Assembly: GCA_041747555.1 (NCBI GenBank)
Contig: JBGTEY010000013.1
Location: 80,814 to 144,813, forward strand
Source: Patescibacteria group bacterium
GTDB taxonomy: Bacteria > Patescibacteriota > Microgenomatia > UBA1400 > PJMF01
DNA: 64,000 nt
Reading direction: 5' to 3'
Shown: positions 1 to 64,000 of the stretch, one piece after another
Layout: each line of letters opens with the position of its first letter
Numbering within the stretch: the first letter of the stretch is position 1
Notes under the pieces: model-generated
The model's database searches: none
Seen by the model: only the letters and a program-made list of their open reading frames with translations
Told to the model about the DNA's origin: nothing
Program-made: the position numbers and the translations under genes

Positions 1-785
1 TGCCCAAAAAGTTTAAGAAAGCTTCAAAGTCAGCAAACCCAACGTTTGAGGTTGTACGAAGTGAATCAAATTTGGGATTTACCGGTGGCAATAATTTAGG
101 AATTCATTACGCGATCGAAAAGTATAACTCAGAATATGTACTATTACTGAATAGCGACACAACTGTTGATTCAGGGCTCATCAAAAATCTTCTAGCATTT
201 GCAGAAGATCATCCACGTTTTGGCATTATTTCTCCAAAAATTTATTTTTCAAAAGGTGCTGAATATCACGAGACTTATGATAAAAAATTTCTCGGTTCAA
301 TTTTGTGGTATGCAGGTGGCAGTATCGATTGGCAGCATTTGGTCGCATTTCACCGCGGCGTAGATGAAGTGGATAGAGAACATTTTGATAGCGTAATAGA
401 GAGTGAGTTCGCAACAGGCTGTGGAATGCTAATTCGCAGAGAAGTGCTTGAGAAAGTGGGGCTTTTTGACAAACGTTTTTTCTTATACTTAGAAGATGTA
501 GACCTCTGCGTACGCGCAAAAAGTCTTGGCTATGCCATTGGATTTTGTCCTTCTGCAAAAATGTGGCATAAGAATGCGGGATCTTCTGATGGCGTTGGCA
601 ATGCAACGCAAACCTATTACCAAACACGAAATAGATTACTTTTTACGTTTAAACACGGTTCACTGGATGCCAAAATTCAGGCAATTAGAATTGCATTTTT
701 GCAACTCTTTTCTGGCTCTTCACATGCGCGGCTGGGAGTTTTTCACGCAGCTACCGCTCGCTTTGGCAAACAGCAGATTATCTAG
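1..785 (+). CDS. Glycosyltransferase family 2, C-terminal part. The gene is 5'-truncated by the window edge; the ORF track calls a TTG at 72, but the frame is open back to position 3.
   Basis: The in-frame upstream translation reads ...ESNLGFTGGNN, matching the GT2 'GFxGGNN' motif. This is followed by 'LLLNSDT', a D-x-D-like region and 'LEDVDLCVRA', typical of the GT2 rhamnosyltransferase-like subfamily. Confidence 0.7.
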   Translation, partial: PKKFKKASKSANPTFEVVRSESNLGFTGGNNLGIHYAIEKYNSEYVLLLNSDTTVDSGLIKNLLAFAEDHPRFGIISPKIYFSKGAEYHETYDKKFLGSILWYAGGSIDWQHLVAFHRGVDEVDREHFDSVIESEFATGCGMLIRREVLEKVGLFDKRFFLYLEDVDLCVRAKSLGYAIGFCPSAKMWHKNAGSSDGVGNATQTYYQTRNRLLFTFKHGSLDAKIQAIRIAFLQLFSGSSHARLGVFHAATARFGKQQII

Positions 786-838
786 TCACTTCCAAAATCA
801 AAACGTAGTACAATGACTCAAAAGAGTAGTTTCGTTAC

Positions 839-1657
839 ATGAAAAAACCCAGCATCACAGCCGTAATCATCGCGCAAAATGAAGCTAATATGATACAAAA
901 TTGTATCAATACGCTTCGGTGGTGTTCAGAAATTCTTGTCATCGACGATGGGTCAACAGATGATACTCCAAATATTGCTGAGAATGCGGGCGCACGCCTC
1001 GTGTCTTTCAAATCGTCATCATTTAAACGACTCAGAGAAGAAGCTCAAAAACATGTTCGCACGGAATGGATACTGTACATTGATGCAGACGAAAGAGTGC
1101 TTCCTACACTTGCCAAAGAAATACTCGTTTCCATCGAGACGAATGCTGCTTCTGCATTGAGCATGCGCCGTAAAAATATTCATTTTGGTGCCGAAATGGA
1201 GCATGGCGGATGGCAGAACGACTGGGTGACTCGTGTGTTTAAAACAGAATCGCTAAAAGGCTGGCACGGAGATATTCATGAAAGCCCAACTTTCGAAGGC
1301 GATGTAAAACAGCTCACGACCCGCCTTCTACACCTCAGCCATAGAAATACAATTTCAGGCCTCAAAAAGTCAATAGAGTGGACTCCTATGGAAGCGCAAC
1401 AAATATTTGAGGCGTCTACCGATCCTGTTTCATTTTCAACAATACTCCGCAAAGGTTTCATGGAATTTATTCGTCGAGGCATACTTGGAGCGGGACATAA
1501 AGACGGCACAGCAGGACTTGTTGAAGCATGCACCCAAGGAATTAATCGCATGTTGGTATATATGCAAGTTTGGGAGATGCAGCAGCAACCCTCACTGCCA
1601 GACCGATACAAAAAGTATGAGGACGCAGTTCATCAAGCCTGGAAAGAGAATGCATGA
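839..1657 (+). CDS. Glycosyltransferase family 2 (paralog of 8746..9537)
   Basis: The N-terminus 'SITAVIIAQNEANMIQNCINTL...ILVIDDGSTDDT...GARLV' is the GT2 nucleotide-binding fold, and 'YIDADE' is a DxD motif. The start is preceded by a TACAAT hexamer at 809-814. Confidence 0.75.
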   Translation: MKKPSITAVIIAQNEANMIQNCINTLRWCSEILVIDDGSTDDTPNIAENAGARLVSFKSSSFKRLREEAQKHVRTEWILYIDADERVLPTLAKEILVSIETNAASALSMRRKNIHFGAEMEHGGWQNDWVTRVFKTESLKGWHGDIHESPTFEGDVKQLTTRLLHLSHRNTISGLKKSIEWTPMEAQQIFEASTDPVSFSTILRKGFMEFIRRGILGAGHKDGTAGLVEACTQGINRMLVYMQVWEMQQQPSLPDRYKKYEDAVHQAWKENA

Positions 1658-2757
1658 AGCTGTGCTTTTACTCTCCCTATCTCACCAATGAGCATATGGG
1701 GGGAGGGGAGAAGCATCTTTTCGATACTGCTCGGATTGCTGCAAAACACCATCAAGTATTTATTGCGGTTACTCCACTGAATACCTCTCTCGACACAACT
1801 TGGTTACTAAATTTAAAGCAAAAATACGAGAAATTCTTTGGATTTGATCTTTCAAAAGTAGAATTTATATTTTCACCAATCAACTCCTCTACACATTTTA
1901 TTAATAAATTACTTTGGACAGGCACATTCGATGGTTTGTATTATGTGACTGATGGCTCTTTATTTTTTAGTATTGCCAAGAAAAATTATGTTCATTTTCA
2001 AATTCCACTCAAACCGCATTCACATTCAGCGTTAGAACGACTTAAAGTTAGAAACTGGCAGAAAAAAAATGCCAATTCTGAATTTACCAAACACTTCATT
2101 GAAAAAGTATGGAATACAAACGTGCAAACTGTTCATTATCCTTTGGTTTCGCTTGATGAATTTTCTACCAAACCTCTCAAGAAAAATATAATTCTGCACG
2201 TTGGACGATTTTTTCGTCAGCTACACTCTAAGCGCCAAGACGTCCTTGTTGAAATGTTTCGCGAACTTATAAAAAGAAAATCGCTTAGAGCTCTCAATCT
2301 AGAACTCCATTTTGTAGGAGCAATTGAAGATCATGACTACTATAATAAGATTGTTACCATGGCGAAAAATCTTCCAGTCCGATTTCACACAACCAGCAAT
2401 CGTCAAGATTTACTCAAACTCTACAACGCTGCAAAAGTATACTGGCATGCCACTGGGTACGAGGTCGATCAACATATTCACCCAGAAAAAGTTGAGCACT
2501 TTGGCATAAGTACCATAGAGGCTATGGCTGCAGGTGCCGTGCCAGTTGTCCACGCCAAAGGTGGACAAATTGAAGTTCTTTCATCTACCACTCCCGACTT
2601 ACTGTGGAAAACGACAATAACTGCACTCGATATGACAGAAAAGTTACTTATCTCTGAGACAATGTATAAAAAATATCAAATACTAGCCAAACGTCGAGCA
2701 CAAGACTTTGGGATGAATAATTTTGAAACACGTACAGAGAGACTATTTGGGACGTAA
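1654..2757 (+). CDS. Glycosyltransferase family 4 (GT-B, retaining type)
   Basis: The C-terminal 'EHFGISTIEAMAAGAVPVV' matches the GT4 E-x7-E signature. There is an ATGA overlap with the upstream gene. The C-terminal half is paralogous to 36973..38511 (KKNIILHVGRFF...VYWHATGYE). Confidence 0.8.
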   Translation: MKLCFYSPYLTNEHMGGGEKHLFDTARIAAKHHQVFIAVTPLNTSLDTTWLLNLKQKYEKFFGFDLSKVEFIFSPINSSTHFINKLLWTGTFDGLYYVTDGSLFFSIAKKNYVHFQIPLKPHSHSALERLKVRNWQKKNANSEFTKHFIEKVWNTNVQTVHYPLVSLDEFSTKPLKKNIILHVGRFFRQLHSKRQDVLVEMFRELIKRKSLRALNLELHFVGAIEDHDYYNKIVTMAKNLPVRFHTTSNRQDLLKLYNAAKVYWHATGYEVDQHIHPEKVEHFGISTIEAMAAGAVPVVHAKGGQIEVLSSTTPDLLWKTTITALDMTEKLLISETMYKKYQILAKRRAQDFGMNNFETRTERLFGT

Positions 2758-2761
2758 GACT

Positions 2762-3619
2762 ATGAGCTCACCCGTTTCAATAATTATTCCAACCTTTAAT
2801 GGCAAGCATCTCTTAGAGAAGCATCTGCCCTCCGTGGAAGCCGCAGCGCGTAATGGTGATGAAATCGTAATTATCGATGATGCAAGCAAAGATACTACAG
2901 CAGCGTGGTTAATCGAAACGTATCGCCTGTCGCCAGAAGGCGACTCCGAATATCAAGGTCTCATTAGAAAAGGCAAAAAAAATATTGTGATCCGGCTGTT
3001 ACAGAATCGAAAGAATCTTCGATTTGGCGCATCGGTGAATTACGCAGTAGAACAGTGCTTTAATGATGTTTTTCTTCTCCTAAATAACGATGTTGAGCCA
3101 AAAGCAGACGTTCTCACCTATCTCCTACCACATTTCGAGCGACATGATGTCTTTGCCGTCGGTTGTTTGGAGTATGAATCTCATGAGCATATCAATGCTT
3201 CGGGGAAAAGTGAATTGTGGTTTGAACGAGGTTTGTTTCAGCATCGCAAGGCAGACACAGTTCATATGGGCAAAACTGCCTGGGTAGCAGGGGGGAGTGG
3301 ATTATTTTCACGCAAGAAATGGCAAGAACTTGGAGGTTTTGACCCGATTTTTTATCCAGCGTATTGGGAAGATATTGATATTTCTCACCGTGCCAGAAAA
3401 AAAGGCTGGAGGGTGCTTTTTGAACCCAAAGCTATTGTGTACCACCTTCATGAATCCACAAATAAGCCAGTGTTTGGCGATAATTCAATGATTAAAATGA
3501 GCTGGAAAAACGCAGATACCTTCACCTGGAAACATGCAAATTATTGGCAAAAAGTACAGTATTTACTTTGGAGGCCGTTTTGGCTTTTGAAGCGACACCA
3601 AGCAACAATAAACACTTGA
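2762..3619 (+). CDS. Glycosyltransferase family 2
   Basis: 'MSSPVSIIIPTFNGKHLLEKHL...IVIIDDASKD' and 'LLLNNDV' are GT2 motifs. I chose the ATG at 2762 instead of the track start 2723 to avoid a 35-nt overlap with the upstream gene; either start is possible. Confidence 0.7.
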   Translation: MSSPVSIIIPTFNGKHLLEKHLPSVEAAARNGDEIVIIDDASKDTTAAWLIETYRLSPEGDSEYQGLIRKGKKNIVIRLLQNRKNLRFGASVNYAVEQCFNDVFLLLNNDVEPKADVLTYLLPHFERHDVFAVGCLEYESHEHINASGKSELWFERGLFQHRKADTVHMGKTAWVAGGSGLFSRKKWQELGGFDPIFYPAYWEDIDISHRARKKGWRVLFEPKAIVYHLHESTNKPVFGDNSMIKMSWKNADTFTWKHANYWQKVQYLLWRPFWLLKRHQATINT

Positions 3620-3658
3620 GGGTTGTTCTACTGGCCAGCTCTTGAGTAGGATAAGAAG

Positions 3659-5281
3659 ATGAATAAAAAAGTAATTATCGGAGTATTGCTGTTAATTGCG
3701 GTTTTAACTCGCGGCTATCAACTCGGTGCTGTTCCACATGGAATGACTTGGGACGAGGCTGCAATCGGGTACAACGGTCATGCTGTTGTAACAACTCGAC
3801 ATGACGAGTGGCTAGAGCGACTACCGATTTCTTTTCAATCATTTGGTGATTACAAAGCGCCTGCTGCAATTTATTTGAATGGACTATTTACGTTCATTTT
3901 TGGAATGAATCTTTTTGCGGTGAGATTACCGTTTTTTTTGGCGGGAATTGTGGCAATTTTAGGATTTGGTTACTTGGGTCAATTACTGGATAGGGAAAGC
4001 AATCTGCAGACTCCGCTTTTGCTTGGTTTTTTGATGGTTTTTTCACCGTGGCACACTCATTTTTCTCGAGTTGGATTTGAATCGGGATTGGCACTTTCGA
4101 TGGTAATTAGCGCTGTATGTTTATTTTTACTGTGGACTCAAACAAAAGTAAACAACAAGATCTATTGGGCAACCTTACTGGGTTCAATTCTTTTTGCGGT
4201 TGGTTCTCTGTACACGTACCACAGTGCCAAAATAGTAGCTCCGCTACTTTTTATTTTTTTAGCTTGGCATTTCAGAAAAAAATTCTCCGCAACAACGTTT
4301 GTGACAAGCTCTGTAGTTGCGATAGGCCTCACATATCCACTTCTACTAGATTCTTTCATGGGTCAGGGCTTGCAGCGAGCGAGCTCGACTGTATTTGCGA
4401 CACATGATTTTTTTGATGCTGTGCTACTCACTGGAACACAATTTTTGCACTATCTCCATCCAGAATTTATACTTGGTGGAACGGTTGACTCACTGAGGCA
4501 TGGTGACGGGGTTTGGGGCGTATTACTTCCTACAAGTGGATTGCTTTTTTATATAGGTATTTTCAGAGCTGCATTCAGAGTAGTAAGGATGTGGTTTACG
4601 CCAACTGCAGATAAACATGCTCACGAGTTCTTAGATATGCTGGGACTTGTTTGGACAAGTGTTGGATTGTTACCAGCTGCTATTGGAGATGTTCCTTTTC
4701 ATAGTAATCGCGCGCTACTCGCACTGCCTGGGATGCTTCTCTTAGTATTTAGCGGCTTGCGCTATTTATTAGAGCAAGGAGAAAAACTATCAATCGCGAA
4801 AAAAATCCGTGGATCACATGGAGAAAAATATATTCTCAGAAAAGCAATACTTGGCTCATTTATCATGCTCCATTTCATGTTCTATACCCAATATCTTTCA
4901 CATTATTTCTTATCGTATGCGTCTAACACCGCAGATGCATATTCGGATGGATATATCGAAGCATTTGAAATTGCAGAGCAGTACGAAAAAGGCTTGGATA
5001 ACGCACCAGAAGTACAAAAAATAATTTTTACCAGCCAATATGGACAGCCCTATATTTATGCACTCTTCGTGAGAGAAACAAATCCTATTTGGTATAGAGG
5101 TGGTTCACTGAGTAAATATGAATTTACAGAAAATATCACCGCTGGTGATCTTTCTAGAGAATCGGCCCTGATAGTGTCGACACCACAAAATGAGTTGCCT
5201 CCCGATGAAGCTGATCACATCGTCTACGGAAGTGACGGTCAGCCAAGATTTTTGATATATGTCACCGAAGGCTCGCAATGA
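3659..5281 (+). CDS. GT-C fold membrane glycosyltransferase, PMT/ArnT-like (GT39/GT83-like)
   Basis: About 11 predicted TM segments with a 'TWDEA' Asp-Glu motif just after TM1 and a C-terminal soluble domain (...SQYGQPYIYALF...). It is the first of three tandem paralogs. Confidence 0.65.
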   Translation: MNKKVIIGVLLLIAVLTRGYQLGAVPHGMTWDEAAIGYNGHAVVTTRHDEWLERLPISFQSFGDYKAPAAIYLNGLFTFIFGMNLFAVRLPFFLAGIVAILGFGYLGQLLDRESNLQTPLLLGFLMVFSPWHTHFSRVGFESGLALSMVISAVCLFLLWTQTKVNNKIYWATLLGSILFAVGSLYTYHSAKIVAPLLFIFLAWHFRKKFSATTFVTSSVVAIGLTYPLLLDSFMGQGLQRASSTVFATHDFFDAVLLTGTQFLHYLHPEFILGGTVDSLRHGDGVWGVLLPTSGLLFYIGIFRAAFRVVRMWFTPTADKHAHEFLDMLGLVWTSVGLLPAAIGDVPFHSNRALLALPGMLLLVFSGLRYLLEQGEKLSIAKKIRGSHGEKYILRKAILGSFIMLHFMFYTQYLSHYFLSYASNTADAYSDGYIEAFEIAEQYEKGLDNAPEVQKIIFTSQYGQPYIYALFVRETNPIWYRGGSLSKYEFTENITAGDLSRESALIVSTPQNELPPDEADHIVYGSDGQPRFLIYVTEGSQ

Positions 5282-6948
5282 AAAAAAATAGTGTCATATT
5301 TCTTTTTGCGGTAATTGCAGTCTTAGCAATCTGGACACGACTCTCTCAACTTGATTCGCTACCAATTGCCCCATATTGGGAAGAGGCAGCACTTGGGTAC
5401 GATGCATATTCGCTATTAAAAACCGGCAAAGATCATCATGGAAATCCCTGGCCAATACTCGCGATAGAGTCGTTTGGAGATTGGAAACCGTCAGGATATT
5501 TTTATGCGGCTATACCATCTATTGCTCTGTTCGATCTCACGGTATTTGCGGTTCGATTGCCATCAGCTATTGCTGGATTAGCAATCATTGCTGGAGTGGG
5601 AGTGCTTGCATATCAACTGAAAGGAAATGCATTGCTTGCCGTTTTTTTGACCACAATCTCACCGTGGGCAATCTTATTTTCGCGCGCTGCTTGGGAAGTG
5701 AATGTGTCAACGGCATTGATTTTGTGGGGAGTTATCTTTTCTTTAAAATCAATGAAATCATCAAGGCGTCGGCAAATATATCTTTTCTCATCGGTTATTC
5801 TATTTATCTTTTCAATCTACACGTATCATGCCACGAGGGTAATTGCTCCATTGTTGTTGGGTTCGTTAATTCTTTATCAATTGTTTGACGCAAAAAATAA
5901 ACAATCTGCAACTTTTAGGATTTTGCCTTCTGCGATTTTATTTATGGCGCTATTTCTGCCGTTACTTATAGCTGTAAAAAATCCACAAGTATCACAACGT
6001 TTTCAAGAAACGAGCATTTTTTCAGACTTAGATATCATCGTTGAAAGCAACGAGCGACGCGAACGCGCAGACTACTCACTGGTATCAACGGTTTTATATA
6101 ATCGGTATGCACTGTTTGGAAGAGAAATTCTAAATAACGCACTTGATCATCTCAATCCTCAATTCCTCTTTATTTCTGGAGATGAAAACCCAAGGCATTC
6201 CACAGGTCTATTTGGGCTGTTGTATCATTTTGAAATAGTATTTTTAATCATCGGGTTTATATACATCTTAATCCAGGGATCTACAAAGCAGCGATTTTTA
6301 TTGATATGGATACTAATCACCCTCATTCCGGTTTCACTCTCCAAAGCCACTCCGCACGCACTTCGTTTTCTACCAGCACTCCCCGCAGTGATACTACTTT
6401 CGCACTTTGGAATTATTAAACTACTATCATGGATTGAACACACATTTTCACAACTTGAGAAGCTTCCTGTCAAAAATCTTGCATTGCTCTGCCTGGTAGG
6501 GCTCTACACAGCCTCATTTTCGGTTTTTTGGAGACACTATAGCACTACATATCGTATTAAAACCGCCTCTGAATGGCAGTATGGATATGAAGAATTAATG
6601 ACTGTGGTACATGACTATCGAAAGAGTGATCAAACAGCGCAGATTGCTATTTCTAGAAAATATGGTCGACCAGCAATGTACTATTGGTTTTTCACAAAAG
6701 CGAATCCTACAGATGTTCAAAATGCAGAAACTAGCGCGCCAATGGATCAAGGAGAGTTTTTAGCATATCAAAACTTATACTTTTTTACTGAAATTAAAGA
6801 TCTAGAAAACGTTCAGCCATCACTCATTGCAGTCACACCAGCTGAACGTCCCATGATTGAAAACGAATATCGTGAAATTCATCAAATAGTATCCCCAACG
6901 GGAGAAATCATTTGGAACATATTTGAACACAAAGATCTATCACTATGA
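5278..6948 (+). CDS. GT-C fold membrane glycosyltransferase, PMT/ArnT-like (tandem paralog)
   Basis: 'PYWEEAALGYDAYSL' after TM1, multiple TM helices and a C-terminal 'RKYGRPAMYYWFF' domain. ATGA overlap with the upstream gene. Confidence 0.65.
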   Translation: MKKNSVIFLFAVIAVLAIWTRLSQLDSLPIAPYWEEAALGYDAYSLLKTGKDHHGNPWPILAIESFGDWKPSGYFYAAIPSIALFDLTVFAVRLPSAIAGLAIIAGVGVLAYQLKGNALLAVFLTTISPWAILFSRAAWEVNVSTALILWGVIFSLKSMKSSRRRQIYLFSSVILFIFSIYTYHATRVIAPLLLGSLILYQLFDAKNKQSATFRILPSAILFMALFLPLLIAVKNPQVSQRFQETSIFSDLDIIVESNERRERADYSLVSTVLYNRYALFGREILNNALDHLNPQFLFISGDENPRHSTGLFGLLYHFEIVFLIIGFIYILIQGSTKQRFLLIWILITLIPVSLSKATPHALRFLPALPAVILLSHFGIIKLLSWIEHTFSQLEKLPVKNLALLCLVGLYTASFSVFWRHYSTTYRIKTASEWQYGYEELMTVVHDYRKSDQTAQIAISRKYGRPAMYYWFFTKANPTDVQNAETSAPMDQGEFLAYQNLYFFTEIKDLENVQPSLIAVTPAERPMIENEYREIHQIVSPTGEIIWNIFEHKDLSL

Positions 6949-8699
6949 AGTCCATGCTGACCAAACTAACTCTTTTTATGTGGTTGATAATTCTGTTTGG
7001 CGCAGCTTTAAGAGTTTATATTTTCACTCACAATCAACTTGATTTTTATTGGGATGAGGTTGCGATGCTGGTGGATGTGAGATCAATCCTAGAGTCAGGG
7101 ACTGACATGCATGGAACAGCATGGTATCAGACCATATTTCCTTCATATGGTGATTTTAAGCTCCCACTGTATATTTGGGTAGCGAGCGCAATTGGTTCGA
7201 TCGTTGGTTTTTCACTAAACCTAATTAGACTTCCCAACTTACTAGTGGGAATACTCATGATTCCGTTAGTAGCATTATTTGCAAAAACTTTGGTAAGCAC
7301 TGAAGAAAATGCAAAGAAGCACAACTCTCACTTCGCTCAACTTGCAGGAATTTGGACTGCAATTACCATTGCTAGTGCTCCGTGGGCAGTCCATTTTTCT
7401 GTAACCGGATTTGAATCACACCTTGGGCAATTTTTGATCACTGTTGGGCTTTTTATACTTATCTCAAAAAAAATTAGATGGTCATTACCCATTGCTGCAC
7501 TCTTTGGAGTGCTCGGGGTTTATAGCTACTACGCGTATCGATATATTTTTCTGGCATTACTGGTACTTGGCACATTTTACAAACTTTGGACGACAAGCGT
7601 TTCAGGTTTGGACCAAAAAAAATCAAGCAGAAAAACAAAAACAGGTATTTTAATAGATCTCGCCATAGGCGGAATCTTAGCGGTGACGCTATTTACCACC
7701 GGATTGCAACCTCTTCTAAAGTCTCCCTGGTACAGCAGCTTTGAACAAGTCCGGTTGAGTGCTGACTCTAATTTGTCTATCGAACCATTTGTCCACCAAG
7801 CAAATGAATTACGGATGAATGCAGGTAATACTATTTCAGACCGATTCTTATTTCACCCTCAAATGCTTCGGGGTATAAGCATATACTCAAACGTCCTATC
7901 ACACCTTGATCTACAATATCTATTTTCATCTGGAGATAGCAACCCAAGACATGGACCGCCCGCATTTGGATTGTTTCCATTATTTTTATTACCACTTCTG
8001 ATTATTGGACTCTACTCAGGATATAAGCGGGCACCCAAAGCACTGCTTTTCTTGCTCGGTTGGTGGTTATTAAGTGTGATTCCCGCATCAATTCCGCTTG
8101 AATCTCCTCATGCACTTCGATCACTCGGCGCACTGGCTCCACTTACTATACTGTTCGGAATTGGAGGGGCAGAGAGCACCGTTTGGTTGCAATCATTCAA
8201 CAAGAAACAATTCTTCAAAAAATTCTTTAATCAACTACCATCCCACACATCCAGCCTGTTGGCACTCATTTTTGTAGTAGGCGTGCTGACTGCGCACGGC
8301 GGACAACTCGCTCAGTATTACACCACATACTATCGATATGATGCCGGGAAGGCATGGCAAGCGGGGTATTCAGAACTAGCTCTGGCTGCTTTAGAGTTGC
8401 AAGACAATGACGTTCCCATCTTTCTCGTGCCTTCTGATGATCGCTTTTATTTGTGGCTGTTACTTCATAGTTCCAAACCTGTTTCAAAGCACACACCACT
8501 TTTAACAGAAAACTTTAGAACATCGAGTTTGCCAAATATCTCTATAGTAAACGAAATGACCGATTCGCCTGACGCATACTGGCTCGCAACGACAATAGAA
8601 ATGAAACCAGATATCCTCAGTGACCAACTGATTGCAGCAAAAGTAATAGCTGATAGTTGTGAGATAGAGCGTTTTACACTTTACAAAATACAAAAATAG
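6945..8699 (+). CDS. GT-C fold membrane glycosyltransferase, PMT/ArnT-like (tandem paralog)
   Basis: 'FYWDEVAMLVD' after TM1, multi-TM, ATGA overlap with the upstream gene. Confidence 0.6.
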   Translation: MKSMLTKLTLFMWLIILFGAALRVYIFTHNQLDFYWDEVAMLVDVRSILESGTDMHGTAWYQTIFPSYGDFKLPLYIWVASAIGSIVGFSLNLIRLPNLLVGILMIPLVALFAKTLVSTEENAKKHNSHFAQLAGIWTAITIASAPWAVHFSVTGFESHLGQFLITVGLFILISKKIRWSLPIAALFGVLGVYSYYAYRYIFLALLVLGTFYKLWTTSVSGLDQKKSSRKTKTGILIDLAIGGILAVTLFTTGLQPLLKSPWYSSFEQVRLSADSNLSIEPFVHQANELRMNAGNTISDRFLFHPQMLRGISIYSNVLSHLDLQYLFSSGDSNPRHGPPAFGLFPLFLLPLLIIGLYSGYKRAPKALLFLLGWWLLSVIPASIPLESPHALRSLGALAPLTILFGIGGAESTVWLQSFNKKQFFKKFFNQLPSHTSSLLALIFVVGVLTAHGGQLAQYYTTYYRYDAGKAWQAGYSELALAALELQDNDVPIFLVPSDDRFYLWLLLHSSKPVSKHTPLLTENFRTSSLPNISIVNEMTDSPDAYWLATTIEMKPDILSDQLIAAKVIADSCEIERFTLYKIQK

Positions 8700-8745
8700 T
8701 CTGAATCATTCGCTCATTTGACTAAAAAGAGTTACAATACAAAAC

Positions 8746-9537
8746 ATGATATCAGTTGTCCTGGCTACCCATAATGAAGAGGCGAATATCGTTCGCACTC
8801 TGAAATCTGTCAAATCATTTGCAGACGAAATTATTGTTGCTGATGGAGAATCAACAGATACTACCGTCGAGCTCGCAAAGAAGCACGGTGCCAAAGTCTT
8901 CTCAGTCAAAAATCACCCTATTTTTCACGTTAACAAACAGCTTGCAATGGACAAAGCAAAAGGCACTTTAGTATTGCAACTAGACGCTGATGAAGTCCTT
9001 GATGACGAACTTGTGAAATATATTGAACAAATTGAAAAAGAATATTCCAATACTACGAAGCCAATCAAAGATCGTCCAGTAGCATGGTACATAAAAAGAA
9101 AAAATTTCTTCCTCGGCAAATTTCTCAAAAAAGGCGGGCAGTATCCAGATCCAGTCATTCGTCTCTACATAAATGGATACGCAAAACTCCCTCAAAAAAG
9201 TGTGCACGAACAAATGACGGTCGATGGAATTGTTGCTACTGCAGAGGGTCATTTGCTACATTATAGTAATCCAACATTTACCGATTACTTGAGAAAATGG
9301 AATACTTATACTTCGCTATCTGCAAGTGAGTTGCATATGCAAATGAATTGCATTTCTGTAAAATTGTTTTGGGAAATGGTAATTTGGAAGCCACTAGTCA
9401 CGTTCCTGTCACTCTTTATCCGACATAAAGGATTTGTTGATGGATTTGCTGGATTTGTATTTGCGCTAATGAGTGCGTTACATTTTCCAGCTGCATTTAT
9501 AAAAGTATGGGAATTATGCAATGCGCGTACTACTTGA
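8746..9537 (+). CDS. Glycosyltransferase family 2 (paralog of 839..1657)
   Basis: 'MISVVLATHNEEANIVRTLKSV...EIIVADGESTDTTVELAKKHGAKV' and 'LQLDADEVL' (DxD). A TACAAT hexamer lies at 8733-8738, 7 nt before the ATG. Confidence 0.7.
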   Translation: MISVVLATHNEEANIVRTLKSVKSFADEIIVADGESTDTTVELAKKHGAKVFSVKNHPIFHVNKQLAMDKAKGTLVLQLDADEVLDDELVKYIEQIEKEYSNTTKPIKDRPVAWYIKRKNFFLGKFLKKGGQYPDPVIRLYINGYAKLPQKSVHEQMTVDGIVATAEGHLLHYSNPTFTDYLRKWNTYTSLSASELHMQMNCISVKLFWEMVIWKPLVTFLSLFIRHKGFVDGFAGFVFALMSALHFPAAFIKVWELCNARTT

Positions 9538-10576
9538 TACCTCACCCATTAACACCGCGCACGGTATTCGGGGCATTGGCGTGTACACGCGAACCTTAGC
9601 GGAACATCTTGAAGAACTCGAAGGTGTTGAGTTGATCCGCTCCGCAACACTTCATAAAGGAGAGAAGCCAAAAGTCGATATTATTCATTATCCGTTTTAT
9701 GATTTCTTTTTTACGACACTTCCACTTCGACGCGCTGCGCCAACAGTCGTGACAATTCACGATGTCGTACCACTCAAATATCCAGAAGAATATCCAGCGG
9801 GGATTAAGGGCACAATTCGAGCAAAGGTTCAAAACTATAGTTTGGCAAGTGTTGACGCTATCATTACCGATTCAATGCACTCTAAAAATGACATTATTTC
9901 ATATTTAAATGTCCCTGCTGAAAAAATTCACGTTGTTCAGCTCGCGGCAAATCCCTCTATAAAAGAAGCGACACCGAAAGTGATTTCTATGGTGCGACGC
10001 GACCACAATCTTCCCAAAAAATATATACTATATGTCGGAGATATTAATTTTAATAAAAATATTCCTCAGCTTATCAAATCTGTGAAATACTTGCCACACA
10101 ACGTACATTTAGTCTGTTTGGGTAAGAATTTTAAACCTCAAGACATTCCTGAATGGAAGCTCATCGAGCAACAAATTGCACTTTCTAATGTTCGTGACAG
10201 GGTGCATTTTGTATCTACTGTATTGAGCGAAGCAAATGAAGAACTTTCTGCGTTATATAGTGGGTCACTCGCGTACATTCAGCCATCAATTGACGAAGGT
10301 TTTGGTTTGCCCGTACTAGAAGCTATGATGTGCAAAACGCCTGTTGTATGCACAAAATTAGGCTCGTTACCCGAAGTTGCAGGTACGTATGCATTTTTTA
10401 GTGACGATGCTTCTGCAGAATCACTCGCTGAGACAATTGAAGATGCGCTTTCTATGAGCAAGACTGAGAGAGAAGCATATGTCCAAACAGCATTTAACTG
10501 GGCAAAGCAATTTAGCTGGCATAAAACTGCGCTCGATACAAAAGCAGTATATCAAAAGGTAATCGACAAAAAATAA
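9521..10576 (+). CDS. Glycosyltransferase family 4
   Basis: 'EGFGLPVLEAMMCKTPVV' is the GT4 signature, and the N-terminus 'MRVLLDTSPI...GIGVYTR' is typical. Confidence 0.8.
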   Translation: MRVLLDTSPINTAHGIRGIGVYTRTLAEHLEELEGVELIRSATLHKGEKPKVDIIHYPFYDFFFTTLPLRRAAPTVVTIHDVVPLKYPEEYPAGIKGTIRAKVQNYSLASVDAIITDSMHSKNDIISYLNVPAEKIHVVQLAANPSIKEATPKVISMVRRDHNLPKKYILYVGDINFNKNIPQLIKSVKYLPHNVHLVCLGKNFKPQDIPEWKLIEQQIALSNVRDRVHFVSTVLSEANEELSALYSGSLAYIQPSIDEGFGLPVLEAMMCKTPVVCTKLGSLPEVAGTYAFFSDDASAESLAETIEDALSMSKTEREAYVQTAFNWAKQFSWHKTALDTKAVYQKVIDKK

Positions 10577-12249
10577 TGAAACGATTCATCAGTATCGGCG
10601 CGATAGTACTCACGACGGTCTTGGTGTGTTCGGCATATTTTCAACACAGTTTTCCCTACACGCATGATGGAGAAAATCACCTCGCTCGTTTTGCGAATTA
10701 CTATGTAGCGGTCAAGGAAGGTCAGCTGCCCCCACGCTTTGCACCCAATTTATTGAATCGATATGGGTATCCGGTTTTTAACTATAATTATCCACTCGCA
10801 AATATGCTTTCGGTTCCGCTGAGAGTGCTGTCATTGTCATACCAGCAGATTTTTAGCCTGTTGACGATATTAGCAGTACTTGCGGGAGGGATCGGTACAT
10901 ATCTGTGGACAAAAAGCTTTGGACTCTCTGACTCCGCCTCGCTCTTAGCTGGGCTTACATTGCTGTCAGCACCTTATTTGACAAATTTACTTCTGTATCG
11001 AGGAACGATCGGTGAAACAATCGCTCTGGCATTAATTCCATGGATGATACTGCTCACCACAAAATTACTTAAGGCTGTTGATGATACTACCAAAGACCTG
11101 GGTGCCGTTTCATTTCTATTCGTGATGACCACTCTGTTGTGGACAGCATTTTTTCTGGCGCATAACTCGACAGTTCTAATAGGTGCACCTTTGGTTTGTA
11201 TAGTTGTCCTCAGTGATATATGGCTCACAAGAAAAAAATTATCAGGACACAGCCTCAAACGCTTCTTGCTGGTGCTCGGTGCAAGTATTGGCTTGTCACT
11301 TTGGTTTTGGCTGCCGGCGCTTCTTGAGCTTGATGCCGTAGTTTTATCGGGTGCACAGAATAATACAGAATATTCGAGACACTTTCCGACCGTTGACCAA
11401 TTACTGTTTTCATCGCCAGGCTTTGGGTTTTCTCAGCCAAGCGCAGTAGACGGACTGTCATTTCGAATTGGATGGGCGCAGCTCATGGGATTAATTATAA
11501 GTATTTTAGCATTGCTGCAATCTGTACGTCCCAAAGAACGGCTACAAAAGCGTTTATTTGCAGGTCTAGTACTTCTGTGTGGAATGCTTATTTTTCTAGA
11601 AATGGAGGTGTCACTTCCGATTTGGAATCTCCCGCTGATTAGGTATGTACAGTTTCCTTGGAGATTAAGTGGAATGCTCATAATACTCATTGGGCCACTA
11701 ATCGCGTATGGTTTTGATAATTCGAAGTATATCTGGAAACTACTGCTAGCTACCGCTGTAGTGATGCAACTTAGTTTGGCACTTTCACAAAGCCCTGTCG
11801 ATCAATTTTTCAAAACTAATGATGATCATGAAGCATTTACACAAACGACGAGCACTCAAAATGAGAATCTACCAATTAATTTTACTTACGAAAATATAGC
11901 CGATTGGGAACCAACACCAAAAATTGATACAGGTGTGGGTACCATTCAAGTGTCGCATTGGTCAGGTTCACAGAGAACATACGATGTTCTTCTAGAGACT
12001 GATGCAATTATCATTGAACCAACAGCATTTTTTCCAGGATGGATCACGACGATTGGAACCAGTGAAGTGCAATATCTACCGCATTCACAAACAGACGGCA
12101 GGATTGGATACTTTTTACCAAAAGGTGAGTATCGCGTCCATACTCGCTTTACACAAAACACACTCCCAAGAACAATTGGCTCTATCGCATTTATAGTTAC
12201 ATTTTCTAGTCTAGTAGGATGGTTAGTATGGCATCAAATCAAAAGGTGA
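10576..12249 (+). CDS. Polytopic membrane protein, putative GT-C-type glycosyltransferase or polymerase; family not recognised
   Basis: About 12 TM helices with an 'HDGENHLARFANY' loop after TM1 and a C-terminal soluble roughly 150-aa domain. Its stop overlaps the next gene. Confidence 0.4.
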   Translation: MKRFISIGAIVLTTVLVCSAYFQHSFPYTHDGENHLARFANYYVAVKEGQLPPRFAPNLLNRYGYPVFNYNYPLANMLSVPLRVLSLSYQQIFSLLTILAVLAGGIGTYLWTKSFGLSDSASLLAGLTLLSAPYLTNLLLYRGTIGETIALALIPWMILLTTKLLKAVDDTTKDLGAVSFLFVMTTLLWTAFFLAHNSTVLIGAPLVCIVVLSDIWLTRKKLSGHSLKRFLLVLGASIGLSLWFWLPALLELDAVVLSGAQNNTEYSRHFPTVDQLLFSSPGFGFSQPSAVDGLSFRIGWAQLMGLIISILALLQSVRPKERLQKRLFAGLVLLCGMLIFLEMEVSLPIWNLPLIRYVQFPWRLSGMLIILIGPLIAYGFDNSKYIWKLLLATAVVMQLSLALSQSPVDQFFKTNDDHEAFTQTTSTQNENLPINFTYENIADWEPTPKIDTGVGTIQVSHWSGSQRTYDVLLETDAIIIEPTAFFPGWITTIGTSEVQYLPHSQTDGRIGYFLPKGEYRVHTRFTQNTLPRTIGSIAFIVTFSSLVGWLVWHQIKR

Positions 12250-13445
12250 TTAAACAGCTGAGCGCCATCATAGCGCTGACACTCGCCTGGCGAGGGGCAT
12301 TATTTTTGCTTTCTAAGACTGCTCAAAGTATTTTGCCCTATGATCCAAGCTTTCCCTATCATGATATAATTTTTTCGCTCTCAAACATACCCCAGTGGAT
12401 ATACTCTTGGGCAAACTTTGATGGAGTTCACTACATCACCCTAGCCAGAAATGGATATGTAGGCACTGGCTTAATTCAAGCTTTTTTTCCGTTATATCCT
12501 GCAGCGATTGCGCTCTTGATTCCTTTGCAGATTTCCTCAATAATTTCTGGGCTGACACTCTCATTTCTAGGTTTGGTGGGCGCCGCTTGCACTCTTTTTC
12601 TCCTAGTTAAAAAGCATTTTACTAGCCGAATTGCATTCTGGTCAGTGATCGGACTTTTACTATTTCCTACATCATTTTTCTTTGCAGCTCTCTACTCGGA
12701 ATCTTTTTTTCTATTTTTTATCCTTCAGGCTCTGTATTGGTATGAAAGGAAGAAATGGTTATTGCTGACAATTTTTATAGGATCGGCGTCTGCTACGCGA
12801 CTGGTTGGAATTGCACTGGTGCCAGTCTTATTACTGGATATTGGATTACAAGATATGAGTTTTAAGGCAAGAACTGTATCAACTAGTAGATACTTGTGGC
12901 AAGGTATGGTTCGCATAATTGATAATTGGACACAAAATGTTCGCGCTGTGATATCTGTGTCTTTAGGGAGCGTGGGGCTACTGGGATATATGACTTACCT
13001 GTATTACACCTTTGGTGATGCATTATATTTTTATCATGTGCAGCCAGAATTCGGAGGTGGGAGAGAGGAGCAAATAGTACTCTTACCACAAGTAATTTTT
13101 CGTACCCTAAAAATTGTGCTTACCGTACCCGTTTCCATCTTGAGAACACCAGTGTACATTCAAGAACTTCTTGCAGGAACTTTGCCACTCATCTTATTGG
13201 CACTGCTCTATAAAAAAGTACCAACAACTTGGCTGGTATTTTCTGCCATTGCACTCCTACTGCCTACTGCTACTGGAACATTTTCAAGCATGCCTCGGTA
13301 CGCGCTCGTAGCATTTCCGTTGTTTGTCGGATTCGGCCTTCTTATGAGAGATCGACCGAAAGTAGGACTGCCACTACTCTTACTCTCGACATTTCTCATG
13401 GTATTTAATACGATACTGTTTATCCAGGGATACTGGGTGGCATAA
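12219..13445 (+). CDS. Polytopic membrane protein, GT-C-like (possibly PIG-V/Mannosyl_trans2- or DUF2029-like mannosyltransferase)
   Basis: Multi-TM with the motif 'WANFDGVHYITLARNGY' after TM1, which resembles the 'D..WY..IA..GY' motif I recall from PIG-V-type mannosyltransferases. Confidence 0.4.
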   Translation: MVSMASNQKVIKQLSAIIALTLAWRGALFLLSKTAQSILPYDPSFPYHDIIFSLSNIPQWIYSWANFDGVHYITLARNGYVGTGLIQAFFPLYPAAIALLIPLQISSIISGLTLSFLGLVGAACTLFLLVKKHFTSRIAFWSVIGLLLFPTSFFFAALYSESFFLFFILQALYWYERKKWLLLTIFIGSASATRLVGIALVPVLLLDIGLQDMSFKARTVSTSRYLWQGMVRIIDNWTQNVRAVISVSLGSVGLLGYMTYLYYTFGDALYFYHVQPEFGGGREEQIVLLPQVIFRTLKIVLTVPVSILRTPVYIQELLAGTLPLILLALLYKKVPTTWLVFSAIALLLPTATGTFSSMPRYALVAFPLFVGFGLLMRDRPKVGLPLLLLSTFLMVFNTILFIQGYWVA

Positions 13446-13451
13446 TCAAGT

Positions 13452-13456
13452 AAGGA
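13452..13456 (+). promoter_or_regulatory. Shine-Dalgarno sequence (AAGGA) for the epimerase gene
   Basis: AAGGA lies 5 nt upstream of the ATG at 13461. Confidence 0.4.
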
Positions 13457-13460
13457 ACGT

Positions 13461-14378
13461 ATGAACATAATTGTTACCGGGGGAGCAGGATTTTTAGGGA
13501 CACATCTTTGTCGAAGACTCGCTCAAGAAGGTCATACTGTAAAAGTTATTGATCTCGTTACAAACCCAGAATTCGAAACAATTATCGCTGATGTCAGAGA
13601 CCGCAATGAAATGATGCGGTATATCAGAGATGCGGAGTTAGTATTTCACCTTGCTGCAAAAATAGAAGCAGGTGAGTCCGTTAAAAATCCTCAACTGTTC
13701 ATAGACCACAATATTACCGGCACACTCTCTGTTTTAGATGCAATGGTGGAGAATGGTGTTTCCTCAATCATATTTTCTTCAACTGCGGCTGTATATGGCG
13801 AGCCAATCAGAGTACCGATCTTCGAAGATGATAGGACAATTCCAATTAATCCCTACGGCATGACCAAACTTGCAGTCGAAGGACTGCTATCATCATATGT
13901 TGCAACACACAATCTAACAGCAATTGCACTGAGATACTTCAATCTTTATGGTCCCGAAGAGCACCATGAGCCTGAAACACATGCTATTCCACGATTTATA
14001 AAACAAATTCATACTAATGAAGAAGTAACTGTGTATGGTTCCGGCGGACACAAACGTGACTATATTTTTATCACTGATGTCGTTGAGGCTCACATTAAGG
14101 CAATTTCACTCTCTGAACAAAAACCACAACAATACCACTACTGTAATTTATCCACACAACGTCCAGCATCGGTACTTGATATCGTAAGGATAATAGAGAG
14201 CGTGATGGAAAAAAAAGCTCAAATTAAGCACTACCCAGAACGACCTGGTGATCCACTTGTGCTCGTTGCTGACGCCAGCAAAGCACAAGAGCTATTAGAA
14301 TGGTCATCTCAAGTTGTTTTGGAGACAGGCTTAAAAGAAACAGTCGACTATTTTCTCAAATTTTGGAATAAATCGTAA
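13461..14378 (+). CDS. NAD-dependent epimerase/dehydratase, UDP-hexose 4-epimerase-like (GalE family)
   Basis: 'MNIIVTGGAGFLGTHL' is a Rossmann GxxGxxG motif and 'YGMTKLAVE' is the SDR catalytic YxxxK. A Shine-Dalgarno AAGGA lies at 13452-13456. Confidence 0.8.
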   Translation: MNIIVTGGAGFLGTHLCRRLAQEGHTVKVIDLVTNPEFETIIADVRDRNEMMRYIRDAELVFHLAAKIEAGESVKNPQLFIDHNITGTLSVLDAMVENGVSSIIFSSTAAVYGEPIRVPIFEDDRTIPINPYGMTKLAVEGLLSSYVATHNLTAIALRYFNLYGPEEHHEPETHAIPRFIKQIHTNEEVTVYGSGGHKRDYIFITDVVEAHIKAISLSEQKPQQYHYCNLSTQRPASVLDIVRIIESVMEKKAQIKHYPERPGDPLVLVADASKAQELLEWSSQVVLETGLKETVDYFLKFWNKS

Positions 14379-15047
14379 ATGAAACGATCAAATATTTGGA
14401 TCCTCATTCCTGGCCTAAACGAAGAAAAGTATATTTCGACGGTTTTAAAAAAAGTTAAAAAACATACAAACAACATTATTGTAATCAGTGATGGCTCGAC
14501 AGATGCAACTGCTCGTATTGCAAAAAAATACACAGATCACGTACTTTCACACTCAATAAATTTGGGCAAGGGCGCAGCGCTCAACACCGGTTGCCAATAT
14601 GCATTTAATAATCTAGGTGCTGAGGCTGTAATTTTTATGGATAGCGATGACCAGCACGACCCCGCTGAAATTGATGACTTTATCGATAAGTTAGAGCAAG
14701 GTGCAAGTGTCGTTTTTGGTGTCCGCTCATTTAATGAACACATGCCATTGTTTCGGATTATTATGAACCGCTTGGCATCAGTAACGATTTACGCATTATT
14801 TGGATCATACATTCCAGACATTCCAAGTGGTTTTAAAGCGCTTTCTAAACATGCTTATTCAAAAATACAGTGGGAGGCACCTGATTACGCAGTTGAGATC
14901 GAAATTGCAGCCAAAGTTGCGAAATACAACATCAAGTATGAAGTAGTTCCAATAAAAACAATTTATCATGACTTCGATCGGGGGGTGACAATTCTCGATA
15001 CAATACATATGATAGCTAGAATACTGAGCTGGAGAATATCACTATGA
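14379..15047 (+). CDS. GT2 polyprenol-phosphate glycosyltransferase (DPM1/GtrB/ArnC-like)
   Basis: 'LIPGLNEE...IIVISDGSTDAT', 'GKGAALNTG' and 'FMDSDDQHDP' match the 'GKGxAl...DaDlqHpP' motifs of the DPM1 family. Confidence 0.7.
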   Translation: MKRSNIWILIPGLNEEKYISTVLKKVKKHTNNIIVISDGSTDATARIAKKYTDHVLSHSINLGKGAALNTGCQYAFNNLGAEAVIFMDSDDQHDPAEIDDFIDKLEQGASVVFGVRSFNEHMPLFRIIMNRLASVTIYALFGSYIPDIPSGFKALSKHAYSKIQWEAPDYAVEIEIAAKVAKYNIKYEVVPIKTIYHDFDRGVTILDTIHMIARILSWRISL

Positions 15048-15373
15048 GCATATTTCAAATTGTGAGTGTTTTATTTGCCCTGTTCTTGATGTATGTTGTC
15101 TCAATTCATCGCCGGAAAGCTAAATTAACTACAACAGAAGTCTCATTTTGGTACTCAATGTGGGCTTTTTTTATAGTTATCGCACTGTTTCCGGGGTTAC
15201 TCCTTGGAATAACACAGCAGCTTCATTTTGCTCGGGTATTTGATTTGCTTGTAGTTGCTGCATTGATGGTGCTTACAATTCTAGTAGTTATCAATTACTT
15301 CACTCAAAAAGAAAATCAAAAAAACTTAGAAAAATTTGTCAGAAAGCAGGCCATTGATGAACAGAATACATAA
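15044..15373 (+). CDS. Small 3-4-TM membrane protein, DUF2304-like accessory to polyprenol-phosphate GT2 enzymes (family name from memory)
   Basis: 109 aa and hydrophobic, sandwiched between two DPM1-like GT2 genes. I recall a conserved small membrane protein in this position next to such GT2 genes and call it DUF2304 from memory. Confidence 0.45.
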   Translation: MSIFQIVSVLFALFLMYVVSIHRRKAKLTTTEVSFWYSMWAFFIVIALFPGLLLGITQQLHFARVFDLLVVAALMVLTILVVINYFTQKENQKNLEKFVRKQAIDEQNT

Positions 15374-16097
15374 AAAAGCAATCTCAAAAACAGTAGTCTC
15401 TGTTATCATGCCTGTGTACAACGAGGAACGAACGATCTCGACTATTATTGAAGAAGTCCATGCATCAGGAGTAAAAAACATTGAATTGATTGTTGTTGAT
15501 GATAATTCTACCGACAACACCAGATCGCTTCTCAAAAAACACAAAAAACAAATTGCTACATTAATTTTACGCAAAACAAATGGTGGCAAAGGCGCTGCAC
15601 TCAGAGATGGCATTGCAGAAGCCACCGGCGATATCGTCCTTATCCAGGACGCAGATCTTGAATACACTCCCCAAGATTATCCTCGACTCCTCCAGCCGAT
15701 TATTGACGATCGCGCCGATGTGGTGTTTGGCTCACGGTTTGTGGGATCACATCCCCATCGAATCGTGTATTTCTGGCATTACATGGCGAATGTTGGACTG
15801 ACGTTACTTTCAAACATTTTTACAAATCTGAATCTTACCGACATGGAAACATGCTACAAAGTATTTCGACGCGAACTTATCCAATCACTTACAATTGAAG
15901 AAAACTCATTCGGCATTGAACCAGAAATCACAGCCAAAATTGCACACATGAAACCTAGAATCTACGAAGTTGGTATAGCGTATTATGGGAGAACATATGA
16001 CGAAGGTAAGAAAATTGGGATTCGTGACGCATTCCGCGCGGTATGGGCAATTGTAAAATATAATCTACTAGCAAGAGCTGGCCGATACTCTTCATAA
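15357..16097 (+). CDS. GT2 polyprenol-phosphate mannosyl/glucosyltransferase (DPM1/GtrB-like)
   Basis: 'VVSVIMPVYNEERTI...ELIVVDDNSTDNT', 'GKGAALRDG' and 'IQDADLEYTPQDYP'. I chose the ATG at 15357 (MNRIHKK...) instead of the track start 15336. Confidence 0.75.
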   Translation: MNRIHKKAISKTVVSVIMPVYNEERTISTIIEEVHASGVKNIELIVVDDNSTDNTRSLLKKHKKQIATLILRKTNGGKGAALRDGIAEATGDIVLIQDADLEYTPQDYPRLLQPIIDDRADVVFGSRFVGSHPHRIVYFWHYMANVGLTLLSNIFTNLNLTDMETCYKVFRRELIQSLTIEENSFGIEPEITAKIAHMKPRIYEVGIAYYGRTYDEGKKIGIRDAFRAVWAIVKYNLLARAGRYSS

Positions 16098-16101
16098 AAT
16101 A

Positions 16102-17118
16102 ATGAGATTATCAAAGAAAAAAATACTGATTACCGGTGCTGGTGGGTTTATTGGATCTCACCTCGTAGATGTATTGATTGAAAAAAAATTGAAATCTCAG
16201 CTACTCTTGATGCTTCTTCCTGATGAACCAATGGATAATCTTCTCCATCATCCGGATTTAGAAATTGTGAGAGGAGATATCAGAGACGCTAATTTCATCA
16301 ATAAAATTATGAAAAATGTTGGGCTCGTGTATCATCTAGCGGCCCGAATCGATTTTGATGGAAAAACCTATGCCGAGTACGAAGATGTTAACGTCACTGG
16401 CACGCGCAATTTAGTAGATGCAGCAATCCGAGAAAAAGTTCAGAAATTTATTTTCTACAGCAGCATTGGGGTACATGGTTTGCCCGCAGGCATAGGAAAT
16501 ATTGAGAATTGGGATGAATTACATCCACCGACATACACCAATTTTTATGGCCAATCAAAATGGGAAGCAGAGGAGTACATCAGAGATGCTCACGCAAAAT
16601 CTGGTCTGGCGTATACCATTATCAGACCTGCAAGTGTGTATGGCCCAAGAGAGAAAGGTCCAACACTTGCGCTCTATAGGGCTATAAAAAATGGTCATTT
16701 CGCAATAATTGGCACTGGCAAAAACAAAATGCACTATGTGTATGTCAGAGATCTAGTCGAAGCAACCTACCTTGCGGGCACCTCACCAAATATTTCGGGT
16801 GAGTACATTATTGCTGGCGCAGAACCAACTACATTTACCGATGTGGTAAAGCACGTTGCGCTGAGCTGCAATGCAAAAATACCAACCCGCTCGATTCCTC
16901 TTTTTATTGCAAACATCTTGGCATACGTCGCGCAATGTATTATGAGCGTAACGGGCATGACACTACCAATTTTTCCCTCACGTGTTCGCACGATGACGAC
17001 TTCGTATTTTTACAATATTTCTAAAGCTAAAAAAGAATTGGGATATCAGCCAAAGGTCACTTTTGCGAAGGGTGCAAAATTAACCGGCGACTGGTATCTC
17101 GAGCATAATTATTTATGA
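16102..17118 (+). CDS. NAD-dependent epimerase/dehydratase (extended SDR, nucleotide-sugar modifying)
   Basis: 'KILITGAGGFIGSHLVDVL' and 'YGQSKWEAE' (YxxxK). Confidence 0.75.
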   Translation: MRLSKKKILITGAGGFIGSHLVDVLIEKKLKSQLLLMLLPDEPMDNLLHHPDLEIVRGDIRDANFINKIMKNVGLVYHLAARIDFDGKTYAEYEDVNVTGTRNLVDAAIREKVQKFIFYSSIGVHGLPAGIGNIENWDELHPPTYTNFYGQSKWEAEEYIRDAHAKSGLAYTIIRPASVYGPREKGPTLALYRAIKNGHFAIIGTGKNKMHYVYVRDLVEATYLAGTSPNISGEYIIAGAEPTTFTDVVKHVALSCNAKIPTRSIPLFIANILAYVAQCIMSVTGMTLPIFPSRVRTMTTSYFYNISKAKKELGYQPKVTFAKGAKLTGDWYLEHNYL

Positions 17119-18176
17119 GGCCAAAAACAAAACAGCCGCATGTATCTGTCATCGTTGTCACATATAATGCAGCGCCGTACATAAAAAAATGCATTGCATC
17201 GATACTTGCAAACACATTTTCAGATTTTGAATTGATCGTATTTGACAATGTGTCGACAGATACTACAACAAAGCTTGCAGCTTCTTTTTCAGACCCACGC
17301 ATACAAATTCATACTGCATCACATAACCTTGGATATGCCGGTGGTAACAATGCTGCGATTGCACTGAGTAAAGGTGCATACGTATGTGTTCTTAACCCAG
17401 ACGTGATTGTTGGTAAGAGGTTTTTGGAAGGCATGGTGTCAGAGCTTACAGCGGATCCAACGGTAGCAGCATGTCAACCATTGGTCTATTTTTATGATGG
17501 AAAAAAAATTAATCTCACCGGGATTTCTCCCCAATTTTTAGGGTTTAATGATCTTAATAATTTTGATTCAGAAATAATTCCCAAAAAAGGAGACATTACT
17601 GCTTTTAGTGGCTCTGGGTTCATGATTCGAAAAACAGTACTTGAGAGAGTCGGAACATTCGATGAGCAGTACTTCATGTACTTTGAAGATAGCGACCTTT
17701 CATGGAGAATTCGATTGGCGGGGCAAACCATTAGGTTTGTTCCAGAGAGCACAATGCGACATGACTACAAATACACACCCAGTAACACAAGCCAATCCAT
17801 GATGCGAAAACTGTTTTTTTATGAACGAAATCGATTACTCACGCTCTTTAAAAATTACTCACCAAAATTACTCATTCTCTCAGCACCTGCACTCATACTC
17901 ACTGAAATCGGCATGATTGCCAAGTCTTTAGTTGAGGGCTGGCTTGGCACTAAACTCCGAACGTATGTAAGCGCAACTAGTCTTATTCCCCACGTTTTAA
18001 CTTGTAGAAAAAACATAGCGCGATTCCGCCAGCTGTCTGACAGAGAAGTTATTCGCGATCTCAAACCAGAAATTACCTTTAAAAAATTTCAAACTACTGC
18101 AGTCACCACAGTGCTCAATCCCTTCCTCAAGGCATACTTCGCTGGAGTGTCATGGGTTGTGAGAGTCACCTCATGA
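17115..18176 (+). CDS. Glycosyltransferase family 2
   Basis: 'VSVIVVTYNAAPYIKKCIASI', 'VLNPDV' and 'YFEDSDLSWR' place it in the GT2 rhamnosyltransferase-like subfamily. Confidence 0.7.
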   Translation: MRPKTKQPHVSVIVVTYNAAPYIKKCIASILANTFSDFELIVFDNVSTDTTTKLAASFSDPRIQIHTASHNLGYAGGNNAAIALSKGAYVCVLNPDVIVGKRFLEGMVSELTADPTVAACQPLVYFYDGKKINLTGISPQFLGFNDLNNFDSEIIPKKGDITAFSGSGFMIRKTVLERVGTFDEQYFMYFEDSDLSWRIRLAGQTIRFVPESTMRHDYKYTPSNTSQSMMRKLFFYERNRLLTLFKNYSPKLLILSAPALILTEIGMIAKSLVEGWLGTKLRTYVSATSLIPHVLTCRKNIARFRQLSDREVIRDLKPEITFKKFQTTAVTTVLNPFLKAYFAGVSWVVRVTS

Positions 18177-19330
18177 AAATACTTCAAGTGTGCTCCTATC
18201 TCTATCCAGCGCTCGCATACGGAGGTCCCGCAAAGGCTGTGCATGATCTCTCCAAGGAACTTTCAAAAAACCATTCGGTAACTATCTATACAGGAGATTC
18301 TTGGGATGAGACACGGAGATTGCGTGCAGATGAAAAATTACAGTCCTCAAAAAATTTCGAGGTGCTGTATTTTAGAAACATTTTAAATTCAATCGCATAC
18401 CGCTTGCGATTGTTTACTTGTTTCGGAATGGTTTTCAATTATTTGCGAGACTACAAACAATATGATGTGGTGCATATTCATGATGTGTTTATTTTTCCAC
18501 AATTTCTGATAGCATTTTTTGCAAAATTTTTTTCTGTACCGTATGTAATTTCTCCCCACGGAATTCTTGATCCAACACGGATGCATAAAAAATCCACTAT
18601 TAAAAAAATCTTGTGGCCAATTGCGCAGAGCGCTTTACAGAACGCAACGGCAGTAGTTGCTGTCTCTAATCAGGAAGCAGACGATCTCAAGACACTTGGG
18701 TTTAAGAACGTTACTACTATATTTAATGGGGCTCCCATTCCACAAATTGATCCAGAGAAAAAAGTATCCAATCGATTCAATCTCACGAAAGATCCTAAAT
18801 ATTTGACACTGCTGTACATTGGAAAACTCCATCCGCAAAAAGGATTATTGGAACTGCTTCAGGCTGTGAATATGAGCCGTACGTCTATCAAAGTACTGGT
18901 GGCTGGGCCAGATGATGGAGCGCTGCGATCACTAAAAACCTACTGCAGCGATGTTGGTCTACAACATGTGCATTTTTTAGGTCTAGTTGATGATTTAGAG
19001 AAGCAGTATTTGTTTTCGATAGCTGATATTTTTATGTATCCATCGTACGCCGAGGGGTTTTCAATTAGTATTCTCGAAAGCATGAGTGCAGCCGTACCTG
19101 TTATTATTACAGAAGGGTGCAACTTCCCGCTGGTTGCAGAGCGGCAAGCTGGATTCATCGTAAAACTCAAGAATCTTGATAAAAATATTGCAGCTATTTT
19201 GAATTCAAAGAACATAAAGCGGGAAACACTCAAAAAATTCGGTAAAAACGCTCGCACACTAGTAATCGAACAATTTTCAATATCTACTGCTGCGCAAAAG
19301 CATGTAAGGCTATATGAAAAAATCGCATAG
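18173..19330 (+). CDS. Glycosyltransferase family 4
   Basis: 'MKILQVCSY...YGGP' and 'EGFSISILESMSAAVPVIITEG'. I chose the ATG at 18173 (ATGA overlap) instead of the track start 18152. Confidence 0.75.
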   Translation: MKILQVCSYLYPALAYGGPAKAVHDLSKELSKNHSVTIYTGDSWDETRRLRADEKLQSSKNFEVLYFRNILNSIAYRLRLFTCFGMVFNYLRDYKQYDVVHIHDVFIFPQFLIAFFAKFFSVPYVISPHGILDPTRMHKKSTIKKILWPIAQSALQNATAVVAVSNQEADDLKTLGFKNVTTIFNGAPIPQIDPEKKVSNRFNLTKDPKYLTLLYIGKLHPQKGLLELLQAVNMSRTSIKVLVAGPDDGALRSLKTYCSDVGLQHVHFLGLVDDLEKQYLFSIADIFMYPSYAEGFSISILESMSAAVPVIITEGCNFPLVAERQAGFIVKLKNLDKNIAAILNSKNIKRETLKKFGKNARTLVIEQFSISTAAQKHVRLYEKIA

Positions 19331-20273
19331 TATTAATTTCTACGGAATCAACTGCACCCTCACATCAGAAAATGAGCAGTTTGCTTCAATTTTTAATCAA
19401 AAATTTAGTGGATTTAAAGAGGGCGCCACCTATGCATTTGATACACAGTCTCTGGAGATTTTATTTCAGCATAGTCGAGCAGAATATCCGACTCCTACCA
19501 AAGTAAGTAGTCACACCTGGAGGGGTGACGGTATTCTAAAAATTCGGCATAATTATCTCTCATCCTCATGTGACGTGTACTTTTTTTACAATACTTCTCA
19601 CCAGCTCACAAAAATTCTGTTGTGCTACAGTGAATCCATAATCTTTAAACTGCTTAATGCTGCAATTGGTAGTAAGCTGCGAAGACAACTATTCCAAATC
19701 CTACTTAAACTTTATATTGAGCAATCCATTCTTTGGCAGCTCTGTTCGCAACATGATATGCGATGCTTGCACGCCGCTGCAATCGAAGAGAAGGGCGCAG
19801 TGCAAATCCTGGCTGGAATGAATGGAGTAGGAAAAAGTACTAAAGCATTGCAGTTAACACAAGTGAACAAATCGCGACTATATGCAGACAATTATCTACT
19901 AGTGAACAAAACACACGCCTATTTCTCTCCTGATTCAGTGAGACTTGATTCTAAAAGTATCAAACTGTTGCAATTGAATGCCGAAGGAGACTTTGGCTTT
20001 GGTAAAAAAACCGTTGCCATACCGTCCGAAGTTTTTTCTAAGATCCTGAGAGCACCGATTAAGCATATTTCTCGCATCACACTTGCAGAACATGAATCCA
20101 AGAAGAAATCTTCAAAGCAATCAGTGGTTCAAAAAATTTTAATAGATCAACTTATTCACCAAGAAGAAATCCTCGTTGCCCCTGTATCGCAAATTGGAGA
20201 GAAGTTTGATATAACTACTACGTTGTATCCAGATTGCGAGTATTTTGACTGGGAAATCGAACGAACTTCATGA
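19314..20273 (+). CDS. HPr-kinase C-terminal-domain-like P-loop kinase (HprK-related), function unknown
   Basis: 'LHAAAIEEKGAVQILAGMNGVGKSTKALQLTQ...RLYADNYLLV' aligns to the HprK Walker A region 'GVLITGDSGVGKSETALEL...LVADDRV'. Confidence 0.55.
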   Translation: MKKSHSINFYGINCTLTSENEQFASIFNQKFSGFKEGATYAFDTQSLEILFQHSRAEYPTPTKVSSHTWRGDGILKIRHNYLSSSCDVYFFYNTSHQLTKILLCYSESIIFKLLNAAIGSKLRRQLFQILLKLYIEQSILWQLCSQHDMRCLHAAAIEEKGAVQILAGMNGVGKSTKALQLTQVNKSRLYADNYLLVNKTHAYFSPDSVRLDSKSIKLLQLNAEGDFGFGKKTVAIPSEVFSKILRAPIKHISRITLAEHESKKKSSKQSVVQKILIDQLIHQEEILVAPVSQIGEKFDITTTLYPDCEYFDWEIERTS

Positions 20274-21337
20274 AAAAAATCTACAATGTTCCGTTTGCAC
20301 AAATTGCCCTTCATTCAGCCCCAGCTCGGGTAGAGAAGTTTTTCTCATCCTTACTATTCTCGCTCCCCAAACCTAGTGACATTCGTTTTTCTGTTGATCT
20401 TTTTTTTGAAAAAATCACTGACAATGCTTCCTCAGGCAAACTTGAGAAAAGGAGTGCCCGAGTAGGGAATGATTTCTACATTTTGGATACCAAACAAAAT
20501 CGAGCAAAAATTAACTTTCATGAGTTTTCTGATAAAAAAATCAAGCTATCTGTTGATCCAAATTTTGACCTCTACTATCTATACACATTTGTTGTCGAGC
20601 CACTTCTAGTAATTTGGTCCGCAAGTCACGATGTTGCTTACCTCCACGCTAGCGCAACTGAACAAAACGGTGAAGCAACAGTATTTTGTGCCTGGAGAAA
20701 CACAGGAAAAACCAACCAAATCCTCAAGCGATGTCAAGAGGGTCATAACTTTATGGGCGACGACTACTGCATAGTGTCTGAAAAAAATGTGTATCTCTAT
20801 CCCAAAACTATCAACGTTTTCTCATACAACCTGAAAGCATTTCCAGCAATTTTTTCTACACTACCAATGGCAACTGCACTGCGACTTAAAATAACTATGG
20901 CACTTAAATCTTCACTCCACTCACTTTCGCAGATTACCACTGGTGGTCTTGCAAAAATATTGTATCGGATTTCAGAGCTCGCCGAAATTTCTACAAATAT
21001 AAAGCTCACACCAAGCATGCTACACTCGAGCGTAACGTGCTCAGCTCAGTTAAAATCGATGTCCATTCTCCTCAAAACCGACAGTAGTGACAAGGAGTCC
21101 AGCGCACTATCTAAATCAGAAGCAGTCCAAAAGTTAAGAACAATTCAGTTGTATGAGCTCAAAGACTTTTTCGAAATTTTTGCTCAGTATCAATTTTTAT
21201 TTTCAAGCCATACTGAGTCAGTAGCTCAGATTATTAATTTTTCTAAGCAATACGCATCTGCTTTAAGTAAAAACGTATCTTCTGTAACTCTGTCACCAGT
21301 GTTTTCAAAAAAAATAATTGATCGGAACAATATATGA
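20270..21337 (+). CDS. HprK-C-like kinase paralog with a divergent Walker A
   Basis: Colinear with the previous ORF: 'LHASATEQNGEATVFCAWRNTGKTNQIL...FMGDDYCIV' against LHAAAIEEKG/GMNGVGKST/YADNYLLV. The P-loop first Gly is replaced (AWRNTGKT). Confidence 0.5.
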   Translation: MKKIYNVPFAQIALHSAPARVEKFFSSLLFSLPKPSDIRFSVDLFFEKITDNASSGKLEKRSARVGNDFYILDTKQNRAKINFHEFSDKKIKLSVDPNFDLYYLYTFVVEPLLVIWSASHDVAYLHASATEQNGEATVFCAWRNTGKTNQILKRCQEGHNFMGDDYCIVSEKNVYLYPKTINVFSYNLKAFPAIFSTLPMATALRLKITMALKSSLHSLSQITTGGLAKILYRISELAEISTNIKLTPSMLHSSVTCSAQLKSMSILLKTDSSDKESSALSKSEAVQKLRTIQLYELKDFFEIFAQYQFLFSSHTESVAQIINFSKQYASALSKNVSSVTLSPVFSKKIIDRNNI

Positions 21338-22404
21338 TTGCAATCCTCACGGGAACTCGGCCAGAAATAATCAAAATCGCACCTGTCTTGCGAGAATTAC
21401 GGAAAAGAAACATTCCTCACATTTTCATTCACTCGAACCAACATTACTCTAAAGAGATGGATGCAACAATCATAAAAGATCTCAATCTCCCCACTCCAGA
21501 CTATAATTTTGGCGTCGGATCTGGATCGCACGCTGTTCAGACGGGCAAAATTATGGAACACGTTGAGACACTCTGCAATGAAGTCAAACCACAAATTCTC
21601 GTCGTTCATGGTGACACAAATACCACACTCGCGGGTGCGCTCGCAGCCAAAAAAGTTCACACGCCTGTGGCACATATAGAAGCCGGTCTCAGAAGCTTTG
21701 ACTATCGAATGCCCGAAGAAATCAATAGAACCATTGTCGATAGGATAAGTGACGTACTTCTCGCACCTACCAAACAAGCCAAAGCAAATCTTAAAAAAGA
21801 AGGAATCACCGGTAAAAAAGTAGTAGTAACCGGTAACACTGTTGTTGACGCACTTAGACAGCATGTTGCTCTAACAAAAAAGTCAAATATCCTGAATAAA
21901 AACAATTTAGAGGAAAATAAGTATATTCTAGTGACCGCACACCGTGCAGAAAATGTCGACACCAAGCCTGCTCTCGAAAAACTAGTTGCGCTCCTCAATC
22001 ACGCGCAAAATAAAACTAATCTCCCGATCTATTGGCCGCTTCACCCAAGAACAAAACAACGCCTCGAAGAGTTTAATATCAAACTTTCAAAGAAAATAAC
22101 TACCAGTAAACCAATTGGGTACATTGACATGCTAACAGTACTCAATAATGCAAATGTAGTTCTCACTGATTCAGGCGGCATCCAAGAAGAAGCCTTTATA
22201 CTCAAAAAACCACTGATCACTTTACGCGACTCAACGGAACGCCCAGAAACTCTCACCGCAAACTTTGTCGTGCACACCAGCAAGAAAAAATTTGATGAAG
22301 CACTTAAAGCATATGGTGATGAAGCAGTAGAGTGGACGGACGCGCTTGGTGATGGTCTGGCAAGCACTCGCATTGTAGACGCACTTTTGAAATTTATTAC
22401 CTGA
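21334..22404 (+). CDS. wecB: UDP-N-acetylglucosamine 2-epimerase (non-hydrolysing)
   Basis: 'MIAILTGTRPEIIKIAPV', 'VVHGDTNTTLAGALAA' and 'HIEAGLRS' are hallmark WecB/MnaA motifs. Confidence 0.9.
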   Translation: MIAILTGTRPEIIKIAPVLRELRKRNIPHIFIHSNQHYSKEMDATIIKDLNLPTPDYNFGVGSGSHAVQTGKIMEHVETLCNEVKPQILVVHGDTNTTLAGALAAKKVHTPVAHIEAGLRSFDYRMPEEINRTIVDRISDVLLAPTKQAKANLKKEGITGKKVVVTGNTVVDALRQHVALTKKSNILNKNNLEENKYILVTAHRAENVDTKPALEKLVALLNHAQNKTNLPIYWPLHPRTKQRLEEFNIKLSKKITTSKPIGYIDMLTVLNNANVVLTDSGGIQEEAFILKKPLITLRDSTERPETLTANFVVHTSKKKFDEALKAYGDEAVEWTDALGDGLASTRIVDALLKFIT

Positions 22405-22414
22405 GGAACTGTAC

Positions 22415-23656
22415 ATGACTGCTCAATCAAATCGCACACAAGTTATTGGCCTCGGTTACATCGGGCTACCCACCGCACTCCTCTTGGCGGATACGGGACT
22501 TGAAGTAATTGGAGTTGATGTCGATCAGAATAAGATTAACGCCTTAAAAGCAAACAAATTATACTTCAATGAACCTGGACTAGAAAAGCTTTATACAAAG
22601 GCGCAAGATAAAAAGTTCTCTGCTGGGAGTACAGTGCAGCCCTCAGACACCTTTGTGATCGCCGTCCCCACACCTCAGAATGCGGGCACAGCAGACCTAA
22701 CATATGTCATAAGTGCTCTCAGATCGATTGAACCAGTTTTTCAACCAGGTAACTTGATTGTTATTGAATCCACCGTAGGTCCCAGAGATTGTGTCGATCA
22801 CATACTCCCACTGATAAAAAAATGGAACAAACCATTTTTATTCTCCCATTGTCCTGAACGAGCAATACCAGGGAATACACTCCACGAAATGGTCCATAAT
22901 GACCGCATAATCGGCGGAATTGATGAAGAGAGCAGGCAAGTTACCAAAGCTTTGTATGCATCATTTGTAAAAGGAAACATCTATCTCACCGACCCAACAA
23001 CCGCCGCCGCATGCAAAGTTATGGAAAACACCTATCGTAGTGTCAATATTGCACTCGCCAACGAATTCGCAAAATTAGCAGAAAGACTTGATTTTAATTG
23101 CTGGGAAGCGATCGAACTTGCCAATAAGCACCCAAGAGTTCAAATTCACAGTCCTGGGCCGGGAGTTGGTGGTCACTGTATTCCGATCGATCCATGGTTT
23201 TTTGTTCGGGAGCAGCGTTCTGAAGAAAGTCTAATACGTCACGCGCTAGAAATTAATACTAAAATGGCGAATCATGTTGTGGAGGCAGTTTCTGAAGCGA
23301 TCAAGTTGCTTGCTATTTCTAATCCAACAATCGGAATTCTAGGAGTTGCGTACAAAAAAAATGTTGACGATGCGCGCGAAACACCAGCCGCAAGGATTGC
23401 TGAGTTATTTTCTGAAAAATTCCAAGTACTCATGACCGATGAGCACGTCAAACAAGATGATCTTAAATCGCTCGAGCAAGTACTTTCAACGTGTAGCGTA
23501 ATTGTGCTGGTGACAGATCACGACCAATATGCTGAAATAAACTTTTCAGAGTATCCAAATATTAAACTCGTCTATGACACCAGAAACTGCATTTCAGCAA
23601 ACGCGTTTGACAACTCATCCGCAGTCCACTTGACCATCGGAAAGAAATCTTCATGA
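22415..23656 (+). CDS. wecC: UDP-N-acetyl-D-mannosamine dehydrogenase (UDP-glucose/GDP-mannose dehydrogenase family)
   Basis: 'QVIGLGYIGLPTALLLA', 'VIGGI', 'NKHPRV' and 'PGPGVGGHCIPIDPWF' match WecC closely, and the gene follows wecB immediately. Confidence 0.85.
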   Translation: MTAQSNRTQVIGLGYIGLPTALLLADTGLEVIGVDVDQNKINALKANKLYFNEPGLEKLYTKAQDKKFSAGSTVQPSDTFVIAVPTPQNAGTADLTYVISALRSIEPVFQPGNLIVIESTVGPRDCVDHILPLIKKWNKPFLFSHCPERAIPGNTLHEMVHNDRIIGGIDEESRQVTKALYASFVKGNIYLTDPTTAAACKVMENTYRSVNIALANEFAKLAERLDFNCWEAIELANKHPRVQIHSPGPGVGGHCIPIDPWFFVREQRSEESLIRHALEINTKMANHVVEAVSEAIKLLAISNPTIGILGVAYKKNVDDARETPAARIAELFSEKFQVLMTDEHVKQDDLKSLEQVLSTCSVIVLVTDHDQYAEINFSEYPNIKLVYDTRNCISANAFDNSSAVHLTIGKKSS

Positions 23657-24816
23657 ACATCCTCATCGTCTCAGATTATTTTCAACCAAAAATTGGGTAT
23701 GCAAAACCTCAAGTAGCTAAGGCATTGCAAACGGCGGGACACACAGTTGAAGTACTTACATCAGAACGCTACTTTCCATTTCATAATTACGAAAATAGCG
23801 TACAAAAAACAATTGGTAAAAGAATTCGCTCCGTTGGGACAAAGATGGAAAATGGAATCAAAGTAACGCGAAAAAAAACAATTTTTGAATACTTCACGAG
23901 AACCTATTTTGAAGACTTAGAGTCTGAATTAGTAAAACGAAAACCTGATTTGGTAATTGTGTTTGGCATGAGTTCTCCAAGCATGGTGCGGGTTGCACGA
24001 CTTAAGTATAAACATAAATTCAAGTTAACCGCTGTAGATAGTCATTTACCATCTGAACTGAGTCAAGGTAACGCATTTTTTAAGCAAATTTTTTACGGAG
24101 TCTTCAGATTACTATTTTCTAAAACTATCAGTCAATCACTCGACGTATGTGTAGCGCTACAAGACGATACAACCCAAGTTATTAGAGAGACGTTTGGTAT
24201 TAAAAAAAATGTTACCGTAGTTCCAAATGGTACAAATATCGAACAGTTTCAATACACCAAAACTGGTGCCGCCAAGGTTAAAAAGGACTTCCACATACCT
24301 AGAAACAAAACTATCATCATGTATTCAGGTAAAATAATCAAAGAAAAAGGAGTCCACTTACTTGCCGCGGCGTTTGCTAAGATAATAAGTAAAAATAAAA
24401 ACGTCCACTTACTCCTTGTTGGTGATGGCCCAAAAGAATACATCGATCAAGTTAAGAATACCCTAGAAAAGCATTCTGGTACGCTCACCATAACAGGCTT
24501 CCAACCTCACGAATCAATGCAAAATTTCTATTCAGCAGCTGATATTGCTGTATGGCCGCTCCAGGAATCTCTGGCTATGGTCGATGCTGCTGCGTGCTCT
24601 ATACCGTTCATTGCAAACGACACGCTTGGTGATAAAACAAGAATTAGCAACAATAATGCATTGTTATACAAAAAAGAAAATCTAAACGATTTAGTAGAAA
24701 AAATTACAAGATTAGTTACTGACCCAGAATTAAGGAAACAAATGGGAAAACGCGGCAGAACATTAGTAGAAAACACATTATCATGGAACGCATTATGCTT
24801 ACGATTTTTACCCTAA
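23653..24816 (+). CDS. Glycosyltransferase family 4 (candidate ManNAcA transferase by position; inference)
   Basis: GT4-like N-terminus 'MNILIVSDYFQPKIGY' and a C-terminal GT-B half; ATGA overlap with wecC. Confidence 0.65.
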   Translation: MNILIVSDYFQPKIGYAKPQVAKALQTAGHTVEVLTSERYFPFHNYENSVQKTIGKRIRSVGTKMENGIKVTRKKTIFEYFTRTYFEDLESELVKRKPDLVIVFGMSSPSMVRVARLKYKHKFKLTAVDSHLPSELSQGNAFFKQIFYGVFRLLFSKTISQSLDVCVALQDDTTQVIRETFGIKKNVTVVPNGTNIEQFQYTKTGAAKVKKDFHIPRNKTIIMYSGKIIKEKGVHLLAAAFAKIISKNKNVHLLLVGDGPKEYIDQVKNTLEKHSGTLTITGFQPHESMQNFYSAADIAVWPLQESLAMVDAAACSIPFIANDTLGDKTRISNNNALLYKKENLNDLVEKITRLVTDPELRKQMGKRGRTLVENTLSWNALCLRFLP

Positions 24817-25538
24817 AAGTTATTTCACAGCTACAGAGTAGACTTGAGAAAATGAGACATTATTTTCTCAGCAATAACTCGTCAATTGAGCTCTTTCCTT
24901 TGCTCAAAAATAATAGCTATCAATTTAAGCCAAACGGCGTGTATCTTCGTCGTTTTCAAGCACATGTGTCTGCTATCCCGGGTATGATCACCGATGTGGA
25001 GGCAAATGCTTTGCTTCAAATTTGTGCAACTCAAACCATGCGTGGCGATGTCGTTGAAATCGGTAGTTGGTTGGGCAAGTCCACGGTACATCTGGCTCAG
25101 GGGTGTTCGATCGCTGGTAACGGAATTGTGCATGCAGTTGACACATTCAAAGGCAACCCAGGAAAAGAGCATATGTACAAAGCACCCCTTGCAGATCACG
25201 AGACCATTTATAGTAGATTTAAACTGCACGTATCACGCGCAGGAGTCACAAAGCAGGTAAAAGTGCACAAAATGACATCCGAATCTGCAAAAAAACTAAT
25301 CAGAAAAAAACTCCGCCTCGTTTTCATTGATGGGTGCCACGAATATGAGCCAGCCTTGAAGGACATTCGCTGGTGGGGTAAAAAACTTCAGCCAGGCGGG
25401 TTGCTACTCCTTGATGACTTTACACATCAATTTCCCGGTGTAATTAAAGCAGTCCAAGAAGAAATAATAGAGAAACCAGACGACTTTACGGTGCTGTATC
25501 AATACGACTCACTTTTGGTAGTCAAAAAAAATGATTGA
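24783..25538 (+). CDS. Class I SAM-dependent O-methyltransferase, TylF/CmcI/Methyltransf_24-like
   Basis: 'VVEIGSWLGKST' is SAM-binding motif I of Methyltransf_24, and 'VFIDGCHEYE' matches the 'DGdHsYe' motif of TylF-type sugar O-methyltransferases. Alternative starts lie at 24795 and 24852. Confidence 0.6.
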   Translation: MERIMLTIFTLKVISQLQSRLEKMRHYFLSNNSSIELFPLLKNNSYQFKPNGVYLRRFQAHVSAIPGMITDVEANALLQICATQTMRGDVVEIGSWLGKSTVHLAQGCSIAGNGIVHAVDTFKGNPGKEHMYKAPLADHETIYSRFKLHVSRAGVTKQVKVHKMTSESAKKLIRKKLRLVFIDGCHEYEPALKDIRWWGKKLQPGGLLLLDDFTHQFPGVIKAVQEEIIEKPDDFTVLYQYDSLLVVKKND

Positions 25539-26616
25539 CAACACTGTCCCTATCACCAGAGCAGTTTCTTGGCTCAAACGCGCGCAAGACGCCACCCCTG
25601 ATGGTGGTGTATCTGCTTGGTTTTCACTAATTAACGGTTGGCAACCCTCATACATTGAAACAACGGGTTACATTATCAATACGTTTTTTGCATGTAGCGA
25701 ACGACTTGAAGATCCCGATCTCTATGAGCGAGCAGTTCGAATGACAGATTTTCTCGTAGAAATGCAACACAAAAATGGCGGATATCGTGCCTATGGACCA
25801 GATCAGGGAGATTCTGAACGGGTCGTAGTCTTTAACACAGGTCAAGATTTACTGGGTATGTGCAAGGCATATGAAAAAACTGGTGACGAAAAGTATCGTG
25901 ACTCAGCGCACAAAGCTGCAAAATTCTTAGCAAGTATTCAAGAAAAAAATGGTTCATGGATCTCGCACACTTTTGGAAACAAACCGCACACCTACCATAC
26001 TCGAGTAGCTTGGGGGATGCTTAAGGTCGCAGAGATTACCTCAGAACATTCTATTAAAAAAGCAGCAGAAAAAACTCTTGAGTGGGCCTCTAAACAACAG
26101 CATCAGAATGGATGGTTTGCTCAAAATGAACTTGAACACCCCAAGGTCAGAGAGCCCTTTACCCACACTATTTCATATGCCATTGAAGGATTTTTGTGGT
26201 CAGGGATTTTGCTTAATCGCCCTGATTTAATTACGGTGGCATTGCGAGGCGCAACCCCATTACTTAATTATTATCTTGAACACAACAAACTACCCGCAAC
26301 TTTTAATAAACATTGGCAAACCAATGATCGCTATGAATGCTTGACGGGAAATGCACAAATTTCTTTGATGTGGCTCAAACTTTACCAGCTCACGGGTGAT
26401 TGGCGTTTTAGAACAGGTGGAGTGAAAATGAATACTCAACTTAGAAATGTACAATCCAAAAGCATTTTAACCTCAATTGATGGTGCCATTGCCGGAAGCG
26501 CACCAATCTGGGGAGATATAGCAAGAAATGTCGGCTACTGCAGATTGGCATACCCAAATTGGGCAGTCAAGTTTTATATAGATGCGCTACTAGAGGAGGG
26601 GTATGTTAGTTATTAA
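25531..26616 (+). CDS. (alpha/alpha)6-toroid repeat protein, prenyltransferase/squalene-oxidase-repeat-like
   Basis: Repeated 'Q-x-x-NG-[GSW]' units (MQHKNGGY, IQEKNGSW, QQHQNGWF) spaced about 45-60 aa apart, like the QW/terpenoid-cyclase-type repeats. I found no recognisable catalytic motif. Confidence 0.4.
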   Translation: MIDNTVPITRAVSWLKRAQDATPDGGVSAWFSLINGWQPSYIETTGYIINTFFACSERLEDPDLYERAVRMTDFLVEMQHKNGGYRAYGPDQGDSERVVVFNTGQDLLGMCKAYEKTGDEKYRDSAHKAAKFLASIQEKNGSWISHTFGNKPHTYHTRVAWGMLKVAEITSEHSIKKAAEKTLEWASKQQHQNGWFAQNELEHPKVREPFTHTISYAIEGFLWSGILLNRPDLITVALRGATPLLNYYLEHNKLPATFNKHWQTNDRYECLTGNAQISLMWLKLYQLTGDWRFRTGGVKMNTQLRNVQSKSILTSIDGAIAGSAPIWGDIARNVGYCRLAYPNWAVKFYIDALLEEGYVSY

Positions 26617-27478
26617 ACAACTCAAAAAATTACTGACACATTCAAACTGCAAAGATAAAAAAATTCTGACGATTCTCAAAGTAATACTGTGGAAATTCAA
26701 TCAACTCACCTTTAAAAAACCAATAATTTCACCATTTTCTGACAGTACCAAACTTGTCTGTTATCCGGATAGTTCGTATGGTGGCTATGTTTTTTTTGCT
26801 CGATATCCAGAAGTTGAAGAAATGGATTTTATAAAAAGCATTGTGAGCGATTCTGACACGATTATCGACGTTGGAGCAAACATTGGGGCAATTACCGTAC
26901 TTGCAGCATCAAAGGCTCTAAAGGGCCACGTCCACGCCTTTGAACCCACACCAGAGCTCATTCCCAGGATTCATGAAAATGTAGCCCTCAACAACCTCTC
27001 TGAGCGGGTCACAATCAACCAGCTTGCCGTTGGCGACGAAAACGGCACAATTCAATTCACACAGGGATCGCATTCTGAAGTAAATAAAATTTATAAAAGA
27101 GAATCTGGTGACAATACCAAGACTTTAGATGTACGAAGCATTACGCTCGACACGTATGCTAAAAATACCAAAATACGCCATATTCATCTTCTAAAAGTCG
27201 ATGTTGAGGGCGCTGAACTGTTGGTCTTTAGGGGCGCAAAATCTATTCTAAGAAGCACAGATGTTATTGTGTTTGAAGTAAATAAAAACTGCACACAATT
27301 TGGGTATACAGCTGATGAACTCGTTGATCACATTCGCACCAAAGGTTTCTTTGTATTCGCACTCACCTCAGTCAAACTCGTCCTTATCAATCAGCTCGGG
27401 TCAATCAATCAAACAATCAATTTAGTTGCAGTCAAAAAAACACCACAAGCAGTTTCAAAGATTACGCACTACCTCTAA
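26603..27478 (+). CDS. FkbM-family SAM-dependent methyltransferase
   Basis: 'IIDVGANIGAITVLAA' and 'AFEPTPELIPRIHENVALNNL...LAVGDENGTIQF' are typical of the FkbM domain. Confidence 0.7.
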   Translation: MLVIKQLKKLLTHSNCKDKKILTILKVILWKFNQLTFKKPIISPFSDSTKLVCYPDSSYGGYVFFARYPEVEEMDFIKSIVSDSDTIIDVGANIGAITVLAASKALKGHVHAFEPTPELIPRIHENVALNNLSERVTINQLAVGDENGTIQFTQGSHSEVNKIYKRESGDNTKTLDVRSITLDTYAKNTKIRHIHLLKVDVEGAELLVFRGAKSILRSTDVIVFEVNKNCTQFGYTADELVDHIRTKGFFVFALTSVKLVLINQLGSINQTINLVAVKKTPQAVSKITHYL

Positions 27479-27482
27479 AACC

Positions 27483-28190
27483 ATGTCTGTCACACATCAA
27501 AAAATAGCGCAGCTACTCATACCACTCTTTGTGAATAATCCAAAAATATCGTTGATCGATTATGGATGTGGAGATGGTGAATTACTCAGGTATATTTCAC
27601 CAAAAAAAATTCTCAAATACCAAGGATTTGATATCAGTCAAAAAGCTATACATGTTGCCAAAAAAAAACATCCAGAAAAATTTGCTTCATTTCAAAAAAT
27701 TGAACCCAACACGCTCGTGAGGTTTGGTAAAAAGAACTCAAATCATGCGGTCGCACTGATCGGAGTGGCGCAGTACTTATCTGATCAGGAATTGGCCGGA
27801 GTATTACGAGAAGCGCATAAGACCTTAACCACAGACGGCAGGTTGGTCATTAGTTGTTCAGTTGATCACACCATTTATAGGATATGTAATATGTATCGTT
27901 TTTTTATACCTCATCAGTATGTTCAGAGAAGTGAAATTATAGATACAATAAAACAATCTGGTTTTAGAATTTCACACGCTTCAGAGCGTGGTCTCATATT
28001 TGCCCCGTTGTTTTCTAATGTGCTGTCACTCTTTTTTGATGGTATTGATCAAGTATTTTTAAGAACCAAAGGCGAAATTGGTCCCGTCGGTAGAGCTGTT
28101 CGATCACTGGTAGCGCCGATAATTGCAATCGAACATAAGCTCAATATAGATTTTGGCTATACGCTGTATTTAGTTGCCGAAAAAAAATAA
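27483..28190 (+). CDS. Class I SAM-dependent methyltransferase
   Basis: 'LIDYGCGDGELLRY' is motif I (GxGxG). I chose the ATG at 27483 (MSVTHQK) instead of the track start 27426. The gene converges on the minus-strand flippase with only a 2-nt gap. Confidence 0.6.
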   Translation: MSVTHQKIAQLLIPLFVNNPKISLIDYGCGDGELLRYISPKKILKYQGFDISQKAIHVAKKKHPEKFASFQKIEPNTLVRFGKKNSNHAVALIGVAQYLSDQELAGVLREAHKTLTTDGRLVISCSVDHTIYRICNMYRFFIPHQYVQRSEIIDTIKQSGFRISHASERGLIFAPLFSNVLSLFFDGIDQVFLRTKGEIGPVGRAVRSLVAPIIAIEHKLNIDFGYTLYLVAEKK

Positions 28191-28192
28191 TG

Positions 28193-36972: not shown

Positions 36973-38511
36973 ATGAAAAAAACAGCAGCAATTTACGACC
37001 GATGGTTATCAACTTTAGGTGGAGGAGAGCAGGTAGCGTTTGCTTATGCCCAAACACTGCATGAGCTTGGCTACGCAGTCGAGCTACTGACACACAAGAA
37101 GCTTGATATCACTGCAGCAGAAAAGAAAATGGGCGTTTCTCTGGAAAATATAGGCGTCAGATATCTTCCTGAAGCAACCAGCCAACTATTGTCTGGAATT
37201 AGCGAAAAATATGATGTATTTATCAATACCTCACACTTGGATTATTTTCCAAATCGTTCAAAAAATGGCATCTTATCTGTATTTTTCCCGGGTCTTCTGC
37301 GTCTCAACCCGTACGAATATCTCAAGAGAGCACTTTTTATCCCTTCATTCAGAAAACTTTTTGTCTATCCATCACGCTATGAAGGATTTACGCACGATCA
37401 ATATCGTGATGGGAAAATATATAAATGGCTGTCTCATGAAGCTGGCATTGCTTTTAAAGACTCAATTTCACAATTACAAATCACCTTATTTTTTAAATCA
37501 ATGACGTTCGCTGTAATTGACCAAATTACGTTTCAGCTCGATGACGAATCAATCACTCCCAGCAATCGCACTGCAAATCACAACGACAACACTATTGAGT
37601 ATACTTTTACACTTAATGGCACAAAGAACAAAACGCTTAAAATAATTCTTCCTGACCACCCGTATTCTAACGAAATAGCATTGCTTAATTTGACGATCCC
37701 AAGTGTTCGCTACACACTCTACAACCTCTTTAAAAAATTGTTCCCCACGTATGAAATGCGATTGCATGGAGGGCCTGGAGTAACACAGCTATCAGACTTA
37801 AAATCTTATGACAGGATTGTAACTATTTCTGCGTTTTGCCAAAAATGGATCAAGAATTACTGGGCACTTCCCAGTAGTATTTTGTACCCACCAGTAAATA
37901 CCACAAATTTTAGTCCTGCCAAAAGTAAAAAGAATATTATTCTCCATGTTGGTAGGTTTTTTGTTTCAGGCCACAATAAAAAACAATTAGCCTTGGCAAA
38001 ATTATTTAAGCATATGGTACACAAGTATGGCATCACAGATTGGGAACTTCATTTTGTCGGAAGCATCGCCGATGGCGAAACGCATCACAGTTACTTTCAG
38101 CGTGTCCAGTCTGAAGCAAGAGATGTACCAATTTTTTTCCACACCGATACTCCTTTCACAGAGCTTCAGCATATTTTTTCGGAAGCTAAAATTTATTGGC
38201 ATGCGACGGGCCTGGACGAAGATGAAGAGAAAAACCCCGGTGCATTTGAACATTTCGGTATTACTACTGTCGAAGCAATGGCTTCTGGGTGTGTTCCCGT
38301 GGTTATCAGCGGGGGTGGACAAAAAGAAATAGTTACAGCAGGTTCTGGTTTTGTGTGTGAATCAAGAAAAGATTTGGTTGAACAAACATTGATACTCATG
38401 AAAGACGCTAACCTTTTAAAGTCCATGAGCAAGGAAGCTATTAAACGCAGCGATTACTTTAGTAGAGAACGATTCAAAGAACGGTTTAAAGCATTGATTT
38501 CTCAACCATGA
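36973..38511 (+). CDS. Glycosyltransferase family 4 with an N-terminal extension (paralog of 1654..2757)
   Basis: 'EHFGITTVEAMASGCVPVV' and 'KKNIILHVGRFF...IYWHATGLDED' are colinear with ORF 1654..2757. Confidence 0.75.
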   Translation: MKKTAAIYDRWLSTLGGGEQVAFAYAQTLHELGYAVELLTHKKLDITAAEKKMGVSLENIGVRYLPEATSQLLSGISEKYDVFINTSHLDYFPNRSKNGILSVFFPGLLRLNPYEYLKRALFIPSFRKLFVYPSRYEGFTHDQYRDGKIYKWLSHEAGIAFKDSISQLQITLFFKSMTFAVIDQITFQLDDESITPSNRTANHNDNTIEYTFTLNGTKNKTLKIILPDHPYSNEIALLNLTIPSVRYTLYNLFKKLFPTYEMRLHGGPGVTQLSDLKSYDRIVTISAFCQKWIKNYWALPSSILYPPVNTTNFSPAKSKKNIILHVGRFFVSGHNKKQLALAKLFKHMVHKYGITDWELHFVGSIADGETHHSYFQRVQSEARDVPIFFHTDTPFTELQHIFSEAKIYWHATGLDEDEEKNPGAFEHFGITTVEAMASGCVPVVISGGGQKEIVTAGSGFVCESRKDLVEQTLILMKDANLLKSMSKEAIKRSDYFSRERFKERFKALISQP

Positions 38512-40136
38512 CTCGAATACAGCTACTATTCTCAAAAATATGGCAACCACGCATTGTCTTCTTAGGAAGCATTTTCATATTCGTACTACTATTAGCAAAA
38601 AATCCACTCTCTGAACGAACGCTTATTCCCAACTTTGAACCATTTCCCGACACGTTTTATTATGTAACCACCGCGCGCTGCACTCTTGCGGGAAAGGGAT
38701 GGACTCTTTGTCGTCCAGAATCAGCGGATGCAGCTGGCATTTCAAGCAGTGTTGCGCCGCTGTATTCAGCTACGCTAATTCCAGGTTTTATACTTTTTAA
38801 TGATCCTCGATTTTTTTATGCTACCAATGTTTTAATCGCTCTAACTAGCCTTGGCATTTTTTATCTTTTGGCTAAGCGAGTCACAATGAATGCTATTTTT
38901 TTAGCGCTACTCCTTGGCCTATATGTCACAAACTTTTACCTCTACTGGTTCCCAACACTTGCAATGGCAGAAAATTTACTACTACTTCTAGCTCTTTCAG
39001 GAGTTTACTTCGCAACGAGCAGGCCCAGCAAAATAAATAGTGGTGCGCTGGCGGTGATTTCGGTTGGTATCGCGCTTACCAAATTCTCAGCCATTATTTA
39101 TGGTGCTGGATTTTTTGGATTGGGATTGATTCAGTATTTTTCAAACGTTGATAAGAAGAGTTTAAAAAAACATATCGTGTTCCTCGTGTTACTCATATCT
39201 ACACTGAGTAGCATTTTTTATACACGACTCATGGGGTTTGCCCTTGTTGCACTCGACCTATTCTCAAATCCTTCCCAGACAAGCTGGTTCTCCTCTTATT
39301 ACTTTCCCCAGAATAGCTTCTTTTATCTGTCAGCAGTCTTTGGGCAAGTCACAACTGTTTTGTGGCACTCATTGCCACTTGTTGATCCGTGGTTGGCAGT
39401 TGGCGCCCTGATTGGTGGTCTCTTGGGCTTTTCAAGAGCTAAAACGAAAACTATCGTTATCTTTAGTGTTTTGCCATTGATCTTTCATGTGCTGTTTATG
39501 TCCTTCTTTTATGTCGCAGATGCAAGATATATTATCTTTGCCATACCACTAGTACTTCTGCTATTTGGCATTTATCTGGAGAGAACTCATGAATTGTTTT
39601 TAAAAAAATCGGGTGAATGGGTTTTTTATGGAATCCTTGGCATAGTGACCGCACTAATACTGGTTTCTATTCTGCCACGAATCAAATCTCAGGTATCGCT
39701 CAACCTTCGATATGCTGAAACACCATGGTGGTACATTGCAGTTAAAGAGATGAATACTTTTTTTGAATTGCAGAAATCAGGTAACACGCATTCGCCAACA
39801 CCTACAGTGATTACACTGATTTCGCCGTACTTTATAGATTTTTATTCCAACCAAACATATTCAGTATTGCCCCTTGATACGCAGCAAGATTTTAGAGGGC
39901 ACAAACATGCTGTCTGGGGTAGTCATGTCAATGATGACCTGCACCAAGTCTACTCGAGCTATCTAGCTGAAGACGAAGACCTGTACATCAGCAACTACGG
40001 AACGGCAGGCTCAACAGCATTTCGAGAGTCGTTTGAGGAAATTGAGAAAGCATTTACACTCACGAAGGTCCAAGAAGGCTGTCACAATCTCTGCAACATC
40101 TACAAGGTATCTGAGAAATCGACGCAAGCTGAGTAG
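38508..40136 (+). CDS. GT-C fold membrane glycosyltransferase-like protein (PMT/ArnT-like, divergent)
   Basis: Multi-TM with the C-terminal motif 'VITLISPYFIDFYSNQTYSVLPLD', which is shared with the 1162-aa fusion protein and the 3659/5278 family. Confidence 0.55.
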   Translation: MTRIQLLFSKIWQPRIVFLGSIFIFVLLLAKNPLSERTLIPNFEPFPDTFYYVTTARCTLAGKGWTLCRPESADAAGISSSVAPLYSATLIPGFILFNDPRFFYATNVLIALTSLGIFYLLAKRVTMNAIFLALLLGLYVTNFYLYWFPTLAMAENLLLLLALSGVYFATSRPSKINSGALAVISVGIALTKFSAIIYGAGFFGLGLIQYFSNVDKKSLKKHIVFLVLLISTLSSIFYTRLMGFALVALDLFSNPSQTSWFSSYYFPQNSFFYLSAVFGQVTTVLWHSLPLVDPWLAVGALIGGLLGFSRAKTKTIVIFSVLPLIFHVLFMSFFYVADARYIIFAIPLVLLLFGIYLERTHELFLKKSGEWVFYGILGIVTALILVSILPRIKSQVSLNLRYAETPWWYIAVKEMNTFFELQKSGNTHSPTPTVITLISPYFIDFYSNQTYSVLPLDTQQDFRGHKHAVWGSHVNDDLHQVYSSYLAEDEDLYISNYGTAGSTAFRESFEEIEKAFTLTKVQEGCHNLCNIYKVSEKSTQAE

Positions 40137-40156
40137 GGCATTTTCATGTAATTTTT

Positions 40157-40165
40157 GGTATAACT
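40157..40165 (+). promoter_or_regulatory. Extended -10-like element (TGGTATAAC), 10 nt upstream of the ATG of the 1162-aa gene
   Basis: A direct sequence match in the 39-bp intergenic gap. Confidence 0.3.
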
Positions 40166-40175
40166 GATCCAGCAC

Positions 40176-43100
40176 ATGGCACTCATACGCACATTTCTCA
40201 CATGGTTGGATAAACACGCACTTTTTATAGTGAGTGTTTTTTTATTGGCATTCATCCCACTCTTTCCTAAAATTCCACTTTTTGACGCGCTCCCAGGTTA
40301 TATAGTACGTGTGAGAATTGAGGATATTTTAGTCTTTTTGACGATGCTGATATGGGTTCGCGAACTATGGCTTGGTCGAATTCAAATGCGGTCGCTCTAT
40401 ATTTGGGGAATTGTTTCGTATATCATCGTTGGATTCATCTCCCTCATTCTTGGAATCTTTTTACTTGAATCTATTCCACTTGAACTGCTGCATATAGGCA
40501 AAAGCGTACTACATTACTTTCGATACATCGAGTATTTTTTACTATTCATAATCGCGTACTCAGCAATTAGAACCCAGCATCAAATCAAAATTGTAATCAC
40601 TGTCTTGTGCATCACTGTCTTTGGAATTGCCCTCTACGGCTATGGTCAACAACACTGGCAACTACCTCTCTATTCAACGATGAACAGAGAATACAGCAAA
40701 GGTGTCGCCCTCTATTTACAGGAATTTGCCCGACCACAATCTACGTTTGCTGGGCCATATGACCTTGGTGCATTTTTGGCTTTTGTGTTGCCATTTTTAT
40801 TTTCATTGCTGATAGTACAACTGCAAGATAAGAAGACACGATTCAAGTACCTAACTGGTTTATTAGCGCTCGCTCAAGCTAGTGGGCTCTGGATGCTCAT
40901 TGCGAGTGGTGCCAAAACAGCACTGGCTGCATACTGCGCTGGAATCGCAGTTGTTGTACTTCTAAAGCTATCGAGTCAAAAATCATACCTAAAACAAACG
41001 CTTTGGGGTGGAGGAGCACTACTTGGTCTTTTGCTCTTAGTGGTTATTATTATCCAGTTTTCTGGTACAACGACCCGTGATTATCTACGCACCCTTTCGG
41101 CTCAAAACCGAGTCACCCACACCGCATATTCACTAGTAGCATTTGAAAGTATAGAATCTGCAATCCCATCTTTAGGGGATCGTCCAAGCGATCTCTATGG
41201 TGCAGGGCATGAAATTAAGCGTGTAGCAACTGAATCTGCAGATGGTGTTGCGGGGTATATTGATGTGCCAACCAAAAGCATTTGGTCTGACAATGCGCTG
41301 AAATACGGCATATCCATGGGAATTCGACTTGATACGTTGTGGCCAAATGCTATCAAGGGCTTTTTCGCTAATCCACTAACAGGAAAAGGTTACGGAACGC
41401 TTGCCAAAACCGAGTCACAACAATTTACAGAGGCAGACAGTACAGACAATAACTACCTTAGGGTGCTGGGGGAGACTGGATTACTTGGATTTATTGCTTT
41501 TTTTGGGTCTATTTTTATTTTGCTTCGCCAACTCTTTCATACCAAAGCGTCTACAAATGCACTCCAGTCTGCCTTGTCAATTGGTCTGGCTGCTGGAGTA
41601 TCTGCAATGCTCATCAATGCACTGTACATTGACGTCTTTGCTGCCTCCAAAGTAGCCTTTACCTTTTGGGGACTTGCGGGATTTGTAGTCGCCACGAATC
41701 AATTGCTGCAATCCAGTAATTTACAGTCAAAAAAGCCATCTGAGTCACTCAAGCACAATGACAATTTCCTACATTCAACATTTGAAAAAAATATATTTGG
41801 CAGTATCAAAGATCACATCACCCGCCACAGCAGCGTTTACCTTGCCCTTTTAATCCTTTTTTTCATGATGCACCAAAATCCTTTTGCAGATAATACTCTT
41901 CTTAAAAATATTGGTGATACGCCCAGCGCAGTCGAAGAAGTAGTTGCTGCTCGCTGTTATTTAGCTGGACTGGACATGACTATCTGCAACACGCAAACGG
42001 GAATATTATTAAAATCTCATCATTCTATCTACAGTTATCTTTTGGTTCCATTTTTATCTGTCGCCAAAGTGCCCACTGCATTTTATTTTGCTAACGCAAC
42101 AATTCTTGTTATTTCACTCCTAATTACCTACGGGTTGGTGCAAGTAAGTCTCGTGAAATGGCCAAAAAATCGCACACTACGAATGCTCATTGGTTTGGGA
42201 ACAACACTTTTGCTAATCAGATTCTTATCAAATTCGGAACAACCATTCACCACTACCGAAACTATTATTTTCTTGCTCGGTATCCCAATTGTTGCCATAG
42301 CAATGAGCATAAGCACAAGCGTACTCACATCTAAAACAAGTACTGCCGTTCGAAATGGCTTTTTGGTGTTTGCAACTCTGTCCTTACTAGCGAGTGCTCC
42401 ATTAAGTTCACTGTCAACTCGCTTTAGAAATGATCAAATCCCGCACAAGTATAAGGCAATTGAAAGAATTAACCTCAGCTTTGATGAAAATTTTGTAGTT
42501 CAAAACCAGTCTAAGCCATATGTTATTACGACACTCAATCCGTATTACATAGATTTATATAATACTGGGGGCACATATCTACCGCTACCACTCACCCGTT
42601 TTCAGAGTTATTTTGATCATGCCAGTGCCGCATGGGGTGACAGTGATTACAATGACCTCATGGGAACTTACTCAGATGTTTTAGAAACTGAACACCGTCT
42701 CTTCATTTCTGACTATGGACTGGACAGTGATCCAGCCAATCAAGCAGCATTCGATCAAATTGCAAACGATTATTCTCTTCGATTTCATGCTATCGACTGC
42801 GATGAGCGCTGCAATCTATACAGTATCACCCCTAAAACTGCCCAGATTTCTCCACAGCCCCAATCAATCAATCCCTACATACTTAATCTCAATCAACTGA
42901 GCTCAAATGAAAATGGATATGAATTTCGTATTTTTAGCAACCGATATAATTCAGATCTGCCCTCTATAAAGCATAACACTAGAACATACGCACAGCGCGT
43001 AGCTGAAGCTTCATCCCAACCTTCACAATTTAGTATTGTAACCGGTGATACTGGCGTTAGGGGTGATGGGGGACAGTGGGAGTATTTCCTACAACTTACC

Positions 43101-43664
43101 GAAGCAACGCATAACTACCCACTACTATATAGTCCAGGAAATTTTGATGTTATTCCCAGAAAATATGCGAGTACAACAACTCAGATTTTTTATACAGAAA
43201 GAGATTTTTTCATTCTTGCACCAGTTAAAAATAACTCAACTATTGATCCAGTCGACCAGCTGGATATTTACAATGCGCTACTAAGTATTGAAAGCATGCC
43301 AGAAATTAAAAATGTGTTCTTAATTGCCCATGATCTTGATTGGCAAAGTAATTCTTCGGACCAGAACTTTTTACCAAGGTTAGAAAATAGAATTAATCGA
43401 CTTACAGACAAAAAAGTCTACATTTTTACTAGCGACCACACGCCACAAACTGCCAAGCCTAATCAACAATACGAGCAGTTAATCAAGAATGCTCCTGTCC
43501 ACATCGAGTATAATGCCAGTCTTATTTCTGGTACTCAAAATGACATATATCTTGAAATCAAGGTTGACCAAACTGGCGCAGTGCTCATCTCTCCACAGTC
43601 GCTACCACTTCTCAGTGAGCAAATTGAGCTCCTCAACTCCACTGTCCAGGACACGTCAGAATGA
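40176..43664 (+). CDS. Giant fusion membrane protein: N-terminal O-antigen ligase/polymerase-like domain (Wzy_C-type), central GT-C-like multi-TM module, and a C-terminal soluble domain with degenerate metallophosphoesterase-like motifs
   Basis: The N-terminal roughly 510 aa are paralogous to ORF 53652..55334. The middle segment (...VITTLNPYYIDLYNTGGTYLPLP...) is paralogous to ORF 38508. The C-terminal part has 'FSIVTGDTGVRGDGG', 'YSPGNFD' and 'YIFTSDHTP'. Full details are in the finding at the same coordinates. Confidence 0.6.
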   Translation: MALIRTFLTWLDKHALFIVSVFLLAFIPLFPKIPLFDALPGYIVRVRIEDILVFLTMLIWVRELWLGRIQMRSLYIWGIVSYIIVGFISLILGIFLLESIPLELLHIGKSVLHYFRYIEYFLLFIIAYSAIRTQHQIKIVITVLCITVFGIALYGYGQQHWQLPLYSTMNREYSKGVALYLQEFARPQSTFAGPYDLGAFLAFVLPFLFSLLIVQLQDKKTRFKYLTGLLALAQASGLWMLIASGAKTALAAYCAGIAVVVLLKLSSQKSYLKQTLWGGGALLGLLLLVVIIIQFSGTTTRDYLRTLSAQNRVTHTAYSLVAFESIESAIPSLGDRPSDLYGAGHEIKRVATESADGVAGYIDVPTKSIWSDNALKYGISMGIRLDTLWPNAIKGFFANPLTGKGYGTLAKTESQQFTEADSTDNNYLRVLGETGLLGFIAFFGSIFILLRQLFHTKASTNALQSALSIGLAAGVSAMLINALYIDVFAASKVAFTFWGLAGFVVATNQLLQSSNLQSKKPSESLKHNDNFLHSTFEKNIFGSIKDHITRHSSVYLALLILFFMMHQNPFADNTLLKNIGDTPSAVEEVVAARCYLAGLDMTICNTQTGILLKSHHSIYSYLLVPFLSVAKVPTAFYFANATILVISLLITYGLVQVSLVKWPKNRTLRMLIGLGTTLLLIRFLSNSEQPFTTTETIIFLLGIPIVAIAMSISTSVLTSKTSTAVRNGFLVFATLSLLASAPLSSLSTRFRNDQIPHKYKAIERINLSFDENFVVQNQSKPYVITTLNPYYIDLYNTGGTYLPLPLTRFQSYFDHASAAWGDSDYNDLMGTYSDVLETEHRLFISDYGLDSDPANQAAFDQIANDYSLRFHAIDCDERCNLYSITPKTAQISPQPQSINPYILNLNQLSSNENGYEFRIFSNRYNSDLPSIKHNTRTYAQRVAEASSQPSQFSIVTGDTGVRGDGGQWEYFLQLTEATHNYPLLYSPGNFDVIPRKYASTTTQIFYTERDFFILAPVKNNSTIDPVDQLDIYNALLSIESMPEIKNVFLIAHDLDWQSNSSDQNFLPRLENRINRLTDKKVYIFTSDHTPQTAKPNQQYEQLIKNAPVHIEYNASLISGTQNDIYLEIKVDQTGAVLISPQSLPLLSEQIELLNSTVQDTSE

Positions 43665-44956
43665 AGGAAGCTCTCAGCACAATCTCCAAGCATACCACTC
43701 AGTCTACATCTGGTCTCACACAATCCATTATTAGCGTCGCTGGAAATGGCGCATCAATGACTGTTTCAGCTGTTGCAATGCTTCTACTATCTCGCTCACT
43801 GGGGCCAATTGATTTTGGAGTGTTTAGTGTTGGATTCGCCCTCGTGCTTATTCTCAATAAAATAAATGACTTAGGACTCACACTTGCGCAACTTAAATTC
43901 ATTCCACGGATGTCCTCGGCTCAAGATCAAAATGAAGTTTTTTCATATGTAATCAAGCTCAAACTATCAGTCACTGTGGCAATTGCCATACTCGGTACGC
44001 TGTTCACACCTACACTGAGCGGACTCCTTGATTTTCCTCACACCAACATACTGTACCTTGCCTTCTGGCTTAATGGACTTACCGTTCTATTTGAACAATT
44101 GATGGTGATGCTGCAGGCACTCCATCGATTCACCGCAGCTGCAATCTCAGGTGTCATTCAAGCGAGTGGAAAATTTATTACAGCAATTTTAGTTGTATTA
44201 TTTTTTCCTAAAAATATTCTACTAGCATTTATTACCTATGTTTCTGCACCAATTTTGCCCGTTTTATTCTTAAAGTACTTACTCCCAAAGACGGTTATCT
44301 TGACTCGAAATTCTAAAAAAACTACAGATCATAAAAAAATCATTTCTATGGCAGGTCATTCTGCGGTTGGTTTTATGGCGTTGGGTATCATTGAGAATAT
44401 CGATATTTTATTTGTTCAGCGTTACCTTAATGATTTTGAGACGGGACTATTGGGGGGAGCAGGGAAAATTGCGATGTTATTCTCACTCTCTGCGTTTGCT
44501 CTTTCTACGGTACTGAACGCGAGGGCGGCTCGATATCATAAAAAATCCGACCTCAGAAACTTTATCCGAAAAGGCATACTTCTCGCGTTAGCGACTTCTA
44601 TTGGCTATGCCATACTGGCACCGCTGTCTGGATTACTGATCACACTGTCTATCGGACCAGAATATGCTGCCGCACAAACTTTGTTGAAAATTTTATTAGG
44701 TGCTTCTTTTCTGACTATCATCACAACACCGTTCACGGCAATTTTCTTTTCATTCAAGGGGGCAGAGTGGTACTTTTCGGCTGGAGGCGTACTACAGTTG
44801 CTATTAATAGTCATTGGAAATGCAGTGCTTGTTCCACAATTTGGATTATTAGCATCTGCATGGACCCGAGTAGCAACAAAGGCACTGTACTTGCTCTTCA
44901 CCCTAGTGGTGGCTACGTATTACGTTCGTTCCATACATTCTGAAAAAACTGAGTAG
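43661..44956 (+). CDS. Wzx-like flippase (MOP superfamily polysaccharide biosynthesis protein)
   Basis: 431 aa, about 12 TM helices, ATGA overlap with the upstream gene. Confidence 0.6.
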   Translation: MKEALSTISKHTTQSTSGLTQSIISVAGNGASMTVSAVAMLLLSRSLGPIDFGVFSVGFALVLILNKINDLGLTLAQLKFIPRMSSAQDQNEVFSYVIKLKLSVTVAIAILGTLFTPTLSGLLDFPHTNILYLAFWLNGLTVLFEQLMVMLQALHRFTAAAISGVIQASGKFITAILVVLFFPKNILLAFITYVSAPILPVLFLKYLLPKTVILTRNSKKTTDHKKIISMAGHSAVGFMALGIIENIDILFVQRYLNDFETGLLGGAGKIAMLFSLSAFALSTVLNARAARYHKKSDLRNFIRKGILLALATSIGYAILAPLSGLLITLSIGPEYAAAQTLLKILLGASFLTIITTPFTAIFFSFKGAEWYFSAGGVLQLLLIVIGNAVLVPQFGLLASAWTRVATKALYLLFTLVVATYYVRSIHSEKTE

Positions 44957-45935
44957 TTTTCTCAATTCCTGACTCGAAACTGGTTGTAGGCTGCCATGAC
45001 AGAAGCGCATTTGCTCGAGAAATATCGGGACATCGACGAGTGGGATCATCTTGTGGTAAATCTTTAAATACAAAATTTGGTTTCACCCCAAAAGCTGCTG
45101 CAATTCGTTCTGCGGCATCGAGCACCGTTCGCTCTTCTGGATTACCCAAATTAATAGTTTCACCCTTAAGACCATCTGCAAGTGCGAATGTAATAATGCC
45201 TCTTACTAAGTCATCAACATAACAAAATGATCTTGTTTGGGAACCATCGCCGTACATTTCAATTGGCTTGCCTTCTAAAATCTTTAGCGCAACATTGGGG
45301 ATTATTCGCCCATCATAAAGATCCATTCGAGGACCATATGTATTAAAAATCCTCACCAATCGAGTATCTAAACCATATTCTCTATGAAAAACACCACATA
45401 CAGCCTCACCAAATCGCTTTGATTCGTCATAGCAGGAGCGAACACCATTAGGATTGACATTTCCCCAATAGTGTTCGGTTTGGGGATGTTGGAGGGGATC
45501 ACCATATATTTCTGATGTACTGGCAAATAATAAAATTCCAGAAGGGTTATTTTTCAGCAAATACTCTGCCAGATGATGCGTACCAAATGCATTCACCGAA
45601 TATGTCTCGACAGGATATTTTGAATAGACTGGGGGACTAGCGGGGGATGCAAAATGCAAAATAATGTCAGGTATCCAATTAGCGGGGACGTATTTATCTG
45701 GAGCTTGAGAAGCATCTGCTTCAATAAATGTAAATTCATCCTGATATGTATCTTCAAGATGTGAAATATTGCTTCGTGAACCTGAAATTAACGAGTCCAC
45801 ACCGAGCACGTCGTGACCTTGGGCCAGCAATTGTTCGACTAAATGTGAGCCAATAAATCCTGCTGCACCAGTAATGAGCACGCGTTTGGATGTGGAGTTT
45901 TCAATCATATAGTGACTCATTGTAACAAATGTCAT
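44913..45935 (-). CDS. UDP-glucuronate decarboxylase (UDP-xylose synthase, UXS family)
   Basis: 'VLITGAAGFIGSHLVEQL', 'LFASTSEIYGDP', 'YDESKRFGEAVC', 'RIFNTYGPRM' and 'GDGSQTRSFCYVDDLV' are nearly colinear with eukaryotic and bacterial UXS. Confidence 0.85.
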   Translation of the reverse strand: MTFVTMSHYMIENSTSKRVLITGAAGFIGSHLVEQLLAQGHDVLGVDSLISGSRSNISHLEDTYQDEFTFIEADASQAPDKYVPANWIPDIILHFASPASPPVYSKYPVETYSVNAFGTHHLAEYLLKNNPSGILLFASTSEIYGDPLQHPQTEHYWGNVNPNGVRSCYDESKRFGEAVCGVFHREYGLDTRLVRIFNTYGPRMDLYDGRIIPNVALKILEGKPIEMYGDGSQTRSFCYVDDLVRGIITFALADGLKGETINLGNPEERTVLDAAERIAAAFGVKPNFVFKDLPQDDPTRRCPDISRANALLSWQPTTSFESGIEKTTQFFQNVWNERNT

Positions 45936-47497
45936 ACTATAGAGCTATGTGGACAAGCATTAAAGAACACTACCGTGAAATTGTGATCGTGCTGATTGGC
46001 CTCTTGCTGAGACTTCCATACCTCAACGGTTCATTTTGGCTCGACGAAGCAGCTCAGGCTATTGAAAGCTCTCGACCTCTTTCTCAACAACTCAATATAA
46101 GTTTTGATTTTCAGCCTCCACTACTTCACTTGATGACGCATTTTGCCCTGTATGGCGGATCTTCTGAGTGGTGGCTTAGGACAGTTGGAGCACTGATACC
46201 GGGATTGATTACCATCTGGTTTACCATGAAACTAGGTAAAAAACTTGCCAACCAACACATTGGGCTCATTGCCGGACTACTCCTTGCAACAAATCCATTT
46301 CATATTTTTTACTCACAGGAACTACGACCATATGCACTCGCGGGGATGTTTGGAACCGTTAGCTGGTGGTATCTCCTAAAGTGGTTTGACGCTGCTCAGG
46401 ATCAGTCAAAAAACAGATCTCAGCTAACCTACATAATTCTAACGCTTCTTGGTTTATACAGTACCTATCTGTACCCATTCTTGATATTTGCTCAAATACT
46501 TCTCGTTCTTGTTCGATTTAGAAAAAATATCTGGGAGTATATTGCTGGCATAGCAACTGTCTGCGTTGGTTTTATACCAATTGCTCCACTTTTCTTTTCT
46601 CAACTTTCTGTTGGAACATCATTACGATCACAACTTCCTGGTTGGGAGAGTGTAGTCAGTCTATCGCAGGCCACCTCAATCCCTCTCACTCTCGGAAAAT
46701 TTCTTTTTGGCCTTATGGACCTAGATATCAGCCTTGCATTTATCACGCCTGTGGTAATGCTTTTAACTGCGCTTACATACTTGCTAATATCTCAATCGAC
46801 TCGCGATAAATACACGGAAAATTCAACTACTAAATTCTTATTACTCTGGCTGCTTGCACCTATCATACTGAGTTGGATTGTGTCGTTTTGGGTGCCCGTG
46901 GTCAGACCAAAACGGCTCCTGTTCCTTTTACCTGCTTGGCTTCTTTTGGCTTCAAGCCTGGCAGTTCCTCTGTATCAGAAGTACATCGGAGTCCTTTTAC
47001 CAAAATCCTCCAAGGATGAGGAACTCTACAAACGCACTCACTTTGCGGCAGCATGGATTGTGATGGCAGTTCTCATTGGCGCCCAGCTCGTGGGACTTAT
47101 GAATCATTTTACAAACCCACTCATACGAAGAGAGGACTGGAGGGGAGCTTATCAAACAATCACAGCTACGTATCCAGCTGAGAATAGTGTCGCACTTTTT
47201 TCTTTCACCGAACCATTTGCACCATGGAATTGGTATGACACGCTCAACTACCCAGCACTCAGCACGGGTGGATATTCAGTTGAGCAGATACCCGATTTAG
47301 AAACGCGTTTAAAAGGAGTAATTGAGTACGAGCACATTCTCGTCTTCGATTACCTAAGAGACCTAACCGACCCTAATAATCGAATTGATCGACTTCTCCA
47401 AGAGCTTGGGTACGAAGAACGAACAACACTTGATTTTAAACAGATTGGATTTGTGCGGGTGTATACTCGAGATTCGACCGTGATTGGTAGTAAGTAA
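45929..47497 (+). CDS. GT-C fold membrane glycosyltransferase, ArnT/PMT-like (GT39/GT83-like)
   Basis: 'NGSFWLDEAAQAIESSRPL' after TM1 and about 11 TM helices. Confidence 0.65.
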   Translation: MSYYRAMWTSIKEHYREIVIVLIGLLLRLPYLNGSFWLDEAAQAIESSRPLSQQLNISFDFQPPLLHLMTHFALYGGSSEWWLRTVGALIPGLITIWFTMKLGKKLANQHIGLIAGLLLATNPFHIFYSQELRPYALAGMFGTVSWWYLLKWFDAAQDQSKNRSQLTYIILTLLGLYSTYLYPFLIFAQILLVLVRFRKNIWEYIAGIATVCVGFIPIAPLFFSQLSVGTSLRSQLPGWESVVSLSQATSIPLTLGKFLFGLMDLDISLAFITPVVMLLTALTYLLISQSTRDKYTENSTTKFLLLWLLAPIILSWIVSFWVPVVRPKRLLFLLPAWLLLASSLAVPLYQKYIGVLLPKSSKDEELYKRTHFAAAWIVMAVLIGAQLVGLMNHFTNPLIRREDWRGAYQTITATYPAENSVALFSFTEPFAPWNWYDTLNYPALSTGGYSVEQIPDLETRLKGVIEYEHILVFDYLRDLTDPNNRIDRLLQELGYEERTTLDFKQIGFVRVYTRDSTVIGSK

Positions 47498-47529
47498 ATA
47501 TTTCTCAAAGAGAAGATAGCAAGTAAAGT

Positions 47530-48660
47530 ATGCGAGTAGGAATTGACATATCATCCATTGTATTTGGACGCGGTGTATCTCGTTACACAACCAATCTAAC
47601 ACAGAGCTTAATTGATCATGGTGTTCCAGTCTCATTATATGGATCAAGTTTACGACAGCGTGCTGCAATCCAGCAATTTGGTCAAGAAATGAAAACGATA
47701 GCCCCTCAAACTCAAATCGTAACTACGTCCTTCCCACCAGTTGTTCTTGAAAAAATGTGGAAGTATCTTCACTGGCCAAAAATTGACCAACTATTACCCG
47801 AAATAGATCTCTTTCACTCATGGGATTGGCTACAACCCCCAACTGAGCGTGTTCCAATTGTGTCGACAGTCCACGATGTAGCCATTCTAAAATTTCCACA
47901 GACAGCTCACCCAAAAATAGTAAGCATGCATCGTGATTCTTGGCGCATTCTTAAGGACCGGCAGGCTCATCTCATAGCAGTCAGCAGAACTACTAAAAAT
48001 GACTTAGTAAACTTTCTCGATTATCCTCAATATCTGATTCACGTTGTTCATGAAGCACTCCCTAGAGAAGTTGTCGCAGTTTCAATGAATATGAGCGAAG
48101 AACGCTTTGAACAAATAAAGCAATCTCTTAATCGCCAAAAACCATTTTTACTCTTTGTTGGAACCCAGGAGCCAAGAAAGAATCTAGATAGGCTGATTCA
48201 AGCATGGCAGCCTCTTCATAAAGATATCGATCTGCTATTGGTTGGGGCTGAGGGGTGGGGTGACACGCTTATTAGTACCGGTCCACAGCCAGAAATGTTA
48301 GGGAGAGTTTCTGATGAAGTTCTTTCTGTGTTATATGCCGAAGCCACACTTTTTGTATATCCATCGCTCTATGAAGGATTTGGATTGCCAATTCTTGAAA
48401 GCTTTTTCCACGGAACACCGGTATTGACGAGTGATAACTCAGGTATGAGAGAAGTAGCAGGCAATGCAGCAGAGCTCGTTAATCCTGAATCAGTTGAAGA
48501 AATACGCGCCGGAATTAGTAAACTACTCAATGAAGACATTGAGGCCCAACGAAAGCGCTTGCAGCGGATGATGATACGACTCCAAATGTTCACCTGGGAA
48601 AAAGTCGCACGAGAAACCGTCGCTGTGTACAAACAAGCTATTCAGGAGCAAAATGGCTAA
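47530..48660 (+). CDS. Glycosyltransferase family 4
   Basis: 'EGFGLPILESFFHGTPVLTSD'. Confidence 0.8.
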   Translation: MRVGIDISSIVFGRGVSRYTTNLTQSLIDHGVPVSLYGSSLRQRAAIQQFGQEMKTIAPQTQIVTTSFPPVVLEKMWKYLHWPKIDQLLPEIDLFHSWDWLQPPTERVPIVSTVHDVAILKFPQTAHPKIVSMHRDSWRILKDRQAHLIAVSRTTKNDLVNFLDYPQYLIHVVHEALPREVVAVSMNMSEERFEQIKQSLNRQKPFLLFVGTQEPRKNLDRLIQAWQPLHKDIDLLLVGAEGWGDTLISTGPQPEMLGRVSDEVLSVLYAEATLFVYPSLYEGFGLPILESFFHGTPVLTSDNSGMREVAGNAAELVNPESVEEIRAGISKLLNEDIEAQRKRLQRMMIRLQMFTWEKVARETVAVYKQAIQEQNG

Positions 48661-49831
48661 ATCAATCCACATCGCTATTGATTGCAATGAAGCAAATATT
48701 AAAAACAGGGTTGGGAGTAATGTCTATGCCTACAACATACTTATGGCACTGCAAGGGCTAGCAAAAACAAACAAGATCACGTGCACACTTTTTCATGCTG
48801 AAAAACTTGTTGATGATATGCCTAAGCAAGCAGCGAACTGGCGATATCAACACATCGGTCCACGCAAATTTTGGACTCAGTGGGCACTTCCCAGGCAGCT
48901 TTTTTCTGAAAAAGATACATTCGATGCATTTTTTACACCAGGGCACTATGCGCCGCGATTCTGCCCAATACCCAGTGTCGTTTCTGTCATGGACACAGCG
49001 TATCTAGTATATCCAGAACAATTTCGCCGCAGAGATTATTTGCAACTAAAGATGTGGACACAGTACAGCGTACAGCAAGCAGCAAAAGTCATTGCAATTA
49101 GCGATTTTACCAAATCAGAAGTGTGCAAATATTACAAAAAGGAAGAAAAAGATGTTGTCGTCGCCTCACCGGCCGCACCAGAGAAGATAGCACTGCCAAA
49201 CCAACAAAAACAACTGTCCATGCTCAAAGCTCTTCGTGTTTCAAAACCATACTTCTTATTCGTTGGTACAGTACAGCCAAGAAAAAATATTGAACAACTC
49301 ATAACCGCATTTGAAATTTTTGTGACTGATGTGCTCCAAAGTTCATCAGTCACTCCTCAATTCAGTGAGTATCAGCTTGTGATAGCCGGAAAAATTGGTT
49401 GGATGGCTGACCCGATAGTACAGCGGGCAAAAGAGTCACCGGTTACTGATCAAATACTGCTCACCAATTATGTGATGGATGACGAAAAAGCCGTGCTGTA
49501 CTCCAACGCCACTGCTACAATACTACCCGGTCTCTACGAAGGATTTGGCATCCCACCTCTCGAGGCTATGCAGTATGGAAGCATCCCAATTGTATCGAAT
49601 TCTTCGAGTTTGCCAGAGGTAGTTGGAGACGCTGGATTTAAAATAGATCCAACTTCTTCAGAAGAACTTGCCGCTGCACTTCAGAGCGTTGCAAAGCTTA
49701 CAGATTCAGAGCGAAAAAAAATGCTTGTCGAGGGTCAGAAGCAGGCTCAGAAATTTTCATGGAAAGAGAGTGCGAAAACTATACTTTCAACAATTCAAAA
49801 CGTCGCCTCAGATAAAAACAATGTCAAATAA
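48653..49831 (+). CDS. Glycosyltransferase family 4
   Basis: 'EGFGIPPLEAMQYGSIPIVSN'. Confidence 0.8.
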   Translation: MAKSIHIAIDCNEANIKNRVGSNVYAYNILMALQGLAKTNKITCTLFHAEKLVDDMPKQAANWRYQHIGPRKFWTQWALPRQLFSEKDTFDAFFTPGHYAPRFCPIPSVVSVMDTAYLVYPEQFRRRDYLQLKMWTQYSVQQAAKVIAISDFTKSEVCKYYKKEEKDVVVASPAAPEKIALPNQQKQLSMLKALRVSKPYFLFVGTVQPRKNIEQLITAFEIFVTDVLQSSSVTPQFSEYQLVIAGKIGWMADPIVQRAKESPVTDQILLTNYVMDDEKAVLYSNATATILPGLYEGFGIPPLEAMQYGSIPIVSNSSSLPEVVGDAGFKIDPTSSEELAAALQSVAKLTDSERKKMLVEGQKQAQKFSWKESAKTILSTIQNVASDKNNVK

Positions 49832-50324
49832 CATGAGCGGAATTGTCATCGGAATAGACCCAGGATTTGACCGCCTCGGGTGGGCTGTCGGAACGATTGA
49901 AAACCGGTCGGTGAAAGTTCTCGACTTTGGTTGTATTACGCCCAAGTCATCGCCTGACTACTTCAAAAGACTTTCAGACTTACAATCTGAATTCTCAAAA
50001 GTGTTAGAAAAGTACAACCCTGTTACTGCCGCCATTGAAACACTTTTTTTCTCAAAAAATAAAACTTCAGCGCTGGCAGTCAGTGAATCAAGGGGAATCG
50101 TGATCGGTCGTCTTGTAGCCACTCAATGCTCGATCCATGAATACAACCCCAATACCATTAAAGCTACCGTGACAGGTTCTGGCACTGCCTCTAAGGCGGA
50201 AGTAACCAAAATGGTAGTCCTGCAAACAGGCATATCGGCAACTGGCCATCATGATGACGCCATCGATGCTGTTGCAATACTGCTGACACATGCCATACTC
50301 AGTGGCACTCGTCATCTTGCCTGA
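49821..50324 (+). CDS. ruvC: Crossover junction endodeoxyribonuclease RuvC
   Basis: 'GIVIGIDPGFDRLGWAV' is the RuvC catalytic Asp motif. The track ORF starts at a TTG at 49668 inside the upstream GT4; the ATG at 49821 (or 49833) is the plausible start. My manual count of the printed sequence near the stop is off by 1 nt from the track; I use the track end. Confidence 0.85.
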   Translation: MSNNMSGIVIGIDPGFDRLGWAVGTIENRSVKVLDFGCITPKSSPDYFKRLSDLQSEFSKVLEKYNPVTAAIETLFFSKNKTSALAVSESRGIVIGRLVATQCSIHEYNPNTIKATVTGSGTASKAEVTKMVVLQTGISATGHHDDAIDAVAILLTHAILSGTRHLA

Positions 50325-50390
50325 TGTTTTTTCTCGTCACTCACCCAAGTGCAAATTCCCGCAAGAAAGACGAACATTGTATAAAAATTT

Positions 50391-50399
50391 GATATACTC
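50391..50399 (+). promoter_or_regulatory. Extended -10 promoter element (TGATATACT) in the ruvC-ruvA gap, about 9 nt upstream of the ruvA ATG
   Basis: It matches the extended -10 consensus TGnTATAAT at 8 of 9 positions. The hexamer lies 9 nt from the start codon, implying a leaderless or near-leaderless transcript. Confidence 0.35.
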
Positions 50400-50408
50400 A
50401 ATAGACGT

Positions 50409-50996
50409 ATGATTGCAAAATTAACCGGCATTCCCGAACTCTTTGGTGATCACATCATTCTTACTGTTTCTGGCGTTGGATATGAAGTTCATGCGACCGC
50501 AGACGCACTCGCACTCATCAATTCTCAATCAAGTGCTGAACGTACAAACGAAATTACGCTTTACACATTTTTGTGGGTACGTGAAGACGCCCTAGAGCTC
50601 TACGGTTTTGCTTCACCAGAAGAAATTAAAATATTCAAGTATTTACTCCAGGTTTCTGGGGTTGGCCCAAAAACCGCCTTGGCAATTACTAATCAAGGAG
50701 TAAAACCCATTGTCGAAGCCGTGCAATCAGGTAACGTATCATTCTTCAAATCAGTCCCTCGCGTTGGCAAACGATCGGCTCAGAAAATTATAATAGAACT
50801 CACTCCAAAGCTCGGCGCGCTAGAAGAACTAGATTTGACTCCGCTCAGCGATATTCACCGAGATGTGTTCGAAGCGCTTGTCTCACTTGGGTATGATGAG
50901 CAAGCTGTTAGCAAAGTTGTTCGATCGCTGGATGTTGAAACTTTAGAACTCAAGTCAGCCATCCAAAGAGCAATTAAGGAATTAAGCACTCAATGA
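50409..50996 (+). CDS. ruvA: Holliday junction branch migration complex subunit RuvA
   Basis: 'MIAKLTGI...VSGVGYEV' is the typical RuvA OB-fold N-terminus, and 'GVGPKTALAI' is a HhH motif. Confidence 0.85.
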   Translation: MIAKLTGIPELFGDHIILTVSGVGYEVHATADALALINSQSSAERTNEITLYTFLWVREDALELYGFASPEEIKIFKYLLQVSGVGPKTALAITNQGVKPIVEAVQSGNVSFFKSVPRVGKRSAQKIIIELTPKLGALEELDLTPLSDIHRDVFEALVSLGYDEQAVSKVVRSLDVETLELKSAIQRAIKELSTQ

Positions 50997-52000
50997 CAGA
51001 CACTACATTAGAAGTATTACATTTACCGAGCAGTCCTGAAGATGATCATCTGATAGTTTCGTTGCGTGCTCAAAATTGGGATGAATTTTTTGGGCAAGAG
51101 CACGTTAAGGAGTCACTAAGCATCGCCATCACCGCTGCTAAAGGCAGGAATGAGCCGCTCGATCATACGCTATTTTATGGCCCACCGGGTTTGGGGAAAA
51201 CTACCCTAGCACACATCATCGCTCGCGAGCTGGGCTCACAATTAACCGTTACTTCTGGTACCGCACTCTCAAAAGCTGGAGATTTAGCAGCAATTCTGAC
51301 CAATCTCAAGCCAGGAGACGTTCTATTTGTTGATGAAATTCACCGATTGCCAAAGGTTGTAGAAGAAACGCTCTATCCAGCTATGGAAGATTTTGCGCTC
51401 GATATCGTGATCGGAAAAGGACCTGCAGCGCGCACGATTCGACTTGATCTCCCGCAATTTACCTTAATTGGTGCAACGACACGCTTTGGATTGCTTGCAG
51501 GGCCATTTCGAGACAGATTTGGATTGATTCAGCGGCTTAGGTATTACGAATTCCAACAACTCGCAAGAGTTTTGCACAAAGCTGCCAAAAAATTAGGCAT
51601 TGAGCTCACCGATGAAGGCGCAGAAGCAATTGCCAAACGATCCAGAGGAACACCTAGAATTGCCCTCAAACTCCTCAAGCGAGTCCGCGATTACGTTGAA
51701 GTCGACGGTGGGACTGAAATTACACCAAAAATGGTAGATCATGCGCTTGATCTATTCGCAATTGATATTCTCGGACTTGGAGAGGCAGATAGAAGACTAT
51801 TGATCCAGCTTATCGACAAACACGAAGGTGGTCCGATTGGGCTTTCAACGATTAGCGCCACTCTCAATGAAGATGCACAAACAATTGAGGAGGTACTTGA
51901 GCCCTATCTTATCCAACTTGGGTTCATGAAGAGAACCCCGCAAGGCCGAGTTATTACCAAAAAAGCATACGACCACCTCAAAAAACCATACACAAAGTAA
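50993..52000 (+). CDS. ruvB: Holliday junction branch migration ATPase RuvB
   Basis: 'FYGPPGLGKTTLAHIIA' (Walker A), 'VLFVDEIHRL' (Walker B) and 'GATTR'. Confidence 0.95.
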   Translation: MTDTTLEVLHLPSSPEDDHLIVSLRAQNWDEFFGQEHVKESLSIAITAAKGRNEPLDHTLFYGPPGLGKTTLAHIIARELGSQLTVTSGTALSKAGDLAAILTNLKPGDVLFVDEIHRLPKVVEETLYPAMEDFALDIVIGKGPAARTIRLDLPQFTLIGATTRFGLLAGPFRDRFGLIQRLRYYEFQQLARVLHKAAKKLGIELTDEGAEAIAKRSRGTPRIALKLLKRVRDYVEVDGGTEITPKMVDHALDLFAIDILGLGEADRRLLIQLIDKHEGGPIGLSTISATLNEDAQTIEEVLEPYLIQLGFMKRTPQGRVITKKAYDHLKKPYTK

Positions 52001-52056
52001 CCAAGTATTATCTCTTAAAAAAAATACCCAATACTGCACATACTCAAAAACTCACG

Positions 52057-52062
52057 TATACT
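52057..52062 (+). promoter_or_regulatory. -10-like hexamer TATACT, 6 nt upstream of the acetyltransferase ATG (ruvB-acetyltransferase gap)
   Basis: A sequence match; no TG extension and no clear -35. Confidence 0.25.
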
Positions 52063-52068
52063 ACGGCT

Positions 52069-52659
52069 ATGTCAGATCCACTTCATGTAAAGATAGTCCG
52101 TCGACTACAGGCTATCTGGCTCGAATCTCTTACTGGTTGGTTGTGGTGGGGTGTGGGTTTTATTCCGAGTCACATGATTCGAAACCTTAACTATAGACTG
52201 TGCGGAATGAAAATAGGCAGGGGATCAACCATCCACATGATGGCGCGAATTTACGACCCTCGCTATATTTCAATCGGAAACGATAGTATTTTGGGTGAAA
52301 AAATTACGCTTGATGGCCGAAGACAGTTACCTGGATCGAAAGGTGCAATCACAATTGGCGATCATGTGGACATAGCTTCAGAAGTTATGATTTGGACGGC
52401 AAAACATGATATCTCTGATCCAAAGTTTGCACCAATTGAATCCCCAGTTGTAATTGGCGATTACGTCTTCATTGGTCCACGAGCAATAATTATGCCCGGT
52501 GTAACTATTGGGCGAGGGGCAATTGTTGCTGCTGGAGCTGTGGTGACAAAAAACGTTCCAGAGCTTGCTATTGTCGCAGGTATTCCAGCAGAAAAAATTA
52601 GCGAACGCGACCCATCAGTTCTTACGTACAAGCTCGGTCGAGCTCGACTTTTTCAATAA
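52069..52659 (+). CDS. Hexapeptide-repeat (left-handed beta-helix) acyl/acetyltransferase, sugar O-acetyltransferase-like (WcaF/WbbJ-like)
   Basis: Repeated [LIV]-G-x-x-x-x hexads: 'IGDHVDIASEVMI', 'IGDYVFIGPRAIIMPGVTIGRGAIVAAGAVV'. Confidence 0.75.
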   Translation: MSDPLHVKIVRRLQAIWLESLTGWLWWGVGFIPSHMIRNLNYRLCGMKIGRGSTIHMMARIYDPRYISIGNDSILGEKITLDGRRQLPGSKGAITIGDHVDIASEVMIWTAKHDISDPKFAPIESPVVIGDYVFIGPRAIIMPGVTIGRGAIVAAGAVVTKNVPELAIVAGIPAEKISERDPSVLTYKLGRARLFQ

Positions 52660-52677
52660 ATAGTACTGGGCACAGTC

Positions 52678-53655
52678 ATGAGTTCTCAAACAACCCTACT
52701 ATCGATAATTATTGTGAGTTACAACACAGCTCGCCTGACTCTGCAAACTATTAAATCTACACTTAAAGACATTGAAAGCACAGAAGATTTGCGCACAACG
52801 AGTGAAATAATTGTGGTCGATAATAACTCAAGCGACAACACGCTTGAGCGTATTACTAGCCTCAAAAAAACAACTCAGACACTCATTACAATTATAAAAA
52901 ACAAAAAAAACCTTGGATTCGCAACTGCAAATAACCAAGGTATCGAAGTAGCAAAAGGACGCTGCATCTTACTCCTCAACTCGGATACCATCGTGCAACG
53001 AGGCTCTCTCAAAAAACTTGTAGATGCACTCCATCCAACACCTGCCATCGAGAACCTCGGCATAATTGCTGCCCGACTTGAAAACCAGGATGGTAGCTAT
53101 CAAGCTCAAGGGGGATCCCTCCCCACGCTCTTCAGACTGGCAACTCAAATGTTTGGTATTGATGATATTCCAGTGATCGGAACCCTACTTCCATCAATGC
53201 AAGAGACTGGACTCAATTATTCACAACCAACCAAACAAGATGACCTGCTTTCTGAGTTGTACGAAATTGGCTGGGTCGCAGGAACAGCTATGATGATCCA
53301 TCGATCTGTAATTGACAGCATCGGCGACCTCGACGAAGGAATTTTCATGTATGCAGAAGACATAGAGTATTGCGTCAGAGCGCAAGATCACCACATTGCC
53401 TGCGCTATTCACTCAGGCGCTTCAGTTACACATTTAAAAAATGCGAGTGGCTCACAAGAAGCAGCCATTCTCGGTGAATTTAGAGGACTCTTATATCTAT
53501 GGGCAAAACATCGTCCCTTATGGGAATATCGCGCTGCTCGACTCATTCTGATAATCGGAGCATGTATTAGAATTGTCTTGTTTGGTACAATTATGGGCGA
53601 CAAGACTAGAGCAAATGCATACAAAAAAGCGCTCTCAGAAATACGCAGCACATGA
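52678..53655 (+). CDS. Glycosyltransferase family 2
   Basis: 'LSIIIVSYNTARLT', 'IIVVDNNSSDNT', 'GFATANNQG' and 'LLLNSDT'. Confidence 0.75.
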   Translation: MSSQTTLLSIIIVSYNTARLTLQTIKSTLKDIESTEDLRTTSEIIVVDNNSSDNTLERITSLKKTTQTLITIIKNKKNLGFATANNQGIEVAKGRCILLLNSDTIVQRGSLKKLVDALHPTPAIENLGIIAARLENQDGSYQAQGGSLPTLFRLATQMFGIDDIPVIGTLLPSMQETGLNYSQPTKQDDLLSELYEIGWVAGTAMMIHRSVIDSIGDLDEGIFMYAEDIEYCVRAQDHHIACAIHSGASVTHLKNASGSQEAAILGEFRGLLYLWAKHRPLWEYRAARLILIIGACIRIVLFGTIMGDKTRANAYKKALSEIRST

Positions 53656-55334
53656 AGAAGACTCATTCTCCGTTGACAAAAATGATAACTTGGTTTGATC
53701 GGTATGGTTTACTGACACTCGCAAGTTTTCTGGTCGTATTTTTACCACTATATCCCAAATTGCCACTTTTTGATGTCATCCCGGGATATATCGTACGCGT
53801 AAGAGTCGAAGATATCCTGATACTTTTTGTGAGCGCCATTTGGGCAATGCAAGTGTATAGAAAGAAGATTGTCTGGAAAAACCCGCTTAACCCGCTGATT
53901 GGCCTGTACGCACTTGCTGGAATCGCTTCTATTTTTTCCGCCATAGTTATTTTGGGAACAATTCCACTCGAGACTATTCATCTTGCAAAATCAACGCTAC
54001 ATTTCCTTAGATATATCGAGTACTTCATGCTCTTTTTTATATTTTTCTCTAGTATCCAGAAGAAAAAGGACGTGCTTGTCATTCTTACAGTTCTGGTGGC
54101 AACTGTCATGATGATTGCGGTGTATGGCATTGGGCAAAAATATTTTTATTGGCCTGTGTACTCAACCATGAATCGAGAATTTAGCAAGGGTGTACGACTT
54201 ATCTTGACCGAGCATGCTCGTGTTCAATCAACATTTGGTGGACACTATGATTTGGCAGCATACCTTGTAATAACTTTGCCACTGCTGCTGAGCATTGGAG
54301 TAGCTGCAAAAAAACAAAGTATAAAAGTGATGATATGGCTCGCGTTTACTCTAGGTGTGTGGCTCCTCGTAGTCAGTGGCGCCAGAATGTCATTTGCTTC
54401 TTATATCATTGCTGTGAGTGTTACCATTGCGCTCCTTGCGTTCAAAAAAAAGAACTGGCGCGAGCGTATACGGTGGGGAGTATCACGAATTGCGCTGGTT
54501 GGATTTCTAACCTTCATTATTTTCTTAAGTTTTGGCGAAGATATGTATGAGCGATTTTTACAAACACTCGAAGCATATCCCGAATTACACGAACCTTACC
54601 ATCAAGCTAACGATCAAAGAAAAGAACTAGTGCAAGCATACATCCTAACGCCACTTGGTCTTCAAAACATGAAAATTACCAAGCCTGATAATGCAATCAC
54701 AACTGATGAAGCTGCCGTTATGGTTTCATCTGATCAGCAACCCACCCCACTCGAATCTGACACCAGACGTCCGAGTGATGTCTATGTTGAAGTCCCGAAT
54801 ATTCAACAAGTTGAAACAACCTCTGAAACGGGCGAGACTACCATCACCTACATTGAAACTGAACGAGTCTATTCTGAAAATGCACTTCGTCACGGGCTCT
54901 CACTTGCGATTCGTCTCGATACGCTGTGGCCTCAGGCAATTGCAGGATTTGAACGTAATCCACTCTTGGGAACTGGCTATGCGACACTTAATAAACAAAG
55001 TCCTACGCACTTTACAGAGGCCGATAGCACAGATAATAATTTCTTAAGGACACTTGGAGAAACTGGCTTGCTTGGTTTTGTCACATTTTATGGAATAATC
55101 TTATTTGCAATGCATCAAGCATATTCTCTTGCTCGCTTACACAGCAGTGATTCCATCGAGACCGCCGTCGCAATTGGTTTTTTTGGTGCGAGCTTTGGCC
55201 TATTATTGAATGCGCTCTATATAGATGTTTTTGCGGCATCAAAAGTTGCACTTGCCTACTGGAGTCTTGCGGGTGTGGTTATTGCACTGGCGAGACTAAG
55301 TTCTCAAAAAAAAGTAGCAAAGCAATCAAAATGA
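53652..55334 (+). CDS. O-antigen ligase/polymerase-like membrane protein (Wzy_C/WaaL family-like)
   Basis: About 12 TM helices and a large periplasmic loop with 'RLDTLWPQAIAGFERNPLLGTGYATL...FTEADSTDNNFLRTLGETGLLGF'. It is paralogous to the N-terminal domain of ORF 40176. Confidence 0.6.
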   Translation: MKKTHSPLTKMITWFDRYGLLTLASFLVVFLPLYPKLPLFDVIPGYIVRVRVEDILILFVSAIWAMQVYRKKIVWKNPLNPLIGLYALAGIASIFSAIVILGTIPLETIHLAKSTLHFLRYIEYFMLFFIFFSSIQKKKDVLVILTVLVATVMMIAVYGIGQKYFYWPVYSTMNREFSKGVRLILTEHARVQSTFGGHYDLAAYLVITLPLLLSIGVAAKKQSIKVMIWLAFTLGVWLLVVSGARMSFASYIIAVSVTIALLAFKKKNWRERIRWGVSRIALVGFLTFIIFLSFGEDMYERFLQTLEAYPELHEPYHQANDQRKELVQAYILTPLGLQNMKITKPDNAITTDEAAVMVSSDQQPTPLESDTRRPSDVYVEVPNIQQVETTSETGETTITYIETERVYSENALRHGLSLAIRLDTLWPQAIAGFERNPLLGTGYATLNKQSPTHFTEADSTDNNFLRTLGETGLLGFVTFYGIILFAMHQAYSLARLHSSDSIETAVAIGFFGASFGLLLNALYIDVFAASKVALAYWSLAGVVIALARLSSQKKVAKQSK

Positions 55335-56773
55335 AAATTCCTACGGTCTCAATCAGACATTCCTTACTTTGGCTGATCGTTTTGCTCTCAGTTTTTCTCA
55401 GACTCTATCGAATAGAATACCCACTTTTAGATTGGCATAGTTTTAGACAAGCAGACACAGCATCAGTGACACAAGAGTATGTAAAAAATGGTATCGATCT
55501 ACTTAGACCCCGGTACCACGATGTCTCGAATATCCAAAGCGGTTACGAAAATCCAGAGGGTTACAGAATGGTTGAGTTTCCAATTATCAATGCGGCAATT
55601 GCTGCACTGATTAGGGCAATTCCACAGTTGCCACTCGTTCCGATTAGTAGGGGTGGTTCAATACTTTTTTCAATTGGCACCTTACTTTCTATCTTTTATT
55701 TGACTAAAAAGTTGAGTGGCACGACCGTGGCATACCTCGCAAGTTTTTTCTTTGCTGTCCTGCCATATAGCATTTACTATTCAAGAGTCATCCTTCCAGA
55801 GCCCGCCATGCTGTTTCTCTCTACGTTTTCGCTCTTTGCATTTTCGCAGTGGCTGACGAGCAATAAACCTAAGTGGTGGTTTTTGAGTACCGTGTCGCTC
55901 GCCTTTGCGCTTCTTTTAAAACCATTTGCCGCATTCTTAGGTCCAGTGTATTTGGCGCTGCTCTATCACCATGATGAACTGAAGTTCTACAAACGATGGC
56001 CTTGGTTAATAGCTTATGGTCTCATCTCATTTGCCCCTCTCCTTTGGTGGAGATCATGGATTGAGCAGTTTCCGAGCGGCATTCCCGCAAATGACTGGCT
56101 GATGAATGGAAACAATATTCGATTTAGACCAGCCTGGATACGATGGCTTGGTTATGAACGCCTCACCAAACTTCTTCTGGGATTTGTGGGAGTAATCTTC
56201 CTCCCGCTTGCTTTTATCAAAGATTCTGCCGACCGCCTTATATATTTTGTGTGGTGGGTAAGCATTGGTTTATTTTTTGTTGTGTTTGCCACAGGAAATG
56301 TTCAGCACGATTACTACCAAATCATCATGATTCCAATAGTATCAATCACATTAGCCAAAGGTGTACGCTTTGCATTTGATGAAATAGAAAAAAAATCATC
56401 TCACTTTGTAGCGTTCTTTCTTATAAGTGGATTGATTTTGGGAATGCTGACACTGAGCTGGAACCAAGTCAGTGGGTGGTTTAACGTAAACCATTGGGAG
56501 TATGCAAAGGCAGGTCAGGTTGCTGACGAGTGGTTGCCAGAGGATGCTCGAGTTATTGCTCCTGCATTTGGCGATACCGGCTTCCTGTTTCAAACGAAGA
56601 GAGTGGGATGGCCCATTGGGTTTGAAATTCAAGATAAAATAGACGCTGGTGCAACTCATTACGTTACCTCAAGCTTTGACGACGAAGCAAATCAACTAAA
56701 AGAGGAATATTTTATAGTAGTAGAAACTGATGATTACATCATACTTGATCTCAGAACGAAGAAAGACTCATGA
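55331..56773 (+). CDS. GT-C fold membrane glycosyltransferase, ArnT-like (GT83-like)
   Basis: 'YPLLDWHSFRQADTASVTQEY' resembles the ArnT-type periplasmic loop after TM1; about 11 TM helices. Confidence 0.6.
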   Translation: MKIPTVSIRHSLLWLIVLLSVFLRLYRIEYPLLDWHSFRQADTASVTQEYVKNGIDLLRPRYHDVSNIQSGYENPEGYRMVEFPIINAAIAALIRAIPQLPLVPISRGGSILFSIGTLLSIFYLTKKLSGTTVAYLASFFFAVLPYSIYYSRVILPEPAMLFLSTFSLFAFSQWLTSNKPKWWFLSTVSLAFALLLKPFAAFLGPVYLALLYHHDELKFYKRWPWLIAYGLISFAPLLWWRSWIEQFPSGIPANDWLMNGNNIRFRPAWIRWLGYERLTKLLLGFVGVIFLPLAFIKDSADRLIYFVWWVSIGLFFVVFATGNVQHDYYQIIMIPIVSITLAKGVRFAFDEIEKKSSHFVAFFLISGLILGMLTLSWNQVSGWFNVNHWEYAKAGQVADEWLPEDARVIAPAFGDTGFLFQTKRVGWPIGFEIQDKIDAGATHYVTSSFDDEANQLKEEYFIVVETDDYIILDLRTKKDS

Positions 56774-57969
56774 ATATTTTAATGCTCACTCCCTACTTAC
56801 CATATCCACTGCTATCAGGGGGTCAAATTCGTACCTACAATCTGCTAAAAAAGCTTTCAAAAAAACACAAGATCACACTGTTTGCGCTCATAAAAGACCA
56901 TCAAGAAAAAGAGCACATTCCAGAATTAGCAAAGTATTGTAGTGAAATACAGGTATTCAAGCGATCGAGTACGCCCTTTACACTCAAAAACATTCTTCAA
57001 ACCGGATTATCATCCTATCCTTTTTTGGTCATACGAAACCACGTACCAGAGGTAACAACAGCGGTGAAAAAAGCCTTAGCTACAAATACGTATGACCTCA
57101 TTCATGCTGAAACCTTTTATATGATGCCGCATTTGCCAAAGACCACCATACCAACACTTCTTGTGGAACAAACCATTGAATATGTCGGCTACGAAAGTTA
57201 TGCCAAAAAGGCACCGTTATTCCTCAAGCCATTTTTAGCAATCGATATTGCTAAAATCAAACACTGGGAAATGTACTACTGGAACACTGCAGACAGTCTT
57301 ATCGTGATGAGCGACGAAGATAAGTCATATATTCAACAGTATGTCAAAAATCCTGAAAAAGTTGAGGTTGTCGCAAATGGTGTGGACACTAAATGGTTTA
57401 ACGAAAAATCTGAAAAAAAAGTTAAAAAACCAACCGTACTGTTTGTCGGCACCTTTAAGTGGCTCCCTAATGTTGAAGCAGTCACTTTTTTGGCTGAAAA
57501 AGTCTGGCCAGCTATCCGTGCAGCAATACCTGATGCATTACTTTGGATCGTTGGAAATGCACCAACAGAGAAAATTCTTTCTTATCAAAACACGCCAGGT
57601 ATAAAAGTAACAGGCACAATTCCTGATATTCGCGATGCATTTGCAGGATCAGACTTACTGATTGCTCCAGTGCTGAGTGGAAAGGGCACACGATATAAGG
57701 TATTAGAAGCTATGGCGTCGGGCACACCAATTGTCGCTACCCACACAGCTGTCGAGGGTCTTGATGTTACGAATACCGTTCATGCTATGATTGCAGATGA
57801 ACCAGAACAATTAGCAGAGCAGGTCGTAACACTTTTGCAAAATAAAGATTTAAGAAAGTCACTCGCCGACAAGGGTCGAGCATTTGTTAAAAAACGCTAC
57901 GATTGGTCTCTAATTGCTGATGAATTAGACTCAATTTATAAAAAATTTGGAACCACAAGCCGAGATTAA
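56770..57969 (+). CDS. Glycosyltransferase family 4
   Basis: 'MNILMLTPYLPYPLLSGGQIR' and 'GTRYKVLEAMASGTPIVATH'. Confidence 0.75.
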   Translation: MNILMLTPYLPYPLLSGGQIRTYNLLKKLSKKHKITLFALIKDHQEKEHIPELAKYCSEIQVFKRSSTPFTLKNILQTGLSSYPFLVIRNHVPEVTTAVKKALATNTYDLIHAETFYMMPHLPKTTIPTLLVEQTIEYVGYESYAKKAPLFLKPFLAIDIAKIKHWEMYYWNTADSLIVMSDEDKSYIQQYVKNPEKVEVVANGVDTKWFNEKSEKKVKKPTVLFVGTFKWLPNVEAVTFLAEKVWPAIRAAIPDALLWIVGNAPTEKILSYQNTPGIKVTGTIPDIRDAFAGSDLLIAPVLSGKGTRYKVLEAMASGTPIVATHTAVEGLDVTNTVHAMIADEPEQLAEQVVTLLQNKDLRKSLADKGRAFVKKRYDWSLIADELDSIYKKFGTTSRD

Positions 57970-57976
57970 TGCACAT

Positions 57977-58858
57977 ATGCCAAAAAATTTACCAGCTGAT
58001 CTTGAAATAATAATTCTCACCTACAACAGTCAATTTTGGCTTAAAAAAGCACTTACAACACTTAAAGAGCATGTGCTCAGATCAAGTAAATATACGATTA
58101 TGGTTACTGTCGTGGACAATGATTCTGATGATGAGTCGGTACAAATGGTACATCAGGAATTTAAGTGGGTAAATCTCATTGAACAAACAGAAAATGTAGG
58201 ATTTGCTGCAGGAAATAATGTTGCGCTCAAAAAAACAACCGCTCGATATGCAATGCTTGTCAATTCTGATATTGAGTTCACCGATGCTTCTGATTTAGAC
58301 ATATTAATCAAGTATATGGATGACAATACTGAGGTCGGAATCATCACGCCAAGAGTTGAATTCACTGATGGCACGTTGGATCCTGCGTGTCATAGAGGCG
58401 AACCAACTCCATGGGTGATGGCAACGTATGTCATGGGGTTAGAAAATATTTTTCCCACCTCCAAATTATTTGGCTCGTATCATCAGGGTTACAAAGACAT
58501 CTCCAGCATTCACAGAATAGACGCTTGCTCAGGAGCCAGTTTGCTTATTAGATCAAAGATCATTAAAAAAATAGGACTGATGGACGAGCGTTACTTCATG
58601 TATGCCGAAGATTTAGATTGGTGCAAAGCAGCGAGAGATTCAGGATACGATATTGTTTTTCATCCCGACGTTCAAGTGATACACCATAAATATAAATCTG
58701 GAATTAAAAGTAGCTCACAGAAAATTGCCCGTCAAACAAAACGACACTTTTACAACACCATGCTACAATACTACGATAAACACTATCGCTCATCGTATCC
58801 AGAATTCGTCAGAGCAATAATAAAGTACTTAGTAATAATAAAGTTAGGAGCACTATGA
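57977..58858 (+). CDS. Glycosyltransferase family 2
   Basis: 'LEIIILTYNSQFWL', 'VVDNDSDDES', 'GFAAGNN', 'LVNSDI' and 'YAEDLDWC'. I chose the ATG at 57977 instead of the track start 57947. Confidence 0.75.
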   Translation: MPKNLPADLEIIILTYNSQFWLKKALTTLKEHVLRSSKYTIMVTVVDNDSDDESVQMVHQEFKWVNLIEQTENVGFAAGNNVALKKTTARYAMLVNSDIEFTDASDLDILIKYMDDNTEVGIITPRVEFTDGTLDPACHRGEPTPWVMATYVMGLENIFPTSKLFGSYHQGYKDISSIHRIDACSGASLLIRSKIIKKIGLMDERYFMYAEDLDWCKAARDSGYDIVFHPDVQVIHHKYKSGIKSSSQKIARQTKRHFYNTMLQYYDKHYRSSYPEFVRAIIKYLVIIKLGAL

Positions 58859-59334
58859 TGCACTCAAAACAATTTCAAATCAACCAACTTCGCATGAAAA
58901 ACATGCAGAAAGTTATCGAATCACTTATGGTGCTCGTTCTCGCTATATTCGTGACTGCACTTCTCCCCTCAATTTTGGTTCAGTTTTTACTCACAGGTGC
59001 AACAAATCCGTTTGAGCAACCTGCAGCACTTCAGTATATTCCGGTAGCGAGTTTTGCATTTGCCATCGGCTACTTAGCACTCGTTATTCTTGGCAACTGG
59101 TCAAGAGAAAAAATGATTGCAAAATTAGAGTCTGAAATGCTCGAGTCCGATTGCGCTTGTGGAGGTACTTGCGGTGGAGACTGTGGCGGTCATGATTTGC
59201 CACCAGTAACCGAAGCTGAACTCGAAGAGCTTGAAGGAATAGTAGAGCAAGCACTCAAAAAGTCTAACTCTTCCAAAAAATCTTCTTCAAGCAAAAGAAC
59301 TTCTACTTCGAAAAGAGCAAGCAAAAAGAAGTAA
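58855..59334 (+). CDS. Small two-TM membrane protein with a cytoplasmic Cys-rich motif and a Ser/Lys-rich tail; function unknown
   Basis: 'SDCACGGTCGGDCGGHD' followed by 'KKSNSSKKSSSSKRTSTSKRASKKK'. ATGA overlap with the upstream GT2. Confidence 0.45.
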   Translation: MMHSKQFQINQLRMKNMQKVIESLMVLVLAIFVTALLPSILVQFLLTGATNPFEQPAALQYIPVASFAFAIGYLALVILGNWSREKMIAKLESEMLESDCACGGTCGGDCGGHDLPPVTEAELEELEGIVEQALKKSNSSKKSSSSKRTSTSKRASKKK

Positions 59335-59373
59335 TTCGAATTAAGGTACAAAACGCAAGTTAGAAAACAAAGT

Positions 59374-60462
59374 ATGCGGATTGGGATCGATTGCCGCCTA
59401 TCCGGTGTCTCACACGCTGGGATAGGTCGGTACATTGAAAACCTAATCCGCGAACTTGTCGCGAGTGAGTCTCCACATAACTTCATTTTATTTTTTTCCT
59501 CCCGAGAGCAGGTTCGCGAGGCCTTTGGTGAAACGATTCCAAAATCGATAGAAGTCGTCTTCGCGCCCATTCGACATTACACCCTAAAAGAACAATTCCT
59601 ATTGCCACAAATTTTTCTGCGAGAAAACCTTGATCTGCTGCATGTTCCACATTTTAATATTCCTATTTTTTATCCTAAAAGGATACTTGTAACCATTCAC
59701 GATTTGCTCTGGCATGAAATCAGGGGAAGTCAAGTCACGACGTTACCGCCTTGGCAGTATTGGACAAAATACATCTTTTATCATCTGGTTACAAGAATCG
59801 CAATTCATCGATCTAAAATTATTTTGGTGCCAGCAAATACAATTCGAAATACAATAGATTCATACTACCCGGGCACGCGCCAAAAGATTTTTGTAACAAC
59901 AGAAGGCGCTGATTTGAGAATCAAGAAAAGTGATAGTTCGCGTTCAAAAAGAAAAAAAGATCAGCTATTGTATGTCGGGTCACTGTATCCACATAAAAAT
60001 GTTGAAATTATTTTACAGGCACTTAAATCACTACCAGACCATCGATTAGTGATCGTCGGAGCTAGGAACGCATTTCGTGATGCACTTGAAAAAAGAGTCA
60101 AAGACGAACATCTAGAAGATGTCGTGCAGTTTGCTGGATATGTTTCTGATAGCCAGCTTGCCAAACTATATCAGGAATCTCGGGCACTGATCCAGCCATC
60201 ACTTTCTGAAGGATTTGGCTTGACCGGTCTCGAAGCACTGCAACTTGGAACGCCTGTCATTGCATCTGACATTCCAATTTTTCATGAAATATATCAGGAT
60301 TTAGCTCTGTACTTTGACCCTCATGATCCAGCAGCGCTCGTCGGTGCATTACGCGCTCCAACTCCACAGGTTGATGAAGTTCACAAAAAAGAAGTGCTTA
60401 ATCAGTACTCCTGGAAAAAAATGGCACAAAAAACGCTTTCTGCATATGAATCCGCTTTCTAA
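59374..60462 (+). CDS. Glycosyltransferase family 4
   Basis: 'EGFGLTGLEALQLGTPVIASD'. Confidence 0.8.
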   Translation: MRIGIDCRLSGVSHAGIGRYIENLIRELVASESPHNFILFFSSREQVREAFGETIPKSIEVVFAPIRHYTLKEQFLLPQIFLRENLDLLHVPHFNIPIFYPKRILVTIHDLLWHEIRGSQVTTLPPWQYWTKYIFYHLVTRIAIHRSKIILVPANTIRNTIDSYYPGTRQKIFVTTEGADLRIKKSDSSRSKRKKDQLLYVGSLYPHKNVEIILQALKSLPDHRLVIVGARNAFRDALEKRVKDEHLEDVVQFAGYVSDSQLAKLYQESRALIQPSLSEGFGLTGLEALQLGTPVIASDIPIFHEIYQDLALYFDPHDPAALVGALRAPTPQVDEVHKKEVLNQYSWKKMAQKTLSAYESAF

Positions 60463-61654
60463 AAAAATTGATTCACCCAAAATCGCACTGGTATACGATT
60501 GGCTAACCACCGCTCATGGCGGAGCGGAGCAAGTCATTAATCTCTTGCATACTGCCTTTCCCAAAGCTCCTATTTTTACAACTATTCATAACCCTCGGCA
60601 AACACCTTGGACAGCTACAATGCATATAAAGACTTCGTGGCTGCAACATGTGCCTTTTTCACGAAGGTTTCATCATATTTTGAGTCCGTTGATGCCAATG
60701 GCGATTGAAGCACTCGAACTAGATGAATTTGATATTGTAATTAGCATAACAAGCTCAGTGGCTAAGGGCGTCATAACCAAACCACATCAACTCCATTTAT
60801 GTTATCTATTGACTCCTACCCGATATATACACCACCCAGAGTCATCGATTGGAAATGAGTTTTCATGGATGAAACTTGGAGTTTTTTCTAAAGCGTTTTC
60901 TGGAATTTTCAGCTATTTGAAACGATGGGATGCTGTTGCAGCAAATCGACCCGATGCAATTTTGCCTATTTCAAACCTTGTAGCTCAAAGAGTAAAGCAA
61001 GTGTATGATCTCGACTCCATGCCTCCGTTGTACCCTGCAATACACCTTGCAACACCTAAGAAAACACTTAAACTACCAAATGACACCGTTCTCAGCATGT
61101 CTCGACTGGTGTCATACAAACACATTGATGCAGGTATTGAAGCGTGTATCAGTCTTGGGTGGAATATGATTATTGCTGGGGAGGGCAGAGCATTTCATCA
61201 ACTGGTGAAAATCGCATCAGATCATGCAATTGTACGCGAAAAAGAGGAAAATCTTGAGAAATTTATTTCTAGGGCACTAAAATCCAAAAAAAGTATACTT
61301 TTTACTAACAACTGCACCGACACCGAACGTCTGCAATTGCTCGATGCAGCAGAATTCGCAGTTACTCCTGGTCTCGAAGATTACGGAATAAGCTCACTCG
61401 AAGCAGTTAGTGCGGGTTGTAAACTGGTGACTAATGCCAAAAGTGGCTCAAGTGAATTACTTGATACCTTACCTGGAGTCAAGTTATTAGATAATCCTAA
61501 CGCAGAGAACATTGTTCTGGCACTCAAAAAACTAAAAACTCAACCTAAGCCAACCATACCTACAAAACTTAAAAAAACACTCAATGTTGATTCATTTCTT
61601 AAAGATTTCTCAAGAATAGTGTATGATACATGGCAGCTGCACCAAAAAGTATGA
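60446..61654 (+). CDS. Glycosyltransferase family 4-like (GT-B)
   Basis: The N-terminus 'IALVYDWLTTAHGGAEQV' is typical of a GT4 N-domain. I chose the ATG at 60446 (MNPLSKK), a 17-nt overlap with the upstream gene; the track start 60314 lies deep inside the upstream gene. Confidence 0.6.
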   Translation: MNPLSKKIDSPKIALVYDWLTTAHGGAEQVINLLHTAFPKAPIFTTIHNPRQTPWTATMHIKTSWLQHVPFSRRFHHILSPLMPMAIEALELDEFDIVISITSSVAKGVITKPHQLHLCYLLTPTRYIHHPESSIGNEFSWMKLGVFSKAFSGIFSYLKRWDAVAANRPDAILPISNLVAQRVKQVYDLDSMPPLYPAIHLATPKKTLKLPNDTVLSMSRLVSYKHIDAGIEACISLGWNMIIAGEGRAFHQLVKIASDHAIVREKEENLEKFISRALKSKKSILFTNNCTDTERLQLLDAAEFAVTPGLEDYGISSLEAVSAGCKLVTNAKSGSSELLDTLPGVKLLDNPNAENIVLALKKLKTQPKPTIPTKLKKTLNVDSFLKDFSRIVYDTWQLHQKV

Positions 61655-61660
61655 AAAAAT

Positions 61661-62782
61661 ATGAATGGGAGTAACGCTATGTCATATCTAGATCACACCT
61701 ACGTTGTACTTCTGGCTGGAGGAGGTGGAACTCGTCTTTGGCCAAAGTCAAGAAAAAAAACGCCAAAACAGTTTCTAAAATTGACCAGTAAAGAATCAAT
61801 GATTCAGGTGACCGCAAGTAGAATTACCTCTTTCATTCCTTGGGAGAGAATTATTGTCGTAACCAACCAACTACATGAAGATGAGGTTAAAAAACAACTA
61901 CCTGAACTACCACCATCAAATATCATTGCTGAGCCAGAGAAAAAAGATACTGCGCTTGCCATGCTCGTCGGTGCGCTCTACGCAAAATCACTCGACCCAA
62001 AAGCAATAATCATCAATCAAGCATCAGATCACACTATCACTGACAAGAAAGAATACATTTCTGTTATGAAATCTGCTGCTCAAGTTGCTGATCAGTCAGA
62101 CGTGATTGTGACGGTTGGAATAACTCCGACGTTCCCGTCAAGTGGCCTCGGCTATATAAAAATCGGAGATGAACTCGAATCTGCAACCAAAAAATTACCA
62201 GTTTTTAATGTTGAGAGTTTTACCGAAAAACCAAAAATTGCAACTGCGCGAGCATTCATCTCTACCGGTAAATACTTTTGGAATGCAAATATGTACGTCT
62301 GGTCTGCGACAACAATCGAGAGATCATTTGAGAAACACATGCCAGAAACATATGAGCTTACAAAAGCATTGCCCAGTATGGAACCTTCCAGATTCAAGAA
62401 GGCGCTAGCTGACATATACCAAAAAGCACCAGCAATCTCTATTGACTATGCAATTTCTGAAAAAGCAACCAATTTGGTGCTTATACCGGGCGATTTCGGC
62501 TGGAACGATGTTGGCGACTGGAAAGTCGTGTATGATCTTGGTGTCAAGGATTTGGCAGGTAATGTCATCACCGGTGATGGAGAGCATGTTCACACATTGA
62601 CTATTGATGCGCAGAATAATTTAATACATGCTAACGGCAGACTGATTGCAGTTGTTGGACTAGAAGACATGATCATCGTTGACACAGATGAAATCTTGAT
62701 GATCGTCCCCAAAAACCGAAGTCAGGATGTAAAAAAGTTAGTAAATAGACTCAAAGAAGAACGAAAAACTGATTACTTATAA
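61661..62782 (+). CDS. manC: Hexose-1-phosphate nucleotidyltransferase, mannose-1-phosphate guanylyltransferase-like (no isomerase domain)
   Basis: 'YVVLLAGGGGTRLWPKSRKKTPKQFLKL' is the NTP-transferase G-rich loop, and 'FWNANMYVW' is typical of ManC/CpsB. Confidence 0.75.
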   Translation: MNGSNAMSYLDHTYVVLLAGGGGTRLWPKSRKKTPKQFLKLTSKESMIQVTASRITSFIPWERIIVVTNQLHEDEVKKQLPELPPSNIIAEPEKKDTALAMLVGALYAKSLDPKAIIINQASDHTITDKKEYISVMKSAAQVADQSDVIVTVGITPTFPSSGLGYIKIGDELESATKKLPVFNVESFTEKPKIATARAFISTGKYFWNANMYVWSATTIERSFEKHMPETYELTKALPSMEPSRFKKALADIYQKAPAISIDYAISEKATNLVLIPGDFGWNDVGDWKVVYDLGVKDLAGNVITGDGEHVHTLTIDAQNNLIHANGRLIAVVGLEDMIIVDTDEILMIVPKNRSQDVKKLVNRLKEERKTDYL

Positions 62783-62794
62783 CTATACTGCCCC

Positions 62795-63415
62795 ATGACA
62801 TACGCCCAACAAAAGCGAATCCTAGACCTTATCGTGGCTGCAGGCTTGATACTGCTTTTTTCACCTGTCTGGATTATTGTACCAATACTCATTTACTTTG
62901 ATTCAGGATGGCCAATTATCTTCACTCACAAACGCGTGGGAAAGGGTGGAAGCGAATTTAGTTTATATAAATTCCGCTCAATGGTACCTGATGCAGACGA
63001 GATTCTACACAACCGAGACAAAGAATTGCTCGAAAAATTCAAAAAAGGTGACTGGAAAATTAAAAATGATCCTAGAATCACAAAATTAGGAAAGATTCTT
63101 CGCTCTTTGACTATCGATGAATTCCCACAGCTCTACAACGTACTTAAAGGTGAGATGAGCATGGTTGGCCCAAGAGCATACCTTCAAAAAGAGCTCAATG
63201 AACAAACGACTCGCTATCCAAACACAAAAAAATATGTCGAGCAAATTCTCTCAGTCAAACCGGGCATAACTGGTCCATGGCAAACCGGTGGTAGAAACGA
63301 AATTCCATTCACTACCAGAGCAAAAATGGATGCAGCCTACGCTCAAAAACGCACCATCTGGAACGACATCATGATACTTCTGAAAACTCCTCAAGCTATG
63401 ATTTCAAAGTGGTAG
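62795..63415 (+). CDS. Polyprenyl-phosphate hexose-1-phosphate transferase, small monotopic PGT (bacterial sugar transferase, WbaP C-domain/PglC type)
   Basis: 'KRILDLIVAAGLILLFSPVWIIVPILI', 'KRVGKGGSEFSLYKFRSM' and 'DEFPQLYNVLKGEMSMVGPRA' are hallmark PF02397 motifs. Confidence 0.85.
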   Translation: MTYAQQKRILDLIVAAGLILLFSPVWIIVPILIYFDSGWPIIFTHKRVGKGGSEFSLYKFRSMVPDADEILHNRDKELLEKFKKGDWKIKNDPRITKLGKILRSLTIDEFPQLYNVLKGEMSMVGPRAYLQKELNEQTTRYPNTKKYVEQILSVKPGITGPWQTGGRNEIPFTTRAKMDAAYAQKRTIWNDIMILLKTPQAMISKW

Positions 63416-63429
63416 CTTCTCAGTAATAT

Positions 63430-63438
63430 TGGTATACT
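63430..63438 (+). promoter_or_regulatory. Extended -10-like element (TGGTATACT), 8 nt upstream of the ATG at 63447
   Basis: A direct sequence match in the 31-bp gap after the PGT gene. Confidence 0.3.
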
Positions 63439-63446
63439 ACTCCAGT

Positions 63447-64000
63447 ATGATTACAGCATCTGCCAACAGCCCAATCGACTCAGATCATGATGATGACGAG
63501 ATTGAGTCATCATCTACACAAGAAACTGCAGCACCTATCGATGAGACCTCAGACAAAGTTGGGGCGCTCTACGCCAATAAGTCGAAAACAAATCCCATAA
63601 AAACAACCAGCAAGATGAAACCTTGGCAGTGGGGGGTCATTATTTTCGTATTACTATTTGTCTTAGTTTCTACTGCAGTTGGCGCGTACACCTATGCCGT
63701 CGGACGTGAACTCGAAGTACATTCACAAGAACTAGAAGTGCTGGGTCGGCAAACCTACGACTCTTTTAAAGCACAAAACTTGCCAGAGGCCGCTGTGCGA
63801 CTCGATGCAGTTGATGTTAAATTTTCTGAAACTCATGCCACGTATCAACGCCTGGCATATATGCAATACATTCCAATTGCGAGAGCCTACTATCTAGATG
63901 GACTCCATGGCTTCAATGCTGGTAGGGCGGGAATTAACGCAGGGAAAAAAGCAATCGATGCCATTCAGCCATATGCAGATGTTCTCGGTTTTACGGGTGA
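63447..64000 (+). CDS. Hypothetical membrane-anchored protein, 3'-truncated by the window edge
   Basis: An acidic N-terminus (DSDHDDDEIESS) followed by a single TM (WQWGVIIFVLLFVLVSTAVGAYTY) and a soluble continuation. TGGTATACT lies 8 nt upstream. Confidence 0.4.
   Translation, partial: MITASANSPIDSDHDDDEIESSSTQETAAPIDETSDKVGALYANKSKTNPIKTTSKMKPWQWGVIIFVLLFVLVSTAVGAYTYAVGRELEVHSQELEVLGRQTYDSFKAQNLPEAAVRLDAVDVKFSETHATYQRLAYMQYIPIARAYYLDGLHGFNAGRAGINAGKKAIDAIQPYADVLGFTG

What the first reader, a model, noticed from the sequence alone, without database searches (positions are those of the whole stretch)
19314..21337. Tandem paralogous HprK-C-like P-loop kinases embedded in a glycan-assembly operon
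The two adjacent ORFs (319 and 355 aa) are colinear paralogs. The first has an HprK-type Walker A and flanking residues (LHAAAIEEKGAVQILAGMNGVGKSTKALQL...RLYADNYLLV); the second has a divergent P-loop (AWRNTGKT) and a 'GDDYCIV' box. Both overlap their neighbours by 4 nt (ATGA), so they are co-translated with GT4 and wecB/wecC. HprK-related kinase pairs (A/B) are otherwise known from peptide-maturation contexts, not glycan clusters. Here, next to multiple methyltransferases and a Wzm/Wzt exporter, they could phosphorylate a glycan, a lipid-linked intermediate or a sugar. That would be loosely analogous in outcome to the WbdD kinase-methyltransferase terminator of ABC-dependent O-antigens, but built from a different kinase fold. 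One active and one degenerate P-loop suggests a catalytic/regulatory heterodimer.
Basis: partly seen in the sequence, partly recalled or inferred. Interest (0 to 1): 0.8.

Follow-up and report, generated by a model that had tools for sequence, protein, structure and literature searches.

The report
Paired kinase-like genes in sugar-coat operons
Two neighbouring genes in a cell-surface sugar-polymer operon encode ancient sister proteins with the ATP-binding fold of HPr kinase and PEP carboxykinase; the same unnamed, unstudied pair recurs in sugar-polymer and flagellin-glycosylation gene clusters of many bacteria, and it most likely adds phosphate to a sugar.

Summary

Three points need correcting:
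- B is not degenerate. AWRNTGKT fits Walker A, and B keeps the His and Asp-Asp of HprK. A has an invariant Asp-Asn at that site.
- B occurs without A in some lineages. A was never seen without B.
- The GT4/A overlap is 17 nt, not 4.

Neither protein reaches any curated family threshold, and no source names them. A profile of B finds 1461 clusters at 50% identity (440 at E<=1e-10). Every context sampled was a glycoconjugate locus (GC 26-70%): CPR surface-polymer clusters, Wzx/Wzy clusters with NeuB and cytidylyltransferase genes, and a flagellin-Maf island. The order is always A-B, sometimes A-B-B', and once B and B' are fused.

Best reading: a heteromeric ATP-dependent phosphotransferase acting on a sugar or glycan intermediate, with B catalytic and A an accessory subunit. 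The substrate is unknown. A WbdD-like chain-terminator role is not favoured.

The parts
19314..20273 (+). ORF-A, 319 aa: the A-type subunit, with a PEPCK-like N-terminal domain and an HprK/PEPCK-type P-loop domain
19770..19892 (+). A-type active-site motifs: H153 (19770-19772), Walker A GMNGVGKST (19815-19841), D192-N193 (19887-19892)
   Evidence: Coordinates checked. Invariant in the A family and in distant A-types from other phyla. ADN aligns with HprK ADD.
20270..21337 (+). ORF-B, 355 aa: the B-type subunit and likely catalytic one; same two-domain fold plus a helical insertion (residues 185-241) and a helical C-terminal region
20645..20764 (+). B-type active-site motifs: H126 (20645-20647), Walker A AWRNTGKT (20690-20713), D164-D165 (20759-20764)
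   Evidence: Coordinates checked. H126, A141, W142, R143, G146, K147, D164 and D165 are invariant, and T145 and T148 nearly invariant, in 22 homologs. H126, G146 and K147 are invariant, and D164 and T148 at least 90% conserved, in 36 distant relatives. The family profile aligns H..GKT..DD with HprK H..GKS..ADD.
18152..19330 (+). GT4 glycosyltransferase (392 aa) immediately upstream; its end overlaps the A start by 17 nt. It is the most constant neighbour of the module in CPR-type loci.
   Evidence: Pfam Glycos_transf_1 and Glyco_transf_4. An ortholog sits directly upstream of A (or of B where A is absent) in 10 of the 13 distinct CPR-type loci: L001, L002, L004, L006, L008-L010, L012, L014, L015. 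In L024 a 512-aa Glycos_transf_1 protein holds that position. L011 has a GT2 upstream instead, and L016 is too short to tell.
21334..23656 (+). WecB (21334-22404) and a WecC-type UDP-ManNAc dehydrogenase (22415-23656) downstream. The WecB start overlaps the B stop (ATGA).
   Evidence: TIGR00236 353 bits against a cutoff of 210; TIGR03026 379 bits against 189.8. Pfam. Junction sequence.
8746..28190 (+). A 20-gene plus-strand operon with no intergenic gap above 15 nt. It contains the module together with GT2/GT4 genes, a PpgS-like GT2 with DUF2304, epimerases, three methyltransferases and an alpha/alpha-toroid protein.
   Evidence: Gaps and overlaps computed. Domain assignments. The terminator and promoter scan found nothing above chance.

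Best explanation
ORF-A and ORF-B are the two subunits of a conserved hetero-oligomeric, ATP-dependent phosphotransferase. It belongs to the PEPCK/HprK P-loop fold and is dedicated to glycoconjugate biosynthesis. B is the catalytic subunit. Its Walker A (AWRNTGKT) binds ATP, and H126 and D164-D165 sit where HprK and PEPCK have their catalytic or metal-binding His and Asp-Asp. B transfers the gamma-phosphate to a hydroxyl, or to an existing phosphate, on a sugar, a sugar precursor or a nascent glycan unit. In this operon that acceptor is probably the product or the acceptor of the GT4 encoded just upstream. A is an ancient paralog that still binds nucleotide: its Walker A, His and first Asp are intact. 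It carries an invariant Asn in place of the second Asp, so it more likely positions the substrate, regulates B, or performs a different half-step. Shown here: the fold, the paralogy, motif conservation, the gene order and the glycan-locus association. Inferred: kinase activity, the division of labour between A and B, the hetero-oligomer and the carbohydrate acceptor.
Against: There is no biochemical evidence. Neither protein reaches any curated family threshold. The acceptor is not identified. The closest characterised sequence relatives (HprK, lasso-peptide kinases) act on protein or peptide serines, not on sugars. The roles assigned to the two Asp residues rest on my recollection of the HprK and PEPCK literature; the relevant papers could not be retrieved. 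No complex prediction could be run. The variety of glycan loci means the substrate may differ between clades. B-only lineages show that A is not universally required.
Confidence: 0.5

Rival explanations
1. A/B is a protein or peptide serine kinase in the manner of HprK or the lasso-peptide kinases. It would phosphorylate a glycosyltransferase, an export component or a small peptide to regulate glycan assembly.
For: The nearest characterised sequence relatives act on Ser of HPr or of lasso-precursor peptides (PMC8498205). A paralog with an altered catalytic residue could act as a regulatory subunit.
Against: No HPr-like or precursor-peptide gene, and no lasso-maturation gene, was found among the annotated neighbours. 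The full-length structural match, including the N-terminal domain, is to PEPCK, a small-molecule enzyme, rather than to HprK, where only 110-125 residues align. B's best NCBIfam hit is FomB, a small-molecule phosphate kinase. In distant loci the module sits inside sugar-precursor operons, next to a cytidylyltransferase, a NeuB-like synthase and a PseG-like protein.
Confidence: 0.2
2. A/B would be a WbdD-like chain-length terminator that caps the non-reducing end of an ABC-transporter-exported polymer with phosphate, which a neighbouring methyltransferase would then methylate.
For: The window has Wzm/Wzt (29703-31230, minus strand) and three methyltransferases. L002 and L024 also pair the module with ABC-2 exporters.
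Against: The module also occurs where no ABC exporter is seen: Wzy plus GT4 (L018), Wzx or Wzz with NeuB (L020-L023), and flagellin-Maf (L025). The window's Wzt is 245 aa with only the ABC_tran domain, so it has no cap-recognising module. The cluster also encodes a Wzx-type flippase.
Confidence: 0.1
3. A/B carries out PEPCK-like or other non-kinase chemistry on a PEP/oxaloacetate-type or sugar-acid substrate. Alternatively it is an NTPase scaffold with no transfer to a carbohydrate.
For: PEPCK is the best structural match for both proteins. Several distant loci contain PEP-dependent NeuB-like synthases.
Against: The proteins are about 200 residues shorter than PEPCK. PEPCK family models score 17.7 bits against a cutoff of 369. 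The window cluster has no NeuB. The strictly conserved His/Lys/Asp-Asp set argues against a purely structural role.
Confidence: 0.1
4. They are bona fide HprK/P carbon-catabolite regulators, or chance or decaying ORFs.
For: Only the weak Hpr_kinase_C hit of A (E 0.012).
Against: That hit is below the Pfam gathering score, and B has no hit. No HprK N-terminal domain was detected. Both are conserved in order and in motifs across phyla, with confident folds.
Confidence: 0.02

Closest known systems
HPr kinase/phosphorylase (HprK/P; Pfam PF07475, TIGR00679)
   Different: The window proteins score below the family threshold (15.6 against 33.3 bits for A; no hit for B). They lack the HprK N-terminal domain and have a PEPCK-like N-domain instead. 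They are encoded in glycan operons as a paralog pair, and A has DN instead of DD.
ATP-dependent PEP carboxykinase
   Different: PEPCK is about 200 residues longer and only 11-14% identical. PEPCK family models score far below their cutoffs. Nothing in the context suggests gluconeogenesis.
HprK-related kinase A / B (TIGR04352 / TIGR04355) and the lasso-peptide kinases (PadeK, ThcoK, SyanK)
   Same: These are the best NCBIfam hits for A. Most distant relatives of B also hit these models weakly. They too come in A and B flavours. SyanK-type enzymes also phosphorylate a phosphate.
   Different: Scores are 15-29 bits against cutoffs of 200. No peptide-maturation genes are nearby, and the context here is glycan biosynthesis.
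FomB (phosphonate monophosphate kinase; NF000361)
   Same: It is the best NCBIfam hit for B (E 1.9e-5, aligned over the helix, His and P-loop region). It is of similar length (325 aa) and has a small-molecule acceptor.
   Different: B scores 23.9 bits against a cutoff of 400. There are no phosphonate-pathway genes nearby.
WbdD (kinase-methyltransferase terminator of E. coli O9a O-antigen)
   Same: It offers a possible analogy of outcome: a kinase encoded in a glycan cluster that also has methyltransferases and an ABC exporter.
   Different: Its fold is different: a eukaryotic-like protein kinase, from my own knowledge. The module here is not tied to ABC-exporter loci, and Wzt has no cap-binding domain.

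Membership tests
HPr kinase/phosphorylase (PF07475 / TIGR00679) | Score at or above the Pfam gathering threshold for Hpr_kinase_C | tested here: not met
   A scores 15.6 bits against 33.3 (E 0.012). B has no hit at E<=10.
HPr kinase/phosphorylase (PF07475 / TIGR00679) | P-loop catalytic-domain fold of the PEPCK-like topology | tested here: met
HPr kinase/phosphorylase (PF07475 / TIGR00679) | Catalytic motif set: His, Walker A GK[ST], and Asp-Asp on beta2 | tested here: inconclusive
   B has all of them (H126, K147, T148, D164, D165). A has H153, K174, S175 and D192, but N193 replaces the second Asp.
HPr kinase/phosphorylase (PF07475 / TIGR00679) | N-terminal HprK domain, and HPr as the substrate | tested here: not met
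   No Hpr_kinase_N hit. The N-terminal halves align structurally with PEPCK, not with HprK (244-251 against 110-134 aligned residues). The HPr substrate cannot be tested here.
HprK-related kinase A / B (TIGR04352 / TIGR04355) | Score at or above the curated cutoff (200 bits) | tested here: not met
   A scores 28.8 and 21 bits. B scores 15.4 bits.
HprK-related kinase A / B (TIGR04352 / TIGR04355) | Peptide-maturation neighbourhood (a PqqD-like protein, a nucleotidyltransferase, precursor peptides) | tested here: not met
   The window neighbours are GTs, epimerases, WecB/WecC and methyltransferases. The family's usual context is my recollection and was not verified.
FomB family phosphonate monophosphate kinase (NF000361) | Score at or above the curated cutoff (400 bits) | tested here: not met
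   B scores 23.9 bits and A 16.7 bits.
ATP-dependent PEP carboxykinase | Family-model score, and full length of about 510-540 aa | tested here: not met
WbdD-type O-antigen terminator | A eukaryotic-like kinase domain fused to a SAM methyltransferase, coupled to a Wzt with a cap-binding domain | tested here: not met
   Neither A nor B has a protein-kinase or methyltransferase domain. The fold is PEPCK/HprK. Wzt is 245 aa with ABC_tran only.
New A-B(-B') glycan-locus module (defined here) | An A-type gene (…GK[ST]…DN) directly upstream of a B-type gene (AW..GKT…DD), on the same strand, in a glycoconjugate locus | tested here: met
   Met by the window and by 16 other distinct loci.

The most novel reading that the evidence does not exclude
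A-B(-B') is a widespread, so far unrecognised class of heteromeric sugar or glycan kinase built on the PEPCK/HprK fold. It would install phosphate, or a pyrophosphate linkage, on sugar precursors such as nonulosonic-acid or ManNAc-derived units, or on nascent surface glycans. It would be used from CPR/Patescibacteria envelopes to flagellin glycans. The A subunit would be a conserved pseudo-kinase-like partner.
Probability: 0.3. Interest if true: 0.75.

Novelty: new variant of a known kind. Interest (0 to 1): 0.6.

Why it matters
The PEPCK/HprK topology is a small outlier branch of the P-loop world: ECOD lists only three family groups in it (PMC7758060). Its known members act in central metabolism, carbon-catabolite signalling, phosphonate resistance and peptide tailoring. 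A large, unnamed branch exists (1461 clusters at 50% identity). In every locus sampled it sat in a surface-glycan or flagellin-glycosylation locus, nearly always as a fixed A-B pair. That points to an uncharacterised step in glycoconjugate biosynthesis. It would also give a handle on the almost unknown envelope chemistry of CPR/Patescibacteria. The invariant Asp-to-Asn change in A offers a natural test case for how paralogous pseudo-enzyme partners arise.

Tried and rejected
- The exact-sequence look-up of ORF-A's contig found nothing on record. Cluster-member look-ups gave no names or accessions.
- The B profile against PDB sequences gave only noise. The link to HprK appeared only with a profile of distant relatives.
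- The afdb50 fold library was not available.
- The Rfam scan of the window found nothing. The promoter and terminator scan was at chance level.
- Literature searches found nothing linking this fold to glycan clusters. They combined HprK-related kinases with polysaccharide, flagellin glycosylation, FomB, PEPCK Asp269 and ScmC.
- The paeninodin-kinase and HprK structure papers are not held.
- 'Degenerate B' was rejected on motif and distribution grounds. 'True HprK' and 'chance ORFs' were rejected on thresholds and on conservation.
Full report
**Observation.**
The two ORFs are exactly as described: ORF-A at 19314-20273 (319 aa) and ORF-B at 20270-21337 (355 aa), both on the plus strand.
- The quoted motifs are present. 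A has H153, Walker A 168-GMNGVGKST-176 and 190-ADN-193. B has H126, 141-AWRNTGKT-148 and 163-GDD-165.
- The two proteins are significantly similar. BLASTP gives 25% identity over 79 residues around the P-loop, E 2e-8. Profiles built from their homologs align over 209 columns with 95.4% probability, E 1.9e-8.
- A/B and B/WecB overlap by ATGA. The GT4/A overlap is 17 nt, not 4.
- They lie inside a run of 20 plus-strand genes (8746-28190) with no gap longer than 15 nt.

**Surroundings.**
- The operon encodes four GT2 and three GT4 glycosyltransferases and two SDR epimerase/dehydratases.
- It has a PpgS/AglJ-like polyprenyl-phosphate-sugar synthase next to a DUF2304 membrane protein.
- It has a non-hydrolysing WecB (353 bits against a cutoff of 210) and a WecC-type NDP-sugar dehydrogenase.
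- It also encodes three methyltransferases and an alpha/alpha-toroid protein.
- On the minus strand lie a Wzx-like flippase and a Wzm/Wzt pair.
- Wzt is only 245 aa with a bare ABC_tran domain.
- Almost the whole 64-kb window is glycan machinery.

**Family tests.**
Neither protein is a member of any curated family.
- A hits Pfam Hpr_kinase_C at 15.6 bits, below the gathering score of 33.3. B hits nothing.
- In NCBIfam the top hits are all far below their cutoffs. For A they are HprK-related kinase A (28.8 bits against 200), kinase B, PEPCK and FomB. For B they are FomB (23.9 against 400) and HprK_rel_A.
- No source in the 5.8-billion-protein collection gives any homolog a name other than 'hypothetical protein'.

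**Fold.**
AF2 models built on the homolog alignments are confident: pLDDT 90.7 and 89.8, pTM 0.89 and 0.87.
- The A profile finds the PEPCK HxSA...GLSGTGKT stretch at E 5.7e-5.
- A profile of distant B relatives aligns H..AW..GKT..sDD with HprK H..GDSGIGKS..vADD.
- A alone aligns rclHaaa..GmnGvGKS..yADN with L. casei HprK sMHgvl..GdSGvGKS..iADD.
- HprK and PEPCK share an outlier P-loop topology, in which the Walker-B Asp sits at the tip of beta2 (PMC7758060).

The fold claim is therefore supported. The architecture is best described as a mini-PEPCK rather than as HprK.

**Which subunit is active?**
The data point the other way.
- B's AWR[NH]TGKT satisfies [AG]x4GK[ST].
- In 22 homologs, H126, K147 and D164-D165 are invariant and T148 is nearly so. 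In 36 relatives of about 20% identity, H126, G146 and K147 are invariant and D164 is at least 90% conserved.
- A has a classical Walker A, the His and the first Asp. It has an invariant Asn where HprK, PEPCK and B have the second Asp.
- From my own knowledge, not verified here, the second Asp is the proposed general base in HprK (Asp179) and a metal ligand in E. coli PEPCK (Asp269). Asp269Asn PEPCK mutant structures are in the PDB list.
- The Asn is fixed in every A-type sequence from 26% to 66% GC. It is therefore a selected feature and not decay.

**Distribution and gene order.**
- Word-indexed searches find only 10 A and 22 B homologs.
- An exhaustive profile search with B finds 1461 clusters at 50% identity at E<=1e-3, 440 at E<=1e-10 and 37 at E<=1e-30.
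- I examined 27 loci, about 22 of them distinct.
- In the close clade the block GT2(PpgS-like)-DUF2304-(GT2)-epimerase-GT2-GT4-A-B is conserved at 30-45% identity, usually followed by WecB/WecC/GT4. Genome hits for this clade are Candidatus Paceibacterota (CPR) MAGs, plus two MAGs labelled Pseudomonadales with 30% GC.
- One sub-clade has B alone, directly after a GT4: L006/7, L014 and L024.
- More distant pairs occur in a Wzy-GT4-A-B-GT4 locus.
- In a 66% GC EPS locus an A-type gene precedes a 729-aa B-B' fusion.
- Three low-GC loci (26-33%) read A-B-B'-cytidylyltransferase-NeuB/PseI-like synthase-PseG-like, and one of them, L021, starts with WecB-WecC.
- One flagellin-DUF8042-Maf-A-B-cytidylyltransferase island was found.
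- The most distant B-like protein (70% GC) sits beside a Bac_transf initiating transferase, a BY-kinase-like ATPase, a GT4 and a GT2.
- In all 17 distinct loci that contain A, it lies immediately upstream of B on the same strand. A-type proteins in distant loci still score higher with the A profile than with the B profile, and B-types the reverse. The A/B duplication is therefore ancient, and both copies have been kept.

**Interpretation.**
- The strict pairing, the overlapping reading frames, the retention of both paralogs and the natural fusion of two modules all argue for a hetero-oligomer. None of them proves it.
- B has the complete catalytic set and can exist alone, which makes it the likely catalytic subunit. 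A is a nucleotide-binding accessory or pseudo-kinase-like partner.
- Every characterised member of this fold transfers phosphate from ATP or PPi. The acceptors are HPr-Ser for HprK, enolpyruvate for PEPCK, a phosphonate phosphate for FomB, and peptide Ser or phospho-Ser for the lasso-peptide kinases (PMC8498205). ATP-dependent phosphotransfer is therefore the parsimonious chemistry.
- The module recurs in chemically different glycoconjugate loci, including Maf-type flagellin glycosylation, which (from my own knowledge) uses CMP-activated sugars directly. A soluble sugar or nucleotide-sugar acceptor, or a sugar just added by the neighbouring GT4, is therefore more likely than a cap on an ABC-exported polymer.
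- The WbdD analogy is weakened for that reason. The bare Wzt weakens it further.
- A regulatory protein- or peptide-kinase role remains a real alternative, which I put at about 0.2.

**Novelty.**
The fold and the general chemistry are known. What is new is a large unnamed family with a fixed A-B(-B') organisation, a diagnostic DN/DD split, and association with a glycan locus in every context sampled, including CPR bacteria. I found no publication describing it within the searchable library. I rate it a new variant of a known kind, of moderate-to-good interest. The main gap is biochemical: the acceptor is unknown.

Noticed in passing
window 14379-15373 and 10576-12249 (also 3659-5281 and 33297-35375): A PpgS/AglJ-like 222-aa GT2 is followed by a DUF2304 membrane protein. 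Several large GT-C-like membrane proteins (PTPS_related, PMT_2) are also present. This looks like a polyprenyl-phosphate-sugar decoration system of the mycobacterial PpgS/Rv3632/Rv3779 kind (the comparison is from memory). The GT2-DUF2304 pair is conserved in nearly all CPR-type loci.
   Followed up: partly
L009 and L010 (CAZUHV010000002.1, CAZDWQ010000015.1): Two MAGs titled 'uncultured Pseudomonadales' carry the same CPR-type cluster at 43-45% identity and have only 30-31% GC. The taxonomic label looks doubtful.
   Followed up: no
L011 9980-11090 (Candidatus Pacebacteria CG10, PFDK01000010.1): The B-type gene is split into two overlapping ORFs. This may be a frameshift, a pseudogene or an assembly error. 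The A-type gene upstream is intact.
   Followed up: no
L020 8001-10190 (protein P0067): This is a 729-aa natural fusion of two B-type modules. The second module's P-loop reads GWKQMAKT, so the Gly before Lys is lost. That suggests a degenerate second site in this lineage.
   Followed up: partly
window 12219-13445, 25531-26616 and 6945-8699: These are conserved cluster proteins with no assigned function. One is a 408-aa protein with no family hit. One is a 361-aa alpha/alpha-toroid protein (weak Pec_lyase and SQHop_cyclase hits) that nearly always travels with an FkbM-type methyltransferase. One is a 584-aa protein with no Pfam hit.
   Followed up: no
window 28193-31230 (minus strand): The cluster carries both a Wzx-type flippase and a Wzm/Wzt ABC-2 exporter side by side. 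This suggests two export routes, or two glycans, encoded in one island. A 692-aa PMT_2-like membrane protein (33297-35375) lies about 2 kb beyond the ABC exporter, past two plus-strand genes. Unannotated proteins of the same size (696 and 692 aa) occur in L002, next to its exporter, and in L024, several genes away from its exporter; their homology to the window protein was not tested.
   Followed up: no
L017 2531-3805 (minus strand): Next to the most distant B-like gene lies a protein with weak NTP_transf_5 and AAA_28 hits. From memory, NTP_transf_5-type nucleotidyltransferases accompany HPr-kinase homologs in phosphoglycosylated lasso-peptide clusters. This is a possible evolutionary bridge.
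   Followed up: no

Follow-up and report, generated by a model that had tools for sequence, protein, structure and literature searches.

A protein of 1162 residues encoded in a 64,000-nucleotide stretch of Patescibacteria DNA (the window) joins an O-antigen-ligase-type (Wzy_C) membrane domain to a shortened GT-C-like membrane module and a metallophosphoesterase-fold domain. It is an undescribed variant of the O-antigen-ligase-type glycan transferases, and it represents a conserved family, not a rare architecture. We give about an even chance to its being one active lipid-PP-glycan transferase with two non-catalytic, enzyme-derived binding or docking modules. On that view a third enzyme has taken up two others as non-catalytic modules, and the probable parentage of each can still be traced, the GT-C-like remnant to the upstream paralog and the C-terminal domain to stand-alone phosphoesterases of a 'GHxYG' family. 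Patescibacteria (the candidate phyla radiation) are abundant and mostly uncultured, with small genomes and cell envelopes that are almost unknown. Work on their wall glycans can start from the residues invariant in the N-terminal domain, from four invariant cysteines and from D958/N989. The features are listed in Table 1.

Table 1. Coordinates of the fusion protein, its modules and motifs, and related genes in the window.
Feature	Residues	Nucleotides	Strand	Basis or remark
Fusion ORF		40176..43664	+	1162 aa; ATG start; no internal stop codons
Wzy_C domain, polytopic membrane (O-antigen ligase/polymerase type, GT-C_B class)	1-520	40176..41735	+	
K/R/H-rich linker	521-551	41736..41828	+	Sequence, hydropathy, amphipathic helix opening model m7437bd364b15
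Truncated GT-C-like module, membrane part	552-756	41829..42443	+	Five membrane helices
GT-C-like module, small alpha/beta soluble domain	757-890	42444..42845	+	Common to ORF 38508 C-terminus
Metallophosphoesterase-fold domain, eroded site	905-1140	42888..43595	+	~240 aa
Motif I position	S921-N922-R923-Y924			After the fold's first strand
Motif II	G957-D958			
Motif III	G988-N989-F990-D991			
Motif IV	H1052			
Motif V	S1086-D1087-H1088			
Stand-alone full-length paralog of the middle module		38508..40136	+	542 aa; BLAST and profile comparison
Stand-alone Wzy_C paralog		53652..55334	+	560 aa; Pfam and BLASTP
Wzx-type flippase, downstream		43661..44956	+	Pfam Polysacc_synt, E 8e-18

The reading frame was where the preliminary description had put it, with an ATG start and no internal stops, and the three-module composition with both paralogies inside the window was upheld. 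The same modules are found in the same order in at least 120 full-length homologs (961-1271 aa), which represent at least 120 independent clusters of Patescibacteria sequences from NCBI, JGI, ENA and Logan assemblies. Among the matches listed, the nearest homolog shares 56% identity across 99% of the length. Species-representative genomes yielded 563 relatives. As the homologs share the fusion, a sequencing or assembly frameshift merging separate genes, the artefact named at the outset as able to overturn the description, is ruled out; we see virtually no chance of it. A literature search found no paper on this three-module architecture, in line with the original claim that it was not described, and one for O-antigen ligases of candidate phyla brought up no relevant work. 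NCBIfam returned no matches for the fusion, its parts, ORF 38508 or ORF 53652. A profile of the full-length fusion reached phosphoesterases weakly in the PDB (E 0.1-0.7) and did not reach the WaaL structures. Automated database names for the homologs include 'O-antigen ligase family protein' and 'metallophosphoesterase', the second of which, judging from the residues discussed below, is probably misleading about the activity of the fused proteins.

The N-terminal 520 residues match the O-antigen ligase/Wzy_C family (WaaL, PglL-type O-oligosaccharyltransferases and some Wzy polymerases), which we take to be of the GT-C_B structural class, CAZy GT121 and relatives. The Pfam Wzy_C match (PF04932) covers residues 237-443 and scores 34.0 bits, above the gathering score of 31.7, and the same domain is precomputed for most of the 120 fusion homologs. 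Residues 8-523 are 41% identical to the protein of ORF 53652 (BLASTP, E 2e-126), and the shared blocks PLFDALPGYIVRVRIEDIL, YSTMNREYSKGV and FTEADSTDNNYLRVLGETGLLGF all lie inside this alignment. An alignment of 44 fusion sequences has 56 invariant columns, all but 5 of them within the Wzy_C domain, where mean column entropy is 1.78 versus 2.5-2.7 in the other modules. By hydropathy the domain has some 10-12 hydrophobic segments, and its 142-aa loop at about 294-435 is probably extracytoplasmic. In or just after this loop, R384, D386, D424, R429 and E433 are invariant in the 44 sequences. The Wzy_C domain is the constrained and presumably the catalytic part of the fusion. The query has a proline in place of H194. 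We weighed this as a possible inactivating change but set it aside, since proline recurs at this position as an alternative to histidine, in 10 of the 120 sequences and in several clades.

[quoted passage not shown] The N-terminal domain resembles them in being polytopic, in having invariant Arg, Asp and Glu residues in a comparable loop towards its own C-terminus (compare PMC10920833), and in belonging to a glycan locus that contains a Wzx flippase. It differs from the described members of the family, which lack a GT-C_A-like membrane remnant and a metallophosphoesterase-fold domain. Sequence conservation is also far above the usual level of Wzy polymerases, and the domain may act either to polymerise or to ligate the glycan. 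An outer membrane and lipid A are not known from Patescibacteria, which excludes lipid A core as the acceptor.

The second module is paralogous to ORF 38508, as had been claimed, though it spans about 540-895 and not 540-790. Residues 557-656 match residues 21-123 of the ORF 38508 protein (E 2e-9), and residues 744-890 match its residues 394-540 (E 2e-20), with 32% identity over the 757-890 domain. Profile-profile comparison (hhalign) of the fused module with the ORF 38508 family gave E 2.4e-52 with a deletion of about 200 residues. That family is unnamed and GT-C-like, with many invariant polar residues. A Pfam scan of it returned nothing relevant (the fused module by itself was scanned for the query), and its profile had one match in the PDB, at chance level. 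Nor was hhalign significant between this family and two PMT_2 proteins of the window. Foldseek of the middle module against the PDB gave no match at E <= 0.001, the weak top matches being Rossmann-type methyltransferases. Assignment of the middle module to the GT-C type is only moderately supported. GT-C enzymes usually have 8-14 helices (PMC10920833), whereas the predicted model of the fused module has only five. It differs also from the GT-C_A enzymes that use polyprenyl-phosphate sugars (PMT/GT39, ArnT/GT83, ALG12, DPY19 and STT3/PglB) in lacking a conserved acidic residue in its first loop, and the comparison with them extends to the ORF 38508 family through the missing Pfam match and to the fused module through the Foldseek result.

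The module could still be a working minimal GT-C glycosyltransferase, in which case the protein would carry out two glycosyl transfers, one of a side-chain or priming sugar from polyprenyl-phosphate and one en bloc. In favour are the module's homology to the stand-alone family, which the invariant polar residues there suggest to be active, and the good conservation of N640, Y619 and P569 in the fused module. We nevertheless consider it very unlikely. The deletion removed about 200 central residues of the paralog's membrane core, W147, P149, E155, K192 and R340 among them. R37, D48, Y52, D99 and R101 are invariant in the stand-alone family and variable in the fused one. The stand-alone family has invariant D48 and D99 and a near-invariant E44, against no invariant Asp or Glu at residues 566-640 of the fused proteins, where E587 (72/120) and E572 (64/120) do best. 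The only invariant residues of the fused module are P569 and four cysteines. Two of these, C594 and C604, lie in its first outside loop; the other two form C875-x3-C879 in the soluble domain, invariant in 120/120 sequences, and the stand-alone family keeps this CxxxC without exception (C525, C529). The middle module appears to be a relic of the ORF 38508 family and not an enzyme. The missing core and loop residues also count against the coupling to a second glycosyl transfer put forward in the preliminary description.

That description was right in seeing a degenerate phosphoesterase-like C-terminus. The domain is about 240 aa long, however, not about 370, residues 757-890 being part of the middle module. 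Its predicted model is a confident, intact four-layer alpha/beta sandwich. The strings TGDTG (956-960), GDGG (963-966), SPGNFD (986-991) and FTSDHTP (1084-1090) are all present, but their motif numbering had to be changed: TGD is motif II, and motif I lies upstream at S921-N-R-Y924. GDGG was rejected as motif II since positions 963-966 are not conserved, and it corresponds to no conserved motif. Our mapping of residues to metal ligands is based on secondary structure and alignment rather than superposition. A Metallophos (PF00149) scan of the query's domain gave no match even at E 10. Among homologous fused domains, 16 of 34 match at E <= 0.1, and three that were tested pass the gathering score (28.5-31.1 bits). 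The domain profile found GpdQ in the PDB at E 0.09, covering motifs II-III only. Neither the complete PF00149 motif set (I DxH, II GD, III GNH[DE], IV H, V GHxH) nor the variant of the nearest subfamily is present.

The erosion is clearest beside the stand-alone relatives, whose site signature is conserved at 86-100%. All seven signature residues are found in 76 of 99 stand-alone proteins and at least six in 93 of 99; none of the 120 fused proteins has more than five, and 29 have two or fewer. The motif III histidine (H990) is kept in 8/120 fused versus 95/99 stand-alone proteins and the motif I histidine (H922) in 32/120 versus 98/99. Motif I reads D..H in none of the 120 fused sequences listed. 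The query site reads N922, Y924, D958, N989, F990, H1052 and D1087, retaining five of the seven signature residues (Y924, D958, N989, H1052 and D1087). Few polar positions of the domain are as well conserved as D958 (103/120) and N989 (89/120). Which residues are lost differs between fused clades, a pattern expected under relaxed constraint on catalysis, and by column entropy the domain evolves as fast as the GT-C-like module. From these residues we conclude that the phosphoesterase-like part has probably lost its chemistry. As the query keeps five signature residues, with D958 and N989 well conserved in the family, a one-metal or phosphate-binding site could survive there, possibly with weak or altered catalysis.

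In line with the phosphate-processing step suggested in the preliminary description, the domain might instead have remained an enzyme, its site remodelled around what is probably one metal, with D958, N989, H1052 and D1087, and with N922/R923 in place of the second metal. The substrate would be a phosphate that the transferase reaction sets free or carries; removal of phosphate from polyprenyl diphosphate is one candidate reaction, and cleavage or synthesis of phosphodiesters in a teichoic-acid-like polymer is another. The intact fold and the retained residues are consistent with this, and so are the stand-alone relatives, which by their fully conserved site look like real enzymes. The domain is also placed on the side of the Wzy_C active loop, where polyprenyl diphosphate would be released. 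Against it are the absence of the motif III histidine from 112 and of the motif I histidine from 88 of the 120 fused proteins, the ceiling of five signature residues, the lack of any Metallophos match for the query and the rapid evolution shared with the other accessory module. The differences in loss between clades argue against one conserved alternative site. We judge an active enzyme unlikely. A coupling to a phosphate-processing step, proposed earlier for the fusion, likewise does not fit a signature that is never complete in the fused proteins.

The likely origin of the domain is a family whose enzymes are secreted, anchored to the membrane and characterised by the site GHxYG/GD/GNHD/H/GDxG. 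Stand-alone members of this 'GHxYG' subfamily are about 350 aa long, with a signal peptide and a C-terminal anchor, and are found in CotH-MPE-VTC-DUF4956 clusters, not glycan loci. From these and the GpdQ, Rv0805 and Lmo2642-type metallophosphoesterases, the fused domains differ in mostly lacking the motif I and III histidines and in never keeping the full signature. A non-catalytic metallophosphoesterase fold is also known from Plasmodium GAP50, Vps29 and the B-subunits of DNA polymerases alpha, delta and epsilon. These are soluble or single-pass eukaryotic scaffold proteins with no specific sequence relationship to the fused domain, which unlike them belongs to a polytopic bacterial protein that transfers glycans.

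Both accessory modules are predicted to be outside the cell. The linker at 521-551 is presumably cytoplasmic by the positive-inside rule. Three observations were counted toward the outside location: K and R are abundant in the short loops 660-668 and 715-727, the GT-C-like module has its four invariant cysteines, and about 10 homologs have an extra C-terminal membrane anchor and basic tail after the phosphoesterase-like domain. The latter domain would thereby share its side of the membrane with the active loop of Wzy_C.

In the mechanism we favour, neighbouring GT2 and GT4 enzymes would build a polyprenyl-diphosphate-linked glycan, which the co-translated Wzx flippase would flip. The Wzy_C domain, in the membrane, would act at the outer face and hand the glycan over en bloc, either to a final acceptor or onto the next repeat unit. 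The chain would then return into the membrane in five helices, what is left of a GT-C-type transferase paralogous to the product of the gene next upstream, and would continue on the extracytoplasmic side with the small alpha/beta CxxxC domain and the metallophosphoesterase fold. Binding, docking or spacing is the most likely role of the accessory modules. They may grip the acceptor or the growing polymer, or may pair with the full-length GT-C-like paralog, as in pseudoenzyme-enzyme pairs. A more ambitious reading, which we think quite unlikely, takes the fusion as a 'Rosetta stone' of an extracytoplasmic assembly line in Patescibacteria. Here the decayed GT-C copy would couple Wzy_C to the active upstream paralog, and the phosphoesterase fold would hold a one-metal, phosphate-binding or weakly catalytic site for the polyprenyl diphosphate leaving group or a teichoic-acid-like phosphodiester. 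If true, it would be an undescribed coupling of glycan transfer to carrier-lipid or phosphate processing.

An ATGA overlap joins the TGA stop of the fusion to the ATG of the flippase gene and suggests that both are translated together from one operon. The locus order GT2, GT4, ORF38508-like, fusion, epimerase, PMT_2, GT4, GT4, ruvCAB is conserved in distant homologs, synteny being kept in fusions of 31-37% identity. In the window the conserved cluster covers 35429-49831. Retention of fusion and locus across lineages sharing only about 30% identity, adjoining the housekeeping ruvCAB genes, points to a core envelope function and not a variable surface-antigen island. The 'HprK-like kinases' cited as context in the preliminary description were not identified; ORFs 19314 and 20270, which we assume were meant, have no Pfam match at E <= 0.01. 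In other genomes an ORF38508-like gene is usually just upstream of the fusion, and one is upstream in L001, L002, L007, L008, L012, L013, L018, L019, L022, L029 and L047. Eight species-representative genomes encode fused and stand-alone Wzy_C copies together. One such pair, L047 and L074, lies on one contig, about 13 kb apart.

The fusion gene is a single reading frame of 1162 codons with an ATG start. Among 5.8 billion proteins searched, at least 120 clusters of fused homologs were retrieved, 961-1271 aa long, with 82-100% query coverage and 30-56% identity. All three modules are kept in 120 of 120 full-length clusters, so a frameshift or assembly error merging separate genes, the artefact proposed as a check in the preliminary description, is practically excluded. 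Across the 120 homologs the N-terminal domain spans ~360-540 aa, the middle module 283-421 aa and the tail after the CxxxC motif 117-351 aa. The named sources are all Patescibacteria-type genomes (Microgenomates, Woesebacteria, Pacebacteria), and part of the Patescibacteria retain the fused gene as a core gene. Scanning a single genome per species gave 563 relatives, both fused (query residues ~1-1130) and stand-alone (~1-520). Eight genomes have the two kinds together; in one of them they lie ~13 kb apart on the same contig, as in the window. Databases name the fused proteins by automated annotation only, and our literature search found no paper on the three-module architecture. The protein is best classed as a transferase of lipid-linked glycans that carries two pseudoenzyme modules.

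The only Pfam match in the fusion is Wzy_C, at residues 237-443, where it scores 34 bits (cutoff 31.7). As had been noticed from the sequence, the N-terminal part is paralogous to the stand-alone ORF 53652 (residues 8-523, 41% identity, E 2e-126), with all the quoted blocks inside the alignment. Among 44 aligned sequences 56 columns are invariant, all but 5 within residues 155-502, including R171, E172, K175, R384, D386, D424, R429, E433, D486, and K492. Residues 1-520 have a mean column entropy of 1.78, the other modules 2.5-2.7. Judged by these alignments, the N-terminal domain is the constrained part of the fusion. By hydropathy the domain is polytopic; a loop of 142 residues (294-435) holds many of these invariant positions. 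According to a CAZy analysis of lipid-diphosphate-sugar transferases, this layout is shared by O-antigen ligases and polymerases related to them, which it assigns to class GT-C_B with lipid-PP-oligosaccharides as donors (PMC10920833). Profile and layout together make the domain a Wzy_C family member. Within the FAGHYDL block, 110 of 120 sequences share His194, and the query has Pro instead. This one striking deviation of the query is a recurrent His/Pro alternative, with Pro in ten sequences (the query and nine others) from several clades and a third residue never seen.

The last 640 residues have no Pfam match even at E 10. The reported paralogy of the middle module to ORF 38508 was recovered in two parts, fusion residues 557-656 with ORF residues 21-123 (E 2e-9) and 744-890 with 394-540 (E 2e-20). 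Profiles of the two families align at a probability of 100% (E 2.4e-52), leaving out ~200 central residues of the stand-alone family. Sequence comparison thus shows the middle module to be a paralog of its upstream neighbor that has been shortened and eroded. Its confident AlphaFold model (pLDDT 90.2, pTM 0.86) begins with one membrane helix and a 50-residue loop that includes a helix and a hairpin; four more membrane helices follow, and then a small alpha/beta domain. A Foldseek search of the PDB with this module gave nothing significant. In the stand-alone family 34 columns are invariant, among them R37, N42, D48, Y52, R69, D99, R101, E155, K192, R340, and the C-terminal CxxxC. At the aligned positions the fused family varies, and only P569, C594, C604, C875, and C879 are invariant in its middle module. 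That the module is still a glycosyltransferase is very unlikely. Taken together, these results suggest a module of GT-C origin that is probably no longer catalytic and whose putative resemblance to GT-C_A enzymes is in fold only.

ORF 38508 itself represents an unnamed family of ~540-aa membrane proteins. Among 61 relatives one has a Pfam match (a precomputed PMT_2), a Pfam scan of 30 stand-alone relatives gave nothing relevant, and hhalign against two PMT_2 proteins in the window was not significant. These proteins probably make up a GT-C-type transferase family of Patescibacteria that has not been described before.

The C-terminal strings TGDTG, GDGG, SPGNFD, and FTSDHTP, previously likened to degenerate phosphoesterase motifs, are present. 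Of 34 homologous C-terminal domains scanned by themselves, 16 match Pfam Metallophos at E ≤ 0.1 (best E 4.8e-8). Three tested domains exceed the gathering score, with matches starting at profile position 15-20, past motif I. We assigned motifs I-V at strand ends of the predicted model: S921-N922-R923-Y924, G957-D958, G988-N989-F990-D991, H1052, and S1086-D1087-H1088. D..H of motif I is found in 0 of 120 sequences, Asp of motif II in 103, Asn of motif III in 89 (His in 8), and His of motif IV in 63. The query keeps five signature residues (Y924, D958, N989, H1052, D1087) and has Asn for H922 and Phe for H990. Fused proteins never have more than five of the seven, and 29 of 120 have two or fewer. 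The query's clade has SNR[FY] and GN[YF]D, the long clade SHRF, GNYD, and GDL, and a third clade GHTY with motifs III and IV lost. Such loss of different residues in different clades is what one expects of a fold maintained for something other than catalysis. A retained one-metal site, still acting on or binding a phosphate, is unlikely, and keeps some probability because D958 and N989 are well kept. The domain is a phosphoesterase fold without the site: it belongs to the metallophosphoesterase superfamily by fold, fails the defining catalytic motifs, and is like GAP50, Vps29, and polymerase B-subunits as a probable retained scaffold.

A profile of this domain, searched exhaustively against 1.84 billion representatives, matched 692 proteins at E ≤ 0.001. 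Stand-alone proteins of ~290-420 aa that match the entire domain are numerous among them, and the ones inspected carry a C-terminal membrane anchor in addition to a signal peptide or N-terminal anchor. Two named sources are a Planctomycetota genome and an archaeon. All seven signature residues are present in 76 of 99 stand-alone relatives and at least six in 93, in a variant site of G-H-x-Y-G (H 98/99, Y 90/99), G-D (99/99), G-N-H-[DE] (H 95/99), H (98/99), and G-D-x-G (D 85/99). Such proteins (~350 aa) occur in the same small cluster on two unrelated contigs, L081 and L082, one from a Planctomycetota. A large gene (883-930 aa; CotH/beta-helix Pfam matches in L081, no Pfam match in L082) precedes the phosphoesterase-like gene and a VTC-domain gene. 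A DUF4956 membrane protein is encoded nearby, downstream in L082 and upstream of the CotH gene in L081. This type of cluster hints at a polyphosphate or phosphorylation role.

Residues 521-551, the linker, have many Lys, Arg, and His, and loops 660-668 and 715-727, both short, are basic as well. Given this charge distribution and the five helices of the middle module, three parts would lie outside the cell: the first loop (C594, C604), the alpha/beta domain with CxxxC, and the phosphoesterase-fold domain. The invariant cysteines fit this location. About ten homologs have an additional hydrophobic segment and a basic tail beyond the last domain, as do stand-alone phosphoesterase-like relatives. 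In the mechanism we consider most likely, at about even odds, the Wzy_C domain alone would perform catalysis, and the other two modules, enzyme-derived, would act in binding, docking or spacing. The GT-C remnant may pair with its full-length paralog, an attractive but speculative idea.

The window is a single long glycan-synthesis region (see table), and the gene order from GT2 to ruvB around the fusion recurs, ruvCAB included, around fusion homologs of 37%, 34%, and 31% identity. Of ~30 fused loci examined, 12 carry an ORF38508-like gene no more than 10 kb from the fused gene; in 11 it is located upstream, and it is frequently the immediate neighbor. Five of its ORFs (319-584 aa) have no Pfam match (E ≤ 0.01). 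Two of these, which we took to be the 'HprK-like kinases' of the preliminary description, gave no match to a kinase family.

Features of the glycan-synthesis region and of related loci, in gene order
Feature	Coordinates	Strand	Remark
ORF	5278-6948		No Pfam match; size of GT-C enzymes
ORF	6945-8699		No Pfam match; size of GT-C enzymes
ORF	12219-13445		No Pfam match
ORF	19314-20273		No Pfam match; taken as 'HprK-like'
ORF	20270-21337		No Pfam match; taken as 'HprK-like'
ORF, 505 aa	31793-33310		Polysaccharide deacetylase (44-179) and GT2 (217-394) domains
GT2	35429		First in order around fusion
GT4	36973
ORF 38508	38508..40136	+	Directly before fusion
Fusion	40176..43664	+	Codon 194 at 40755-40757
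Wzx flippase	43661		ATG overlaps TGA stop of fusion
Epimerase		opposite
PMT_2-type GT-C	45929
Two GT4 genes
ruvC, ruvA, ruvB	49668-52000		Directly after the GT4 genes
ORF 53652	53652..55334	+	Stand-alone Wzy_C paralog
ruv genes, L001	17196-19366		Locus of a fusion homolog
ruv genes, L002	18880-19738		Locus of a fusion homolog
Cluster, L081	5282-9783 and 4599-5282		Stand-alone phosphoesterase-like gene
Cluster, L082	5216-10923		Stand-alone phosphoesterase-like gene

The Holliday-junction genes ruvC, ruvA, and ruvB lie within a glycosyltransferase region, and loci of fusion homologs with no more than 31-37% identity, L001 and L002 among them, show the same placement. A few fused homologs are labelled 'Pseudomonadales', evidently wrongly. 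Many third-party-annotated assemblies of 'uncultured Pseudomonadales bacterium' hold the fused gene, which is specific to Patescibacteria, with its syntenic neighbors (loci L004, L005, L009, L012, L015, and others), and the organism label of this series appears to be wrong.
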